From Entomortierella parvispora E1425 (Eukaryota; Fungi; Mortierellomycota): a stretch of DNA of 64,000 nucleotides. Positions 1 to 64,000 of the stretch are shown here, one piece after another. Position numbers and translations under genes: made by a program. Every line of letters begins with the position of its first letter. The stretch's first letter is position 1. The notes below the pieces were generated by a model. It worked only from the letters and a program-made list of their open reading frames with translations, did not search any database and had not been told where the DNA came from. Location of the stretch: the NCBI GenBank assembly GCA_020891255.1, contig BQFW01000001.1:1302001-1366000 (forward strand). The letters run 5' to 3'.

Positions 1-865
1 GATTCCAGGGTAAGCATATGTCTGAAGTCTTTCAACAATGAAGGGTGACGACCAGACTTGTTTTCATTGCAAATTCTGACCCAAGTTGTACGTTTTCATT
101 CCAGTCGCGACCACATTGCAGACCGTCCGCTACCCATTCATTGGCGTCATTGCACTTTCTCAGCCTACGTCTGGATCATCAGCTACAAAGATGGTGCTTA
201 TTGATCGGATTGAAGGACCCTCGACTGCAGAGCAAATTATTCAGAGACTGACGCAGCAGGTGACTCGCCAATCCGCCGCCCTGGAGAGACTCCGAGCCGA
301 ACGTCGGGAGAGAGACATGGCGCGCGAGATTCGTCAACAACAGGATGATGCTTACCAACAGTCCCTCCGAGCTGATCGTGAGAAGGCCCGCCAGCAAAAG
401 GAGGCTCGTGAAGCAGCCGAGCTCAAAAAGAAGGAGCAGGAGAGAATTGAGGCTGAAAAGGAGGCTGCTCTGACTCGTCGTGAACGTCATTTGAAGTTTC
501 TCTTTGAAAACTTGCCAGAGGAGCCTGCTGTGGGCGAATCAGGCTGTGCCCGCTTAAGCTTCAAGCTGTGGAATGGAGAGCGAGTGATCCGTCGGTTCCG
601 AGGCGATGAACCTGTAGAGCATGTGTACATCTTCATTGAGACCATCGAATTCCGTGAGAACGGTTCCAAGGCAGAGCTGCAGCTAGAGGCTGAGGAGCAT
701 GTTGGCTACAAGCACGAATATGATTTCGTTTTGATCTCACCTTTCCCACGAACCAAGGTCACAGACAGGGAGAAGCAGATCAAGGATGAGCATGCCTTGT
801 GGCCAAGTGCCAGTTTGGTCGTCGAGTTGGTGGATGAAAATGCCGATGAGGACATCCAGGAATAG
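1..865 (+). CDS. UBX-domain protein (FAF2/Ubx3-like; UAS + coiled coil + C-terminal UBX), 5'-truncated by window edge
   Basis: Intron 10-104 (GTAAGC...TTCCAG) joins FQ|VATTLQTVRYPFIGVIAL (UAS-like). Followed by 'REIRQQQDDAYQQSLRADREK' coiled coil and UBX-like 'LSFKLWNGERVIRRFRGDEPVEHVYIFI...LISPFPR...LWPSASLVVE'. Confidence 0.88.
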
Positions 866-1007
866 ATTGCAATACATCGCGACTGCTTGACTCGCACAAT
901 TGATCCAAATGATCCAAATCGTCCACTACATGTAGACCCTTCCTCTCTCCTTAATATGACTTTGCAAAAGAAATGCATGATGGGGTTTTATTAGAAATAC
1001 AATGTTG

Positions 1008-1929
1008 TTAAAAGTCCATGTCGACTTGGTGGTGGGAAGACAGATCTTCGTGCTCTCCGCTGTCTACTTTTGAGTTGTCGGATCTTGCGCGGATCAAATC
1101 CATCTACATATGAAGAAACAAACTTGTGTTAATGATCCTTGCCGTGGAAAATCAAGTCATGGACCAATGCAGGACGCAAGGATCCTGATTCCTTGATACT
1201 CAAACATTGATCCTCGAGTCTGTTGATCCTGCCTTCTCTGCAAAATCGTTACCTCAAACTTGTTCTTCATGCTGCCGACATTTTGGATCAGTTCCGTCAC
1301 AGCGTTACCGAGAACATGTGCTGGAGTGGTATCGGGTGTTGTCTGGACCTTGAGGATAAAGTAGTGGTCCAATGGATGTGGCATCTTGTATCCTGCAAAC
1401 AACACTTTTGGGTCTTCCAGTAGTTGCCTAGAGAAAGCAAGTGCAGAAAAAAAAGTAACGAAGCGTCAGGACAAGTTGTCCGCAGAAAGAATGGTAGTAT
1501 CCATGTCCATGACAGATGTCGTATAGCTCCACGAGCAGGACGGGGTGCTTTTGTTTCGACAAGAGAGTCCCCTTTCTCGAATTTCCACGGTTGCCCTGCA
1601 CACGCACAGACTGCGACAATGCACAATATATGTCTCCTTGTCCTCGGAGCCTCTGTTTTGTTCCTGATAGAGCATGACAAGGACTTACATGCGGAGCATG
1701 TTGGCTAATGTGTGGTCTTCCTTCTCAACTTTAAATGTGGCTGCGTTGGGGATCTTTGTGTCGGGTGTCACTGTCAACCTATACACCAAGGCAAATCACC
1801 ATGAAGGTTAGTTTTCTAGGTGAAGCAAGAGCAACTGTCGTCCATGGTAGTTTGGTTGAAGGCGGTAGTGCCATACTTCTTGACACCGTCAGGGAGCACA
1901 AAGAGTTCGAAGCGATCGGGGGCGTTCAT
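1008..1929 (-). CDS. RPB11: RNA polymerase II subunit RPB11, multi-exon
   Basis: Exon 1 MNAPDRFELFVLPDGVKK, exon 2 KIPNAATFKVEKEDHTLANMLR, then LFAGYKMPHPLDHYFILKVQTT. Canonical GT-AG junctions; TAA at 1008-1010. Confidence 0.96.
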
Positions 1930-2402
1930 GGCGAGAGACTATAAAGAGATGTAGTCTGTGTGATGTGGTCCAATGCCCTGATGTGAGTGATCGATGGCAC
2001 AAAAAAAAAGAAAGAGAGGAAGCGAATGAATGCGATGCAACAAACTGCTGAGCATTTGATTTGCAAGTTTTGCCCTAGAATGAATTCCGTGACGTGTACA
2101 TCTTTTTTTCAACGCTGACTTTTCCCTTCCACGCAATGGAAGGGGGACGCGTCTCGGTCGAGCAAAGTGGACGACGAGCAGTCCTGCGTGCGAGCCCTCT
2201 GTTCGCGTACGGCGGACATGACCTTTGCTCGACACGCAACCCCCTTCGCTCCATTCTTTCATTCACATCCTCTTCACCAAACAACCAACCTCGCCGTCTC
2301 CATCCTCTCTCAAAGGCGCGTTTTGGACACATCTCTGGATCAGGACCTCGCTCTACAACAAACAACACTCTCGCCCATTCGACCCATTACATCTCTGCAG
2401 CC

Positions 2403-3664
2403 ATGTCTCGCCGTTATGATGCCCGCACAACCATCTTCTCACCAGAAGGTAAAAAAGTCACCGCCTTGTAGTTGGACTGTTCAACCTCTGCGTCGATTTG
2501 TTTATGGCTCTGCGCTGTTATCCAGAGTGGAGCATGGCAGACTATTGAGCAAAGGACCAACCTATCACGCTATCACGCAACAGATATTAACCCTGGATCC
2601 GTATCCTTCTATCTAGGTCGTTTGTACCAAGTAGAATATGCCATGGAGGCCATCTCCCATGCCAGCACAGCACTTGGAATCTTGGCCAAGGATGGACTCG
2701 TCATTGCTGCCGAGAAGAAGGTTGCATCCAAGCTTTTGGACGAGACAACAGGAGGCGAGAAGATTTACATTATTAACGAGTAGGTCCAAGGACTCTTCAT
2801 TCAGGGCTGACTGACCTGCATTTCCGATCAGGAGCAGGATGCATGATTCTGTCGAAAAGATATCATAATGGGAGCTAATCATGAACTATCCCTTTCACTT
2901 GTAACAGTAACATGATTTGTGGAGTCGCCGGTATCACCTCGGACGCCAATATTCTCATCAACTATGTCCAGACCGCCGCTCAACAGTACCTTTACACCTA
3001 CAACGAAGATATGCCTTGCGAGCAACTTGTTCAGAAGCTGTGCGATTTGAAGCAGGGATACACGCAATACGGAGGTAAGAGGCCAATTGCTCTTGTGAAG
3101 GGACATTTGAGGGCTGATATTGTGGATGGGATACGGTTGGAGGTTTTTGTGATCGGTATGTTCTAATGACCCCAATGACCTACAACTCTTTCCATTTATA
3201 GGACTTCGTCCCTTCGGTGTGTCGTTCATTTATGGAGGTTGGGATGAGCATTATGGATTCCAGTTGTACCACTCTGATCCTTCCGGTAACTACTCTGGAT
3301 GGAAGGCCACCTGCATTGGTGCCAACACTGCAAGTGCCCAGGGTATTTTGAGACAGGAGTACAAGGAGGAGGGCGTGACCTTGCAGGAGGCCAAGAACAT
3401 GGCCATCAAGGTTCTCAGCAAGACCATGGATACCACAGCATTGGGATCTGACAAGAGTAGGTGGCTTTATCATGTTCATAACCTATTGCCGCGTATCAAA
3501 TCGATTTTAACCCTGTTTATATTTCCTATCATTGTTTTCTAGTCGAGTTTGCTACTCTGGAATTGGTCGATGGACGTGTTGTGCGCCGGATTCTCAACCA
3601 GGCGGAGATCGAAGCCTTGTTGAAGGAGAACAACTTGTTGACCAAGACTGAGGAGGCCAAGTAA
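2403..3664 (+). CDS. PRE9: 20S proteasome subunit alpha type-3/PSMA4, multi-exon
   Basis: [16 protein letters not shown]|[12 protein letters not shown] signature; [14 protein letters not shown]; [13 protein letters not shown]; [18 protein letters not shown]; ends ...TEEAK* at 3662-3664. Confidence 0.97.
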
Positions 3665-5119
3665 GAACAGCAATAGGAGTATGAATCAACAACATACACT
3701 TTATAAACAAAAAATGTGAAAATGGGACATACTCTTTGCACAGCAATAAAATATCGTCCGCAATGATTGAAAGTACCGTTCTTTGTGAAATTGTGCTCCA
3801 GGAGATGAATTGAATGGCGCCTTGCCACGTTTCCTGGCATGTGAATCCAGACCATCCTAGGTGCCTTGTTTCAGTCAGCTTTTATCCAGAGAGCGATCGA
3901 TCCCTTGAGGGAGTCCAGATGTGGCGAGATGAGGAGTACAGCAGAAAGAGCCCCTGGATGATAAGGGACATTGGGAGATAGAAGAGGAAGGAGGGGATTG
4001 GTTTCTCTTTTAAAAAAAGCTGAAGATGTTTGATGGCCGAATAGAGCTTTGGCGCGCTATCGCTTGACGGACGGCACTGAATGATGCTTTTATTGGTGTG
4101 AGCAGCAGCATACCACCAGAGACTTTTCCTATTAAGAAATGGTACAGGAACAAAACCATTTTTCATTGGTGTAAAGAAAGAGGTGTTTGCTTGCCCGATC
4201 CCAGATCTGAGAAGGAAACGAAGGTGGAGTAGCAGTAGCGGACTCTCTCTTTTTCTCTTTCTTGGCAGCCATTGAACATTTCAACTGCTCCTCTGCTGCT
4301 ATGTATCTGTCTCGTTGGGCAAAGACGCTATGGTGTGGTTTCGCTGTTAAATTGTACGAGACATCAGTGGGTTTGAGTTGACGTTTTTCAGGTAAGGAAC
4401 GGGAGAGGACGTTGCTTCCCCTCTCCTCTCTTTGTTTGTCTTCTTTTTTGCACATCAAAACAAAGAGCAAATGAATTGGGTTTTCCTTTTCCTCTCTCTC
4501 TTCCGCAACATTCTGGGATCCCTCCAGTAAAGATATGACAGGAGGGCAAGCAGAGAAAGGGAAAAAAAAATTACAGAAGAGAGCGAAGAGCTTTCTCGTT
4601 GGTGGTGTATGTCTTGGGCAGTGTCAGCGATTCAATTGGGGAAATCGCCGTCGAATCTGACTCCCGATCGAAAATCTCGGAGTTGACATTTTCTGGGCCT
4701 GTCATATTGTCTGGGAAGCGAGTTGGGATGATCAAAGATGGACATCTGTCGCTCACAGGGACCTTGCAGATCTGCAGGGTTAGAAAAAAAATAAAAAAAC
4801 TCGTTGGGCAAAACTTCATTTTGCGGATCTCTTTTGGTAAAATAGTAAAAGACCATAAAAAAAGAACAAGAAGAAAAAAAATCTGATCAGGGTCCCTGGC
4901 TCCTGACTTCAATTAACAACTGAACATGAACACAAACTTTTTTAATTGAGAAAGGTCAGAGAGAACACAAGGGACGGTGCAACAAGAGGGAGGCTATTGA
5001 AAAGGAAAGGAAAAGACATGGTGAAAAGGGGAAAGGACCAACTTGCGAGAGGGCGACGATGCCAGTTGTCCGCCTGTTGCAGTTAATGACCTAGTTTCCT
5101 TCGTCTCTTTCTCTCTCCT

Positions 5120-5190
5120 TTTCTCTGTCTCTCTCTCTCTCTGTCTCTCTCTCTCTGTCTCTCTCTTTCTCTGTCTCTCTCCTCTCTTTG
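5120..5190. repeat. Imperfect (CT)n/(CTGT) microsatellite
   Basis: Visible ctctctctctctgtctctctctctctgtctctct run. Confidence 0.85.
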
Positions 5191-5650
5191 TTTTTTTTTT
5201 AGCCCATCCTTTCTCCCCCGCCGCTGGAGGGACAACAAGTCCTTTGTGTCCGTTCCTGCGCACCCTCCAAAGTCCCACATCGACGTCATTGTCACTCATT
5301 TCCTGAAGGATTCAAAGGACACAAAGAGTAGGAGGGAGGTATAGAGCAAGTCACAATAACGGCGGACCCACCGTGTGACATCATGCCACGTCCGTTTCTT
5401 CTGCCGCTTTGGTTGCTTATTGCCTTTGCCAATGGAGTATGCCCGAGTTGCGCATGTTCTGGTTACTACAGGAGGTCGAAGGGAGAAGAAGGGAAAATAA
5501 ACATCAAAAAAAAAAAAAAAAAAAAACTTGGTTGAATGAACATTGTTTATTGAATAGAATTCAGTTTCAATTGAATTGAATCTGGCCGATTTTGCGTTCT
5601 TGCCCTTCTTCCCTCCCCCCTCCCCGCCCCTCACCATTCTCCCCCTTCTT

Positions 5651-5728
5651 CCACTTTCTTCTTCCACTTTCTTCTTCCACTTTCTTCTTCCACTTTCTTC
5701 TTCCACTTTCTTCTTCCACTTTCTTCTT
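5651..5728. repeat. 13-bp minisatellite (CCACTTTCTTCTT) x6
   Basis: Six consecutive perfect copies read directly. Confidence 0.92.
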
Positions 5729-6173
5729 CCACCCCCTATCCTTTCTCACCCCAGGCTGTCCACCCCATCCTGCGCACCGACACTGCCTCACACGAGCCAA
5801 AGCAGCCCTTACTTAACTGTGTGCTCTGCTTTGGCTCTCTTCCTAAATAGCGGGCACCGTTCAATTATTTTATTTGCACACAACACCGCCCAGTTGTTCA
5901 ATTTCCCCCATCCTCCCACAACCCGCAAACATCACACATCACGCATTTCATTCAACATAACGCCACACAGCGCACACGCAGATTTCGCTCCCAAAAATTT
6001 ATTTTTTTTTAGTGAGAGAACTTCCCCTTTTGAACTCACAATCCAACTTCTGAGGTATGAACCAAAACCACTTTTTCCGCTCTTTTTCTTGGACAAGAAC
6101 AAAAATCTTTATTTTTGCTGAGGATCTGATCAGAAACACGGCACACAGACTATCTCTTCTGCAAGGGCAAAGA

Positions 6174-6193
6174 GGGGGGGGGGGGGGGGGGGG
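6174..6193 (+). repeat. G20 homopolymer
   Basis: About 20 consecutive G. Confidence 0.9.
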
Positions 6194-8699
6194 AGGAAAG
6201 AGGAGAGGGACGGAAGGGAAAAAAAATAAGAGAGACAGAGCGTCGTCGTCGTTAAATACAAAAACAGATATGGGACGACGTTGGCCAATGGCGAACAGAA
6301 CAGACGATCTGCCCTAACGGTGCTTCCTTGACACAGCCACCATTCCCTTTTCCACACAAAGACAGCAATGTTGAGTTCAAGGATAGGTCTAGTAAAAACA
6401 CGAAAGGAACAAAAATAATATACGATCCATTGGACCCCTGATCTGCCTCTCACCCTAATTGAGTTTATTCTTGGGGAAGGGTCTTTGCACAAGGAGCTTT
6501 TTTTTTGTCCTGGGTGTTTTTTTTTTCATGTGTCCAAAGACATAGGAATCGCCGATCTTCTCTTTGATCGACATGTCAAGGACATTGTGAATCTGGAGCG
6601 TGGGTCTTTTTCCTCCCCCACTCTCGACTTAAAAATAAACGGACAAGAAGTGAATGTTTGAATTGACGCTTGTTGCCATTGCTTGTGTTCCTGCTGCAGA
6701 TAGGATTGGACGCTCGAATTAGTTGTATAAAAAGGAAGCGAGAAAAGAAATAACTGATAAAAAAGGAAAGGAAGAATCACGGTAGCGATTTGGAAAAGGT
6801 TACCATGGGGGTGCACAATAGCAACAACAACAGCAACAACAGCAACAACAGATGAGCAAGGGGCCACGAAAAAAGAAAAAAAAAGCTTTCTGCAAACTCT
6901 CTGCAAACTCTCCAACACGATATCATGGTAACAATGGGATGATGATTGTGCGATTGTGCGTGAGTGCGGTGCATTCAATTAAAAATAAGAAGGGGGGGGA
7001 GGGATGAGCAAAGACAGAGGGATCCGATTCTCGAAAGAGTCAGTGAGATGAAAGAGTGAGGGAAAACAGAAGGGAAGACGCGGTCAATTAGGAATTGACG
7101 ATGACGGCGAGACAACCAAGAGAAAAGGAAGAAAGAGCCTTGGCAGACAGACAGCAGTGACGGCCATGACGAGCGAGCTCTTCTCGTTCGCCCTCTGGGT
7201 CCTCGGTCCAGGTCGTTCTACCTGAACAGCAGGTCCCACATCCACGCCTGCGCGATGATCGAAGCGAGGGTGCACAACGGAAAAGAACAGACGACCGATG
7301 CCCTTGGTGAAGATTGAGAACCTTATCGGGTGACAGGCGACAGAGCGTGGAGGTGCGAAAAAAAGTTTTTTGTCTTCTTTTTTTGCCCTCTTTCTTTCTT
7401 CTTCTCGTTCTTGTCCTTATCCTCTCCTTGCTCTTCTTCTTTGTCCAACCACGCCCAGCACTCAACTCCATATCCTTCGCTCTCCGCAAGCACTTGCTTC
7501 TTTCCCTCTTCCTGTTCACATCCACAACCAACTCCTTAGCCCTGCCCTCTCCTTCTCGTCCTCCTCATGGTGAATGAGGGGAGATAGCCAGATCACTGGA
7601 CCACTTCCCCTCTGTGCTTGGTTGGATTCATCACTGACTCACTCGCTCATCCACTCGCTCTATCACCTTCTCTTCTCCGTCCACAATCGTTCCACCAACG
7701 CACTTGCGCCTTCCTTCGACACCAGCAGGGCAGAGACTAGGAGCCCTTGACCTCTTCATCTCTGAGAGTAGCAGCGCCTTCTAGTCAAAATCGGTAAGGG
7801 TACCGCCATTTGAGGGCTCCACAGCAACCATCCCGACTGTCGCGCCCCGCCCAGCCCATTGTTTTCGTTTTTTTTCCTTTAGTTTTTTGTCGTCTTTGCT
7901 CACTACTTCCCAGCAATACTCGTCAATCCATCAAACAGAGTTACGGCTGCTCTTTTGTTCCAATTCAGTCGCTGATTCAATTGTTGCGATCCCCATTATT
8001 GAATACCCTCATATCTAGCCTTTACCCCTTTTTCTCTTTCTCTCGGTCAATGCACATCATTTTCTCTGTGTTCATCGACAAAGAAAGCAAACAAAGTCGC
8101 CACGTCCACGACATCATTCGCAATCATCTGACTTTCTTTTTCCTGCTTTCTTGTTTGTCATTGTTGACACTCAATGCAGAGTGGGCCTGGGAGGGCGACA
8201 GACAATGTATTTCACTTCACGAGTACCGCGCCGACAATCCTCCAGGTCTCTTTCTGCCCTCTTTTTTTTTTTTTTTTTTTTTTTTTGCGAGTCAAATGTT
8301 CGTCTTTTTGTACTATTCATTTTGGACCATCGCATCGCCCCTGGAGGGTTTTTCGCTCCTCCCGAGCTAACCGTTGGAGGTCCCTGTTACGTAAACTTTA
8401 CAGTCGTCATCGCACACTCATTCACCGCCTTTTTCTAAGCAAGTTGGCCTTTCAGCTTCCCTCCCTCCCCTTTGTCCTCTTCGGATCGTCAGCATCAGTT
8501 GATACCACCAATCATCATTCCTCTTGCACTCAAATCGTGGTACACTACTACCGACGTTTTGTTCCAATTCCTCACAGTGCAGATTTTATTTTTTCTTCTT
8601 CGTTTTATTCGTTCTTCTCATACTTTCGCGCGCTTTCACTTTTTTTTTTATTGTCATATTTCATTTCGTTTTCCTTTCTTGAACCTCATTCACGCCGAG

Positions 8700-8733
<34 letters not shown>

Positions 8734-8883
8734 ACACTGACTGGCAAACCACTGAACCTCTATCTTCCTTTTCCAATGGACCAGTGTCTTTTCTCCACCA
8801 CTCGATCGCGACCCTCCACACTACTCTTGCACCTTCGACTGGACCACAGATATCTCCAAACCTATTCAATTGAGTGAGTGTCA

Positions 8884-11800
8884 ATGTCGCCTGCATCCAG
8901 AAGGTCCGACTCCAAGGCTGGACCGGCATCGTCCTCGACTCAAAACTCTTCTTCACAATCACTGCAACAACAACTACTGCAACAATACCCACCTCCACAA
9001 CACCACCACCATCACCAACAGCAACAACAGCAGGAACAACAGCAACAACAGCAACAGAGTTCGCAGCTTCAACAGCCCGCATCTCCACCGCCGACAAACA
9101 TCATGCCTCATAACAGTCCTTCTCACCCTGGGTAAGTGGTTCATTCCCCCACGAATCGATCACCACGGACACCCACCTGGCCCCCCCCCCCCCCCCTCGA
9201 CACGACGGTGCGTCCGCGAATACCATCCATTTGTCCTCTCTATCCACAAGAGGCTTCTCTCTTGCAGTCAAACGCCTTGACGACCTAGTTAGTTTACACA
9301 ACCACCAACAGCCACTTGAGATCGTAGCCCCCATTCGTAGCGTTGATATCCCCATTTCTGCCTCCGCCTTCTCTCGAAATCTCGTAGACCCATCTCTCTG
9401 CATGCAAAGCAAACTAACCATTCCTTGGTCCATCCTACAGGAATGATGGGAGACGAGTTAGCTTATCCAACCCGCGGACTGAACTTGTCGGCACAGGCGA
9501 GCAGACACATACACAGGCTCAGGCACAGGCCAACATGAACCCGCACTGGCCAGGGTATATGCAACCACCAGCAGGGGGAGTCCTGCCCCTTAACTACAAC
9601 GCGCCACCAACCCTTGTCCCATCAGAACCCATCCCCGCGCCTGCTCCTGCGCCTGCGCCCGCACCTACGGGCATGGCCACCGCAGCCAGCGAGCACACCT
9701 GTGCTCTGGCCCAGCAGGCAAGAGCACCTTCACATGCACCCTCACATCAGCCCAAGGCATTGAACCAGAACCAGGTCCACGCTCAGTCACATCCCTGGCG
9801 CATCAAGGTCTACAATGCGTGTCTCGCCTGTCGCAAAAAGAAAATCAAGTGCGACGGTCAACCAACATGCAGCCGTTGTGCACGACTGGGCTTTGAGTGC
9901 TCCTACATCGAGGTACCAGGAGCTCCGCAACAGAAAACTTTCTCCAAGACAACAAAGGCCAAGAGCGCTGCAGCAGATGCAACTGCTACCTCAGCTGCTA
10001 CCACCGTCTCAAAGACGCAAGGAGGCCAAACGCAAGCACCTCAACCTCAGAATCATCATCAACAACAACATCGCCATTCTGTGCCAAGCAACACTGTCGA
10101 AGTTGCAAAGGAGATCCGCCAACAACGCCGATCCTCCACAAAAGATGCCGCCAGTGGGTCATTCCCTCATACGTCCAACCGCCGGAGCAAAGAGCCTCCA
10201 CCTCTCCACACTCCTGATTCGGCCATGGATCGAGTTCAAGCCATGCAGGCCACTCTTTCTTCCTCACGACTACCTAAAAAGGATGTACGTGATAATTCAG
10301 AACCAATAGGTCAGCTACATGGGCTTCGGCCCACGGCGGCGTTTATGATGGAGCGGGACACGACCATGCCCGATCTCTATCATATTCTCGTCAACTCTGT
10401 TACTATACCCAGTGTGTCCAAACAGACCCAGTCCGTCACCTTCTCTTCATCTGCCACCGGCACGGGAGGAGGAAACGGGCCCTTATTAGGCGTCGATCAA
10501 CTCCATCTCGCCTTTACCACGCCCATCCCAGCGTTTACGGTCTTCAACTCTGAGCAAACGGATCCGGATCAACATCATTCGACTTTTCAAAAGGATCCTT
10601 CCACAGGTTCCTTCCAGCATCAGTCCACGCCTCTGGGCTTCGTCATCACCAACAAGAGCGTCATCCAGTATCTTGTTCATGTCTTCTTTGAGTGTTTTCA
10701 CACTCAATGGATGATTGTCGACAAGAACCGATTCCTGACTCAGCTCAAGGACCCCAATTCACCTCCGGATGCACTTCTTTTGGTTGCGATTTGTGCAGCA
10801 GGCGCAAAGTATTCGGATCATGAAGGACTTTGTGCAGAGCCTGGGAACATGGCGACCATCGGAGAACAGTTCTTGACGCATGCCAGGATCTTGCTTCAGG
10901 ACCGATTCGATGTGCCCTCCATGTCTACACTCCAGGCATTGTTGATCTTGTACTGGTGTCAAGTCCAGACTGGACGAGCCAGCTTGAGATTCATGTACGT
11001 GGGCATGGCGATCCGTATGGCTCAGGAGATGGGCCTCAACAGGCCCTTGGATCCCAAGAAACTCAAAGAGATGGATGAGCGAGAGATTCAGATCCGGAAA
11101 ACAATTTGGTGGTCTTGTTATCAGGCCGACCGATGGACCTCGGCTGCTCTGGGCAAGCCCATGGTAAGATATAATGTATCTCTGACCGGTGCATTTCTTG
11201 GTATCTTTCTCTTCGTTTTCAACGTCTAACCTGTTTATCCCACGGATGATAGGTTATCAGTGACGTCGATTGTTTGGTGAATTACCCCTCTGTAGTCAAT
11301 GACGAAGACGGGGCAGCGGTGCAATCCTTCTGCCATATGACTGACTTGGCAAAAATTCTTGGCAAGATCATCCTCCACCTCTACACGTCCACCAATGCCG
11401 CCACCTGTTCCTCAGCCGTGTTCTCTCATTTGGATCAGTCACTCTCCGCCTGGATCCAGTCCTTGCAGACGTCATATAACCCGGAAACCAACGTCTTTCC
11501 TCCGTCTCAATCCATGGACAGCGCTTCTGCGACGTCCAAGAGCGCTTCGACGCCCCGCCAAAGGGAGGTCACATCATCCACGACAGGCATGAGCCCGGAC
11601 CCTTCCTTTAAAGAGTTGTTCCACAAGAGAGATTATAAGACGGTCGGATTTTACGCGCTTCTTTTCCACACAGTTCGGATCATGTTGTACCGACCCTTTT
11701 TGCACAATAGCGCTTTGGCGCCAGTGCTCCCCTTGACGCTTCAGTCCCCTCAGAGTCGTTGCAGGGAATCGGCTGCCGCCATCTCTGAGATTGCAGAGAC

Positions 11801-14800
11801 GATGGTGAAGGATCAGCGCACTTATCGACAGTTATTCAACTCGATCCATATCTCGCTCTGCGCGGCCGCGACGGTGCACCGGTTTGTGATTGCGTCACCA
11901 AAGACGGAGGAGCATTCCAAGGGCATAGAACTCGTGGATGGTAGGAAAAACGAAAAATGGTGTCATTGTGGACTCTGTATGGAGTATTTTCATCAAACAT
12001 CTTGACTGACCCGTTATTTTTTTTACCTTCGTAGGCCGACCTCCAACCGCGCCAGCAGCTCCACAGGAGAGTGCCGCAATGTCCGCTGAGACGGTCACAC
12101 CACCGACTCTTTCCAACAGTGCCTCGACTGAGAAAAGTGATCTCTATTACCTGGTCCTCCTTCTTCGGATCCTTCAGCACTGCTGCCGTTTCTCGATTGA
12201 GAAGAACACATTGCGGACGATTTTGAATTCTTATTTGCCTCAAAAGCATCTTACTCCCCCAGAATTGGCATGGTCCCGGGAGGAAATCCAGCGACATTTC
12301 ACGATCGTGCCCTTCTCCATCAAGATGCCCCCTCAGATTTCGGGATTGGTCAAGAGCTCAACCACGCCCCCAAAGGCCACAGCAGCCGCGAGCAGTAATA
12401 GCAACGACAGCAGCAGCAGCAATTCCTTGACCCCACTTCCGATCCTAATGAGTCAACCAGCACTGGTTCAGGCCATGCCCGTCACCCCGATGCAGTCTCA
12501 GCAACAGACGTTTGAACCATCAGAATCCCAGCTTCAGCAATACCAACAACGGTTGCGGCACCACCAAAATGAGCAACATCTTTCCAAAAGTCAGAGTGAA
12601 ACTCGGTCGCTCGGCGGCTCCTTGTCACCGGCTCTTTCAGCTCCCAGCAATTATGACCCTAATCTCGGAACATATACACCCGGATCAAATAAGGAGATGA
12701 CATTCCATCGATCGAACAGTCGATCGTCGTCTGTCGGAGGAGGAGGAGGGTATACGACCCTGGTGTCTGCTGCACCCCCTGGAGGATTCGGGTCACCCAC
12801 ACTGGCGAGTCAGCAGCAACTCAAGTACCAACGCGAGTTGAACATGCTTCGACAACAACATCAGATTCAACAGTCAGAACTAGACCAGCATCATCAGCAG
12901 CAGAGTCTTCAGTTGGAGCAGGCCCAGCTATATCAACAGCAGCAGCAGAGTCAGAATCGGCCGCAGAATATGTTCAGCTCACAGGCTTCATCCCTACAAC
13001 ACAGTCCTCTACAGAACCGAAGAACATCTACAGGAGGGATAACAAGTCCAAGAATGTCGCATTCGAGTGCTTCTGACAGGACTCGACGCCAAAGTCACCA
13101 GGCTGTTTCCAAGAAGAAGCAGGCGAACCAAAAGAAAAGACAAAAGCATCAGCAGCCGGAGCAGCAAGAGCAACAACCGCAGCAGCAACAGCAAAATAGC
13201 TCCTATCAGGATAGCTTCATGACGGATGCCGCACCCCCTGATGTGGATCCGAGCATGACCCTAGGATCTCTTACTACCATGACTGGAGGTGGGGAGATAA
13301 TGACCGACAGTTCTGCCCCATCTGGTAAAAAGGCACTTTTCATTCAGTTGATATAGGATCTTGTGTGTTTCTAATAATGACAAAATTTAACCGGTTTCTT
13401 GCTTTTGATAAAACAATAGTTATCAGCCACTTGACAGGCACGACTGACCTGTCCAGCACGAGTGGGATCGCGAGTTTGGATGAGCTCTTGGGATTAGAAC
13501 CTCAGGCGTACTACCCTGATATGCCAATGGCTTTGGAGCCCAATTCGCTTTCCCTGTCGAGCCCGACCACAGCAGGCCAGAATACCAATATGACGGGCCT
13601 CACCGGTCCCTCCACCAATACGGATCAGCTCTGGTACTCAAATACTGGAAGCAACCAGCAAAACACAAGTGCCACCGCATCCAATGCCTTGAACACCATT
13701 CAAAACAACAGTCAGAACAACAGTCAGAACAACAGTCAGAGCAACAGTCAGGGCAATAACAGTAGCAACGACAATTGCGGAGGCGGTCGCAAGAACCAAA
13801 ATCGCAGCAACAACAAGAGTAATAATGATAGCAGCTCTGGTGAACAACGCAGCCACCGTAGGCACCGCAGTTCTAAAAAGAACAACAACAGCCGTAGCAG
13901 CGGAAGCAACAGCAACAATAGCAACACCGGAAATAACTCAGCCAGCGGTAGTGCTTTCTCTGATCGTGGCAATACCAACACTGCACACGCGAACAATGGC
14001 AGCAATAACAGTCATCGAGGATCAACTGGCAGTAACATCGGAGACAGGAGTGTCAGCTATCAGCAGGATCTCTTTGTGCAGGATGGAAGGGGTGGATCCA
14101 TGGTACGTGGCGATAATGCAGGCAATGGTAATTGGCTCGGATTCAATCCCATGAACAGCAGTGGCTCTGGACCATTGCCTCCAATGCAGCCAATTCGACA
14201 TGGGGAAGGCCATGTTGGAGGATATCCTTACCCCAACGCATTCTCATATGCACCACAGCAGCATACTCAGCCTTTCGTCGGATACCATGCAGTAGGTCGC
14301 CCCATTCCCTATGATCAAGGCCTGGTACCCATCTACGGTGGTGGCCACCTTACCAACACGGGAATGTACCAGGGCGGAAATGGAGATGGAGGACCAAACC
14401 AGGTTCCTCCTTCTTTGCAGCAGGCATTTGAGAACTGGCAACAGCATCCACAACCCCAGTTTGGACAGTTCCAGCAGCAATCTTCACAACAGCAGGAACA
14501 CATGGCGTCACCTCAAGTCATTCCTCAGACACAGATGGTTGGCCCTTCCATGTACTCTGCAAGGGATCCAAATAACCCTGGGGGGAGCGGATACGCACCG
14601 ATGACCCATCAACAACCTCAAAGGCAGGCTCTTGGCTATTACTATGATTACCCTCCTATGCATCCTCATCAGCAACAATTGACAGGCCTGCCCCAGATGA
14701 GCTCCACCTTGAAGGATCAGCAGGATCAGCAGGCGAACCAGCGTGTAAGCCAACAACAGCAACAACAGCAGTTGCACCAGCCACCTCTTACTAGACCTAC

Positions 14801-16349
14801 GGATGGCCAAGGTCAGGAGCAGATGCAAATCTCCAACACCACGATGCTGCCACCTTTGCCCCAGAATGCGTACCGAACAGGAAACGAGGAGATCCGGTCT
14901 TTCTCTCCGAGCTCGTCCATCACAACGCTGGTCAATTCTAACAGCGGACAATCACAAAGTCAGAGTGGCGGTAGCAGTCAGCAGGGCAACAGCGAAGGCG
15001 GCGGGAATGGTAGTCTCAGCGGTCACTCTGGTCGAGAGACTACTGGCACTAGCGACAATAGCGGACGCGAGAGAAGCAGTAGTCGGGAGACGAGTAGGGG
15101 TCGAGAGACGAGCTCAGGCGCTGACAACGATTTGAACAGTAGTCCTGCTGCTCAATTGCTGTCAGAGGGCAACTCCAGTGGAGGGGACAGCTCCATGGGT
15201 ACACATTCTCGATCTGTAGAATCGTTTTTCTCGTCCTCCATCATGGATAGTTCTTCCAACACAGAGTCGCCCAACTCGAACGAGGAAGTGTCTAATTCGA
15301 ACGATTGTGGGTCATCATCTTCGGACAATACAGACTCTCGCTCGTCCTCTGCAGATCGCACAATGGCTGGAAGAGCCTCTGGACACGCTCTTTCGCGCTC
15401 GGCTCAAGGAGGAGCTACAGGAGGAGCTTCAAGACATAGTGGTGGTCATTCTTCAGGCAAGGCCAGAGGAAGTGGCGGCACAGGATCGTCCTCTAAAAGT
15501 AGTCGTCGTCGACGGTCCAAGAACTCTGTTTCGCCCTCGGCCTCTGCTGAGTCGTCAACCACTTCCTGTGCTAATTCCTCACTCACGGGAACGATCCAGC
15601 ACCGGCATCACCCTGGCCCACCCCGGCATCAACTCCATTACCGTCAACATCAGCAGGCTCAAGAGAACTCCAGCAACGATGTCGCCAGAACAAGCCATGC
15701 AGGCAATAACAGATCCGGTGGCAGCGGAGTCTCTGGAGGTGGAGCTGGTCCTCGATCAGCCAGCAGTGGCAGCGGCGGTGGCAGCAGTTCTGGCCTCAGC
15801 GGAAGTGTCAGCAGTGGTGGTGGTGTAGGTGGCAATGGTGGTCGCGGTGGTCGTGGTCAAGGTGGGGCTAACGGCGGTAGCAGTTCTGGCGAGGGAGGTA
15901 GTGGAGGTCGCCCCAGGAACAAGAAAAAATATCGTCGTGGTCAAGGCGACAACAGCGGTAACAAAGACGCGCATTCCGTTGTAGTCTCTGATGGAGCCGT
16001 TAGAGGCAACTTGAATGTCGCCCAAGGGGGTGGTAGTAGTGCCATCGGAGGTCTTGTTGGATCTGGAGCAAACACTAAAAAGAAGGGCGGCAGCGGAAAC
16101 TCGAACCGTAACCGTGCCAACAGTGATAGTACCTCGGGATCTGGCTCTGGATCGGGATCTTCTTCTGGCTCTATACGAATGGACCAATCCTCTGACAAGA
16201 TGAGTGTCTCCAGCCCAAGTACCGGTGGAGGACGAACCAAGAGCAACAGGAACCGGTCTAATCATGGCAGGAATAACAGCAGAACTGACACCGGCGCGGC
16301 AAACAGCGGCAACAACAATAACAAAGGTGAAAGCGGTCAACGTCAGTAA
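8884..16349 (+). CDS. Zn(II)2Cys6 (GAL4-type) transcription factor with fungal-specific TF middle domain and very long low-complexity C-terminus (~2,286 aa)
   Basis: CLACRKKKIKCDGQPTCSRCARLGFEC cluster; middle homology region (YLVHVFFECFH...FDVPSMSTLQALLIL...GMAIRMAQEMGLNR...RKTIWWSCYQADRWTSAALGKP). Exons 8884-9131, 9441-11163, 11253-11940, 12035-13324, 13438-16349 sum to 6,861 nt, in frame throughout. Confidence 0.9.
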
Positions 16350-16821
16350 TCACCGTCGGCAAAGAAGGCTTTTCCAATTTCCATCATCCCAGATTGAGAA
16401 CACTGAGAACAGAGTAAAAGATCCCTGGCAACAATGAGGCCGATCATATGTTCACTACTCTTATGACGGGAGACGGGAGATGGGAGAATGGAAACGGGGA
16501 GCTGGTGGCTCAAGGACAATCCAAATCTAGTCGCTCAATATCCTTCAATACGATACCATGTTTTTCCTCTTGCTTTTATTTTTCTCAATAGCTCTCGGAT
16601 GATAAAAACAAACAAAAGTGCCAATGTCAATATCATGTTTTTTTCTTTCTTGCCCTCTCTTGTTTTTTTTTTTTTTTTTGGCTTTCTTGAACTGTTGGCC
16701 GCATATTATGAAGAAAGCTATGAGAGCAGCGTCGATCTATCCGATAAACCAAAGCGTCAGCAAACACACATCATTCATGACTGACAAAAGAAGAATAAAA
16801 TATTTTAGCATTGATCTTTAT

Positions 16822-18180
16822 TTAGCCAATGTAACGACCGTACTTGAGGAACTCTTTGTCTGTCTTCAATCGATCCATATCCTCGTCAATCAAACAGATC
16901 GCGGCAGAGACCTCACCACTGGGAGACTTGGGCATCAGATACATCAAACTGGCAAATGGCGCGAACCGGGGTCTCCTTACCGCCACAGGCTTGCCCAACC
17001 CCATGTTGAAGTCCATGTGCCAGCAGCCATCGACCTTGGACCAGGAACTCAGCATCATGTCCGCAGAGAGGTTCAACGAACTCAGAGGCTGTATGACCGA
17101 CTTGTCGTCTGTCCGATGCAAGAGCGTAGCCATCGCAATGGTTTCTTCTGCCAAGCTCTTTTTGCCCAAAGAACCACGAAGGCGGGACGCGACGACACCC
17201 AGGGGCTCGCTCACGATCTGACCAATCTCCAGGGTTGTGTTGGACATGTTCTGGACCACACCTGGGTACTTGGGCTCCATCCCCAAGGCTCTGCGCATAT
17301 CCACGGCGCGTGAGAAAATGGCCTCGTCGGTCGCGGCCAAGCGCGCACTACGCGCCTTCATGATAGACTGCCAGATCAACGCGCAGAGCGAGTCGTCCGT
17401 GGAAACAAAGCCAGAGGTCACGGTCTCTGACGCGACGGCCTTGAGTGAAGTGAGCGAGGTTTGATCAAAGGAAAAGTAGACCCAAGAAGTGGGGGGTGGG
17501 GGTGGAGTGGCCACGGGCGCTGTTGGGGTGTCCAATGCGGGATCGGAGACGGGCGCCGCGGGTGTGGTAAACTGATCCTCCTGTCCAGTCTTTTGTGAAT
17601 CGTCCAGCATTGGAATGATGCGCTCACGCGCGACATTGGCATTGTCGAGATCTGCGCTGGGGACTTCTTCATGATGACATGCTCTGTTCAAGAGTTCCAT
17701 GGCGACGTCCTGACCAATCATGTCCATGACCTGATGTTGTCCCACAAAGCTGAGCAAGAGTCCTCCTTTTACCAAAGTTGCCTGCACAACAAATGTTGGA
17801 CGGGAGGTGGGCTCGCCAGGAGTACCAGGGATAGTGTTGCGGGGACAGAGCATGTTTTCGTCCATGAGGCTCATTGGGAATTCAGCATTCTCGAGAGTTC
17901 GCCATGAGGGAGCTGTTGGGTCATTGCGAAGATCCTTGACGACCACAGTCGGAATTTCGGCTATGGGTTTAATAATCGACAAGGGCGGGTTGCCTTCGAC
18001 GACGACTTCTCCTGCGGTCCATGGGACCTGAGTGGCAAGACGTTTGAGGCCGTTGTTCAATGTGGACACAACACTGCCGATGCCATGGGCAGAGTCGTCG
18101 TGGACAGGGTAGCATAGCGTGAGCTGGGTATAGAGGTTGAGGCTGGGTTGTTGGCCTAGTGCATCAACTTGGTGGACCAT
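16822..18180 (-). CDS. CoA-dependent O-acetyltransferase of the trichothecene 3-O-acetyltransferase (TRI101)/AYT1 family
   Basis: Single coding exon, 452 aa. N-terminus DALGQQPSLNLYTQLTLCYPV, HxxxD motif HQVMD, DFGWG-equivalent DFNMGLGKPVAVRRP, C-terminus LMYLMPKSPSGE...DEDMDRLKTDKEFLKYGRYIG. All closely match my recollection of TRI101/AYT1. Confidence 0.88.
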   Translation of the reverse strand: MVHQVDALGQQPSLNLYTQLTLCYPVHDDSAHGIGSVVSTLNNGLKRLATQVPWTAGEVVVEGNPPLSIIKPIAEIPTVVVKDLRNDPTAPSWRTLENAEFPMSLMDENMLCPRNTIPGTPGEPTSRPTFVVQATLVKGGLLLSFVGQHQVMDMIGQDVAMELLNRACHHEEVPSADLDNANVARERIIPMLDDSQKTGQEDQFTTPAAPVSDPALDTPTAPVATPPPPPTSWVYFSFDQTSLTSLKAVASETVTSGFVSTDDSLCALIWQSIMKARSARLAATDEAIFSRAVDMRRALGMEPKYPGVVQNMSNTTLEIGQIVSEPLGVVASRLRGSLGKKSLAEETIAMATLLHRTDDKSVIQPLSSLNLSADMMLSSWSKVDGCWHMDFNMGLGKPVAVRRPRFAPFASLMYLMPKSPSGEVSAAICLIDEDMDRLKTDKEFLKYGRYIG

Positions 18181-18640
18181 CTACATTTTGGAAAGCGGTG
18201 ACAAACATTAGCTTTTGACAGGAAGCAATTCTGAGGGGATCCGCTTTGCACGTACCTTGGAATGTGTATTTGCAGTTGTGTTGTGGGACAAAGTGGACAA
18301 AGGAAGGATGACAAAGAGGCGAATGCAGTGTGAGTATGAACGTAAAGAAGGAAAAGAGGATCGCCCGCCCTTGCTTTAAAGGATCGGTGCCCGCAGTAAA
18401 TTTTGGCTTTCTGCGGGGATGTCCTGATCGCCCTTCTCCTGCGGAAAATAAGTATCTAACCCAAACTCCAACAGATCCAAACGTTCATCCGACCCAGAAG
18501 GGAAATCATTCTCCGAACGTTCGTTCAATTGCAATGCGACGCAGTTTTTTTTCTTGTTTTTCATTTTTGTTTGTTTACAAATGTAAGAAAGGGAAGGATA
18601 TCTTGAATGGAGAGAGGAGGAGGGGACAACGAAATCAATC

Positions 18641-21099
18641 CTAGTTGATTTTAATTGAAGCCTTGTAGCCAATGCCAAACACCAAGGCAATGACGATCCA
18701 CTTGAGGTGCTTCATGACAAAGCTCTTCTTGAAGCGAGGAACACTCTCCAAGATCAAGCGAGCCAAGTTCAAGTTGGTGCTGGTATAAGGGGCTATATTA
18801 GCAAAGAAGAGAAGAAAAAAGTCAGAGAAATATTCAAGATGTAAAAAAAGCAATCGTCCATATCCAGGGTCATCTCTAAAAAGATGTAAAGGAAGAGACA
18901 GAAAACGCGTGCAAAAACAACATACCATAACGAACGCCCATAACAGCCTCCGAGACAGGGTTCAAGTCCTTGATCATGGTCGAGCGCTCGTGGGTGAAGG
19001 CGTCGAAGGAGGCCTTTCCGTGGTAAGCACCCATGCCCGAGGGGCCAGTACCACCAAAGGGCAAAGCGCCTTCGGCCACATGCATCAAAGTATCATTGAC
19101 CAAGGCACCACCAGAGCGAGTCGAGTCCAAGACCTTGTTGACCAACTTCTTGTTGGAGGAGAAGACGTAGAGAGCCAAGGGCTCATCCTTGGAGTTGATG
19201 TACTCGATCGCATCGTCCACATCTGCGACACGGATCATGGGCAACAGTGGTCCAAAGATCTCGTCCTCCATGAGCTTGTCGTCCCTGTCCACGTTGGCAA
19301 TGACGGTAGGGGCAATATAAAGATCCTTCTCATCTGACTGACCTCCAATCACAATCTCTCCAGACTGGTTCTCGTTCAACACCTTGCTCAAGCGGTGGAA
19401 GTGGCGGTTGTTGATAATACGACTGTAATCCTTGGACAACTGAGGGTCAGATCCGTACATCTCTTGCACAGCCGTCTTCAAAGCTGCCACGAACTTGCCC
19501 TCGGCCTTGGAAGTCAGCAAGACGTAATCGGGAGCCACACAGGTCTTTTTGTTTTTTTTTTGGGGGGGGGGAAATTAAAAAACAAGTTGTCAGTTTAGAG
19601 AAAACGTACGGGAAACACATGTCAACTCGTGTGTCTTGGCTTCCCAGCTTTCTAATATAGGAAACTCTTACCTGTCCGCAGTTAAAGGTCTTTCCAAAGG
19701 CAACGCGCTTGGCAGCGATGGCCATGTTGGCGTCCTCGTCAATGATAGCGGGCGATTTACCGCCCAGCTCCAAAGTCAAGGAAGTCAAGTGCTTCGAGGC
19801 AGCCTTCATGATAATTTTGGCGACCATGCCGTTGCCGGTATAGAAGATGTGGTCCCACTTGCGCTCCAACAACTGGGTGGTCTCGTGTGCGCCACCGTTG
19901 ATCACAATATACGCCTTGGTATCCAAGTAACGAGCAAACAACTCTGTCATGATCTGAGCAGTGTGGGGGGCGACTTCAGAAGGCTTGATCACAGCCGTGC
20001 ATCCAGCAGCAATGGCTCCGACCATGGGTCCAATGGTCAGGAAGAGAGGGTAATTCCATGGAGAGATGATCAAGGTTGTACCTTTTTTTTTGTGGAGGAA
20101 AGAAAATGAAAAAAGAAAGAAAAGTTAGACAACCATGTACATGTACACTATGCAAAACCCTTTCAACGCACAGTCTCCTTAGGCTCCTTGCATAAGTCGC
20201 TAGGACATGTGCAGGATCCAGCCAGACAACGAAAGGACCGATGCTCTATTATTTTTTTTTCTTTTCGCTTTGAGAGCCAACAAACTAACGGCGACCTGCA
20301 ACAACCCAGCACCTTTTTGTTGTTTGACCAAACACAAGATAATAAAAAAAGAACGGCAATGCAACTCCACAGACACAAAATACAGACGTTCAGACCTTTT
20401 TTGATCCACTCACATGTGGGTTGGGACGTGCCGCTTGCTCCGTCACACCCACCGTCTGCTGTAGATTCTCACCCTTTTCTAATTTTTTTCCCCTCAACGA
20501 AACGTGAGAACTTACCCTTGGGTTCCTTGCGCTTCAAGCAAGTGACGCCAGCTCTGTTGACGAGTGCGGGGGTGACCTTCTCATCACGAGCCCAGTCGTC
20601 CAAATGCTTCAAGGCATCGTTGACCTCCTCCTTGGAAGGGATCAACTCTCCGAGAACGCCCTCGTTCTTGTGCTTGTGAAGATCCTTGTAGAGGGCAGCG
20701 AGGAGTCCCTCCTCGTTCTCGCTCAACAGACGCCACAATTGTTCCAGCTGATGGCGACGGTACTTGAGAGAACGAGTGCAGCCGGATCGGAAGGTCTGGC
20801 GAGCAGTCTCGTAGGCCTAGGTGAGATAAAAGTAGACATAATGGCTAGCAAGTCAGTCAAGAGAAGAGCATTAAGGAAGAAAGCAAGGAGGGTTTGAGGA
20901 ATGAGGCAGGGTCCATGTGAGAAGAAATGAGGAAATGGAGACATGAAGAGGGTCTCGGTCCGTTTGTCGGGGAATGGTGCGGAGGATGTGTCCATGCAAC
21001 GTGTTCTTTCTTCAGACTTGAGCTTTGCGGCTGTCGATAAGTTTTGTTTACCTGGCTGATTTCGGCCTCGTCGTTAAAGTGGAGGATGGAAGTTGTCAT
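18641..21099 (-). CDS. HFD1: Class-3 (fatty) aldehyde dehydrogenase, HFD1/ALDH3A2-like, with C-terminal membrane anchor; multi-exon
   Basis: MTTSILHFNDEAEISQ|AYETARQTF...; RKEPKG, IISPWNYP, IAAGCTAVIKPSE, FYTGNGMVAKI, LTLELGGKSP, KTFNCGQ|TCVAPDY, EIFGPLLP, EPLALYVFS, LPFGGTGPSGMGAYHG; terminal hydrophobic WIVIALVFGIGY. Confidence 0.93.
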
Positions 21100-21438
21100 T
21101 GTGATTGTAGTGGAGAAGCGGAATGGAGATGAGAAGAAAGGAGAGAGAAGCGAGGAAGAGAGATGAAGACCCAGCCGTACGAAACGAAACGAAACGAAAC
21201 GAGACGAAGCGATCTCCCAGCCCGGCTAAAAAACGACTAAGGCGGTCGGACGATCGACCGCGTTTGTCTGCTTCTTTGCTGGGCGAAATTTTATATTTTT
21301 TTGCAGCAGTCTCCGACCGGAAGGTTTTTCTTGTCCCATTATTCTCGCTTTTCTCACCGCACTGCGTACTTTCATTTTCGCCGATCGATCAAGGGAGACT
21401 TTTTTTTCTATTAAAGTATCGTCGCGTAATATACACCA

Positions 21439-24400
21439 TCATTCATGGTCACCGTAGTGCTTGTTGTGATCTGAGGGTGCAGAGTAGCTATGGCCAGGAG
21501 GGTGAGGCCCCAAAGCCGACGAAGATGGAGGTAGTGGTGGGGGTGGCAATGCAAGCACAGAGGCATGAGGTCCTGGGTAGTGCATGGGTTCTCGAAAGTG
21601 TTCCTGGATATGGCGATATGGAGCATGCAGAGGAAGCGGCTCATACACATGATGGTAATAATGATGATGGTGGTGATGAACCGGAAGGACCTGCGCGGTT
21701 GGTATTGTTGTTGCTGTCACTGTCCCGTCCGTCTGCAACCGTAGAGATTTTGGTGATCCAGGTATATGCATCTCGTTATCCATCATGCCAGAGCCTGGCC
21801 CTGGGGCTCTGCCTGGATGGCCTCCTCCATACCCATAATCTATACTCGCTTCCTGAAGTGCCAGAGATCGTTCTCTGTCACCACCAAAGCTAGAGCCAAC
21901 TTCTTTACCCATACTTGCATCCAATCCAACCAGCTGGGCTGTCCCCTGTCTCGATGACGACTCTACACGCACAGGAGTAGACGTCGCGGTGTCTGGAGAT
22001 GATGCCGGGTGAAGACCACTCGAGGTTGAAGAAGGTGACCTGTCCCGATGTAGCATGGACGACATGACTGGAGATGTTCCTCCTCCGCGAGAGGATGCTG
22101 CAGAGTTGGACTTCTGCCCCGTCAAAAAGTCATACGAGTCTTGTCCTCCTTGATTACCAGAGTGAGAGCCATGCAGGTAGAGGGAATGATCGGGACCTTG
22201 ATGTGAGGCATAGCGGGGATCCAATGGTTCAGGTAGCACTGGTGGGTATCGTTCTGGATGCTGACTTGCGCTCGGATACTGGGCCGGCAGGTGAGGCGGT
22301 CCCGAATACGACGATAGTACAGAAGTAGCCGGTAGAGAGGGTCGATGCTGGTGTTGATAATATGGATATGGCTGAAAACTGGCATCTCTGTAGACTGTGG
22401 GTGGTGGTGGGGCTGCATGATGCACTGGCAGAGTTTGGTGGTATCGGTGAACATAAACTTCCTGTCGTCCAGAACTGGCTTGATCTTGTGCTGGATGAGG
22501 AAGAGCCATCATCGAGGACTCGTGTCCTGACACAGAACGACGCGGCGCAGTGGTCGATCGGGAAGGTCCGTACATACTCCAACCTTCTGGAGGAGCTGCT
22601 CCTCGCTCATTTTGATAGGAGTTATAATCCAGGTGAGCATGTGAGGGCCAAGATGTTGGCCTACTTTCGGGCAAGTAAGAGGGATGATGTACCTCCCGAT
22701 CTTGAAAGTACTGCGAGTTCGGAGGATAATGGGCCGGATAACGTGAGTCCAGCTCCACGCGACGTCTTGAGGGATCATCATAGGAAGGCATGTGCTCCAA
22801 TGGATGACCAGGAGTGCTGTGGGACAAGAGTCGACCCCTATCAACACCTCCCCCACCTCCCCCTGTCCTTCCATCTGCATATCTAGGGCCTGCAACCTGA
22901 GCTCTATCGCCACTTGTTGCTCCAACGTGCAGGGACGAAAGAGCCCTTGCAGCAGTCGCCGTCGATGAAACGTCCTCCATAGGTCCTGTACTGCCCTCAC
23001 TGTACGCGCTATCATCGCGAAGAGGGGAAAGATCCTGTCTTCCAGGTCGCGCCCGGGGGTCTCCTAGACGATTGCTCGTTGATCCAGACAATCCAGACCC
23101 TGATACAGTTGGTGTGGTGACTTTCTTGGCCAGCAATCGTCCAATAACTGGCTTAATATGCACATATTGATGAGGTCGAGATTGACCAGAGTCGATGCTA
23201 GATCGGTGTACACTTGAGCGTGCGGCGGGCAAATCTGAATCCGATACTCGGCGTGCATTTGAGGATACACGGCCTACAAGTGCGGGGGCAGATTTGGAGT
23301 TGCTGCTAGATCTTCGAGCTACTTCCTGACCAGAAACATTGGTGTCTGTGAGTTTTAGAGGAGGAAAGGTAAGAAAGGGTGAGAAATCGAAGTTAATAAC
23401 GAGCTGAGAAAGTTGTTTGTAAAATTTGCTGCATCTTTTACCTGCAGGTTGTATCCTTGGTGCGATTCGCTTAGAAGCAACAGGTGAGCCAGGGGTGGAA
23501 TCTGGCAAATTTTCCTCTTCTGACAGTTGATCTTGCTCCTTTTGCTGCGTATATACTCCTCGTCTCGTTCTCCTACAATGCATACATTACAAAGAATAGT
23601 TTTAGTCTCGACAGGATCGCTACCGCTAGAACAGCTGCAACATAAAGACGACTTAATCCAGACTATACTTTTTGGGCCGAACTTCTTTTCGTATCCGAAT
23701 TTTTAAGCCTTGGTCTGCAAAGTACTGCGACAGCATGGTAGATTCTAGAGAATACAACCCCAGTATTAGATAAGGAGACCACGCTACTACGCTTACTCAA
23801 AAAACCGATCGCTTGAATCAAAATAAACTACACTTACCCTCCATACCCGGAAATTTTTTGGCAGAGTAAACGATAAGAGGATCTGATATGATACTGGCGC
23901 AAAAGCGCACGTCATTGCTATAGCCATAAAATGGCAGGAAGAGATAGAAGAAGCGGACGTTTTCGTATTTGTGAGTGAACAGGTTGTAGATATCATGCAG
24001 CCGGTGCCATGGACTTTGCATAGATGGATTCCAGGATTCCACTTACTTCACAATCTCATAGAGGGAAAACTTGAGCCTGTATACGCCTTCCATACGCACA
24101 GACAAATCAGGAAAGACAAAGAATCCGGACTCTGCCCCATTGCTATCCTCAATGTCCTTTAGAGGAAACAGAGACGAGACGGACGATCCAGTAGTTGCCT
24201 TTGTTCGATTATCCTTGAACAGATGCATGTCTTCCTTGGAGCGGGTGTCTTTGAGCAATAGCACATCTTCACTGGTGTCCTTCTCGACCAAAGACGCATG
24301 CATAAAGTAATATGGGTTCTGGAGGAATGGTGTAAAACTTGTGTGGCTGGAGGAACAAAAAAAAGGAAGTCAGGTGACCATGTTGCATGCTCTGATTGGC

Positions 24401-25433
24401 GTGTAAGGGGCCATTCCGCTATCCTGGTTCATGCTTCAGAATGGGAAGAGGCAACCGACTTGCTGGGAAGTCTTCACCCAATATCTTTGCTCTATCTCTG
24501 CTATTCCCTGACGCGCTTTAATTGTTGCAGGAACCTGCATGCTTATTTCCTTACCTTTTCCCCGCTTTAACAATCAATTGAACAATAGGGGGTGGATCGA
24601 TAGGCCGACGGTCAGCTAAAGAGTTCGCAATTCAATATCCAAAAAAAAAAAGAAAAGCTGGTTAGTTTCTTGAACCCTTTCCTCTCGCACAACTCAATCC
24701 TGTCGTCGCAGGGCAATAACTCATTCCCCTTTTTGACGAGTGGGGCAAAATCCAGAAAAAAAAAGGGTCCACCCAACACGATAACACGGCAAAGAAACGG
24801 GTACGAGCAAAACGGGTCAGTGATCACCCCCTGCACTGCCCACAAGGGCCACTCCCACCGCAGCAACTTCAACACACAGCACTTTTTTAACAAAAACTTG
24901 AAGTTGCTATAGATCGCTGCCAGATCGTTGCCAGATCGTTGCCAGATCGTTGCCAGATCCGGGTGACTATGTGATCAGACATCTCCAAACAATAAGTGCG
25001 AACAAAGGAGACAAAGGGACTGAATCATGGAAAGTATGCGGAGATGGACGTCCAAAACGACCCAAAGGGTTGACGAGTCTCCTGTAACAGTATATCGATC
25101 AAAAGTTATGTTAAACTTGCCTTTCTCGCCTACACCACACATGCGTGATTGCTTTGGCTGCTGTCGGAGAATAAGCTGGTATTCTCTGGAGAAGCATGAA
25201 TTGACGGAATGAATGTCGATCAGCAAAAGGAGGGGTGAATGGCAAGATTAGTCACAGTCAATCGCCTTTATAGTTCCTCATGTTCTCATTCTTTGAGCAT
25301 AAATCCTGCAGAATCCGATTGCGACGCGTTGTTCGGTCTGTCTGTGAACTTACACATTGGCGCGCTGATCAGGTCGGACCCTTTGACAAACAGGAAGGAA
25401 CTGGTACGGGGGCAGCTCCTCAGATGTCGACAT
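21439..25433 (-). CDS. Velvet-family (VeA/VosA-type) regulator: N-terminal velvet domain split over several short exons plus long Pro/Ser/His-rich tail
   Basis: Assembled exons: MSTSEELPP...ANV|EYQLILRQQPKQSRMCGVGEK|ADRRPIDPPPIVQL|...FLQNPYYFMHASL...GFFVFPDLSVRMEGVYRLKFSLYEI|...SDPLIVYSAKKFPGME|ESTMLSQYFADQGLKIRIRKE. These are diagnostic velvet motifs. Confidence 0.93.
24912..24959. repeat. 11-bp tandem repeat (GCCAGATCGTT) x~4 in velvet intron 2
   Basis: agatcgctgccagatcgttgccagatcgttgccagatcgttgccagatc read directly. Confidence 0.88.
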
Positions 25434-27171
25434 TGATCGCGTCTGTCACTGGTCGCGCTAATTGAAGTTTTCAGTACACTTCCTAGTGGTAGAGGTGGTG
25501 ATGTAGCGGGCGAGACTGGAAGAGGAAAGCGCAGACAATAACGGGGGTGACGAACAAAGACGTGAGCTCCAGGTACCGAGAATGTAAATGGGTTTGGGAC
25601 GAGAAAGAGAGCAATGTGAAGTAGGGTAGTGACAGAGTAGGTCAGAGCGGCGGAGAAGGAGCCTTGTGGGAAGAGAGATTGGAAAGGGGTGGAGCGAATG
25701 TGTGTGTGGGTCGAAAGTAATTGAAAGGAGAGAAGAAAGGGAGCGAGAAGAGCTCAATGCCAAGTGATGGGGATGGACGGAGGAATCAAAGTGTGGATGG
25801 ATGGAGAGAGGCTGTTGTGTTGCTCCGCTTGCTCCACATGGGTACGACTTTGCTGTTTCCTTCCTTCCCTCGTCCCCTTCCAAGGTTCTTTCCTACGAAA
25901 CCAGTAGGACGCAAAGGCACTGTCTAGCTGGCCACTCACAGACACCTCAGACACCGCCCAGTCGACTGGTCTGCCAAATCCTGCCTGCTTCCCACTTTCT
26001 TGTCCCTGTCTGTCTATTCATGCCCACAGACCAGCCAGACCAACGACGCAGAAGAAACTCCAACCAGCGTGGCTCCTGGGCCGATGGTCGTCCACTGCAA
26101 CAAACTCTGTTTTCGTTTTCGTTTTCAATTTGTCCCCCCTTGCGGCCCTTCGTTTCGTCGTCGAGTCCCGCTGCCATCTCTGACACCAACCTCCGAGATT
26201 GGATGGGATGTGCGGCTCTGTTTCTGTTCCTGGTCGTCAGTCGATCCATCGGTCTGTTCGTTTTTCCTAGCCGTCAAGTCGTTCAATCCTCAACAGTCAT
26301 GCATGCCGCCAAGCTGGCGTGAGTCCTCGATTTCCTCCACAAACCTTCATTTGTAGAAAAATTACCTCGAGTCGACTTAAGTGTTTTTGTCCACTGCCAC
26401 TGCCCAACACAGACACAATATGCAAGAACAGGTCTCCCGACTTTCCATTGGCATGGGGACTTTGGGCAGGTTAGTTTGCTGATAGGAGAACTGTTGACTG
26501 CGTGCCTCATTGCTATCAATCGTGTTGACGACCTGTGCAAAGGGCCATGAAGTTTAAAAACGTTCAGGAGCACCAGACTAGTGTCAATTTCAACACAAAC
26601 AACATGCCAACATTTCATTGATGGACCGTATCCGATCAATTGATCCTCGGCCCAGAATCTCGGGCGTGGGCATTTTTCTCTTGTTCACGTCCATTCCACT
26701 ATGTCTCACCACCAATGTCCCCGTTGCTCTCGCTCTCTCCCTCTCTCCCTCACACCCGTCCCCTTGGGCAACACGCGTCTTCGCTTTTTTTTTTTTTTTT
26801 TTTTTTTCTCGAATTGTAAAAATATCCAAAGAAGGAGACTAAGTCCCGCTCTTTACTTTTTCATTGTCTTGTGGAAACCTTCTTCCGTTCCTTTCTAATT
26901 TCTCCGCAACGGGGGTGCTTTGGTATCCGCAAGGGAAACATGTTGTAAAAAAACAAAAGTTCTAGGCCCGAAGAAACTGTTCAAGAGCCAAAAAAGGTCA
27001 CGAGACTAATCACATGATACATATTTGACCTGAGTATATTTTGAATTTTGAATCGAGAACAGTTTAGAGGAGCGAGGGCGCTTCGAACTGCGTATTCCTG
27101 TGGAAGCATTTCCACACAAATTTCATCCGTTCATCATCACTTTCACCTGAACTCAGGACCACGAACGAACG

Positions 27172-30100
27172 AGTATGCATTGGAATGGACACCACATGAC
27201 TAATCCTCTTCATGGAACTCTTAACGAACGAAGCTACCCATGGCTTCATCTTGCTAGATTCCCATCCCAACTGACCTTGTCGTCACTTTACAATTCACGT
27301 ACCATTAGTGTCGAATACTGCAAAAGGCCAGCTTCGACAAAGGACAGTTGCACCTGCGCCTGCAAAGGCCGTCGATGCTTATCGCGAGGAAGACCACGAT
27401 CACAGCGGACCCAAGAAGGTCAGTTCCTTGTCTTTATTCAGGACGTCACAACCACCAGTATTGAGCGCGTTCTCACTTATGTTTTATTAGATTGTCACGT
27501 CCCTGTTTTCGAAAAAGGAGCAAAACAACTCTTGGCTGGTGCTGGCTGCATTGACAGCCGTTGCACTTGTCACTCGCTTTTACAAGATTTCCGAACCAGA
27601 CGAGGTTGTGTAAGTCCAGGGACGACAGGGTTTATTCATGAACGAAAGACTGATCGCTGACCTTTTTTTTTTTTTTTTTTTTTCATTTTCATTGTTTTAT
27701 CTTAGGTTTGATGAGGTGCACTTTGGAAAGTTTGCCTCTTACTATCTTCGTAGGGAGTACTTTTTCGATGTTCATCCCCCACTGGCAAAGATGATGCTCG
27801 GTGCAATGGGATACTTAATCGGTTACGACGGACATTTCCTTTTTGATAACATTGGGGACAACTACATTACCAACAACGTCCCCTACATTGGACTTCGCGC
27901 TTTGCCCGCCTTCCTCGGTGCCTTGACTGTTCCTATCGTCTATCAAACCATGCGCGAGGCTGGATTCCCAATTGTCACTTGTGCCCTTGCTGGATTCTTT
28001 GTCACGTTCGGTAATTATAATTAACTTTGATTTTGGGAGCGAGTGAAGGATATCAGTGCTAACTAACTGTATGACGCCTTCTTTACTTATAGACAACATG
28101 CTCGTCACACAAACTCGCCTGATCTTGCTAGACTCTATGCTTGTTTTCTTCATGGTCTGCTCCATCTTCTCCTATGTGAAGTTTGCAAAGACTCGTAACG
28201 TGTAAGCTGTTGAAAAAAAAGGAAGGGCTGAGCTTTATTACAGTTCAACGGATCCAGAAGAGCCTGCCCAGGAGAAAATGAATTAATCACCCTGCCTTTT
28301 TGCCCAAATCTATCTTTAGCCCATTCTCCTTCCAGTGGTGGTTCTGGCTTGTCGCGACAGGACTTAACATTGGTTTGACTATGAGGTACGTTCGGCTCAT
28401 GCTGTTCATAATTCACGAAGTGGCTCAAGGGTCCAAAACAAGTGGCTTACTCACAACTACATTCAACAATAGTGTCAAGATGGTTGGACTGTTCACTGTT
28501 GCCACTATCGGAGTGGCAGTTCTTTGGGATCTCTGGATCCTCCTCGACATTCGTCGCCGCTTGACCATGCAAGAGTTTATGAACCACTTTTGGGCACGCG
28601 CCATTGGCCTTATCCTGGTGCCCATTGTCGTGTACCTGTTTTGGTTCTATGTTCACTTTGCGGTTCTTACCCGTAGTGGATCCGGAGATGACTTTATGAG
28701 CACCGAGTTCCAGGAGACATTGAAGGGAAACAGCATGGCTGACGGTCTTTGTATGTATCACGTTGCGTTCTAGCCATCCTGAAGTCAGATCTGAAAACAC
28801 ACCCCATTTACTTACTAAACAATTGTGAAAAATAGATGTTAAATACGGCGACAACATCACCATCAAGCACAAGGATACATCGGTCTACTTGCACTCCCAT
28901 CCCCATCTTTACCCTCTCCGCTACGATGATGGACGTATTAGCAGCAATGGGCAGCAGGTGACCGGATATGCCCACCGGGATCCCAACAGCATTTGGCAAA
29001 TCACTTCGGACGATGTTGCTAACCCAAGACTGGGTGAACAGGTCAAGGACAGGGATGTGATCCGCCTGTTGCACGTCGCCACTTCTTCCTGGCTTTTGGC
29101 CCATGATGTTGCTTCGCCCACCATGTCAACTAACGAGGAGATCACAACCTACTCGACCGAGGAGGATGGTTCCCGTTTCAACGAAACGACTTTCCAAATC
29201 ATGTTGGAGAGTGGTGGAGACAAGTTCCGCACCGTGGCCAGCACCTTCAAGCTCTTGCATGTCGACACCCAAGTCGCTATCTGGACTCATTCTCAAAAGT
29301 TGCCTGCTTGGGGTTTCGAGCAGCAGGAAGTGAATGGCAACAAGAACATTTTGCAAAAATCCAACCTCTGGATTTCAGACAAGATCGAGGGCAAGAATGG
29401 TAAGATTATCTGTTAATGGCATATGTTTTTTTCTTCATGAATCGCTCTGACAAGTACCCCGGTCTCATCATCCTTGCGTATTCCCTTCATAGCTACTGAG
29501 ATTGATCAAGCAAGCCAGAAGCCTGTCAAGAAGCGTGCCTTCATTCTCAAGTTTTTGGAGCTCCAGGCAAAGATGATTTCTCACAATGCAGGTCTGACGG
29601 CTTCTCACCCATACCAAAGCATGCCCATTGAATGGCCTGTTCTCGCCAAGGGTATCTCATTCTGGACTCAGAACGACACTCGCAAGCAGATTTACCTCAT
29701 TGGCAACCCACTTGGTATGTGGATCGCCCTCGCAAGTTTGGCCGTCATTGTCGGTGTTGCTGGCGCCGATATTTTGAGCCGTCGTCGTGGATTCTACCCC
29801 TTGAACCAGGATGTCCAGAGACGATTCTATTCTTCCACCGGGTTCTTCTTCGTCGGTTGGATTCTCCACTATATGCCCTTCTTCCTGATGGGTCGTGCGC
29901 TGTTTCTGCACCATTACATGCCTGCTCAAGTGTTCTCCTACATGGTCCTGGCGGCCGTGCATGGCTTTATCTTTGTTGAGGGTGTGGATGGACCCGTGTC
30001 TGAGCCTGGCCCCGAGACGAGGGCTCGCCGTGTGCAAAGAGCGGTCGTGCCAGCAATTGCGTACGGCAGTGCGGTTCTTTTGATGGTTCTCCACTTGGCA

Positions 30101-30208
30101 TCATTTATGTATTTTGCGCCACTGTCGTACGGAACCAGCGCTGTGGATGTCCCAGGTCTTGCTCGCCGCAAGCTCCTGTCCCAGTGGGACTTTCACTTTG
30201 CCAAGTAG
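27172..30208 (+). CDS. PMT4: Dolichyl-phosphate-mannose:protein O-mannosyltransferase, PMT4 subfamily; multi-exon
   Basis: [31 protein letters not shown], MIR domains (LHSHPHLYPLRYDDGRISSNGQQVTGY), SHPYQS-P-EWP, RKQIYLIGNP, LFLHHYMPA; ends ...QWDFHFAK*. Start codon inferred to be split A|TG across intron 27173-27308. Confidence 0.93.
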
Positions 30209-30542
30209 ACAGGTAAAGGTAGATGAAGGAGGCGAGTAGAGAGAGAAGGATGAAAGATAGCTCCAACAGCATCGGAGCAAAGCAAATAAAAAGTGAAAAG
30301 TCAAAACAAGACTTCGTTCCCCCTTTTGGCGCAGATCCGCGCCCCAGACTACAGGGACAGAGCACAGAACACACAGAACAGACAGCCACTCAAGGGACAG
30401 CGTGCGGGGTGAGCTTCCCACGGGTGTCAGTGGGGGATGGATGCTTCTTTTTCGGTCTTTGCTCTTCTTTTTTGTCTTTTTTTTTGTTCTCATCACTCTT
30501 CTCTCCTCTCTGCTATACTCACATCAATCTACTACTACTACC

Positions 30543-33153
30543 ATGGTAAGGCTGCTCATCAGCCGAATCGCACTCAGGACCCCTTTTGCTACTGTGCGCA
30601 CCCTCTCTGCGCGCTCATTCTCCTGCACCGCTTACAGTGCTTACTCTTCTTCTGCAATGTCAATGTCAACCTGGAATGTATGGAGTCTGGTCTTTTCTGA
30701 CAAAAAGGATAAAAGAGCAGGAACGCGCCTTCACCCTGGAGAACGTGGTCAATAACAACAACTCATTTGGATGCACCTCCAGCGGCAAACTTGTTGACAA
30801 ATGAACAAGATTCACTCCTTCGATTCATTGTTCCTGAATCGTGGCTAACATTCTCTCCTTTTTCTGTTTCTCTAGACCGAAATCCTCCCCGCCCCCGTTG
30901 AAGCCAAGGACTTCTTGGACTTTGTCAACCAGGCTCAGTCCCCTTTCCACGCCACGGAGCAGGCTGTGATCCGTCTTCGCAAGGCTGGATTCGAGGAGAT
31001 CAAGGAGAAGGATAACTGGGACCATGTGTTGAAGCGTAACGGAAAGTATTTCTTCACTCGCAACAAGTCTGCTGTCATTGCCTTCGCTGTCGGTGGAAAG
31101 TACCAGCCCGGTAACGGATTCTCGGCCATTGGTGCTCACACTGATTCCCCTTGCTTGAAGGTAAAAAAACATAAACGGCCAGGCTTGTGAGTGTGGCGGA
31201 TCCGAACCCAACAACAAAAAAAAAGAACGCCCATTCTCCCACCCCGCCTCTCGGAGACTGCGGCGAGAGCTTTCCATTGGATGATGTGAAGCCATGTTTA
31301 TCCGAAGGACGAGTTCTAATCCAAAGGCGGACACCTTTTTTGGTCTATTTAGGTCAAGCCCGTCTCCAAGAAGGAAAAGTTGGGATACCTCCAGGTCGGA
31401 GTCCAGCTTTACGGTGGTGGACTTTGGTATGGACAAATTGACTCATGCCTCTCTCACACTGCGAGATGAGATAGCCGCGTAATTGTTATTAACAGTATGC
31501 GACATTTTCTTTCTTTTTTTGTACAGGCACACTTGGTTCGATCGCGATCTCAGGTGAGGATGACGAACACTCCATTGAACTGTTTTGACAAGGACTCGTC
31601 ACGATACTTACAAGCTCTTGGTTTATGTTATAGTGTTGCTGGTCGTGTCGTCGTTGAGACCGAGGATGGCAAGCTCGAGAACCGCCTCGCCCGCATTGAC
31701 AGACCCATTCTTCGCATCCCTACCTTGGCCATTCACTTGGATCGCTCCACCAGCACTGATGGCTTCAAGTTCAACAACGAGACTCACTTGACCCCTATGA
31801 TCTCCACCGTCACCAAGAGGTTTGTGATGTCGCTTTTGCTATATGATCTGTTCTGAAGTAGCTGGTTTCCGACTATTAACACACTACTGCTTCTGTTGAT
31901 TTAGCTTGACTGGCGAGCCTGCCAAGCCCCTCAAGCCCGACACCGAGCTCAACGGCGACATTCCCCTCTACGAGAAGCACCACCCCGTCCTTTTGCACTT
32001 GCTCGCTCAGGAGTTGAATGTTGACAGTATGGACATTTACTACAAATGTTGAAAATACCGTTTGCTTTAGAACTTCAGAAACTGACTTGTACTTTTGCTG
32101 TTTCTGACCCACAGAGGAGAAGATTCTCGACTTTGAGCTCTGCCTCTACGACACCCAGCCTTCCGCCATCGGAGGTGCCTACAACGAGTTCATCTTTTCT
32201 GGACGTTTGGACAACCTGATGATGTCTTACTGCTCTGTTGAGGCTTTGATCCGCAGCTTGAACAACAGCGAATCTTTGGCCAACGACCCCAACATCCGTC
32301 TCGTCTCTCTCTTCGATAACGAGGAGGTTGGATCCAACACTGCCCATGGTGCCGACTCTAACATGCTTCCCAGCACCTTTGAGCGTCTCTCTAACGCCGT
32401 CTATGACAACGAGACTGCTGCCAACAGAGTAGGTCAACCTCAGAATGAGCAGTCTCTGGTGCTATTTCTTCCCATCGAGCATGTACTTACCTTGCAGCTT
32501 TTTCCACTTTCTTTATAGTCCACCACTGCTTACTTGCAGGCTTTGCCCAAGAGTTACTTGATCAGTGCTGATATGGCTCACGCTGTTCATCCCAACTACT
32601 CTGAGAAGCACGATGATGGCCACCGCCCTCATATGCACAAGGGTGTTGTTGTCAAGATCAACGCTAACCAGGTATGCTTCATAACATGTGCTACTCTCTT
32701 CGAAATGAAGGCACGTTCAATTACATTGTAATCATTGTAATTAACTCTTATTTTTTCGTAAATAGCGCTACGCCACCACTGCTCCCACCACCGTCGTCTT
32801 GCGCGAGGTCGCCAAGAAGTACAAGGTTCCTCTCCAAGAGTTTGTTGTCCGCAACGACAGCCCCTGCGGCTCCACCATTGGACCCATGCTCTCTGCCAAG
32901 CTCGGTCTCCGCACCGTCGGTATGTCGAGGATTCTTTCCTTTTTTAATCATTTTGTCAATGTTCTTCATCATTTCTAACAATTTTTTTCCCCTCTCAATA
33001 CTACTTTAATCTGCAGATGTCGGCAACCCCCAGCTCAGCATGCACTCTTGCCGCGAGGTTTGCGGTACTGAGGATGTTGCTTTGGCCATCAAGTTGTTCG
33101 AGGGCTTCTTTGAGGAGTTCCCCGCTGTCGATGCCCGTTTGACCGTCGATTAA
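30543..33153 (+). CDS. APE4: Aspartyl aminopeptidase (M18, DNPEP/Ape4) with N-terminal presequence; multi-exon
   Basis: [108 protein letters not shown]. Confidence 0.95.
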
Positions 33154-33378
33154 ATACAGCACGACCCCCCCCCCCCCCAAAAAAAAGTGCGTTGATAAAT
33201 AGTCCGTTCATTAGCACTCTATTCCCCTTCTCATTTCTCAGCCTCTTTGCCCCACCTTTCCTACAAATTTGTTCACAGACGACTGCAAAAAAATCATAAA
33301 GTGTTTATGGCAGATTTATTGATTTTCAAACCACACTGGTTGAAAAGTAATAGTGTATAGTACAAAGGGAGGGCATTC

Positions 33379-34879
33379 TCAGACCTTAGTTCCCCAGGTA
33401 GCTGCAAAATGACGTCTGGCATGGACATTGGCATTCAGACCCAGCTTGTTGGCAAGTCTTTCCCGCTTCGTAACTTCAAAGTCCTGTGCACTTTGGTTCT
33501 TGACGGCAACCATGCCCAACTGTTTAGAGCCCACACTCATGGTGGACTTTGAGAGCTGGTTCTGGGACTTTAACAGGTTCTTGGAGACATGAAGACCAGG
33601 TTGATGAGTATTTTTAGACAAGGCGGTAGAGTTGTCCTTATCGTCGTTGGTTGCATCTGCCTCTGCCTCCGCGGACTCGGGATCAGAGGTCTGAGGCTGG
33701 CGTGTTTCATTGGATCGGGGAGCGAGCGTGACAGAGCGAGACTCTACTTTTTGACGGCGGACAGCATCCTTGGGTGTAAGACGACGGTTGTTAAGGACAA
33801 GCTCGTTGGTCTTCGGGTCAATTTTGATTCCTGCAGTCGCACCGGAATCGGGCAAGATCCAGTTGCCGTCCTCATCAACCAAAACGCTGTTCAACTGCTG
33901 CTCATCCTCATCCATAGAGCTGACCTCATCTTCCGCAGCCTCATCGCTGGAGCCATCAAATGCATCCTCGGACAAGTAGAAATCCGCAAACTCCCTCTCA
34001 GCGCCACGGTCCATGGCCAGTTTGCAATGGCCCTTGTCCAACATGTGTCTACGCACACTGGCCAAGTTCTTGAACTTTGACTGGATCTCCTGATCTGGCT
34101 TCAGATCCTGAGAAAACACCGAGGGTGTGCACCAAAGACAATCCAGGTTCTTTGTCAGCTTCTCGGCCAAGTACTCAAGCATTCCCTCGAGGTCGATCAG
34201 TCGTTCGGATGAAGGCAAGAAGAATCCATGGACAGAATACATGTGGTCGTAATTGTGCAATCCATCCTCAGATTCATGGGAACAAAACAGACAGACGGTT
34301 TCGCTGGGTTCCTTTTGTTCTGCGGCCATGGTGGTATTGCTCTGTGAGTTGAGGGTAGTCGTGGTCGTGGAGGTTTCTGCTGCTGTTGAATCCGTTGCCT
34401 CTGATTCTGTTGATGCAGCGGCTTCCTGTTCCTTCTTCATCTTCTTTTCGTAAAGGGCGGCGATCTGCTTATGCTTCTTGGACTGTTGATGGTTTTCAAA
34501 GGCCTGGAAGGACAAGTATTTCTTTCCACAGGGAACACATTCCGGTTGAGGCACCTCAGCAGGGTTGGCCTGTTCGCGCGAAGCGGTGACCAATTGAGAA
34601 AAGACTTCAGCGGGCACGGGAGGGAGACCGACCATCTTGCGTTTGAGGTTATAGGTATGCCAGTCGGATTTGTGATGTTGTTGCTGAGTCTCCAAAGAAG
34701 GGAGACGGATTCCACAGGCGAGGCATGTTGTGCTTTGTCCTGTAATTTAAAGGAGGAGAGTCAAGGTTAGTCAATACTTTCTGAGCTGTGGAGACACAAG
34801 GTCATGGAGAAGAAACAATGCGGAGAAAAAATGGTTTACCGATGGACGCTTGAGGAACGCTGATGGCGTAAGTGGACAT
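33379..34879 (-). CDS. REI1: Cytoplasmic pre-60S maturation factor REI1/ZNF622-like C2H2 zinc-finger protein
   Basis: Exon 1 MSTYAISVPQASI, then TCLACG...HHKSDWHTYNLKRKMVGLPPV, CVPCGKKYLSFQAFENHQQSKKH, CLFC...HMYSVHGFFLP...DLEGMLEYL, VRRHMLDKGHCKL. Confidence 0.88.
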
Positions 34880-35510
34880 TAGGGTAGTAGTGGTGGAGGT
34901 AGGAAGACGAGTAGTGGTTGTTAAGGCGAGAATGATGAGAAAAGTGAGTTGCTGAGGTTGGTGAATGACAAAGAGGTTTGCGTCTGAGTTGCAGGTATTT
35001 ATATTGAGAGGTGTCTCCCTCTTGACTAAGCAAAAGCACCAGACGCCACTGTGTTCTGCGAGGATCGATTTCGCAGCAAAGGCCGCTGGGTCGTCTCCCG
35101 CAGTTTTTGCCCTTGTGCAACGGGTCTTCAATTCAAGCTTCTCTGTTGCTGCGGCTGCTCTGGTGTGGATCCTGTCGCAGTCGACGCAGCTAAAGTACGT
35201 CTCATGTCCCTTCGCCTCGCCTCTGTTTCATGTGGACATGTCTGCTGCGAGCTTGGCACAAGTGTCCAAAAAGAGAAGATACCGGTCTGCCGGATGCTTG
35301 ATCTGGTCCACAAGGAACCAGTCAGTTCTAAGGTCACGTGCACCCATTTCTCACCCAACCGCCAGACCGCAAAGTGCAATGGAGCTGTCGCCAATGACAT
35401 TCGTCAGGTCTAAATGTACTTGTGTTTCTTCCTCTTCCTCTCTTGTTTTCTTTGTCTTTTCATTGTCCTTGTTCTCTTCCTTACTATCCTTAACCACCCC
35501 AACTCTAGTT

Positions 35511-37424
35511 ATGTCAATAGTGCTCGACACGCCGCCACCAAAGTCAAAAACACTCTTGGTCGAGTGCATGGACCATGTCCTCTCCTACCTCCGATACAAC
35601 CAACTGCCGACTCTAGTCTCTCTCCTGAGAGTCAACAGCACTCTATTTCACCTCACCATCCCTGTTCTCTACAAGAACCCCTTCCTTATCGTTCGCCAAC
35701 ACCGCACCTGGTCTCCGCAAGAAAAAGAAGCGAGATTTGTTCTCCTACTGAAGCTGTTCCTTTTCGAGCTTGATCTGGCACTGCGCGACCAATTGCCTCC
35801 CATCCTGGAAGAAGAGGAAGATGAGGAATGGAACGAGGCTGAAGATGGCTATCTGAATCATCAGCAGAACCAACATAAGCCAAACGAACCCTTGGCTGAT
35901 CAACGCGACATCAAGAAATCAACTCCGGTCCTGCTGAGAGGAGAGGGCGGCTCTCGCAAGTACTTTTATCATTATCGAAATCACGACCATAGCTTCTTGG
36001 CCCAACATGCGATCTCGGCGATGTTTGGTTCAAGGATAAACTACCTGGGTGCCCTGCACTTGCCTTCCCTTTATAAGGCCGCCGCAGCTACGACGAAGGT
36101 CAATCGGAATGGCAACACAATCAACACCAAGATGATTCAGCAAAAAGAGGACACCGACAGATCGATTCTCTCGATCTTGGATCAATTATTTATTATCCAC
36201 TGTGATTACCGTCCTTTGAGCATTTGCATGTCTGTTCTACGGGTTCACCAATTTCGATATGCGCTTCCCTTCTTGTCGACCCTCCAAGGACTGGACATTC
36301 AACATATTGAATCAATCTCGGACGAAGGAGATGAGAATTTGAATACGCTGGTGGATTGGATCCAAACACACGATCGGACCTTTGGAACGCTACGAGAACT
36401 GTCCCTTGGAGGATCAACTGAATTTGACATGTTTGACCTGGGAACTTCTAAAGCCTTGGTTCGAATCCCGCAAGCATTTAGGAAACTCACTGTCCTTGAC
36501 ACTCGATCATGGAGTGTAGGTTGGTCCATGATTGACCAGGTCACTGTTGAGGGCTTGGAAAGACTAGCAATGGATTACGGCGAGGGACGGAACTCTCTGA
36601 ACGGACCTTCACTCTTTACACGGTGTAGAGCTCTGAAGGTACTGGACATCTTTGTTCCAGGGCTCAATACCTTCAAGGCCGTGGCTGATCTTTACAAGAG
36701 ACAGGTGTTGGGTATCGAAGTAGCGTCTTTGAACTCCGAAGGCACAATGGAGGCGCAACCATCAGGTCGATGGACAGAGCCGCCTTGTTTGCCGCCTGTA
36801 GAGAGGCTATACATCTCGGGAAGTCATGCTCCGTTGAAGAATGCACTGGAGGATGCCGCTATTGGACTAAGCCAGACTTTGCGAGTTTTAAAGGCCACAT
36901 CAACGGGGCGACATAATGTCCAAGAATCCACGCTGAGTTTTGGTGAGCCGCTGTTCCAACTACACATGCCATTTTTGCACGAGCTTCAGCTACAGTGGGA
37001 CATTGCACTCGAGTTTCGATTCGAGTTGCTGCAATGCTGTCCAAACCTGACGACTCTGCGGCTATTGGTCAACGGTCTCGATTCTTGTGGTAGGCCCAAC
37101 AACCCTTTGGATCCAATCCTGGGATTAAGAAAGCTGCAGGTCTTGCAGTTGATGGGTCGCTGGCCTCTGACAAAGGAGTTTGTGGATCAAATCCCGATGC
37201 AGTTGACGGGGCTAAAAATTTTAGATCTGGAGAGATGCTTTGGCGTTGGATTGAACGAAGTCATGGAGGCAGTTCAGTCGATGGAGTTCCTGTGGAGGGT
37301 GGGGTGGATCTTGGGAGAGGAGTTTTCGGAGGATGAACAGTTGGAATCATTTTTGGCCTTGTGGAAACAGAAGGCGCCACAAATTCGAGTGGGTGCCATA
37401 GGGTTCAGTGAGTTTCTTACGTAG
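35511..37424 (+). CDS. F-box-like + degenerate LRR/RNI-like protein (lineage-expanded family), intronless, 637 aa
   Basis: N-terminal LLVECMDHVLSYL...LVSLLRVNSTLFHLTIPVLYKNPF F-box-like motif; LRR-like repeats (LRELSLGG, LKVLDIFVP, CPNLTTLRL, LKILDLERC). Likely ATG is 35511, not the ORF start at 34965. Confidence 0.75.
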   Translation: MSIVLDTPPPKSKTLLVECMDHVLSYLRYNQLPTLVSLLRVNSTLFHLTIPVLYKNPFLIVRQHRTWSPQEKEARFVLLLKLFLFELDLALRDQLPPILEEEEDEEWNEAEDGYLNHQQNQHKPNEPLADQRDIKKSTPVLLRGEGGSRKYFYHYRNHDHSFLAQHAISAMFGSRINYLGALHLPSLYKAAAATTKVNRNGNTINTKMIQQKEDTDRSILSILDQLFIIHCDYRPLSICMSVLRVHQFRYALPFLSTLQGLDIQHIESISDEGDENLNTLVDWIQTHDRTFGTLRELSLGGSTEFDMFDLGTSKALVRIPQAFRKLTVLDTRSWSVGWSMIDQVTVEGLERLAMDYGEGRNSLNGPSLFTRCRALKVLDIFVPGLNTFKAVADLYKRQVLGIEVASLNSEGTMEAQPSGRWTEPPCLPPVERLYISGSHAPLKNALEDAAIGLSQTLRVLKATSTGRHNVQESTLSFGEPLFQLHMPFLHELQLQWDIALEFRFELLQCCPNLTTLRLLVNGLDSCGRPNNPLDPILGLRKLQVLQLMGRWPLTKEFVDQIPMQLTGLKILDLERCFGVGLNEVMEAVQSMEFLWRVGWILGEEFSEDEQLESFLALWKQKAPQIRVGAIGFSEFLT

Positions 37425-38115
37425 ACCCAGAGAAAGAGACGAAGTGAACCCAGGTTGCCCGGTTGAGCGGGTGCGACGGGCGCAATAAACAAGAACAGTA
37501 GAAACAAAGAGGAGTGGAGCCGCACAAAGTGTCCAAAAAAATGCAAGGTGCCCTTTCACGCGCTCCTGCGCTGAATGAATTTGTGGGAGACCTTCCACGA
37601 ATTCCATGGACAAACTTCCCACGAAGGCAAAAGCTTGAGACAGGGAAGACACACAGGAGGGAAGTAGGAGATGAAAAGACAGAGGGGAGGAAAGAGAAAA
37701 CGAAAAGGATCTGATAAGGTCCACCCGCATCGGAGTCGGAACGGAGCTGGTCTGACTTTTTCTCACCGGGACCGCCTCACTCATCTCCAAGATCTGATAA
37801 CGAGAATCTCTTTGGGTAGCGGGCTTTGTGTTAGTTGGCCTAGCTTAGTCTTTACCGGGGTTGAGTGGGTCTGAATGGAAAACAGACTGTGCAGCGTGTT
37901 GTTCCATCGCTTCCAAGGAGAGGGCGTGTGTTGTTCACCGCAGCATCTTGTTCTGTGCATCCAGAAAGTATAAGAGGCTGCCTGCCCACTCGCCACTTTT
38001 TTTTTCCCCTCACCTGTACGCCTTTTCCTCTTTCTTTCTTTTTTACCTTTCTTTCATTCGCATTCATTCCTCATTCCTTTTTGTACATTCTTCTTTCATG
38101 TACATTACTCCAAAC

Positions 38116-39170
38116 ATGCATCCCATTCGCTCCCTTCTCTCCTTGACTGCCCTCTCAGCTTTGGCCCTGGCCGCCGTTGTCCCCCACAACTGCCGTGATA
38201 CCAACAACCAGGTCTCTGCCGCTGGCGAGTCCCTTGAGCAGGCCGCTGGACTGGCCCGTAACCTCGTCAAGAACACCAACGTTGGAACCTTCATGACCGT
38301 AATGAACAGTGCTCGTCAGGAAGGACGTCTCGAGGGTAAACATCGCAGGATGATTCTTGTCAATCCTATCAAGTTGCCAATATTCCGCCGTTGGTCAAAG
38401 AACTCGTGTTAATGATTTTTTTTCCCTCTTTTTTCATAGGTTACCCCTTCGGAAGCATGGATTACTATGTGGATGATTGCGACCAGCCCGGTACTCCCTT
38501 GATGTTGTTGTCCAGCTTGCAGATCAACATCAAGAACGCCGAGACGAACAACAAGGTCTCGCTCGCCATCCGTAAATTGCCAGCAGAGGGCGAGAAGGGT
38601 AACCCCATGGTGGATCCTCGCGTTACTCTGATGGGACACTTGGTCCCCGTGGACAAGGAGAAGGTAAAAAAAACACAAACAAGTGTATGAGAGAGTGAGA
38701 GCAGGACAAAGAACACAGAGAGCAAATTGCAAAACGACCACAACAACAAAAGAGTTGGGTACATAACCAAAGATGGAGAAAAAGGTGCCAGCTGGCAGGA
38801 AAACTCTTTTGGTTAAAAAGAAAGAAAAAAGGTGTTTGAGCTTCTACGGACCTGATGCTTATTGCTCTTTTGCTCACCGCCTGCCCGTCTTTTCATTCTT
38901 TAATAGCACGCTCGCGCCGAGGCCTGCTTTGTTGCCAAGCACCCCGAGGCCAAGTGGTGGTTGCCCGGTGCAGGATTCCATGACTTCAAGTGGTACAACA
39001 TGGAGATTGATGATATCTACTACATCGGAGGCTTTGGTGGCATCCATTACATCGGCTGGATCGATGTTGCTACCTACTACGGTGCTGATAACTTGTCTTC
39101 GACGAAATTGATGTTGGATGAAGCTGATCTTGAGTCTTTGTCTTCATCATTGTTGTTGCAGCGCCAATAG
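38116..39170 (+). CDS. CREG-like secreted/vacuolar protein (FMN-binding split-barrel/PNPOx-like fold); three exons
   Basis: Signal peptide MHPIRSLLSLTALSALALAA; AAGLARNLV...G|YPFGSMDYY...LMLLSSLQINIKN...PRVTLMG...CFVAKHPEAKWW...HDF...IYYIGGFGG. Confidence 0.82.
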
Positions 39171-39864
39171 GCGTGATATGGGCAGAAAGATAGAAACACA
39201 GACGGAGAATAAACAGCGTGCAATACTCTTGAAATATACTTCCTTGACCTCAGCATTCGGATTGTGGCAACCAAAAGTAAGAAAGTCATTCAGTGATCAG
39301 ATGTGCAGCTCACTATGGCGCGAGCTGCTGGAGTTAGACCGGGGCAAGAGGTGATGTTTATTACACAAGGATCTTCGGGCGTGGATCTCGTGAAGTATGA
39401 CTGTCGTTTCGCAATGCCATATGCCAATGCGCAACAATTTCTGGCCTTAATAACACACGCAATAGGTATCATAGACGTCCCCTATTTTCTCCATTGCACA
39501 ACGTCCAGTCTTGCCCTGCCTTGCACAACCATCGCGCCATGACGAATAATAGGATTCAGCATCAGCCAAAGCGATGAACAAGACTGCGACTAAATGGCCC
39601 CACACGTTGCTGAGCACGTGACACACGCGACCCGGCCACGGGCGACATTTTGCCTTTTTTTCTGATTGTGGACTATCGCTTTGATCAGTGCTTGCCTGTC
39701 ACTGTCTCTGCTCATCCGCCTCTCTCCCCCTTCCTTGCTCTCTCTCTCTCTCACTCTCACTCTCGTTTTCTCTCTTCTTCTCTAGCTCTTCACTTCTTTT
39801 TGTTTCTTCTGTCCTCTATCATATTGAGACTGGCCTCCTTTACTTTCTCTTTGACATCTCCACC

Positions 39865-40896
39865 ATGCCCCGAAAAAAAGCAGATCCAACCCTCGCCTCC
39901 TCGGTCTCGTCTACTGAGGCACACGCGCAACCAGATACAATGCGTATTACTCCCGCTCCCGACGCACAAGAGAATACCTCATCATCCTTCACTCCGGGCA
40001 GGGCTGTCAAACGCAAAATGGAAGCGACTCCTGGAGATTTGAACGGTGAACCGCGGTCAAAGCCTAAGCGAACCAGGAAGCCCACCGTTGATTCCAGCAA
40101 GCAAGCTAGTTCTTCGTCTTTCTTATCTTCTACCAACGCCATACTCCCTATAGCTCCTGAAATCGTGAAATCAGCGGCAGAGCGTCTTCCCTCCGAAGTG
40201 TGGCACTTGATAATGAACTACCTGCCTACATCCCATGTGGTACCTTTGGCGTCCGTTTGCAGAACTCTTCTCCGCGATTGTTTGTTGTGGCCATGTTGGA
40301 GGACCATCTGCGAAGAAAACAAGCTTGGGGAACCGAAACGAAAGTACAAATCGTACATGGCCTTGGTCTGCTCTGAATCCTGCTACATGTGTGACCGCTG
40401 CGACCTCCGGAGCACTGGCACGGGCCAGTTCAAGCGAGATGAGATCCCCCTCAGGATCAAGAACATGGGCGATCAAGGTCATGTCTGGCAGCTCTGCCGA
40501 GACTGTCGCCTCGACTACTACGACCTGTTCCCAGAGACTGAATTTCTGAACAGGGTGGGCACCCATGGAGTAACCTTGTCCTGGATCCGTGACCATCTCC
40601 ATTTGAAGCTAGAAGATCTTAGGGGAGTGGACTTCTATTATGAGCAGCCGGACTTGGAAGAGCGATACGAGTGGGAATCGGAGGAGGAGGCGTACTATCG
40701 TCTTGAACGCGCTGCAAACACGGTGGGTATCTTAAAATACCCAAAGAATCAAGTCTACTGGGTGGCGCTGACCAAGTACGGAGGTACGGTGGGCCTAGGT
40801 GCGGTCCAGCGAAAAGTTGCTTTGGAAGTGTTGAAGGCTTACAAAAGAAGAAAGTACCCCGCTCGAGCTGCTGAGATTGACGCACAAAGTATGTGA
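39865..40896 (+). CDS. F-box + C4 zinc-finger/XPA-like domain protein, array copy 1
   Basis: Basic N-terminus (KRK...KPKRTRK); F-box LPSEVWHLIMNYLPTSHVVPLASVCR; CDRC...CRDC; C-terminal 'YPKNQVYWVALTKYGGTVGL'. Confidence 0.82.
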   Translation: MPRKKADPTLASSVSSTEAHAQPDTMRITPAPDAQENTSSSFTPGRAVKRKMEATPGDLNGEPRSKPKRTRKPTVDSSKQASSSSFLSSTNAILPIAPEIVKSAAERLPSEVWHLIMNYLPTSHVVPLASVCRTLLRDCLLWPCWRTICEENKLGEPKRKYKSYMALVCSESCYMCDRCDLRSTGTGQFKRDEIPLRIKNMGDQGHVWQLCRDCRLDYYDLFPETEFLNRVGTHGVTLSWIRDHLHLKLEDLRGVDFYYEQPDLEERYEWESEEEAYYRLERAANTVGILKYPKNQVYWVALTKYGGTVGLGAVQRKVALEVLKAYKRRKYPARAAEIDAQSM

Positions 40897-41332
40897 AGAT
40901 GTGACCAACTACAGGGTACCGATGACCCTTTTACCACTGCATCCATTCTTTTGAGTTCACGTTCAAGTGTTCAAACGTCAAGCAATAAAAACAAATCTGT
41001 GCAACTCGTCCGTTCTGTTGACAGAGGAAAGGTGGAGGTCAATGCACTGACATAGTCAATCTTCGCATGTTCTTCTGTGGTCCTAATTTTTTTTTTTTTG
41101 ACGCAATGACTACATTCAGAGGGGTGGCCTATCGACAATAAAAAAAAGGGAAGAGCTCAGACTTTTGGTGATTGTGACATTGTGTTATTTGATCAACAAA
41201 GGCCAAAGTCTCTTTGTCTTTTTCGTTCCTCCCCTTCCTCTCCTTGTCTTTCCCCTCTGTTATTCCTTGTTCTATTCTTCCTCTTCTCTGCTGCCGCTTG
41301 TTTCTTTACTTTTCTATCCAGGATCTACAATC

Positions 41333-42289
41333 ATGAAAAACATTCAGTCAAGCTCGCTCTCTCTTCCAGACTCTGACAATACTCTTGGACATGGTGGTCA
41401 AGTTCTCGGATCGATCATCACTTCCTGGAATCACAGTATCGACTCCATGCAGCCCGATCCCAAAACCGGTCAACGACGACGCCAAGCCAAGCGACAAAAG
41501 ACGAAGGCGACCACAGATGGAGGCTCGGGAGAAGAACAACATCTTGTTCGTTTGCCTAACCAAGGCGAAGGACTCGACTCGGATAGTTTTCTGATCTCGG
41601 AATCAGCCTTTATCGACACTCAAGATCCCGCCGCCAGGTTGCGTCGAATCGTGGGAAGAATGCCTCCAGAGATCTGGCACCTGATCTTCTCTTTCATGCC
41701 CACGTCCCATGTCCCACCCGTGTCTTTAGTTTCGAGAACCATGCTGGATATTTGTCGAACATGGCCCCGTTGGAGATTTATCTGCCGTGCAAACAACCTC
41801 GGAGAGCCAAAGCGCAAATATCGATCCTACATGGCCTTGGCTTGTTCTGAGTCTCATTACATCTGCGATATGGGGGACAGTCGAAGCACGGGCACTGGAC
41901 ATTTCCGATCCTCTGAACTTCCATTACCAGTCTTGAATCAAGAGGATGGACAGGTGTGGCGACTGTGTATCGGCTGTCGGTGGACCTATTACGATCGCTA
42001 TCCGGAGCTTGACTTTCTGGAGCAGATCGACGTCAACAGTCAAGTGAGCGGACAGTGGGTTCGAAAACATTTGTTCGTGGACAGTGCCCACATGAAGGCC
42101 TTGAACCCCACCCGAGATCACACGAACTGGGCCATGAGTGAGATGACGGCTACAGAATATGCACTGGAGATTCATGGAGGTCTTGTCGGACTGTTGGCAG
42201 TCAAGAACAAGCTCTCCAGGGACGTCTTGGTCAAGTATCGGCTGCGAAAGAAAGAGGATGGGGCGGGACTGTGCCGCGACAGACGCTAG
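41333..42289 (+). CDS. F-box + XPA-like domain protein, array copy 2 (one Zn-ligand Cys replaced by Gly)
   Basis: MPPEIWHLIFSFMPTSHV; LGEPKRKYRSYMALACSES; CDMG...CIGC; EYALEIHGGLVGL. Confidence 0.8.
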   Translation: MKNIQSSSLSLPDSDNTLGHGGQVLGSIITSWNHSIDSMQPDPKTGQRRRQAKRQKTKATTDGGSGEEQHLVRLPNQGEGLDSDSFLISESAFIDTQDPAARLRRIVGRMPPEIWHLIFSFMPTSHVPPVSLVSRTMLDICRTWPRWRFICRANNLGEPKRKYRSYMALACSESHYICDMGDSRSTGTGHFRSSELPLPVLNQEDGQVWRLCIGCRWTYYDRYPELDFLEQIDVNSQVSGQWVRKHLFVDSAHMKALNPTRDHTNWAMSEMTATEYALEIHGGLVGLLAVKNKLSRDVLVKYRLRKKEDGAGLCRDRR

Positions 42290-42519
42290 GGCGTGAGCCC
42301 TTCCTTTGAGGAAACAACCCTGCGCAAATCCCCGGATTTACTGCAGTTGCACCGCGCACCCATTATTTTTTGTTTTCATTTGCTCGTTGCCACCACCAAC
42401 GTGGGCACAAACAAACTCCGAGAGATGGAATAAACTGCGATTTGCTCTTTCTTTTCTTTCTCATCTTTCATCCACTCAATTTTGCGTCAACATCCCACTT
42501 TATTTGCTATCTTGCTACT

Positions 42520-43455
42520 AATCACCAACCAGACAACAACAGACTCCTCGTTATCGGACCGTCGTCCACTTAATCGTTCACAGAGGTCAACATGACTCGA
42601 AAGTTATGGACCAGACCAGATGAAGGAGATAAATGGAAACAAGGAAGTCGAGGCTGCTACTTCGTACTCCTTGATCACAATGGAGGCTGCCGTGGCGGAA
42701 CCAATGCCTGCCTTGCTGCATCTCCCCCCAGAGGTTGGAAACATGTCCTCTCTTTCTTGCCAACGTCCCATGTTGCTCGTCTACCTTTGTTTCGATGCAG
42801 CTGTTCAATTTCTGTTCATTCAATGGTCAAAAAGATCACCCCACTAGCAATGTTTGGATCTGAAGAAAACCGGACTGTGATCTTACAGAGTAAGGAATCA
42901 AATATGATCACCATGGAGAACTATCTGCGAAGTGAGCCGATTGGGCGAAACCTAAGAGAAAATACAGGTCCCACATGGCCCTGGTCTGCTCCGAGTCGTA
43001 CTACATTTGTGACCAATGCGACAGTCGAGGCACTGGCACAAAATCGCATGGACAAGCTGGTCCCTGTTTCCCGCCTGGATGACCGGGGTCATGGGTGGCA
43101 ACTCTGCAGGAAATGTCGCATAGAGTACTATCAGATGCACCATGCACCCAGAGATGAAGGAGGTCCTGAGCAAGATTGATGTGAAGGATGAGGTATCGGA
43201 GTATAACATTATTCGCCAATTGAAGCTGAGGCATGGTGATCTCTCTGCATTGGCGAGTAGGATCACAGACGTCAACCAGGTCTATTTTATGCCCGAGAAC
43301 GTCATGTTCAACACGCGAGAGGTGACTGCACACGCAACGGCAGTGCATGGGGGCCCTGTAGGAGTTGTGGCTGCCAGGGGTTGACACCCATTATGACGCT
43401 GTGCCCAAGTACAGGCTGCGGAAGCAAAGAAATGCTTGTATAAATATACAATAAG
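42520..43455 (+). pseudogene. Frameshifted pseudogene of the F-box/XPA-like family, array copy 3 (closest to copy 4)
   Basis: Homologous segments lie in three frames: MEAAVAEPMPALLHLPPEV / WKHVLSFLPTSHV / PKRKYRSHMALVCSESYYICDQCD / WQLCRKCRIEYY / EVTAHATAVHGGPVGV. At least 4 frameshifts plus an insertion. Confidence 0.85.
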
Positions 43456-43610
43456 CCAGTTTTTCCACCTTGAATAAAATCAATAGAAAAGGGTACTTTT
43501 TTCGTCAGAGTGATGTTTATGTTTCTTTCCATCATCCACTTGCTTTTGCATCAACCCTCATCCCGATCCCCAAATATTACCATCACATACTGCCAGAGAG
43601 TCCTCAAACT

Positions 43611-44567
43611 ATGACTACCAACGAAGAAGCAATAACCAACCATTCCACCGAAGCGGGTCCTCGTCGATCTAAGCGTCTACTTCAACGAAAGATTGACTCG
43701 GAGGCTGTGGAGCAGGGCGAACCAAAGGAAGAGCATCGCGAAGAAGAAATCAGGCCGAAAAAGAAAAGACTTTGTCGACCGAGAAAAGCCGCGAAGACAA
43801 GGGGTACCGCAGAACCCAAAGTGATCACCGATGATGATATGGAAATGTTCGTAGCGGAGCCGACGCCTCCTCTATTGCTTCTTCCTCCAGAGGTGCTGCA
43901 TCACGTCCTTTCGTTCATGCCAACATCTCAGGTTGCGCCCTTGTCCTTGGTCTCGACACGTCTGCTTGAGATTTGTCGTTCCTGGCCCCGATGGAGGACC
44001 ATCTGCAAAGTGAGCCAGCTGGGCGAACCCAAATTGAAGTACAGGTCCCATATGGCTCTGGTCTGCTCCGAGTCGTGCTACATTTGTGACCTATGCGATG
44101 GTCGAAGCACCGGCACAGGATTCTGTGGGCTTGCTGGTCTTCCCCTCTCTGTCTCTCGTACGGATGATCAGGATTGCTGGTGGCGACTCTGCAAGCAATG
44201 CCGTATCAAGTACTATGAGGAGCATCCCGAAACTGAAGACATCCTGAGCACGATCCACCCCAAAGATGAGATTTCAGAGTACGACATCATTCGTGAGTTG
44301 AAGCTGAAGCATGAAGAACTCTATCGATTTGATCGTCGGTCAGTGGGCTACCAGAGCTTCTACAGCCGTCGACGGTTTTACAATCCAAGCAACTACTTGT
44401 TCAACACACGGGACGTGACGGAGTATGCGATGGACGTGCATGGAGGTTGGGTCGGGGTCTTGGCAGCCAGGAACCGTTATTGTTCTCATGTCTTGGAGAC
44501 TTACAGGCTGAGGAAGAGACTGGACCAGCTTCTCCCCCAAAAAAAGCCAGCCATTGCCGAAGCTTGA
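43611..44567 (+). CDS. F-box + C4 zinc-finger/XPA-like domain protein, array copy 4
   Basis: RRSKR...RPKKKR NLS-like; LPPEVLHHVLSFMPTSQV; CDLC...CKQC; ISEYDIIRELKLKHEEL...LFNTRDVTEYAMDVHGGWVGV. Confidence 0.82.
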   Translation: MTTNEEAITNHSTEAGPRRSKRLLQRKIDSEAVEQGEPKEEHREEEIRPKKKRLCRPRKAAKTRGTAEPKVITDDDMEMFVAEPTPPLLLLPPEVLHHVLSFMPTSQVAPLSLVSTRLLEICRSWPRWRTICKVSQLGEPKLKYRSHMALVCSESCYICDLCDGRSTGTGFCGLAGLPLSVSRTDDQDCWWRLCKQCRIKYYEEHPETEDILSTIHPKDEISEYDIIRELKLKHEELYRFDRRSVGYQSFYSRRRFYNPSNYLFNTRDVTEYAMDVHGGWVGVLAARNRYCSHVLETYRLRKRLDQLLPQKKPAIAEA

Positions 44568-44843
44568 ATTCAGATGAATGCCTTTTTTTTTCTTTGTGAT
44601 CAGTCCAAATAAAGAGCAGCCCCACTCAGCCTTTATTTTCGCAGAGGTTCTCATCTTTATTTGGAAAGAGCGAGCGCACCGCCATCGTCTGCACTGTGGT
44701 CAGCGAAGACGTCCTGCTTGTCCACTTTCTCTGCTTGTCTATTTTCTCTCTTTCTCTTTCTCTCTCTCTCTTTCTACTCTGTATCAATTTTACCTTTGCT
44801 ATTCGTCTTCAATTGTGTGGTCAGAGACCCCTTCCTGGTGACA

Positions 44844-45959
44844 ATGGCGCGTGCACGAATCATCGAGTTGCCACTCCCTCGTCCTCCACAAGCACCACTG
44901 TTGTTCACCACAGCCATGCACCCTCTGCACATGTACGTCTCTCATGAAGATTACAGCCCGCCTGAGACTTTGTCCCTCAGGGACATTGCCCCCAGATCCA
45001 TCGATCGCGTTCCTCTTGAGATCTGGCACAGAATTTTTGATTTTTTACCCACCTCCCAGGTCGCGATCACAGCTGTGGTGTCCAGGGATTTCCTGGAAGC
45101 TGCTCAAACCTGGGACCGCTGGATCAATATCTGCCTTTTGAACGGTCTGAAGGGTAACCGGCACATTTACAAGTCCGAGATGACTCTGGTTTGCTCAGAG
45201 TCGTACTTTATCTGTGATCTCTGTGACAAGAGAACGACAGGTGAGGGGCGTTTTACGTCTTGCCAGATCCCCATACCGGTGTTGAACAAGGCCGACAATG
45301 GATTGATATGGCGGCTTTGTGCCCATTGTCGAACTAACTACTACAAGGCATTTCCGGATGATGAGTCCATTCTGCATGGGATCGCTTCAGATGTCATGGT
45401 CTCGACCGATTGGGTTCGCACGCACCTTTGTGTGGACTTGGTTGACATCAAAGTACAGGAATCAGAGGCAGAAGCACTTGCGGAAAACAGAGGTCCAATT
45501 GGGTATAGGTTGGCGGACGGATCAACAGTGTTCAGGTTTTGGGATATGGTGAAGTGCACAAAGGAGATCCACGGAGGATGGGTTGGTTTTGCAGCGGCCA
45601 AGAATGGGAAGGCATCCACGCTTCGATTCATGCTCCAGCTACGCAAAGCTCGAGATGAGACCTTGGCGCTTCTCCGTCGAAGACAGCGGTCATGGCTTCA
45701 AAAAGATGGCAGCTATCAAGACGAGTCCGTCGATATCCTCACCTACTCGGGTGATGAAGAGGAAGACATGGAGACCCTTTTTGATTTCCAGGACGAAGGC
45801 ATCGTGGCTCCCCCTAGAGCTGAATCTAAAGCCGTCAATGTTCTGCGGGCCCCAAATGAATCCGTGCAGACGGTCCCTGACACTGAAAGCATATCAGCCA
45901 GGACCTTTTCCAGCTCGGGGGATGGAGCTGGTGAGAGTCTTCTCGGCTATTGCGGATGA
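44844..45959 (+). CDS. F-box + C4 zinc-finger/XPA-like domain protein, array copy 5
   Basis: VPLEIWHRIFDFLPTSQV; LVCSESYFICDLCD...CAHC; FRFWDMVKCTKEIHGGWVGF; acidic C-terminal extension. Confidence 0.82.
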   Translation: MARARIIELPLPRPPQAPLLFTTAMHPLHMYVSHEDYSPPETLSLRDIAPRSIDRVPLEIWHRIFDFLPTSQVAITAVVSRDFLEAAQTWDRWINICLLNGLKGNRHIYKSEMTLVCSESYFICDLCDKRTTGEGRFTSCQIPIPVLNKADNGLIWRLCAHCRTNYYKAFPDDESILHGIASDVMVSTDWVRTHLCVDLVDIKVQESEAEALAENRGPIGYRLADGSTVFRFWDMVKCTKEIHGGWVGFAAAKNGKASTLRFMLQLRKARDETLALLRRRQRSWLQKDGSYQDESVDILTYSGDEEEDMETLFDFQDEGIVAPPRAESKAVNVLRAPNESVQTVPDTESISARTFSSSGDGAGESLLGYCG

Positions 45960-46701
45960 GGATCGGAACGCATGGAGAGAAGCACGACCTATCAAACCTC
46001 AAAAATCAAATAAAACCAAGACCAAAAAGGCAACACAAAGCATGATCGCCTGCACCGTGGGGCCCAAATTTGCGCTCCACATCACCATCATCATGACCTG
46101 GTAACAGCGATGTTCTGTTTGACAAATAAAGGGATTAAAAGACATGGTTGACGAGAACTTGTGGAGGCTTGCCTTCAGGTCACTGTCTGTTACTGATTCC
46201 AATGGTCATCCATTTCTGCCATCGAGTGTTAATCCGGGGTTACCAGGTCGTGAGCATCAATTGCTTTCAACGCTGAGCTGATTGGTCCTTAGCGGGCGCT
46301 TTGTCACTCCATAGCCTACATAAAGATGAGCTGCACGAGCCGCAAGGGCAGAAGGGAAAGGGAGAAAAAAGTAAGGGGAATCTAGGACTCACGTCCAAGG
46401 CTTCGCAGATTTCTCCTGGCAGGCGGCTTTTTTTTTATGCAAAAAGCTCAATACTTTCAAGCTGAAGATGATACGGATCAGAAAGCCCATGCTGCAGGGT
46501 CGCCTCAAGGGCGCCTTCGTGTGATGGTCTAGATCCTTTCGCATAATCCACAATCATCCCTTGTCCTGTGAACCTCGCTGCTGGGTAGAAACGAGCTTTT
46601 AAATCACAGTTGTGGAATTTTCACTCTTTCATCTTCTCCCACGCACAGCTACAACCTCCGCCCTGCCATCCTCCCCCACTGAAATCACAAGTACAAACAC
46701 G

Positions 46702-48536
46702 ATGGAGTTTTACGAAAAGCATCAAGTTGTTCTGCTGACAGGCGGAACTGGCTTCGTTGGCAAGGCCCTTCTCGAAAAGATTTTGCGCTCTCTGCCGCAG
46801 GTGAAAAAGTACGAGTGAGAAAAAAATGCAACTCGAGTTTGCTTGCCTGCTGACGATTGTTATTTCAGGATCTATCTTCTTGCTAGAGCAGCGGACGAGT
46901 CGAGTCTCCGAAACCGCGTGAATAAGGAAATCTTTGACTGTCCACTCTTTGGACCACTTAAAGCGCAATTCAAAAATGACCAAGAGTTTCAAGACAGGAT
47001 CGTAGCCAAAGTCGTGCCTCTCTTGGCAGATCTGACGCTGGAAGATCTAGGACTCTCGACTAAAGTCCAGGCGATGGTCCAAGCAGACACATCTGTTGTT
47101 CTTAACTGCGCTGCAGATGTGGGCTACCACCATTCTTTTAAGCATGCCGTGAAGGTAGGGCAGAGCAACCTAGGAAACGTGCAGAAGCGATGTTTTGTGC
47201 AGCCAATTGACTCCCAAAAATGCTTTTTGTGAAACGTACCCCCATGTTTTTTGTTGCAAAAAACAGAACAATTGCTACGGCCCCCTTCATGTGTTTCAAC
47301 TCGCCCAAGGGATGCCCAATCTGGCCTCTCTGGTCCATGTCTCGTCTTCGTACGTCAACGGTCCCTATGGGCCACAGCTCAGAGAAGTCTTTTACCCGTA
47401 CCCGCTTGGTGATCCCGACCAACTCTTCAAAGCGTTTGAGACTATGTCCGATGAAGAGATGAGCCGATTTGAAAAGGACATTGTTCTCAAAGTCTTCTCC
47501 AACACGTACACAGCTTCCAAAGCGTTGACAGAACATCTCATCAAGACTTGGACGCGTACAATGGATCTACCCGTGGTGATTGTGAGACCAGCCGGCTGCA
47601 CTGGTGCGCTTCTCGAGCCTATGCCGGGGTGGGTTGAAGGGCTGGGAAGTTACAATGGAATCACCCTAATGATGGCCCTCGGAAAAATCGACGGAATGAT
47701 CGGTTCAGAGGTAATGAGTCTCTGACGAGGGGTTTTATTCATGACCAGAATGATCTGGTAACAGACTTTGACCTGCTTCTACTTTGAACGTATCTCCTTC
47801 CAAGCATCACATCGTTGATTTGATTCCAGTTGACTATGTGTGCAAGATTATCCTTATGGCCGCCACTCAAGCCCAACGAGGCACCTCAATGGTCCCCATT
47901 TTCCAAGTCGGAACCAGTTCTCACCATGCGATTTCGTTCAGGTATCTCCACAACTCCATCATGGACTACTGGCGAGCAGCTAAGAAAGCGACTCAAGACC
48001 CAAAATCCAAGATCGTAGACAATGTGCAGGCAGTCATGTACCCAAGTTACATTGACTTCCATCTACAGTTCTTGAAGCGTTTTTCTAAAGAACTTGAATT
48101 GCTTTCCAGAGCACAAGATGGGGCGGTTGCAGGAGAGGTAGACCGAGAAAAGATTCGCCGGCGGTTGCTGCAGGCGTATAGAATCCCGAAGCTGCATTAC
48201 CCATTCTCATCGACACAATGGGTGTTGGACGCGTCGAATGCTGTAGGGTTGGATGCGATGGCTCCTGAGCCTTTGAAGTGCGGAATGAAGAGGGAAGGCA
48301 ATTGGTTTGACTGGGACGAGTATTTGTATGTCTACAATCGAGGGCTGCACGAGTTTGCTTTGAAGGAGAAGGTGGAGCGGACAACAAGACCCTCGACAAA
48401 GGAATCAAATAGCCAAAAGGGAGAGGATTCAACAGGGTGGGCCCTCAAGAATTCAATCCAAAGCCCTGCTCAATTGGATGATGGCATTGACATGCAAGAG
48501 ATTCAGCGAAACCTGGACCTGTTGTCCCGCCTTTGA
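46702..48536 (+). CDS. Fatty acyl-CoA reductase (alcohol-forming; NAD_binding_4 + Sterile/male-sterility domain); four exons
   Basis: LLTGGTGFVGKALLEKILRSLPQVKK|IYLL, LNCAADV, VHVSSSYVN, NTYTASKALTE (YxxxK), VIVRP...EPMPGWV, DLIPVDYV, C-terminal DWDEYL...GLHEFALKE. Confidence 0.88.
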
Positions 48537-49061
48537 AGATATGAATATGAGTAGCACAATAATAGCACACCATCATTCTTGACCAATAACGCTGGGCAAG
48601 CAGCATCGTGGGCGATGGGACCATGTACGGCCTTGCGGTCATGGGTCTATCCCGCCTTTTGGAGTCTGTGTTTGTTTTCTGTTTTGTTGGCTCTTTGCAG
48701 ATAACCCCCTTGGCCTTGATTCTAAACTTTCGCTATCAGCTCCCTTTATAAGGGCCCACTGTGGAGATGAATTGACTTGGAGATGGAGAACAGGCTGACT
48801 CCGCTATCAATCCTTTTCACTAGTTCAGGTCACCCACACCGGAGCGCAATGAGAGTTGATGAAGACGTAAAAATTCCACACGGATGACAAAAAGGGTCTC
48901 AGAGCACTCTCGTGATGACGATTTTTTTTTTTTTTACTCTTTCATTTCTCTTTGTCTCACCGCCATCTGTTCGAGACAACGTCCTACTTGTGTCTTTCAA
49001 CCCCCACAGTCAACTCGATCTCTTTTCTTTCCCTCCCTTCCCTCTCTATCTCTCGTCCGCT

Positions 49062-50774
49062 ATGAACCTTGACAATGGCATCAACGCGACCAAAAATAAC
49101 ATTGCCAAGGATATTCATACCCCAAAAGACGTATTTGATGTCATACCTTTGGAGATCCTAGATCAGATTCTTGGTCATCTGGATCACGCCAGCCTCTATA
49201 ACTGTTTAACCCTCTCGACTCGATGGTCAGATCGAGTGGTGCCCCATCTGTGGGCGTCACCTTGGATGATGTACTACATTTCATGGACAAAGATGATCTG
49301 CATCGTGGCCAAGAGTGCAGAAAAAGCCCAAAAACAAACTGATAAGACAACTGCTTCTGTGGATGCGGGACGTGAATCAAAAAGAGCAAGTCAGAAGGTT
49401 GGATTGAGCGAGAACGAGAGTGGATCGTGTTTTATACCTTCGCCTCAAGTACAACACCAGAACGATGGTCATGGATCTGTCTCTAGAGACTCTGCCTTGG
49501 ATACACACACTGCGCAACGCTGGCGTTTCAGAGAGGAAGGTGGTGGAAACACGATGAGATTCACCAGAGGCTACACAGATAGCTTTGCTGAGGAGGATGA
49601 CGACCGCAGCGACAGTGATGCTCATGTGGAAATGGACGGGATGTGGAAGGAGGAGGACACGCGACGACCATTGCTGCCCAAAGCGGCAAGGCCGTCCTCC
49701 TTACCGTTTGACGCGGTGGTGTTGTCGTCGCACAACGGGTCAACTACAACTCTTCGTGCTCCTCGAACAACACTAGGGTACGGCGATTATATTCGTACCC
49801 TCGACTTTTCACAACTGTACTATATCATCTCTGACCAATTCCTATCCCATCTCCTGCCTCTCACCCCCAACCTCGTCTCCCTGACCATTCACTCCCCAAA
49901 ACAACTCTCAGATCTCTCATTGATTCTCTTGGCCGCTTCCTGTCCTCAACTCTCCCTCTTGGATTTGGCGGGCTGCACAAAAATCACCAACAGAGGCCTT
50001 GACGCTCTCTTGGAGAACTGTGGCAATATGTCCAGCCTGAATCTCGCCAACGGCACAAGAGCCCTCTCAGACAGAACTTTGGAAGGGATCGCAAAGCGAT
50101 GGGGCAGGACCTTGAAGAGCTTGAACCTTGCCAATACTAGTTCTGGCTCGGCCATGGGGTCTTCCACTATGGTTACAGGTGCAACATCAACAACAACTGC
50201 TCGCGACGAGGAAAATCTCGGGTCGTTCTCGGTCCAAGACCCTGGCCTGTTGACGATCGCGATCCATTGCCGATCTCTACAATCACTCAATATCTCTCAA
50301 TGTATTCTCCATTGCTCGCCCTCTTCTACTTACTCCTCGTCCCCAGCCCTCTCCCCACCCTCCTCGCCAACATCTCAGTTTTCTTCCTCCTTCACATCCA
50401 TATCTTTATCAAGTGGATCCCCGAACAGTAACGACACTCCGGAGAAAGGGACATTGGAGGCCTTCCTCTCGCAACTCCCTCCATCATTGCAAGTTCTCAA
50501 TCTTCGCTCTTGTTTTGATCTCTCAGACAAGGGCTTGATCGCCCTGGCAAGGGCCTGTCCGGATCTCCGGGAATTGGACATCACTGCCTGTTCCTTGGTC
50601 ACGGACTGGGGCGTCCGGGCCATTGGGGAAGGATGTCGACAGTTTGAAACGTTGATCATGGACGATCGCTATGGTCGTGTTACGGATCAACTGCTGAAGT
50701 CCTTTCCGCCTTGGGGCGACCAATTGTTACAAAGGAGAGTCATGCTCGGCTGGAGATACTCACGTATCTTTTAA
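49062..50774 (+). CDS. F-box/LRR-repeat (FBXL, RNI-like) protein, intronless
   Basis: F-box IPLEILDQILGHLDHASLYNCLTLSTRW...VPHLW; YGDYIRTLDFS; cysteine-containing LRRs (CPQLSLLDLAGCTKITNRGL, CPDLRELDITACSLVTDWGV). Confidence 0.85.
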   Translation: MNLDNGINATKNNIAKDIHTPKDVFDVIPLEILDQILGHLDHASLYNCLTLSTRWSDRVVPHLWASPWMMYYISWTKMICIVAKSAEKAQKQTDKTTASVDAGRESKRASQKVGLSENESGSCFIPSPQVQHQNDGHGSVSRDSALDTHTAQRWRFREEGGGNTMRFTRGYTDSFAEEDDDRSDSDAHVEMDGMWKEEDTRRPLLPKAARPSSLPFDAVVLSSHNGSTTTLRAPRTTLGYGDYIRTLDFSQLYYIISDQFLSHLLPLTPNLVSLTIHSPKQLSDLSLILLAASCPQLSLLDLAGCTKITNRGLDALLENCGNMSSLNLANGTRALSDRTLEGIAKRWGRTLKSLNLANTSSGSAMGSSTMVTGATSTTTARDEENLGSFSVQDPGLLTIAIHCRSLQSLNISQCILHCSPSSTYSSSPALSPPSSPTSQFSSSFTSISLSSGSPNSNDTPEKGTLEAFLSQLPPSLQVLNLRSCFDLSDKGLIALARACPDLRELDITACSLVTDWGVRAIGEGCRQFETLIMDDRYGRVTDQLLKSFPPWGDQLLQRRVMLGWRYSRIF

Positions 50775-51493
50775 AACAGTAAAACATAATGAAATAAAAG
50801 AATGCATCCATGATGCTTCCCTGTTTCGTTTTTTTTAGATCCTTCCAAGTGCAGATGAGGGGAGAGTCGATTTAAGCCAGAAGAGTGGTGGTGGGGATTT
50901 TATTGGTTTTTTTTAAATTTTTTTTGGTATTTTTGAATATGAAGAGAGGAGGGGGTTGGGCGGAGGGGATGTAGGGGCGATTGAAGCTCGTAGACTGAGG
51001 TTTCCTTTTTCCTTGGATTTTTTTTTGTACAGCAATAACTCCCATGGTTCCTTGAACCGTGTGCAATGAAATCTTAATCCGTGGCCTCGCAAGGAGGATA
51101 CAGCCAAGAGACCATCAAACAACAATAAAAGTAACCAAAAATGAGGGAAGATAAAACAAAAAGAGAAAAGAAAGAAAAACATAAAAAGAAGCACCTGAAG
51201 GAAATGAACACAGATATATGACCAAAAGCATTTTGAAAACAAAAAAATACAATGTGGAAAAAGAGAGGGCAGAGTCATCATAGAGTTGTACAATCCAACC
51301 TGATCTTGTGTCGAACAAGCATCGGTGGATAATGAAAAAAGAAAAGTAAAATGCTAAATGAAAGAAATGAAAATGAAAGAAGGTGGGGGATATGGGTGAA
51401 TGCCAGCGGGATGGAGAGATGGGAGTGTTGAGGGGAATTTGGGGTTAAAGTACAGGACAAAGGTCCACTTTCGAATGAAAAAGCTGGTCACCC

Positions 51494-54016
51494 TTAGATG
51501 CCAACGATGTCAATCTCAGTGTCTTCGCCATACTCCATCTCATCCTCCATGACAACAGCCTGTCCAGCAAGAATGGTGCTGGACATGACCGCCTGTTGGT
51601 CCTTCTGTATCCTGCGACCCTTGCCGGTACCGCCGCCTCCAATACCGTGCATGCCGCTATTGTTGGCTCTTTTCCGCTTGCCCTTGCTAGAGTGTTCAAC
51701 AGTCGTCTCGGCGCCTGAGGTAGTCGCCGAATTGGGCCAGAGAGCCTCTTGAGCGTACTCCTCGCCTTCGTGATAGTTGACGGAGCTGGGTGATCTACGG
51801 CGCTTGTTGTTGCTACGCTTGCTCTTGGAAGCAGCAGGGATCGATGAGGGGTGAGGGGGCGAAGGAGAAATGGAGGAGGCCGATGAGTAGCTGGTGGAGA
51901 GCTCGGGGGTTCTCTCCATAGAGCATATCTGTCTCTGTCGCTCCTGAGCCTCCATCTCGGCTGCTGCCGCAGCGGCGTTGGCAGCGGCAATGGCAGCGCG
52001 CTCACGCTCCTCGGCAGCAAGGATGGATCCCATGGTCTGCATGCAGCATGATTCCACATACTGGTAAACCTGCACAAGGGTCGTCTCGTCCAAACAAGAC
52101 AAGTCGACTTCCATCTCGTCCTCGCCGTCATCTTCACTAGTGCCGTTGAGGATTCTAAAGAGTCCAGCCATATGCTCTTCACCGAGATCATTGTTGATAC
52201 GGGCCACCAAGGCTTCCTCCATACGACGTTTGTTAGGATCGTCGCGCTTAATAGTTGCTGGGGCAACGGGAGCCACGCTTGCACTGGCGGGCTCAGCTGA
52301 CTGTTTGGCAACACCCTCATGAATAGCAACCTCGATCGACTGCTCTTCTTCAACGTCCTCGTCCTCTTCATCATCGTCAGAGTCAGAGTCCTCAGCATCA
52401 TCCAAGTCCGAACCAGAGTCGGATTCGAATGAGTGGTCATTGAAGCCATAGAGGTTGGCAAGAGCCAAGTCCTGATAAGTGCTGGCTGCGACAAGATCCA
52501 TAGGAGAGATGGAATTGTTTGCCGTCATCGAGTTGGGGCCTGCAATCAGGTCGGCAATGTTGACCGTGGTAGGTGCGTCAAAAGCGGTGGGAGCCAAATC
52601 AAAAACGAACTCGTCGTAGGCCTGATCGGGAGGAATGGCATTGTTGTCCCAGATAGGGGTGTTGCCAAGCATGTTGTCCAGTCCAAACTGAAAGGGCATA
52701 GCATTCAGGTCCGAAGCAAAGTCTTGGGTGTCAAAGGCATTGCTGCTGTAGGTCAGGAAACAACGGACGTTAGTGGTGCACAGACTAGAGTAGAGAGCCA
52801 GTCTCGAGTGAGGAGACACATAAAGGGGTTAAAAGCACTGATTATCTTACGTAAAGTCCTGAAGATCATCAGAGCCTTGCCAGTCCTCCCAGACTTTGGT
52901 CTGGAGGCCTGGGACAAGGAAATCCGAGATAGAGAAGGTAGGGTTCGCAGCGGTGTTGGTGTGGGTGGCAGTAAACGTCTGGTTGTTGGTAGCAGTGGTA
53001 ATGTCAGATGCGTTGAAGTTGGGGATAGTAGAGTTTGTGGTGGGAGCAAAAAGATTGCCTGCAGAGCCAAGTAGGTTCAATTCCTTGAGCAGGCTAGGGT
53101 GGCAGAGACCGTTGGGGAGCGCAAGGCTCCCCTCCAGGTCAATAGGGGGATTGTCGGCTAGAGTTATTCTAAAGATGTATAAAGAGGTACCATCGTGTGA
53201 GTATCGTGTGAGTATCGTGTGGGTATCGTGTGAGTTCGTGCATGCACACCAGCGTCCGTGGGAACAGCAGGGACCCAAAAAAAACACAAAAAACTCTGCC
53301 AATAAAAAGCAGTAGATGAGACCAGCCAAGGTTGGATAGACTGTCAACAATCCAAGTCGGTGGAAGACCGCAAGAGTGCAGTGGCAGTGGCAGAGACAAG
53401 GCGGGTGCTGGTTGGTGCCACGACAGTCAATTGCTCTCTCTACTTCTTGACTCCACGGCGCAGAATCTGGCGGAGACAAACAACTGGCCACAAACCAGAC
53501 AGAGAAGAAGAGGGGACACGCAATTGTTCGTTTGGGTGCTGCAATCAAACAAGGTGGTGTGCCCTTCCCTTCTTTGTCTTGGTCTCTAACTGTTTGTCCC
53601 AACCAAAACCAAAACAACCCGACCCAGCCCTGCTCGCCTGTGGGAGGGACAGCATAGAGCAGAGAAGAGAGGAGAGGGTGGCTTCCCTCTTCTTGTGCCA
53701 CCGTCCGTCCGCACAAGAGGAAAATTTTTCCATCCCAAATGTCAACAAACACCCCTTGTTTCCCCATCTTAGCTCTCTTTGTCTGTCGCGCACTCTTGTG
53801 AGCGATAAGCGAACAGGCAGGCGAGCGTGCAAACATTTGCAATAGAAAAGGGGAACTGCAAGGGCCCGGCCTTCTTTCTGTCTTTTGCCAACCGATGGCA
53901 GAACAAAGAAAGAGGCGCCGGAGAAGAAGGAACGAAAAAAATGAAAGAAATGGTGGCGTCGGACTGTCGTCCGACTCGGAGAGAAAAAAAAAGAAAAAAA
54001 AAACTTACCCTCCCAT
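51494..54016 (-). CDS. Stand-alone ET (NET/BET extra-terminal) domain protein without bromodomain, ~525 aa
   Basis: NKRRMEEALVARINNDLGEEHMAGLFRIL...DEMEVDLSCLDETTLVQVYQYV fits the ET pattern. Exons 54016-54009, 53168-52851, 52745-51494 sum to 1,578 nt, in frame. Confidence 0.72.
53190..53240. repeat. 11-bp imperfect tandem repeat (GTATCGTGTGA) x~4 in intron of ET-domain gene
   Basis: catcgtgtgagtatcgtgtgagtatcgtgtgggtatcgtgtgagttcgtg read directly. Confidence 0.8.
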
Positions 54017-55552
54017 TGTAGTGGTGAATCTTGAAAGGGATCAAGGCGTGGAGGAGAGGGGTTTGGATGCTATCGATTGCGTAAAGGGCAATGGGTAGCG
54101 GTAGCGAAGGTATGATCTTGAGGAATCCAATTTGAATATGTGGGGGAGGGTGGGAGGAAGATGACGAGAAACTTTTGGCCCAACAGGTATCTTGCTTTTT
54201 GGCGATGGGCAAAAGAGACTCGATCGAGAGTAGCGTGAGGGAGAGGCGAGGGGGTGGTGTGATCTGAAGAAGGAAGTTGGGGTCGATGGAGGGTGATCCG
54301 AGATGTAGGGTGGAGTTGATTCGGATGAATGCAGTTGCGAACGAAGGCGGTGGTCCCCTATGCGCTTTTGACAAGGCGTCTTTGAGGGAGGAGGAGAGGG
54401 GAAGGAGAAAAGCAGAGGAAAAACGAAACGAATGCTTTGAATGGCGAGAGAGGCCGAGCAAAGGGCAGTCACGTCTTGTTTACTTGATTTTTTTTTTTTT
54501 TTTTGCTCCTTATTATTCAGGTGTGGCGCTGGTCTGGAGGCGCTGGAAATTGCGGTCGGAGTGGCCACCCACATATATTTTATTCCATGTACGGTTTTAT
54601 TCAGGACAGAAAGTGGCTGCCTAGGCTGTCGTGTGCTGGTGTCTGTGTCTGGCGCCAATTCAGCCGCAGCGAGACAGCCGCCCGCTCAGGCCGACGAACA
54701 GTGACCGACCAGGTCTCTGCCAGAGAATCGTTCTCTGGACTTTTGTTTGCTCCGACTGAAAAAGAAAGGTTAAAAAAGTTGCCTTATTCGAAGCAGTGGT
54801 CAGTTCCCATGGAAGAGAGTCGAACACACAAGGGACGAAGGGTTGCAACTTGCAAGGCAGACTTGCCTCGTTACCGAGCCAGCTTGGGGCAGATTCAAAC
54901 TCAAACAAGCTCATTGACCCGACAAACGGACACACAGTGGAGAATCGAAAAAGATTGTCATCCCTGAATAGGAAGCCGAAGTCGGACCAACATTAGAACA
55001 GCGTCGTTCACCAGATACGGACATGAGCATGTCGTGGGTGCGGCCTTAGGGAGACCATTGTTGTAACTGACCGCTCATGTGCAAGGGTTAAAGAGAGGAC
55101 AGGAAAGGGGGGGAAACGGCACAGCAAAGAGAAGCCACGGTTACAACCAAAGGAGACAGACAGGAGCCACCAAGTGAGAGCACGGTGGCATCGATACTCG
55201 AGATGGACCGGGAATGAACAAAAAAAAAAAAAAAATGAAAAAGATTTTCTGTCTCCATCGATTTTCGTTTGGTGACAGCCCAGTGAAGGGTGCTTTGATG
55301 CTGTGTGTTCGTCTCTTTTTTATCTTTTGTCTCTTTCTCTTCGTTTCTCTTCGCCTCTTTCTCTTTTCCTCTCCTCAGTTCCTTCTTTCTTCCTTCTTCT
55401 CTTCTCATTCTTCTTCCTTGACCTCCCGTCTTGTCTTGTTCTTGTCGTTCGTCTCTCCTCATTCACTTTTGTTCTTCACACTGTGGTCTCATTCATACCC
55501 GTCTCCATCAACGATTCCAACCTTGCCCGAGAACAGTAACCACAGCCCGACC

Positions 55553-58500
55553 ATGGCCACTTCCACAACCCCTTCCGTCACCTTGTCACCCCCTCCTTCG
55601 TCTCCCTCTTTGTCAGTGTCCTCTGACTCTTCAACCCTGACCACATCTTCAACTGCGTCCATGTCCTCCCCCCCTCTTTCCCCAGAAAAGTCTCCTTCTT
55701 CTTCAGTCTCCTCTGCAATCAATTCTACGGCAACCGTCGCAACAACAGCTTCGCAAAGTACAGCACCAGCATCAGCATCAGCACCGTCAACATCGACACA
55801 TCCTCGGGCCACGGAGGCACCTCCTAAACAACGGTCCAAGAATGGTTATATCGGTCGAGTTGGATTTGACACGCTCGGATGCAACACCCCTACAGAGTAC
55901 ACTTTCACACTTCAAGCCCGGACAGATCGCTGGCACCGCACAAGGCGCTCCAGGACGTTTCTGATCGGCATGGATCTGAACGAGCATAGTGCCCATGCTC
56001 TTCAATGGGCTATGGAGAACATGGTCGAGGATGGCGACGAGGTAAGGAAAGCAGAACCAATAGCCCCTCCCTCCCCTCCTCAGCCAATAGCACCAACCAA
56101 GGAGCCCCCTTTCGATATGGGGGATGTGGGCTTTTCAGATCTCGTCTCTTTTTCTGTGCAGGTGAAAGTGCATTGCTATCCGGTTTTTTAAATGACGTTG
56201 GAGATCATGCATGCACGGGGTTTCCCCTTTTGTGCTCCCACTTCCTTGGCGGGCTTCTGTTTAGAAAAAGGGAAAATAACCTTGGCGGCAATAAGGCCCG
56301 ATTCCCACTGGTGACCCGCTGCGGCGACCCAAGCGGAGAGCGGTTCATGGTTTGTGGTAGTTTACTTTCCCGAGCCTGTCCTTCAACTCTTGGTGGGCAC
56401 AATCAATTTCACTTCAACGGGCAGAGCCGTGGAGTGAACACGAGCAACGAAACCGCAGCTGCATGTTTTTTTGAGTTGGGAAGTTTAGTTGCTCTTCGGT
56501 GGTCCGCCCCTGGGTTTGCTTCCCTTTCGGGCGTCCTTTCTTTTTTCAAAGACATTGCTCACTTTGGGAAAGATTTTTTTTTGTCGTTCCCTGTCTTCTT
56601 TTTCATGCTGAACTGAAAAAAATCTGGTCTAAAAACTTTGATCGGAAAGCAATTGAAGTGGCCCTGATGACCAGGGCTGCTCGGCAGTGGGATGCATGAT
56701 TATTTATCGTTTTATTTCTGTACTTTTGGGCTTGAGGTCTTCCTCGAGCCTTGTCATTGGGCGTAAACCCGCGAGAGGAGGGCACCACTAACCCCCTGTG
56801 GAAGTAAAAGAGAATTCTAACCACATGACCATCTTTGCATTCAACACCAATAGGTCATTGCGCTCCGAGTCGTGCCCATGGAACTGAGAGACTCCTGTAA
56901 GTGTTGTTGTTGCTGTCCACTGCCCCATCCTTTTACCTCCTTTGTGCGTTCCTGCACCCGCGTCCCTTCTTCTTTTGTGGAGTCAGATGGACTCGACTCG
57001 TTCACTGGTCTTCATTTGTTGTTTTTATGCCGGGGGATGTTGCACATACACACCTAAACCGAAACAAACAAACAATACGACCGGGCCTCTCCACGCAACA
57101 ACGACGAACGACGATTGATCGAGACGATAGTCTTGTCGTACAAAGGCAGGAAGAGCTTTTTCTCACACAGGAATCCCAAGCTGTCAACAACGACACGGGA
57201 CGGGATGAATGCAAACCGAGCGTTGATATATCTGAGACCACGGAGCAGGCACAAAAAATGATGTCAATGGACAGGATCACTCCAAGACTCCCAAAATAGA
57301 GCCTTTGAACCCGCAATGGGGCGCCACAGGAGAGAAAGTACATCCCATCTCATTAGAGAAGCGGGCCTATCATCTCTATTGTCCCATCAATCTTTAGTTG
57401 GGCTGCAGGGAAAGAGATCTTCATCTGAGAAACCACAATTTTCTGTCCAAATGATCAAACGGGTGGGTGGGCTGAATGGAACGGCAGGTGGACAGACAAA
57501 CGCCCGCGCCTCCTCCCCTGCTCGGGTCTCGGATTATCAATCTTGTTTGGATCGTAGGTCACTCTGGAGGAGTGACTTTTAGCTTTCAATGGCTGTGCGG
57601 CGGTTCCAAAGGGGCCAATTTTCCGTTGTTTCTATTTCCCCCTCGTATTCCCTGACATGTGGACCAAACGTACATCACGAATCTCAATTTCTAATAATCG
57701 TTTTTCCTGTTTCAATCATAGTTGCAAAGACGGGAATCCCCTCTTTCCAAGGGCAGGAAGTTGCTGCTCGTACTGAGGCCATCAGTATCATGAACATGAT
57801 TCGGGAAAAGAACCAATCCAAGCAAATCAATATCGTTGTCGAGATTGTTGTCGGCAATATCAGAGATACCATCCAGCATATGGTAAGGTTTTTTTTTCTG
57901 TTTCGCAGACCGATATGATAAAAAAAAAATGCCTCATCATGGCATCCGTCATCACTGAGAACAGTTGCACTAGCTATGAAATCCTTCATTTTTACTCACC
58001 CTTGTCCTTTCCTTTGACCCCCTTTAGATCAAAATGTACGAGCCTCAAATGCTAGTGGTGGGAACAAGGGGCAAGAACACGATGCGAGGCTTTCTTCTGG
58101 GCAGTGTGTCCCGTTATTGTCTGAACCACTCGCCTGTGCCCGTTACTGTGGTGCGACCAGCCAGCAAACTGATCAAGTCCAAAACAAAAGCCAAGGGTAT
58201 TTTCCGCCGAAGGACGTCCATCTTTTCAGAGTCAGAGACGGAGCCAGAGCCACCCCAGGTGTTCTTCTCCAGTCCATTGTCCCGCCAGACCTCGAGAACA
58301 TCTGTTGATTATTCAGCGGCGGGAATGGGAGGTGTAGGTTCTGGAGGTATTGATCCGGAGTCAGGGGGGAAGAGCGCGGGCGCAATCACAGGGTCAGCCA
58401 CTTCTTCTGCGCGTCCAAGTCTGTTCTTGAACTCTGCTCCGCTCTCAGGAAGTCTCTCGCCCAAGGGACCCGGAGGCCCTTACTCTTCCTTGCCAGCTTC

Positions 58501-58831
58501 TCCCTCAGGTCCTGGTTCCATCAGTTCACAGCAACTGGCGTCCATCAACTCGTCCCTGTCTTATGCCTCGGCGCTCTTGTCGGATTCTCCCTCTGATCGG
58601 ATACCCCCACCCCCGGATGGTCGCTTGCGGTTGAAAAAGAGTTTGACAACCGATGGTAGCAGTCCCTCCTCTTCCTCAAAACTGAAGAGCCGAAAGAGTT
58701 TTGGAAAATTGTCCGGAGCAATGTTATTGGGACCATTGTCGATGGGTTCAAAGGAAAAGAGCAAAAAGAAGGCTGCGGCTGCAGCGGGGGCGGCTGAAAA
58801 GTCTGCCAATTCAGGGTTCTTATCTTCTTGA
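55553..58831 (+). CDS. Universal stress protein (Usp) domain protein with Ser-rich flanks; exons 55553-56041, 56854-56896, 57722-57882, 58030-58831
   Basis: RTFLIGMDLNEHSAHALQWAMENMVEDGDE|VIALRVV...EIVVGNIRDTIQHM|IKMYEPQMLVVGTRG...LLGSVSRYCLNHSPVPVTVVRP. Confidence 0.88.
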
Positions 58832-59152
58832 GAAAGATCAGCTCGACTCTCCCGTCCCTGCATGCCTTTTGATATTGGACAAAGCCAATTGGTGCTGAAA
58901 CCCTCTTTGTACATTCTTATCTTCATCGCCTCTCTTCGTCAGGGCGCTTTCTCATCTTCAGCCCAACCCTTGTCCCAAGATACCATTATTCCTAGAGATC
59001 CATCCTAGTAAAATAATAAAATCAACTCGCGTGCACGCACACCACAGACACTCTCACACTTTCAATGTTCTTTGGTTGGAAAGAAATACTCTATTTTTGT
59101 AAAGGGATGAAATCGAAAGGGGGGTATGTCTTTTGCTATTTGCGACTCATTA

Positions 59153-61027
59153 TTAATTATAATGACGTGAGGATTTGGAAGGCTGTTCAAGAGTGTAGGC
59201 CCATTGCTGTCCCAAAATCTTGGCCGCCTCCCGTCGACCTGTCAACAATGCTCCATGGACACTTGCGAAATGGTGAACGGAGGTATGTTCTCCCGCAAAG
59301 AACAACCTTCCATTCTCTGGATCGTCTACTGCCACGGTATTGCCACCCTTGGAATTTTGTTCCACATTGTCTGCATCCTCTTGTTCTTGTCCTTGTTCTT
59401 GTTCTTGTGGGTCGTGTTCAAAATCGTCATCGTCTCCTCCAGTCAACTGATCATAGGTTCTTGCTCCAACAGGGGTTTCAAATGACCCCAAGTCCTCAGG
59501 ACTGGCCCCCACAGGGATACTGGTATAACTTCCGTAGGCGAATCGATCCTGGTTCCATGCCGACATGAACGACACCTTTGGCCAAAACTCTTTTCGGATT
59601 CTTTCCTTCTCCTGCCTGTTTTTCATATCCTCGGCCACGAGGACATCTCTGAAATAATGGGCCAATTGACAGAGGTACACCATCCTGGCCTCCTCGTCCG
59701 AGAGCCGCTCCATCAGTTCTGCAGCTCTGTTGGTGGCATATCCGATCAGAATCGGCTCCTGGCAGACGGGCATCAAAGACGAGTAGTTGGCCATGTCCGC
59801 CATGTATGTCGTCAATGCCTTCACTTGTCTTGCATTCAACTCAAAGTACGAGACCAATTCTGGGTCCACCTGAGCAGTGTGGGCAGAAGGCAGGAAGTTG
59901 ATAAAGTGCTTGTCATCAGGCCAGAAGCACGTTGGGAAGAAGAGAATGATCTTGTACATGGTGCCGAATCCGAGTTTTTCAATGGCATGTTGTTTTGAGG
60001 CAGGCAGGGCAGGCGAAAAGACGACAGATTGGGCCTTGAGAACGCCCAAAGGCAAGGTAACGAGGACAGAGTCGGCCGTAAAGTGTCCCTGGCTGGTCGT
60101 TACTTTGACATTCGAGTCTAAAAGAGAGTCTGGGTGAGTTATTCGAGGATTCTGAAAAATTAAAAGTGATTTCCGCAATTATTGTTGTTTTACCATTGTA
60201 CTCGATCTTTTCGACGACATGCTCCAACAAGACTTGAACGCCCTTCAAACCTTGTGTCAAGGCCTTGATCACACGGTCGTATCCATTGGTCACCAATGAG
60301 TGGTCGCCCTCAAAGATCTTTTCTGCGTCCATGTACTTCATGGCCACCTTGTCCAAAGGAATCGCATTCTCGTCGGCCCAGTACATGGACAGTCCAGGGA
60401 CCACCACCCTTTTCATCTCCTCGTCCAGGTCAACTCGCTTGTCCAGGTATTCCTTCAGCCACTGCTTGAACGACAAGTCCTCTGGAATAGAATCCCGATG
60501 TTTCGCTGCGTACTCCTGTGCTTCATCGAAAATCTTCCAAACAACCTCCCAATAGTGGTTACTATCTTCTTCTGAAAGGGGAGCCTGACCGGGCTGCAAA
60601 AACATGACGTCGGAATCAGTGTGGACATATTCGACATGTCCAGCCTCGGCAAGAGCGACCAATGGGTTGGAAGGGTCGACGCCGTGGATCCAGGAGGCAC
60701 CAAAGTCAAAAGCAATAGAGGCCGCCTTAGAGGAAAGGGGAAGTTGCTGGGATTTAGAGGGGGTGATGAGGTTGCGGTGGGTGACGATACGTCCGCCAAG
60801 GCGATCCCGAGCTTCAAGAAGAGTAACATGCGTATCGGGGTCCTTGGCAAGCTCCTGGGCTAAAGATATGAAAGAGATGGAGGGGGGTCAGAAAAAGGGA
60901 CATCTGAAATTTTTTTGGTGGCAAAAACAAAAAATGATTTTTTTTAGCTTTGAAGATGAGCCTCACCTGCGCCGAGTCCAGCAATGCCTCCGCCAATGAT
61001 GATGACATTTCGTTTCTGGATGGTCAT
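59153..61027 (-). CDS. Flavin-dependent amine oxidase (polyamine oxidase/Fms1-like); three exons
   Basis: NVIIIGGGIAGLGA, LLEARDRLGGR, GASWIHG, VTNGYDRVI, DSVLVTLPLGVLK, LGFGTMYKIIL, W..D.FAYGSYT, RLFFAGEHT...SVHGALLTGRREA. Confidence 0.9.
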
Positions 61028-61744
61028 TGTTGTAGGGAATGAGAGAAAAACAATGAAGAGATTGAGATTGAGTTGAATGTGGCAAGATGAGAGACAAAGG
61101 GGGAAGGAATAGGCAGCTGTGTGACTTTGTGGACACTGAAAAAAAAAGTGAGCTGCTGTTCCGTGTGTCTCAAGTGAGTTTTTTTTTCACTTTTCGTTTG
61201 TGTACCGCCAATGCATGGTCCACCAAGGCCATTGACGGTTGCATGATACGTCGGCTCCATAGACGGTCGCGTCTGACAATGGCAACACGCCGTCTTTGAT
61301 GGCCTATCGTACTGTAGGGGAATGATTTAGCCGCGAAGGTAGATCGACAACAAAAATGGCCCTGTTGGAAGGTGTTGGGCGCCCATCTGTGCCACGCGAG
61401 ATGGCCCGATCAAAGGGGCGACACCGTTGCCGTGGGAGTGCACAGATGAAGAACATTATCAGATGGTGCTCATCCTAGAAGATTTGCTCGCCTTCTCGAC
61501 TGTCTCTCCTGTCATCTGCTGTCCTTGTTGGTTGATCTCCATTGTCAGACCAGCTCATTGGCTCATTTGCCTCATTGTCGCATGATGACCCCGCCAACAG
61601 AAACGGACCCTCAATTATTATTTTTTTTTTCTTTCTTTCTTTCATTCCTCATTTCGAATCTCATTCCCCTGCTCTGCTCATTCCCCTTTTTTCTCTTTGT
61701 CTTACTGTTGTTCAACACCACTACTTGCACCTACTTAATCCAGC

Positions 61745-63083
61745 ATGCCTATGCCAACCATCAATGCCGCCATAGCTGCCCAAGGGACTCAAACAACATT
61801 TGTCTCCTCTTCAGAGCAGCAAACTGTCTCCAACGTTCCTCAGGACTACCTGGGCGCCTCTCCTATCATCTACGGCACCTCTGCGTTTGCTCAGCTCTAC
61901 AACCCTATTGAGGCCCACTGGCCCGCAGAGGCCTGTGCCCGCGCCATTGATCTTGGCATCAACACCTTCGATACCTCGCCTTACTATGGCAACTCTGAAG
62001 AAGTTCTTGGGAATGCTTTGAAGGCCATCCAGGCCACACACCCAAGAAGCACGTATTACCTGTCCACCAAGATCGGGCGATATGGACCCAAGAAGGCTGA
62101 TTTTGACTACTCCAAGGAGCGGGTTCGAAAATCGGTTGAGACAAGCATGCAACGGATGGGAACTGATTACTTGGACGTGGTCTTTGCACACGATGTCGAG
62201 TTTGTGTCTGTAGAGTCTGCTGTTGAGGCCGTGGGCGAGTTGTTCCGTTTGAAGGTAAATGAAAAAAGAATGACTTCATGACCCGCCCTCCCCCGCAGCC
62301 AGGAGAGATGTCTGACCCCATTTTTTTTGTGTCTGTTTGTCTTCATTGTGACAGGCGGAAGGCAAGATCAAGCACGTTGGCATCAGTGGTACGACAACCA
62401 GCGTGGATTGTGCTTGTTTTTTTTTGCAAGGCCAACCGTTTTTTTTTTTTTTGTTTTTTTGCGCCGCAAACTTGATCTCTGTCACTGTTACCGAGAACCT
62501 TCCTGTCTCTAACGTTGATTCCTTCTTTCTCATTTCTCTAGGCTACCCTTTACCCTACTTGCTGGCTTTGATCCCTATTCTCCACAGTCGGCATGGACAA
62601 AAGCTGGATATCCTCCTGACGTACTGCCACTACAACCTCCACAACACCCTTCTTCAGGATTACGTTGCTCAGTTCAAGGACATGGGAATTCAGACTGTAT
62701 GGAACGCCTCTCCTCTTTCCATGGGTCTCCTTCGCTCCTTCACACCTGCCCCTGCATGGCACCCAGCCCCTCCATTGCTGCATTCGGCCGTTGAGGACTG
62801 CATCCAAATCATCAAAAAGAACTCACCTAGCAAGGATCTGGCCGAGGTCGCCGTCAAGTTTGCCATGAAGTGGGAGGGTTGCGAGGGCCTTGTCCTCGGC
62901 ATGTCCAATGCCGTGGAGGTCGAACAAAACATTCGTTGGTGGAACGAAACCCGACAGTCGGCACAAAGGACACCTCAGAACGAGGAGGAGACCCCAGAGG
63001 AGAGGGATGAGAGGCTGGTCAAAACAAGACTGGAGGGATTTACAAAGTTGGAATGGGCTTCGCCACCAATGGACGACTGCTAG
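61745..63083 (+). CDS. ARA2: Aldo-keto reductase, D-arabinose 1-dehydrogenase (ARA2)/L-galactose dehydrogenase-like; three exons
   Basis: GINTFDTSPYYGNSEEVLG, YLSTKIGRYG, FDYSKERVRKSV...GTDYLDVVFAHDVEF, GKIKHVGISG|YPL, WNASPLSMGLL. Confidence 0.82.
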
Positions 63084-63332
63084 CTACTTTATTCACTCAT
63101 AAAATCGAATATACAACATTTTAAAGCGCTAGGGACAGAATATACAGACAGCTATTTACAGATCAAATCGTTTGGAGATAATGGCAAAGAGATTGCGGTA
63201 ATGATACGAGAAGGATTGGCCCCTGCAGACATCTGCTTATTCTTTCGAGAATCTACTTTACCAGAGGCGAAAAGGAACAAATGTTAGCAGCTCAAACAAC
63301 ATAGATTGTACCCACCAGCCCATTCGACCTTA

Positions 63333-64000
63333 CTATTCATGCATAAAAATATCCCCGTCCTTGTCCATCTGTGGTGCATCCTTCGGCTCCGAAGGCACGC
63401 CATATGAAAACGGCTCGCTAAAGCCGAATGAGGCAGTTGATGCCAATCCTGATCCAAAGCCATGGGTATTGCTCGTCGAGCCACCTTTGCCAAATCCGTG
63501 GAATCCTACAGAGTTAGACATTCCCGATGTTGGCAATGATGACCCAAATGCCCCGACAGCCGCCACCGTTCCGATGCTCCTGTCTGCTTGGGGCCCTGCT
63601 CTTGGCATCCATGGTACATCCAACCGCCCCTGGGAGTGTTCAAAGTAGTGGGGCGCTCCCTGAGAAAAAGTGGCAGCAGACTTGGTTTCTGCAACAGGCC
63701 TCAGCCCCAGCGGCGTATGTACCGTCCTTTCAAAAGCGGAAACAGACCTTTGTTCTGGTCTCATAGAAAAAGTTTGCCCGTGAGTAAAAGTAGTTGGTTC
63801 GGCTGAAATGGATGAATCAGCCAAATGTTCTGAGGATGACTTACGCAATTCCGGCGGTCCTATGAACGACCCGGCTGGCGCTGGTGCGGTGGGTGGCCTC
63901 CAGTTCGTAAAGTCAAGGGCATGCGTTGAAAGTAAGGAGAGTGGTGTAGATGGCTTAGAGCCACCCCAAAGAAAAGACTTTGGAATCACATCTGATGGTG
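63333..64000 (-). CDS. 3' end of an unidentified protein (low-complexity, G/F/S-rich tail); continues beyond window
   Basis: Open frame of at least 218 codons running to the window edge with a protein-like composition; no recognisable domain in view. Confidence 0.6.
   Translation of the reverse strand, partial: PSDVIPKSFLWGGSKPSTPLSLLSTHALDFTNWRPPTAPAPAGSFIGPPELRKSSSEHLADSSISAEPTTFTHGQTFSMRPEQRSVSAFERTVHTPLGLRPVAETKSAATFSQGAPHYFEHSQGRLDVPWMPRAGPQADRSIGTVAAVGAFGSSLPTSGMSNSVGFHGFGKGGSTSNTHGFGSGLASTASFGFSEPFSYGVPSEPKDAPQMDKDGDIFMHE

Follow-up and report, generated by a model that had tools for sequence, protein, structure and literature searches.

The array lies at positions 39865-45959 of the window, the 64-kb stretch of the genome of the soil fungus Entomortierella parvispora analyzed here, and comprises one frameshifted pseudogene besides four intact genes without introns; all five lie on the + strand, with identities of 31-45%. 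Open reading frames and tblastn confirmed the five tandem + strand paralogs of the original prediction, and with pairwise tblastn E values of 1e-35 to 1e-54 among them, this paralogy is far beyond chance. Introns were considered for the four intact genes and rejected, since the orthologs align colinearly.

The intact genes, each an open reading frame with a start codon, share one domain order. Gene c1 (39865-40896, 343 amino acids) encodes an F-box (40186-40311), a C4 zinc module (40312-40536) and an XPA-like module (40537-40854), and the corresponding domains of c2 (41333-42289, 318 amino acids) lie at 41660-41785, 41786-42007 and 42008-42250. In c4 (43611-44567, 318 amino acids) the F-box at 43881-44006 and zinc module at 44007-44231 precede an XPA-like module at 44232-44516, within which a paralog-specific variable loop (model residues 157-180) occupies 44331-44402. 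Gene c5 (44844-45959, 371 amino acids) has its three domains at 45009-45134, 45135-45359 and 45360-45647, with an acidic tail of ~100 amino acids beyond the XPA-like module. The motifs originally listed for the copies were all seen, namely the LP.E.W F-box, the W..IC...LGEPK.KY.S.MALVCSES linker, the C-x2-C pairs and the terminal HGG.VG helix. The basic, NLS-like N-terminus that had been ascribed to every copy was present in c1, c2 and c4, but c5 lacked a basic N-terminal cluster. No exact copy of c4 was found in the protein search. Gene c5 matched GenBank record GJJ68017.1 from Entomortierella parvispora at 338/341 identical positions, covering the first 338 amino acids of the record; that gene model splices c5 to the next gene and so merges an array gene with a fatty acyl-CoA reductase gene.

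Pseudogene, orthologous array and selection

The pseudogene, c3 (about 42592-43444), was recovered as tblastn pieces in three reading frames and by DNA alignment, and its nearest paralog was c4. A contig from a relative, L001, carried a five-gene array in the same order as the window, dead copy included. When c3 was aligned with c4 and the L001 copies, it showed a deletion at the N-terminal end, several gains and losses of 1 base, two longer insertions of 83 bases (42822-42904) and 7 bases, and deletions of 8 and 15 bases. The dead copy of the original prediction is thus borne out by many independent lesions. Its L001 counterpart (8923-9826) was likewise broken, but by different lesions, and the DNA alignment of the two pseudogenes revealed no frameshift in common. 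Further copies of the 83-base insertion were looked for and none were found.

The c1 ortholog (L001 6329-7375) was 76% identical with a dN/dS of 0.14, and the F-box was the most constrained part of c1 (dN/dS 0.03). For c2, whose ortholog is P0004 (L001 7760-8707), the overall dN/dS of 0.18 dropped to 0.04 within the zinc module, and the c4 ortholog P0001 was 64% identical with a dN/dS of 0.22. The start of c5 was conserved at L001 11217-11408. Across the intact orthologs of c1, c2 and c4, dS was 0.76-0.99 and dN/dS 0.14-0.22 overall, falling to 0.03-0.20 in the folded domains. Purifying selection acts on the array genes, and the tandem array is old and conserved, with four genes that appear to be in working order and a fifth that is dead. 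Rapid birth-and-death evolution, as originally proposed, is therefore contradicted by these dN/dS values together with a five-gene array common to a relative at a dS of about 0.8-1.0. A recent duplication burst was also rejected, because the intergenic spacers of the array showed no mutual similarity and the array is present in both species.

F-box and the wider fungal family

All four intact proteins exceeded the Pfam F-box (PF00646) gathering score of 20.5 bits, at 22.3 (c1), 30.8 (c2), 33.0 (c4) and 22.4 bits (c5), and in their N-terminal parts the window proteins matched nothing in Pfam except the F-box. Structure was modelled for c4, for which AlphaFold2 on amino acids 85-318 gave a pLDDT of 90.8 and a pTM of 0.85; a run with a 6-sequence alignment reached a pLDDT of 61.9 and was unusable. 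The F-box of the predicted c4 model (model residues 1-70) superposed on Skp1-bound FBXO3, Cdc4, Fbw7 and FBXO31 with Z scores of 6.8-7.5 and an rmsd of 2.3-4.3 over 64-71 residues (2.3-3.8 over 64-70 residues for FBXO3, Cdc4 and Fbw7), in agreement with the F-box originally assigned to the copies.

Recovering the family required an exhaustive protein search, as a word-indexed search gave just two relatives. The family comprised 148 clusters at E <= 1e-3 and 83 at E <= 1e-10, and all 20 of the 148 clusters whose source was looked up came from Mortierellomycota or Mucoromycota. AlphaFold DB added weak F-box matches from other fungi (TM < 0.4), and the ESM Atlas feature search returned generic F-box clusters only. 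Canonical members, such as P0008 from Mortierella sp., P0011, P0022, P0056 from Umbelopsis and P0078 from Fennellomyces, are all listed as hypothetical or 'F-box domain-containing' proteins. They share the architecture of the window copies (E 1e-37 to 1e-13, 21-45% identity from F-box to end), including the four cysteines, CR..YY..HPE and HGG.VG, but keep the XPA_C signature and usually span 350-800 amino acids, with long stretches added at the N- or C-terminus.

The family has probably been met once before. Kose et al. (2023, Nucleic Acids Res; PMC10810185) recorded F-box and F-box-like proteins with XPA_N/XPA_C hmmscan matches, which grouped near a cation-efflux (SLC30A9) clade, served as an outgroup and were set aside, with no analysis, as remote homologs lacking conserved cysteines. 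This clade is probably the same family as the array proteins, although the four cysteines are near-invariant in our alignment and differently spaced. Our literature search on XPA-like and F-box proteins found no paper on the combination, meeting the family only as that discarded outgroup, and a search on Mortierella F-box expansion and the SLC30A9-XPA relation found nothing relevant. The original statement that no system of this architecture had been characterized still stands, but the architecture itself had already been noticed.

Zinc module, XPA-like module and motif loss

In the zinc module, the two C-x2-C pairs are separated by 30-31 residues (C-x2-C-x31-C-x2-C), and the four cysteine columns were conserved in 74/74, 71/74, 74/74 and 73/74 family sequences, an arrangement that suggests zinc binding. 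The paired pattern attributed to all copies held generally but not in c2, in which the second ligand is glycine (CDMGD), a change also found in its ortholog. The finger of XPA_N is spaced C-x2-C-x17-C-x2-C. The array and family finger has 31 residues in place of these 17, followed by an extra helix (R..YY..HPE), whereas an arginine after the second CxxC is common to both. XPA_N was absent from the Pfam families matched at E <= 0.1 by the 74 family members, and the zinc module of the c4 model gave no structural alignment to the XPA finger; weak matches to FYVE and ribosomal zinc ribbons were obtained (Z 3.3-3.7). The original view that the finger mirrors XPA was consequently not upheld, as it is not recognizable as XPA_N.

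The C-terminal module, in contrast to the finger, shares descent with the DNA-binding domain of XPA/Rad14; the link is real but indirect, running via relatives. From the window copies alone the originally proposed resemblance did not emerge: none of the six window-clade C-terminal domains matched XPA_C (PF05181) at E <= 10, the full window proteins gave nothing XPA-like in Pfam at E <= 1, and PDB sequence searches with 4- and 6-sequence clade profiles returned the FBXO31 F-box and chance zinc-finger matches, with no XPA chain. The window-clade profile reached canonical family members at E values down to 4e-37, however, and a 74-sequence family profile matched human XPA (E 5.9e-10) and yeast Rad14 (E 3.4e-7), with ITK, A, Y.L, DL, NP and M.LY aligned in order and the family HGG opposite the XPA WGS. 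Within the 273-amino-acid XPA chain, only residues 105-226 were aligned. Pfam XPA_C matched 46/74 relatives, four of them above the gathering cut-off of 25 bits.

Foldseek against the PDB and Swiss-Prot models returned F-box matches, with XPA chains at E 1-6 only, and a second structural aligner was therefore used. With it, the best match for residues 129-214 among 48,161 PDB chains was Rad14 (Z 6.1-6.2); ten chains reached Z >= 5, eight being F-boxes or F-box-like domains and two Rad14. Taken alone, a structural Z of about 6 is middling.

Most family members keep the XPA signature (RITK..A...Y.L...DL, NPxYR, PMRLY, HGG.VG). The window clade, which received 100% SH-aLRT inside the family tree, retains at most one of the three XPA motifs and is flanked on both sides by motif-bearing lineages. 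The tree was rooted at the midpoint only, which leaves parsimony as the basis for reading the motif changes as losses. On their sequences, the window copies appear to be a derived, motif-less offshoot of the canonical family. They lack ITK, NPxYR and PMRLY, the motifs carrying the XPA signal of their relatives. At the columns equivalent to XPA Lys141 and Lys179, lysines important for DNA binding, the residues found in the window copies are E, L, G or T at the former and Y, K, A or V at the latter, while canonical relatives have K/R in 51/74 and 40/73 sequences.

A variable loop of 11-37 amino acids occupies the position of the XPA/Rad14 beta-hairpin, which in XPA contacts DNA, in the window copies, compared to a hairpin/loop fixed at 19 amino acids in canonical relatives. 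It is longest and most acidic in c1 (37 amino acids, net -7), shortest in c2 (11 amino acids) and has a net charge of -3 in c5. The loop differs sharply between paralogs and is conserved between orthologs, and in c4 it was the sole low-confidence stretch inside the model (block pLDDT 53-76). The XPA-like core of the window copies is neutral to acidic (net 0 to -5). The C-terminal helix has stayed basic in every copy (net +5 to +6), which would suit residual nucleic-acid binding. Given the motif loss and the charge of the core, the built-in damage or DNA sensor of the original prediction is not indicated for the window copies, and DNA-damage sensing by them is unsupported.

Proposed function and known systems

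We lean towards a reading in which the array proteins are SCF substrate receptors on a repurposed XPA scaffold, with targets selected by the loop. Each protein would form one rigid three-part unit of F-box plus linker, C4 zinc module and XPA-derived alpha/beta module, consistent with the pTM of the c4 model. The F-box and linker helices would dock on Skp1 of the SCF ubiquitin ligase, the former XPA domain would serve as a scaffold, and the loop of each paralog would select a different ubiquitylation target. As the DNA-contact motifs are lost, the window copies probably recognize something else, and we infer Skp1 binding, a nuclear location and a target for which a protein is a likelier candidate than damaged DNA.

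Several other readings were weighed against these results. The array could be decaying junk, gene relics whose frames stayed open by chance, as might be suggested by a dead copy in both species and the zinc ligand missing from c2, but intact orthologs exist for c1, c2 and c4 at a dS of 0.76-0.99 with dN/dS of 0.14-0.22 (0.03-0.20 in the domains), which makes this hardly credible. It is nearly as improbable that convergence, or a generic likeness of zinc plus helices, explains the XPA resemblance without descent. The window copies alone have no XPA match, Foldseek placed XPA chains at E 1-6 and the zinc module was only as close as Z 3.3-3.7 to FYVE and ribosomal zinc ribbons; against this stand the profile matches to XPA (6e-10) and Rad14 (3e-7) with motifs aligned in order, several relatives passing the curated XPA_C cut-off of Pfam, and Rad14 as the top structural match for the module. 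F-box proteins acting outside SCF are established, with yeast Rcy1 and Ctf13 as Skp1-only partners, and the array proteins might likewise be structural or regulatory chromatin factors that partner Skp1 outside a cullin ligase and have no degradation role. The F-box scores are modest (22-33 bits) and the present results fit SCF and non-SCF use alike, yet the F-box and linker superpose best on genuine SCF receptors and the c1 F-box is its most constrained part (dN/dS 0.03), and we judge non-SCF use improbable.

Somewhat less unlikely, though still doubtful, is that the copies continue to bind damaged, junction, foreign or transposon DNA via the zinc finger and XPA-like module, bringing SCF to DNA-bound proteins. 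Descent from the XPA/Rad14 DNA-binding domain, the basic C-terminal helix, the NLS-like clusters of c1, c2 and c4 and the basic residues of canonical relatives at the Lys141/Lys179 columns would favor it, but in the window copies the Lys141 column holds E/L/G/T and the Lys179 column shows no conserved basic residue, loops (acidic in c1 and c5) stand in for the hairpin, the core is not basic, and the window clade gives no direct XPA signal. SLC30A9 carries the XPA DNA-binding fold outside nucleotide excision repair and, to our knowledge, has no demonstrated DNA role there; the fold therefore does not prove DNA binding. A broader speculation, to which we give little credence, holds that the family are SCF ligases aimed by nucleic-acid structure and that the arrayed, motif-less copies are a branch against foreign or selfish targets. 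Canonical members would then locate DNA with kinks, junctions or lesions through the XPA-type module and ubiquitylate proteins stalled there, and the loops of the arrayed copies would recognize endobacterial, viral or transposon proteins; if true, this would amount to a repair domain put to innate-defence-like use.

The reading of SCF receptors on a repurposed scaffold would make the window clade an example of a domain stripped of its contact motifs and reused for loop-presenting recognition. Its setting is a whole fungal family, with members uncharacterized, that joins the XPA DNA-binding fold to an F-box. Should damaged or branched DNA prove to be a ligand of canonical members, these would provide a direct link from lesion or junction recognition to SCF ubiquitylation in early-diverging fungi.

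XPA is a known scaffold of nucleotide excision repair. XPA/Rad14 share the element order of the family, a C4 zinc site followed by beta-alpha-alpha-hairpin-alpha-alpha-long-helix, but their ITK, NPxYR and PMRLY motifs and hairpin are not in the window copies; the RPA32-, ERCC1- and TFIIH-binding regions of XPA are absent from the family, in which an F-box precedes the module. The N-terminal XPA_C-like domain of the human zinc transporter SLC30A9 (PDB 2ENK) belongs to the same superfamily (profile E 3.5e-5, Z 4.4 over 92 residues), but it is attached to a membrane transporter and not to an F-box, and the part whose structure is solved lacks a C4 finger. Classical SCF receptors (Fbw7/Cdc4, FBXO3, FBXO31, Skp2) resemble the array proteins in placing an F-box and linker helices before a recognition domain, which in the array is a zinc module with an XPA-derived fold in place of WD40, LRR or another of the usual types.

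Organization of the array and neighboring genes

The tandem array of five paralogs with one dead copy, described in the original prediction, was confirmed at window 39865-45959; the copies lie head to tail on the + strand. The intact genes are c1 (39865-40896, 343 aa), c2 (41333-42289, 318 aa), c4 (43611-44567, 318 aa), and c5 (44844-45959, 371 aa), while c3 (~42592-43444), also on the + strand, is a pseudogene. The intact proteins were 31-38% identical to c1 across the whole length and 33-45% identical to c4 from the F-box onwards, and tblastn between copies gave E-values of 1e-35 to 1e-54. Because the intact genes align colinearly with orthologs, none of them needs an intron. Comparison of the spacers between array genes detected no similarity. 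Tblastn matches of c3 to the other copies were spread over three reading frames, and DNA alignment identified an N-terminal deletion, several 1-base indels, 8- and 15-base deletions, a 7-base insertion, and an 83-base insertion (42822-42904), of which no second copy was found within the window.

The last gene of the array has a deposited counterpart. The first 338 residues of GenBank GJJ68017.1 (Entomortierella parvispora, 872 aa), named "alcohol-forming fatty acyl-CoA reductase", matched c5 at 338/341 positions, with the mismatches confined to the end of the alignment. This gene model departs from the c5 frame about 30 codons short of the stop and then runs into the next gene. Since the c5 frame closes with a separate stop codon at 45959, GJJ68017.1 looks like a gene-prediction fusion of c5 and the downstream reductase gene, which it joins over window 44844-48536. 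The reductase motif GGTGFVGKALLEKILRSLPQVKK was present in the window ORF 46612-46818 and in P0003, one of the nearest relatives of the window copies.

Other genes surround the array. An unrelated + strand F-box gene (48912-50774, 620 aa), with an F-box-like domain and leucine-rich repeats, lies about 3 kb downstream. Directly upstream is a CREG-type beta-barrel gene (37861-38690, +), apparently split by introns, which serves as a marker of synteny with L001, a metagenome contig carrying a relative's array. An 819-aa ORF at 34965-37424 (+) had no Pfam match and shared ~80% DNA identity with L001.

Domain architecture and XPA ancestry

The predicted F-box architecture was borne out, as the Pfam F-box (PF00646) exceeded its gathering score in 4/4 intact copies. 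Residues 85-318 of c4 were modeled with AlphaFold2 from an alignment of 74 sequences, at a pLDDT of 90.8 and a pTM of 0.85. In this predicted model, residues 1-70 resembled the fold of the Skp1-bound F-boxes of FBXO3, Cdc4, Fbw7, and FBXO31, on which they superposed at Z 6.8-7.5. The high pTM indicates that the three modeled parts (F-box, zinc module, and C-terminal module) pack together as a single rigid unit.

The four Cys columns of the zinc module were kept in 74, 71, 74, and 73 of the 74 sequences, and an Arg directly follows the last Cys in 73 of them. FYVE domains and ribosomal zinc ribbons gave no more than weak alignments to the module (Z 3.3-3.7). The XPA-type finger originally proposed was not recognisable: the Cys pairs are 30-31 residues apart, compared with 17 in XPA, and no family member matched XPA_N at E up to 0.1. 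HMMER pairs the second CxxC of the family with the first CxxC of XPA. Cys-x2-Cys-Arg is common to XPA and the family, however, which suggests that the true pairing may be second to second. In c2 (window 41864-41878) and its ortholog (L001 7760-8707), the second Cys is replaced by Gly (CDMGD); nevertheless, the c2 zinc module had a dN/dS of 0.04, indicating strong constraint.

The likeness of the C-terminal module to XPA was not evident from direct searches. Neither XPA_C nor XPA_N was matched, even at E up to 10, by the window proteins or the relatives nearest to them, and a window-clade profile run against the Protein Data Bank recovered no chain of XPA. The likeness stood as ancestry, by way of relatives. 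When the window-clade profile was searched exhaustively with HMMER, 148 clusters were recovered at E ≤1e-3 and 83 at E ≤1e-10. Among the 74 family members, 64 matched the F-box and 46 matched XPA_C (best E 1.1e-10), four of which (P0008, P0011, P0022, and P0037) were above the Pfam XPA_C cut-off of 25 bits. The 74-sequence profile in turn matched human XPA (E 5.9e-10), yeast Rad14 (3.4e-7), and the SLC30A9 domain (3.5e-5). Along this profile the ITK, A, Y.L, DL, NP, and M.LY of XPA line up in order, and the WGS of XPA faces HGG in the family. A structure search with the c4 model over 48,161 representative chains, independent of Foldseek, returned ten chains reaching Z 5: two of Rad14 (5g32_A at Z 6.2 and 5lcl_B at Z 5.5), matching model residues 129-214, and eight with an F-box or F-box-like domain. 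Structures of XPA and SLC30A9 came next, at Z 4.4. A Z of about 6 is by itself middling, and together with the sequence statistics we take homology of the C-terminal module to XPA_C, and descent from it, as established.

Motif loss and maintenance of the copies

The majority signature of the family alignment is RITK..A...Y.L...DL..L......RNP.YR.A.PMRLY...V...A..VHGG.VG. ITK, NPxYR, and PMRLY have been lost in the window copies and their six nearest relatives (P0001-P0004, P0006, and P0013), each of these ten sequences keeping 0-1 of the three motifs. In a maximum-likelihood tree the ten formed a clade (SH-aLRT 100%) with motif-bearing lineages, including Mucorales and Umbelopsis, on both sides. 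Under its midpoint root, the only one used, the family tree forces at least five separate motif losses, and the window copies fall in a derived clade without the XPA signature motifs. The hairpin stretch, 19 residues in canonical members, is 11-37 residues in the window copies, with a net charge of +4 to −7.

Gene order in L001 matches that of the window across the upstream zinc-finger and CREG-like genes and the entire array. Ortholog protein identity was 76% for c1, 74% for c2, and 64% for c4; for c5, which is cut off by the end of the contig, it was 72% over the 64 N-terminal residues. The L001 counterpart of c3 is likewise broken, with different lesions, and the 83-base insertion of the window c3 falls exactly at the site of a 1-base deletion in the L001 copy. 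Nei-Gojobori comparison of c1, c2, and c4 with their orthologs gave a dS of 0.76-0.99 and an overall dN/dS of 0.14-0.22, with 0.03-0.20 across the three domains (F-box, zinc module, and XPA-like module) and 0.26-0.45 in the N-terminal tails. Paralog-specific loops were almost identical between orthologs. Judged from these sequence comparisons, purifying selection acts on the domains, the variable loop included. The colinear array, low dN/dS, and nearly unchanged loops mark the array as old, with each of its copies maintained, and speak against the rapid birth-and-death evolution first proposed.

Four to five family copies also occur within 8 kb in Gryganskiella cystojenkinii (JAAAIG010000600.1, 9038-16913). 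The deposited 497-aa model P0002 from this locus (10001-12493) covers two copies (10412-10831 and 11744-12469), so two genes may be merged in it.

Proposed function and relation to known F-box proteins

We consider it reasonably probable that these proteins are SCF receptors with a repurposed XPA scaffold and a target-selecting loop. They would act as SCF substrate receptors by binding Skp1; the basic clusters of c1, c2, and c4 suggest that these three may be nuclear; and the former XPA module would display the paralog-specific loop, which would pick the target. It is unlikely that the window copies still bind DNA or lesions. Their C-terminal helix is still basic (+5 to +6), while the net charge of the XPA-like core is 0 to −5 compared with a family median of +1, and the signature motifs are lost; the damage-sensing function once suggested for these copies found no support. 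Non-SCF use, convergence, and decay share the remaining probability.

The source phylum was Mortierellomycota or Mucoromycota in 20/20 clusters looked up. Within this sample, the former comprised Mortierella, Linnemannia, Podila, Dissophora, Actinomortierella, and Entomortierella, and the latter Umbelopsis, Fennellomyces, Phascolomyces, Apophysomyces, and Circinella; members named by source were labeled "hypothetical" or "F-box domain-containing protein", two fused gene models excepted. The module was also seen inside long proteins, P0071 (Actinomortierella ambigua, 1182 aa) and P0046 (Podila humilis, 1455 aa), that carry either two F-boxes together with IBR half-RING domains or an endonuclease/exonuclease/phosphatase domain. 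Such proteins may be genuine fusions, or else the outcome of gene models being merged.

A literature search for "XPA-like" with "F-box" found no paper on the combination, the sole trace being Kose et al. 2023 (PMC10810185), in which an F-box clade with XPA_N/XPA_C hits was set aside as an outgroup. The top AlphaFold DB cluster match was an unnamed F-box protein (TM 0.62). The F-box and XPA_C family is real and uncharacterised, and it can be classed as a variation on the F-box receptor theme.
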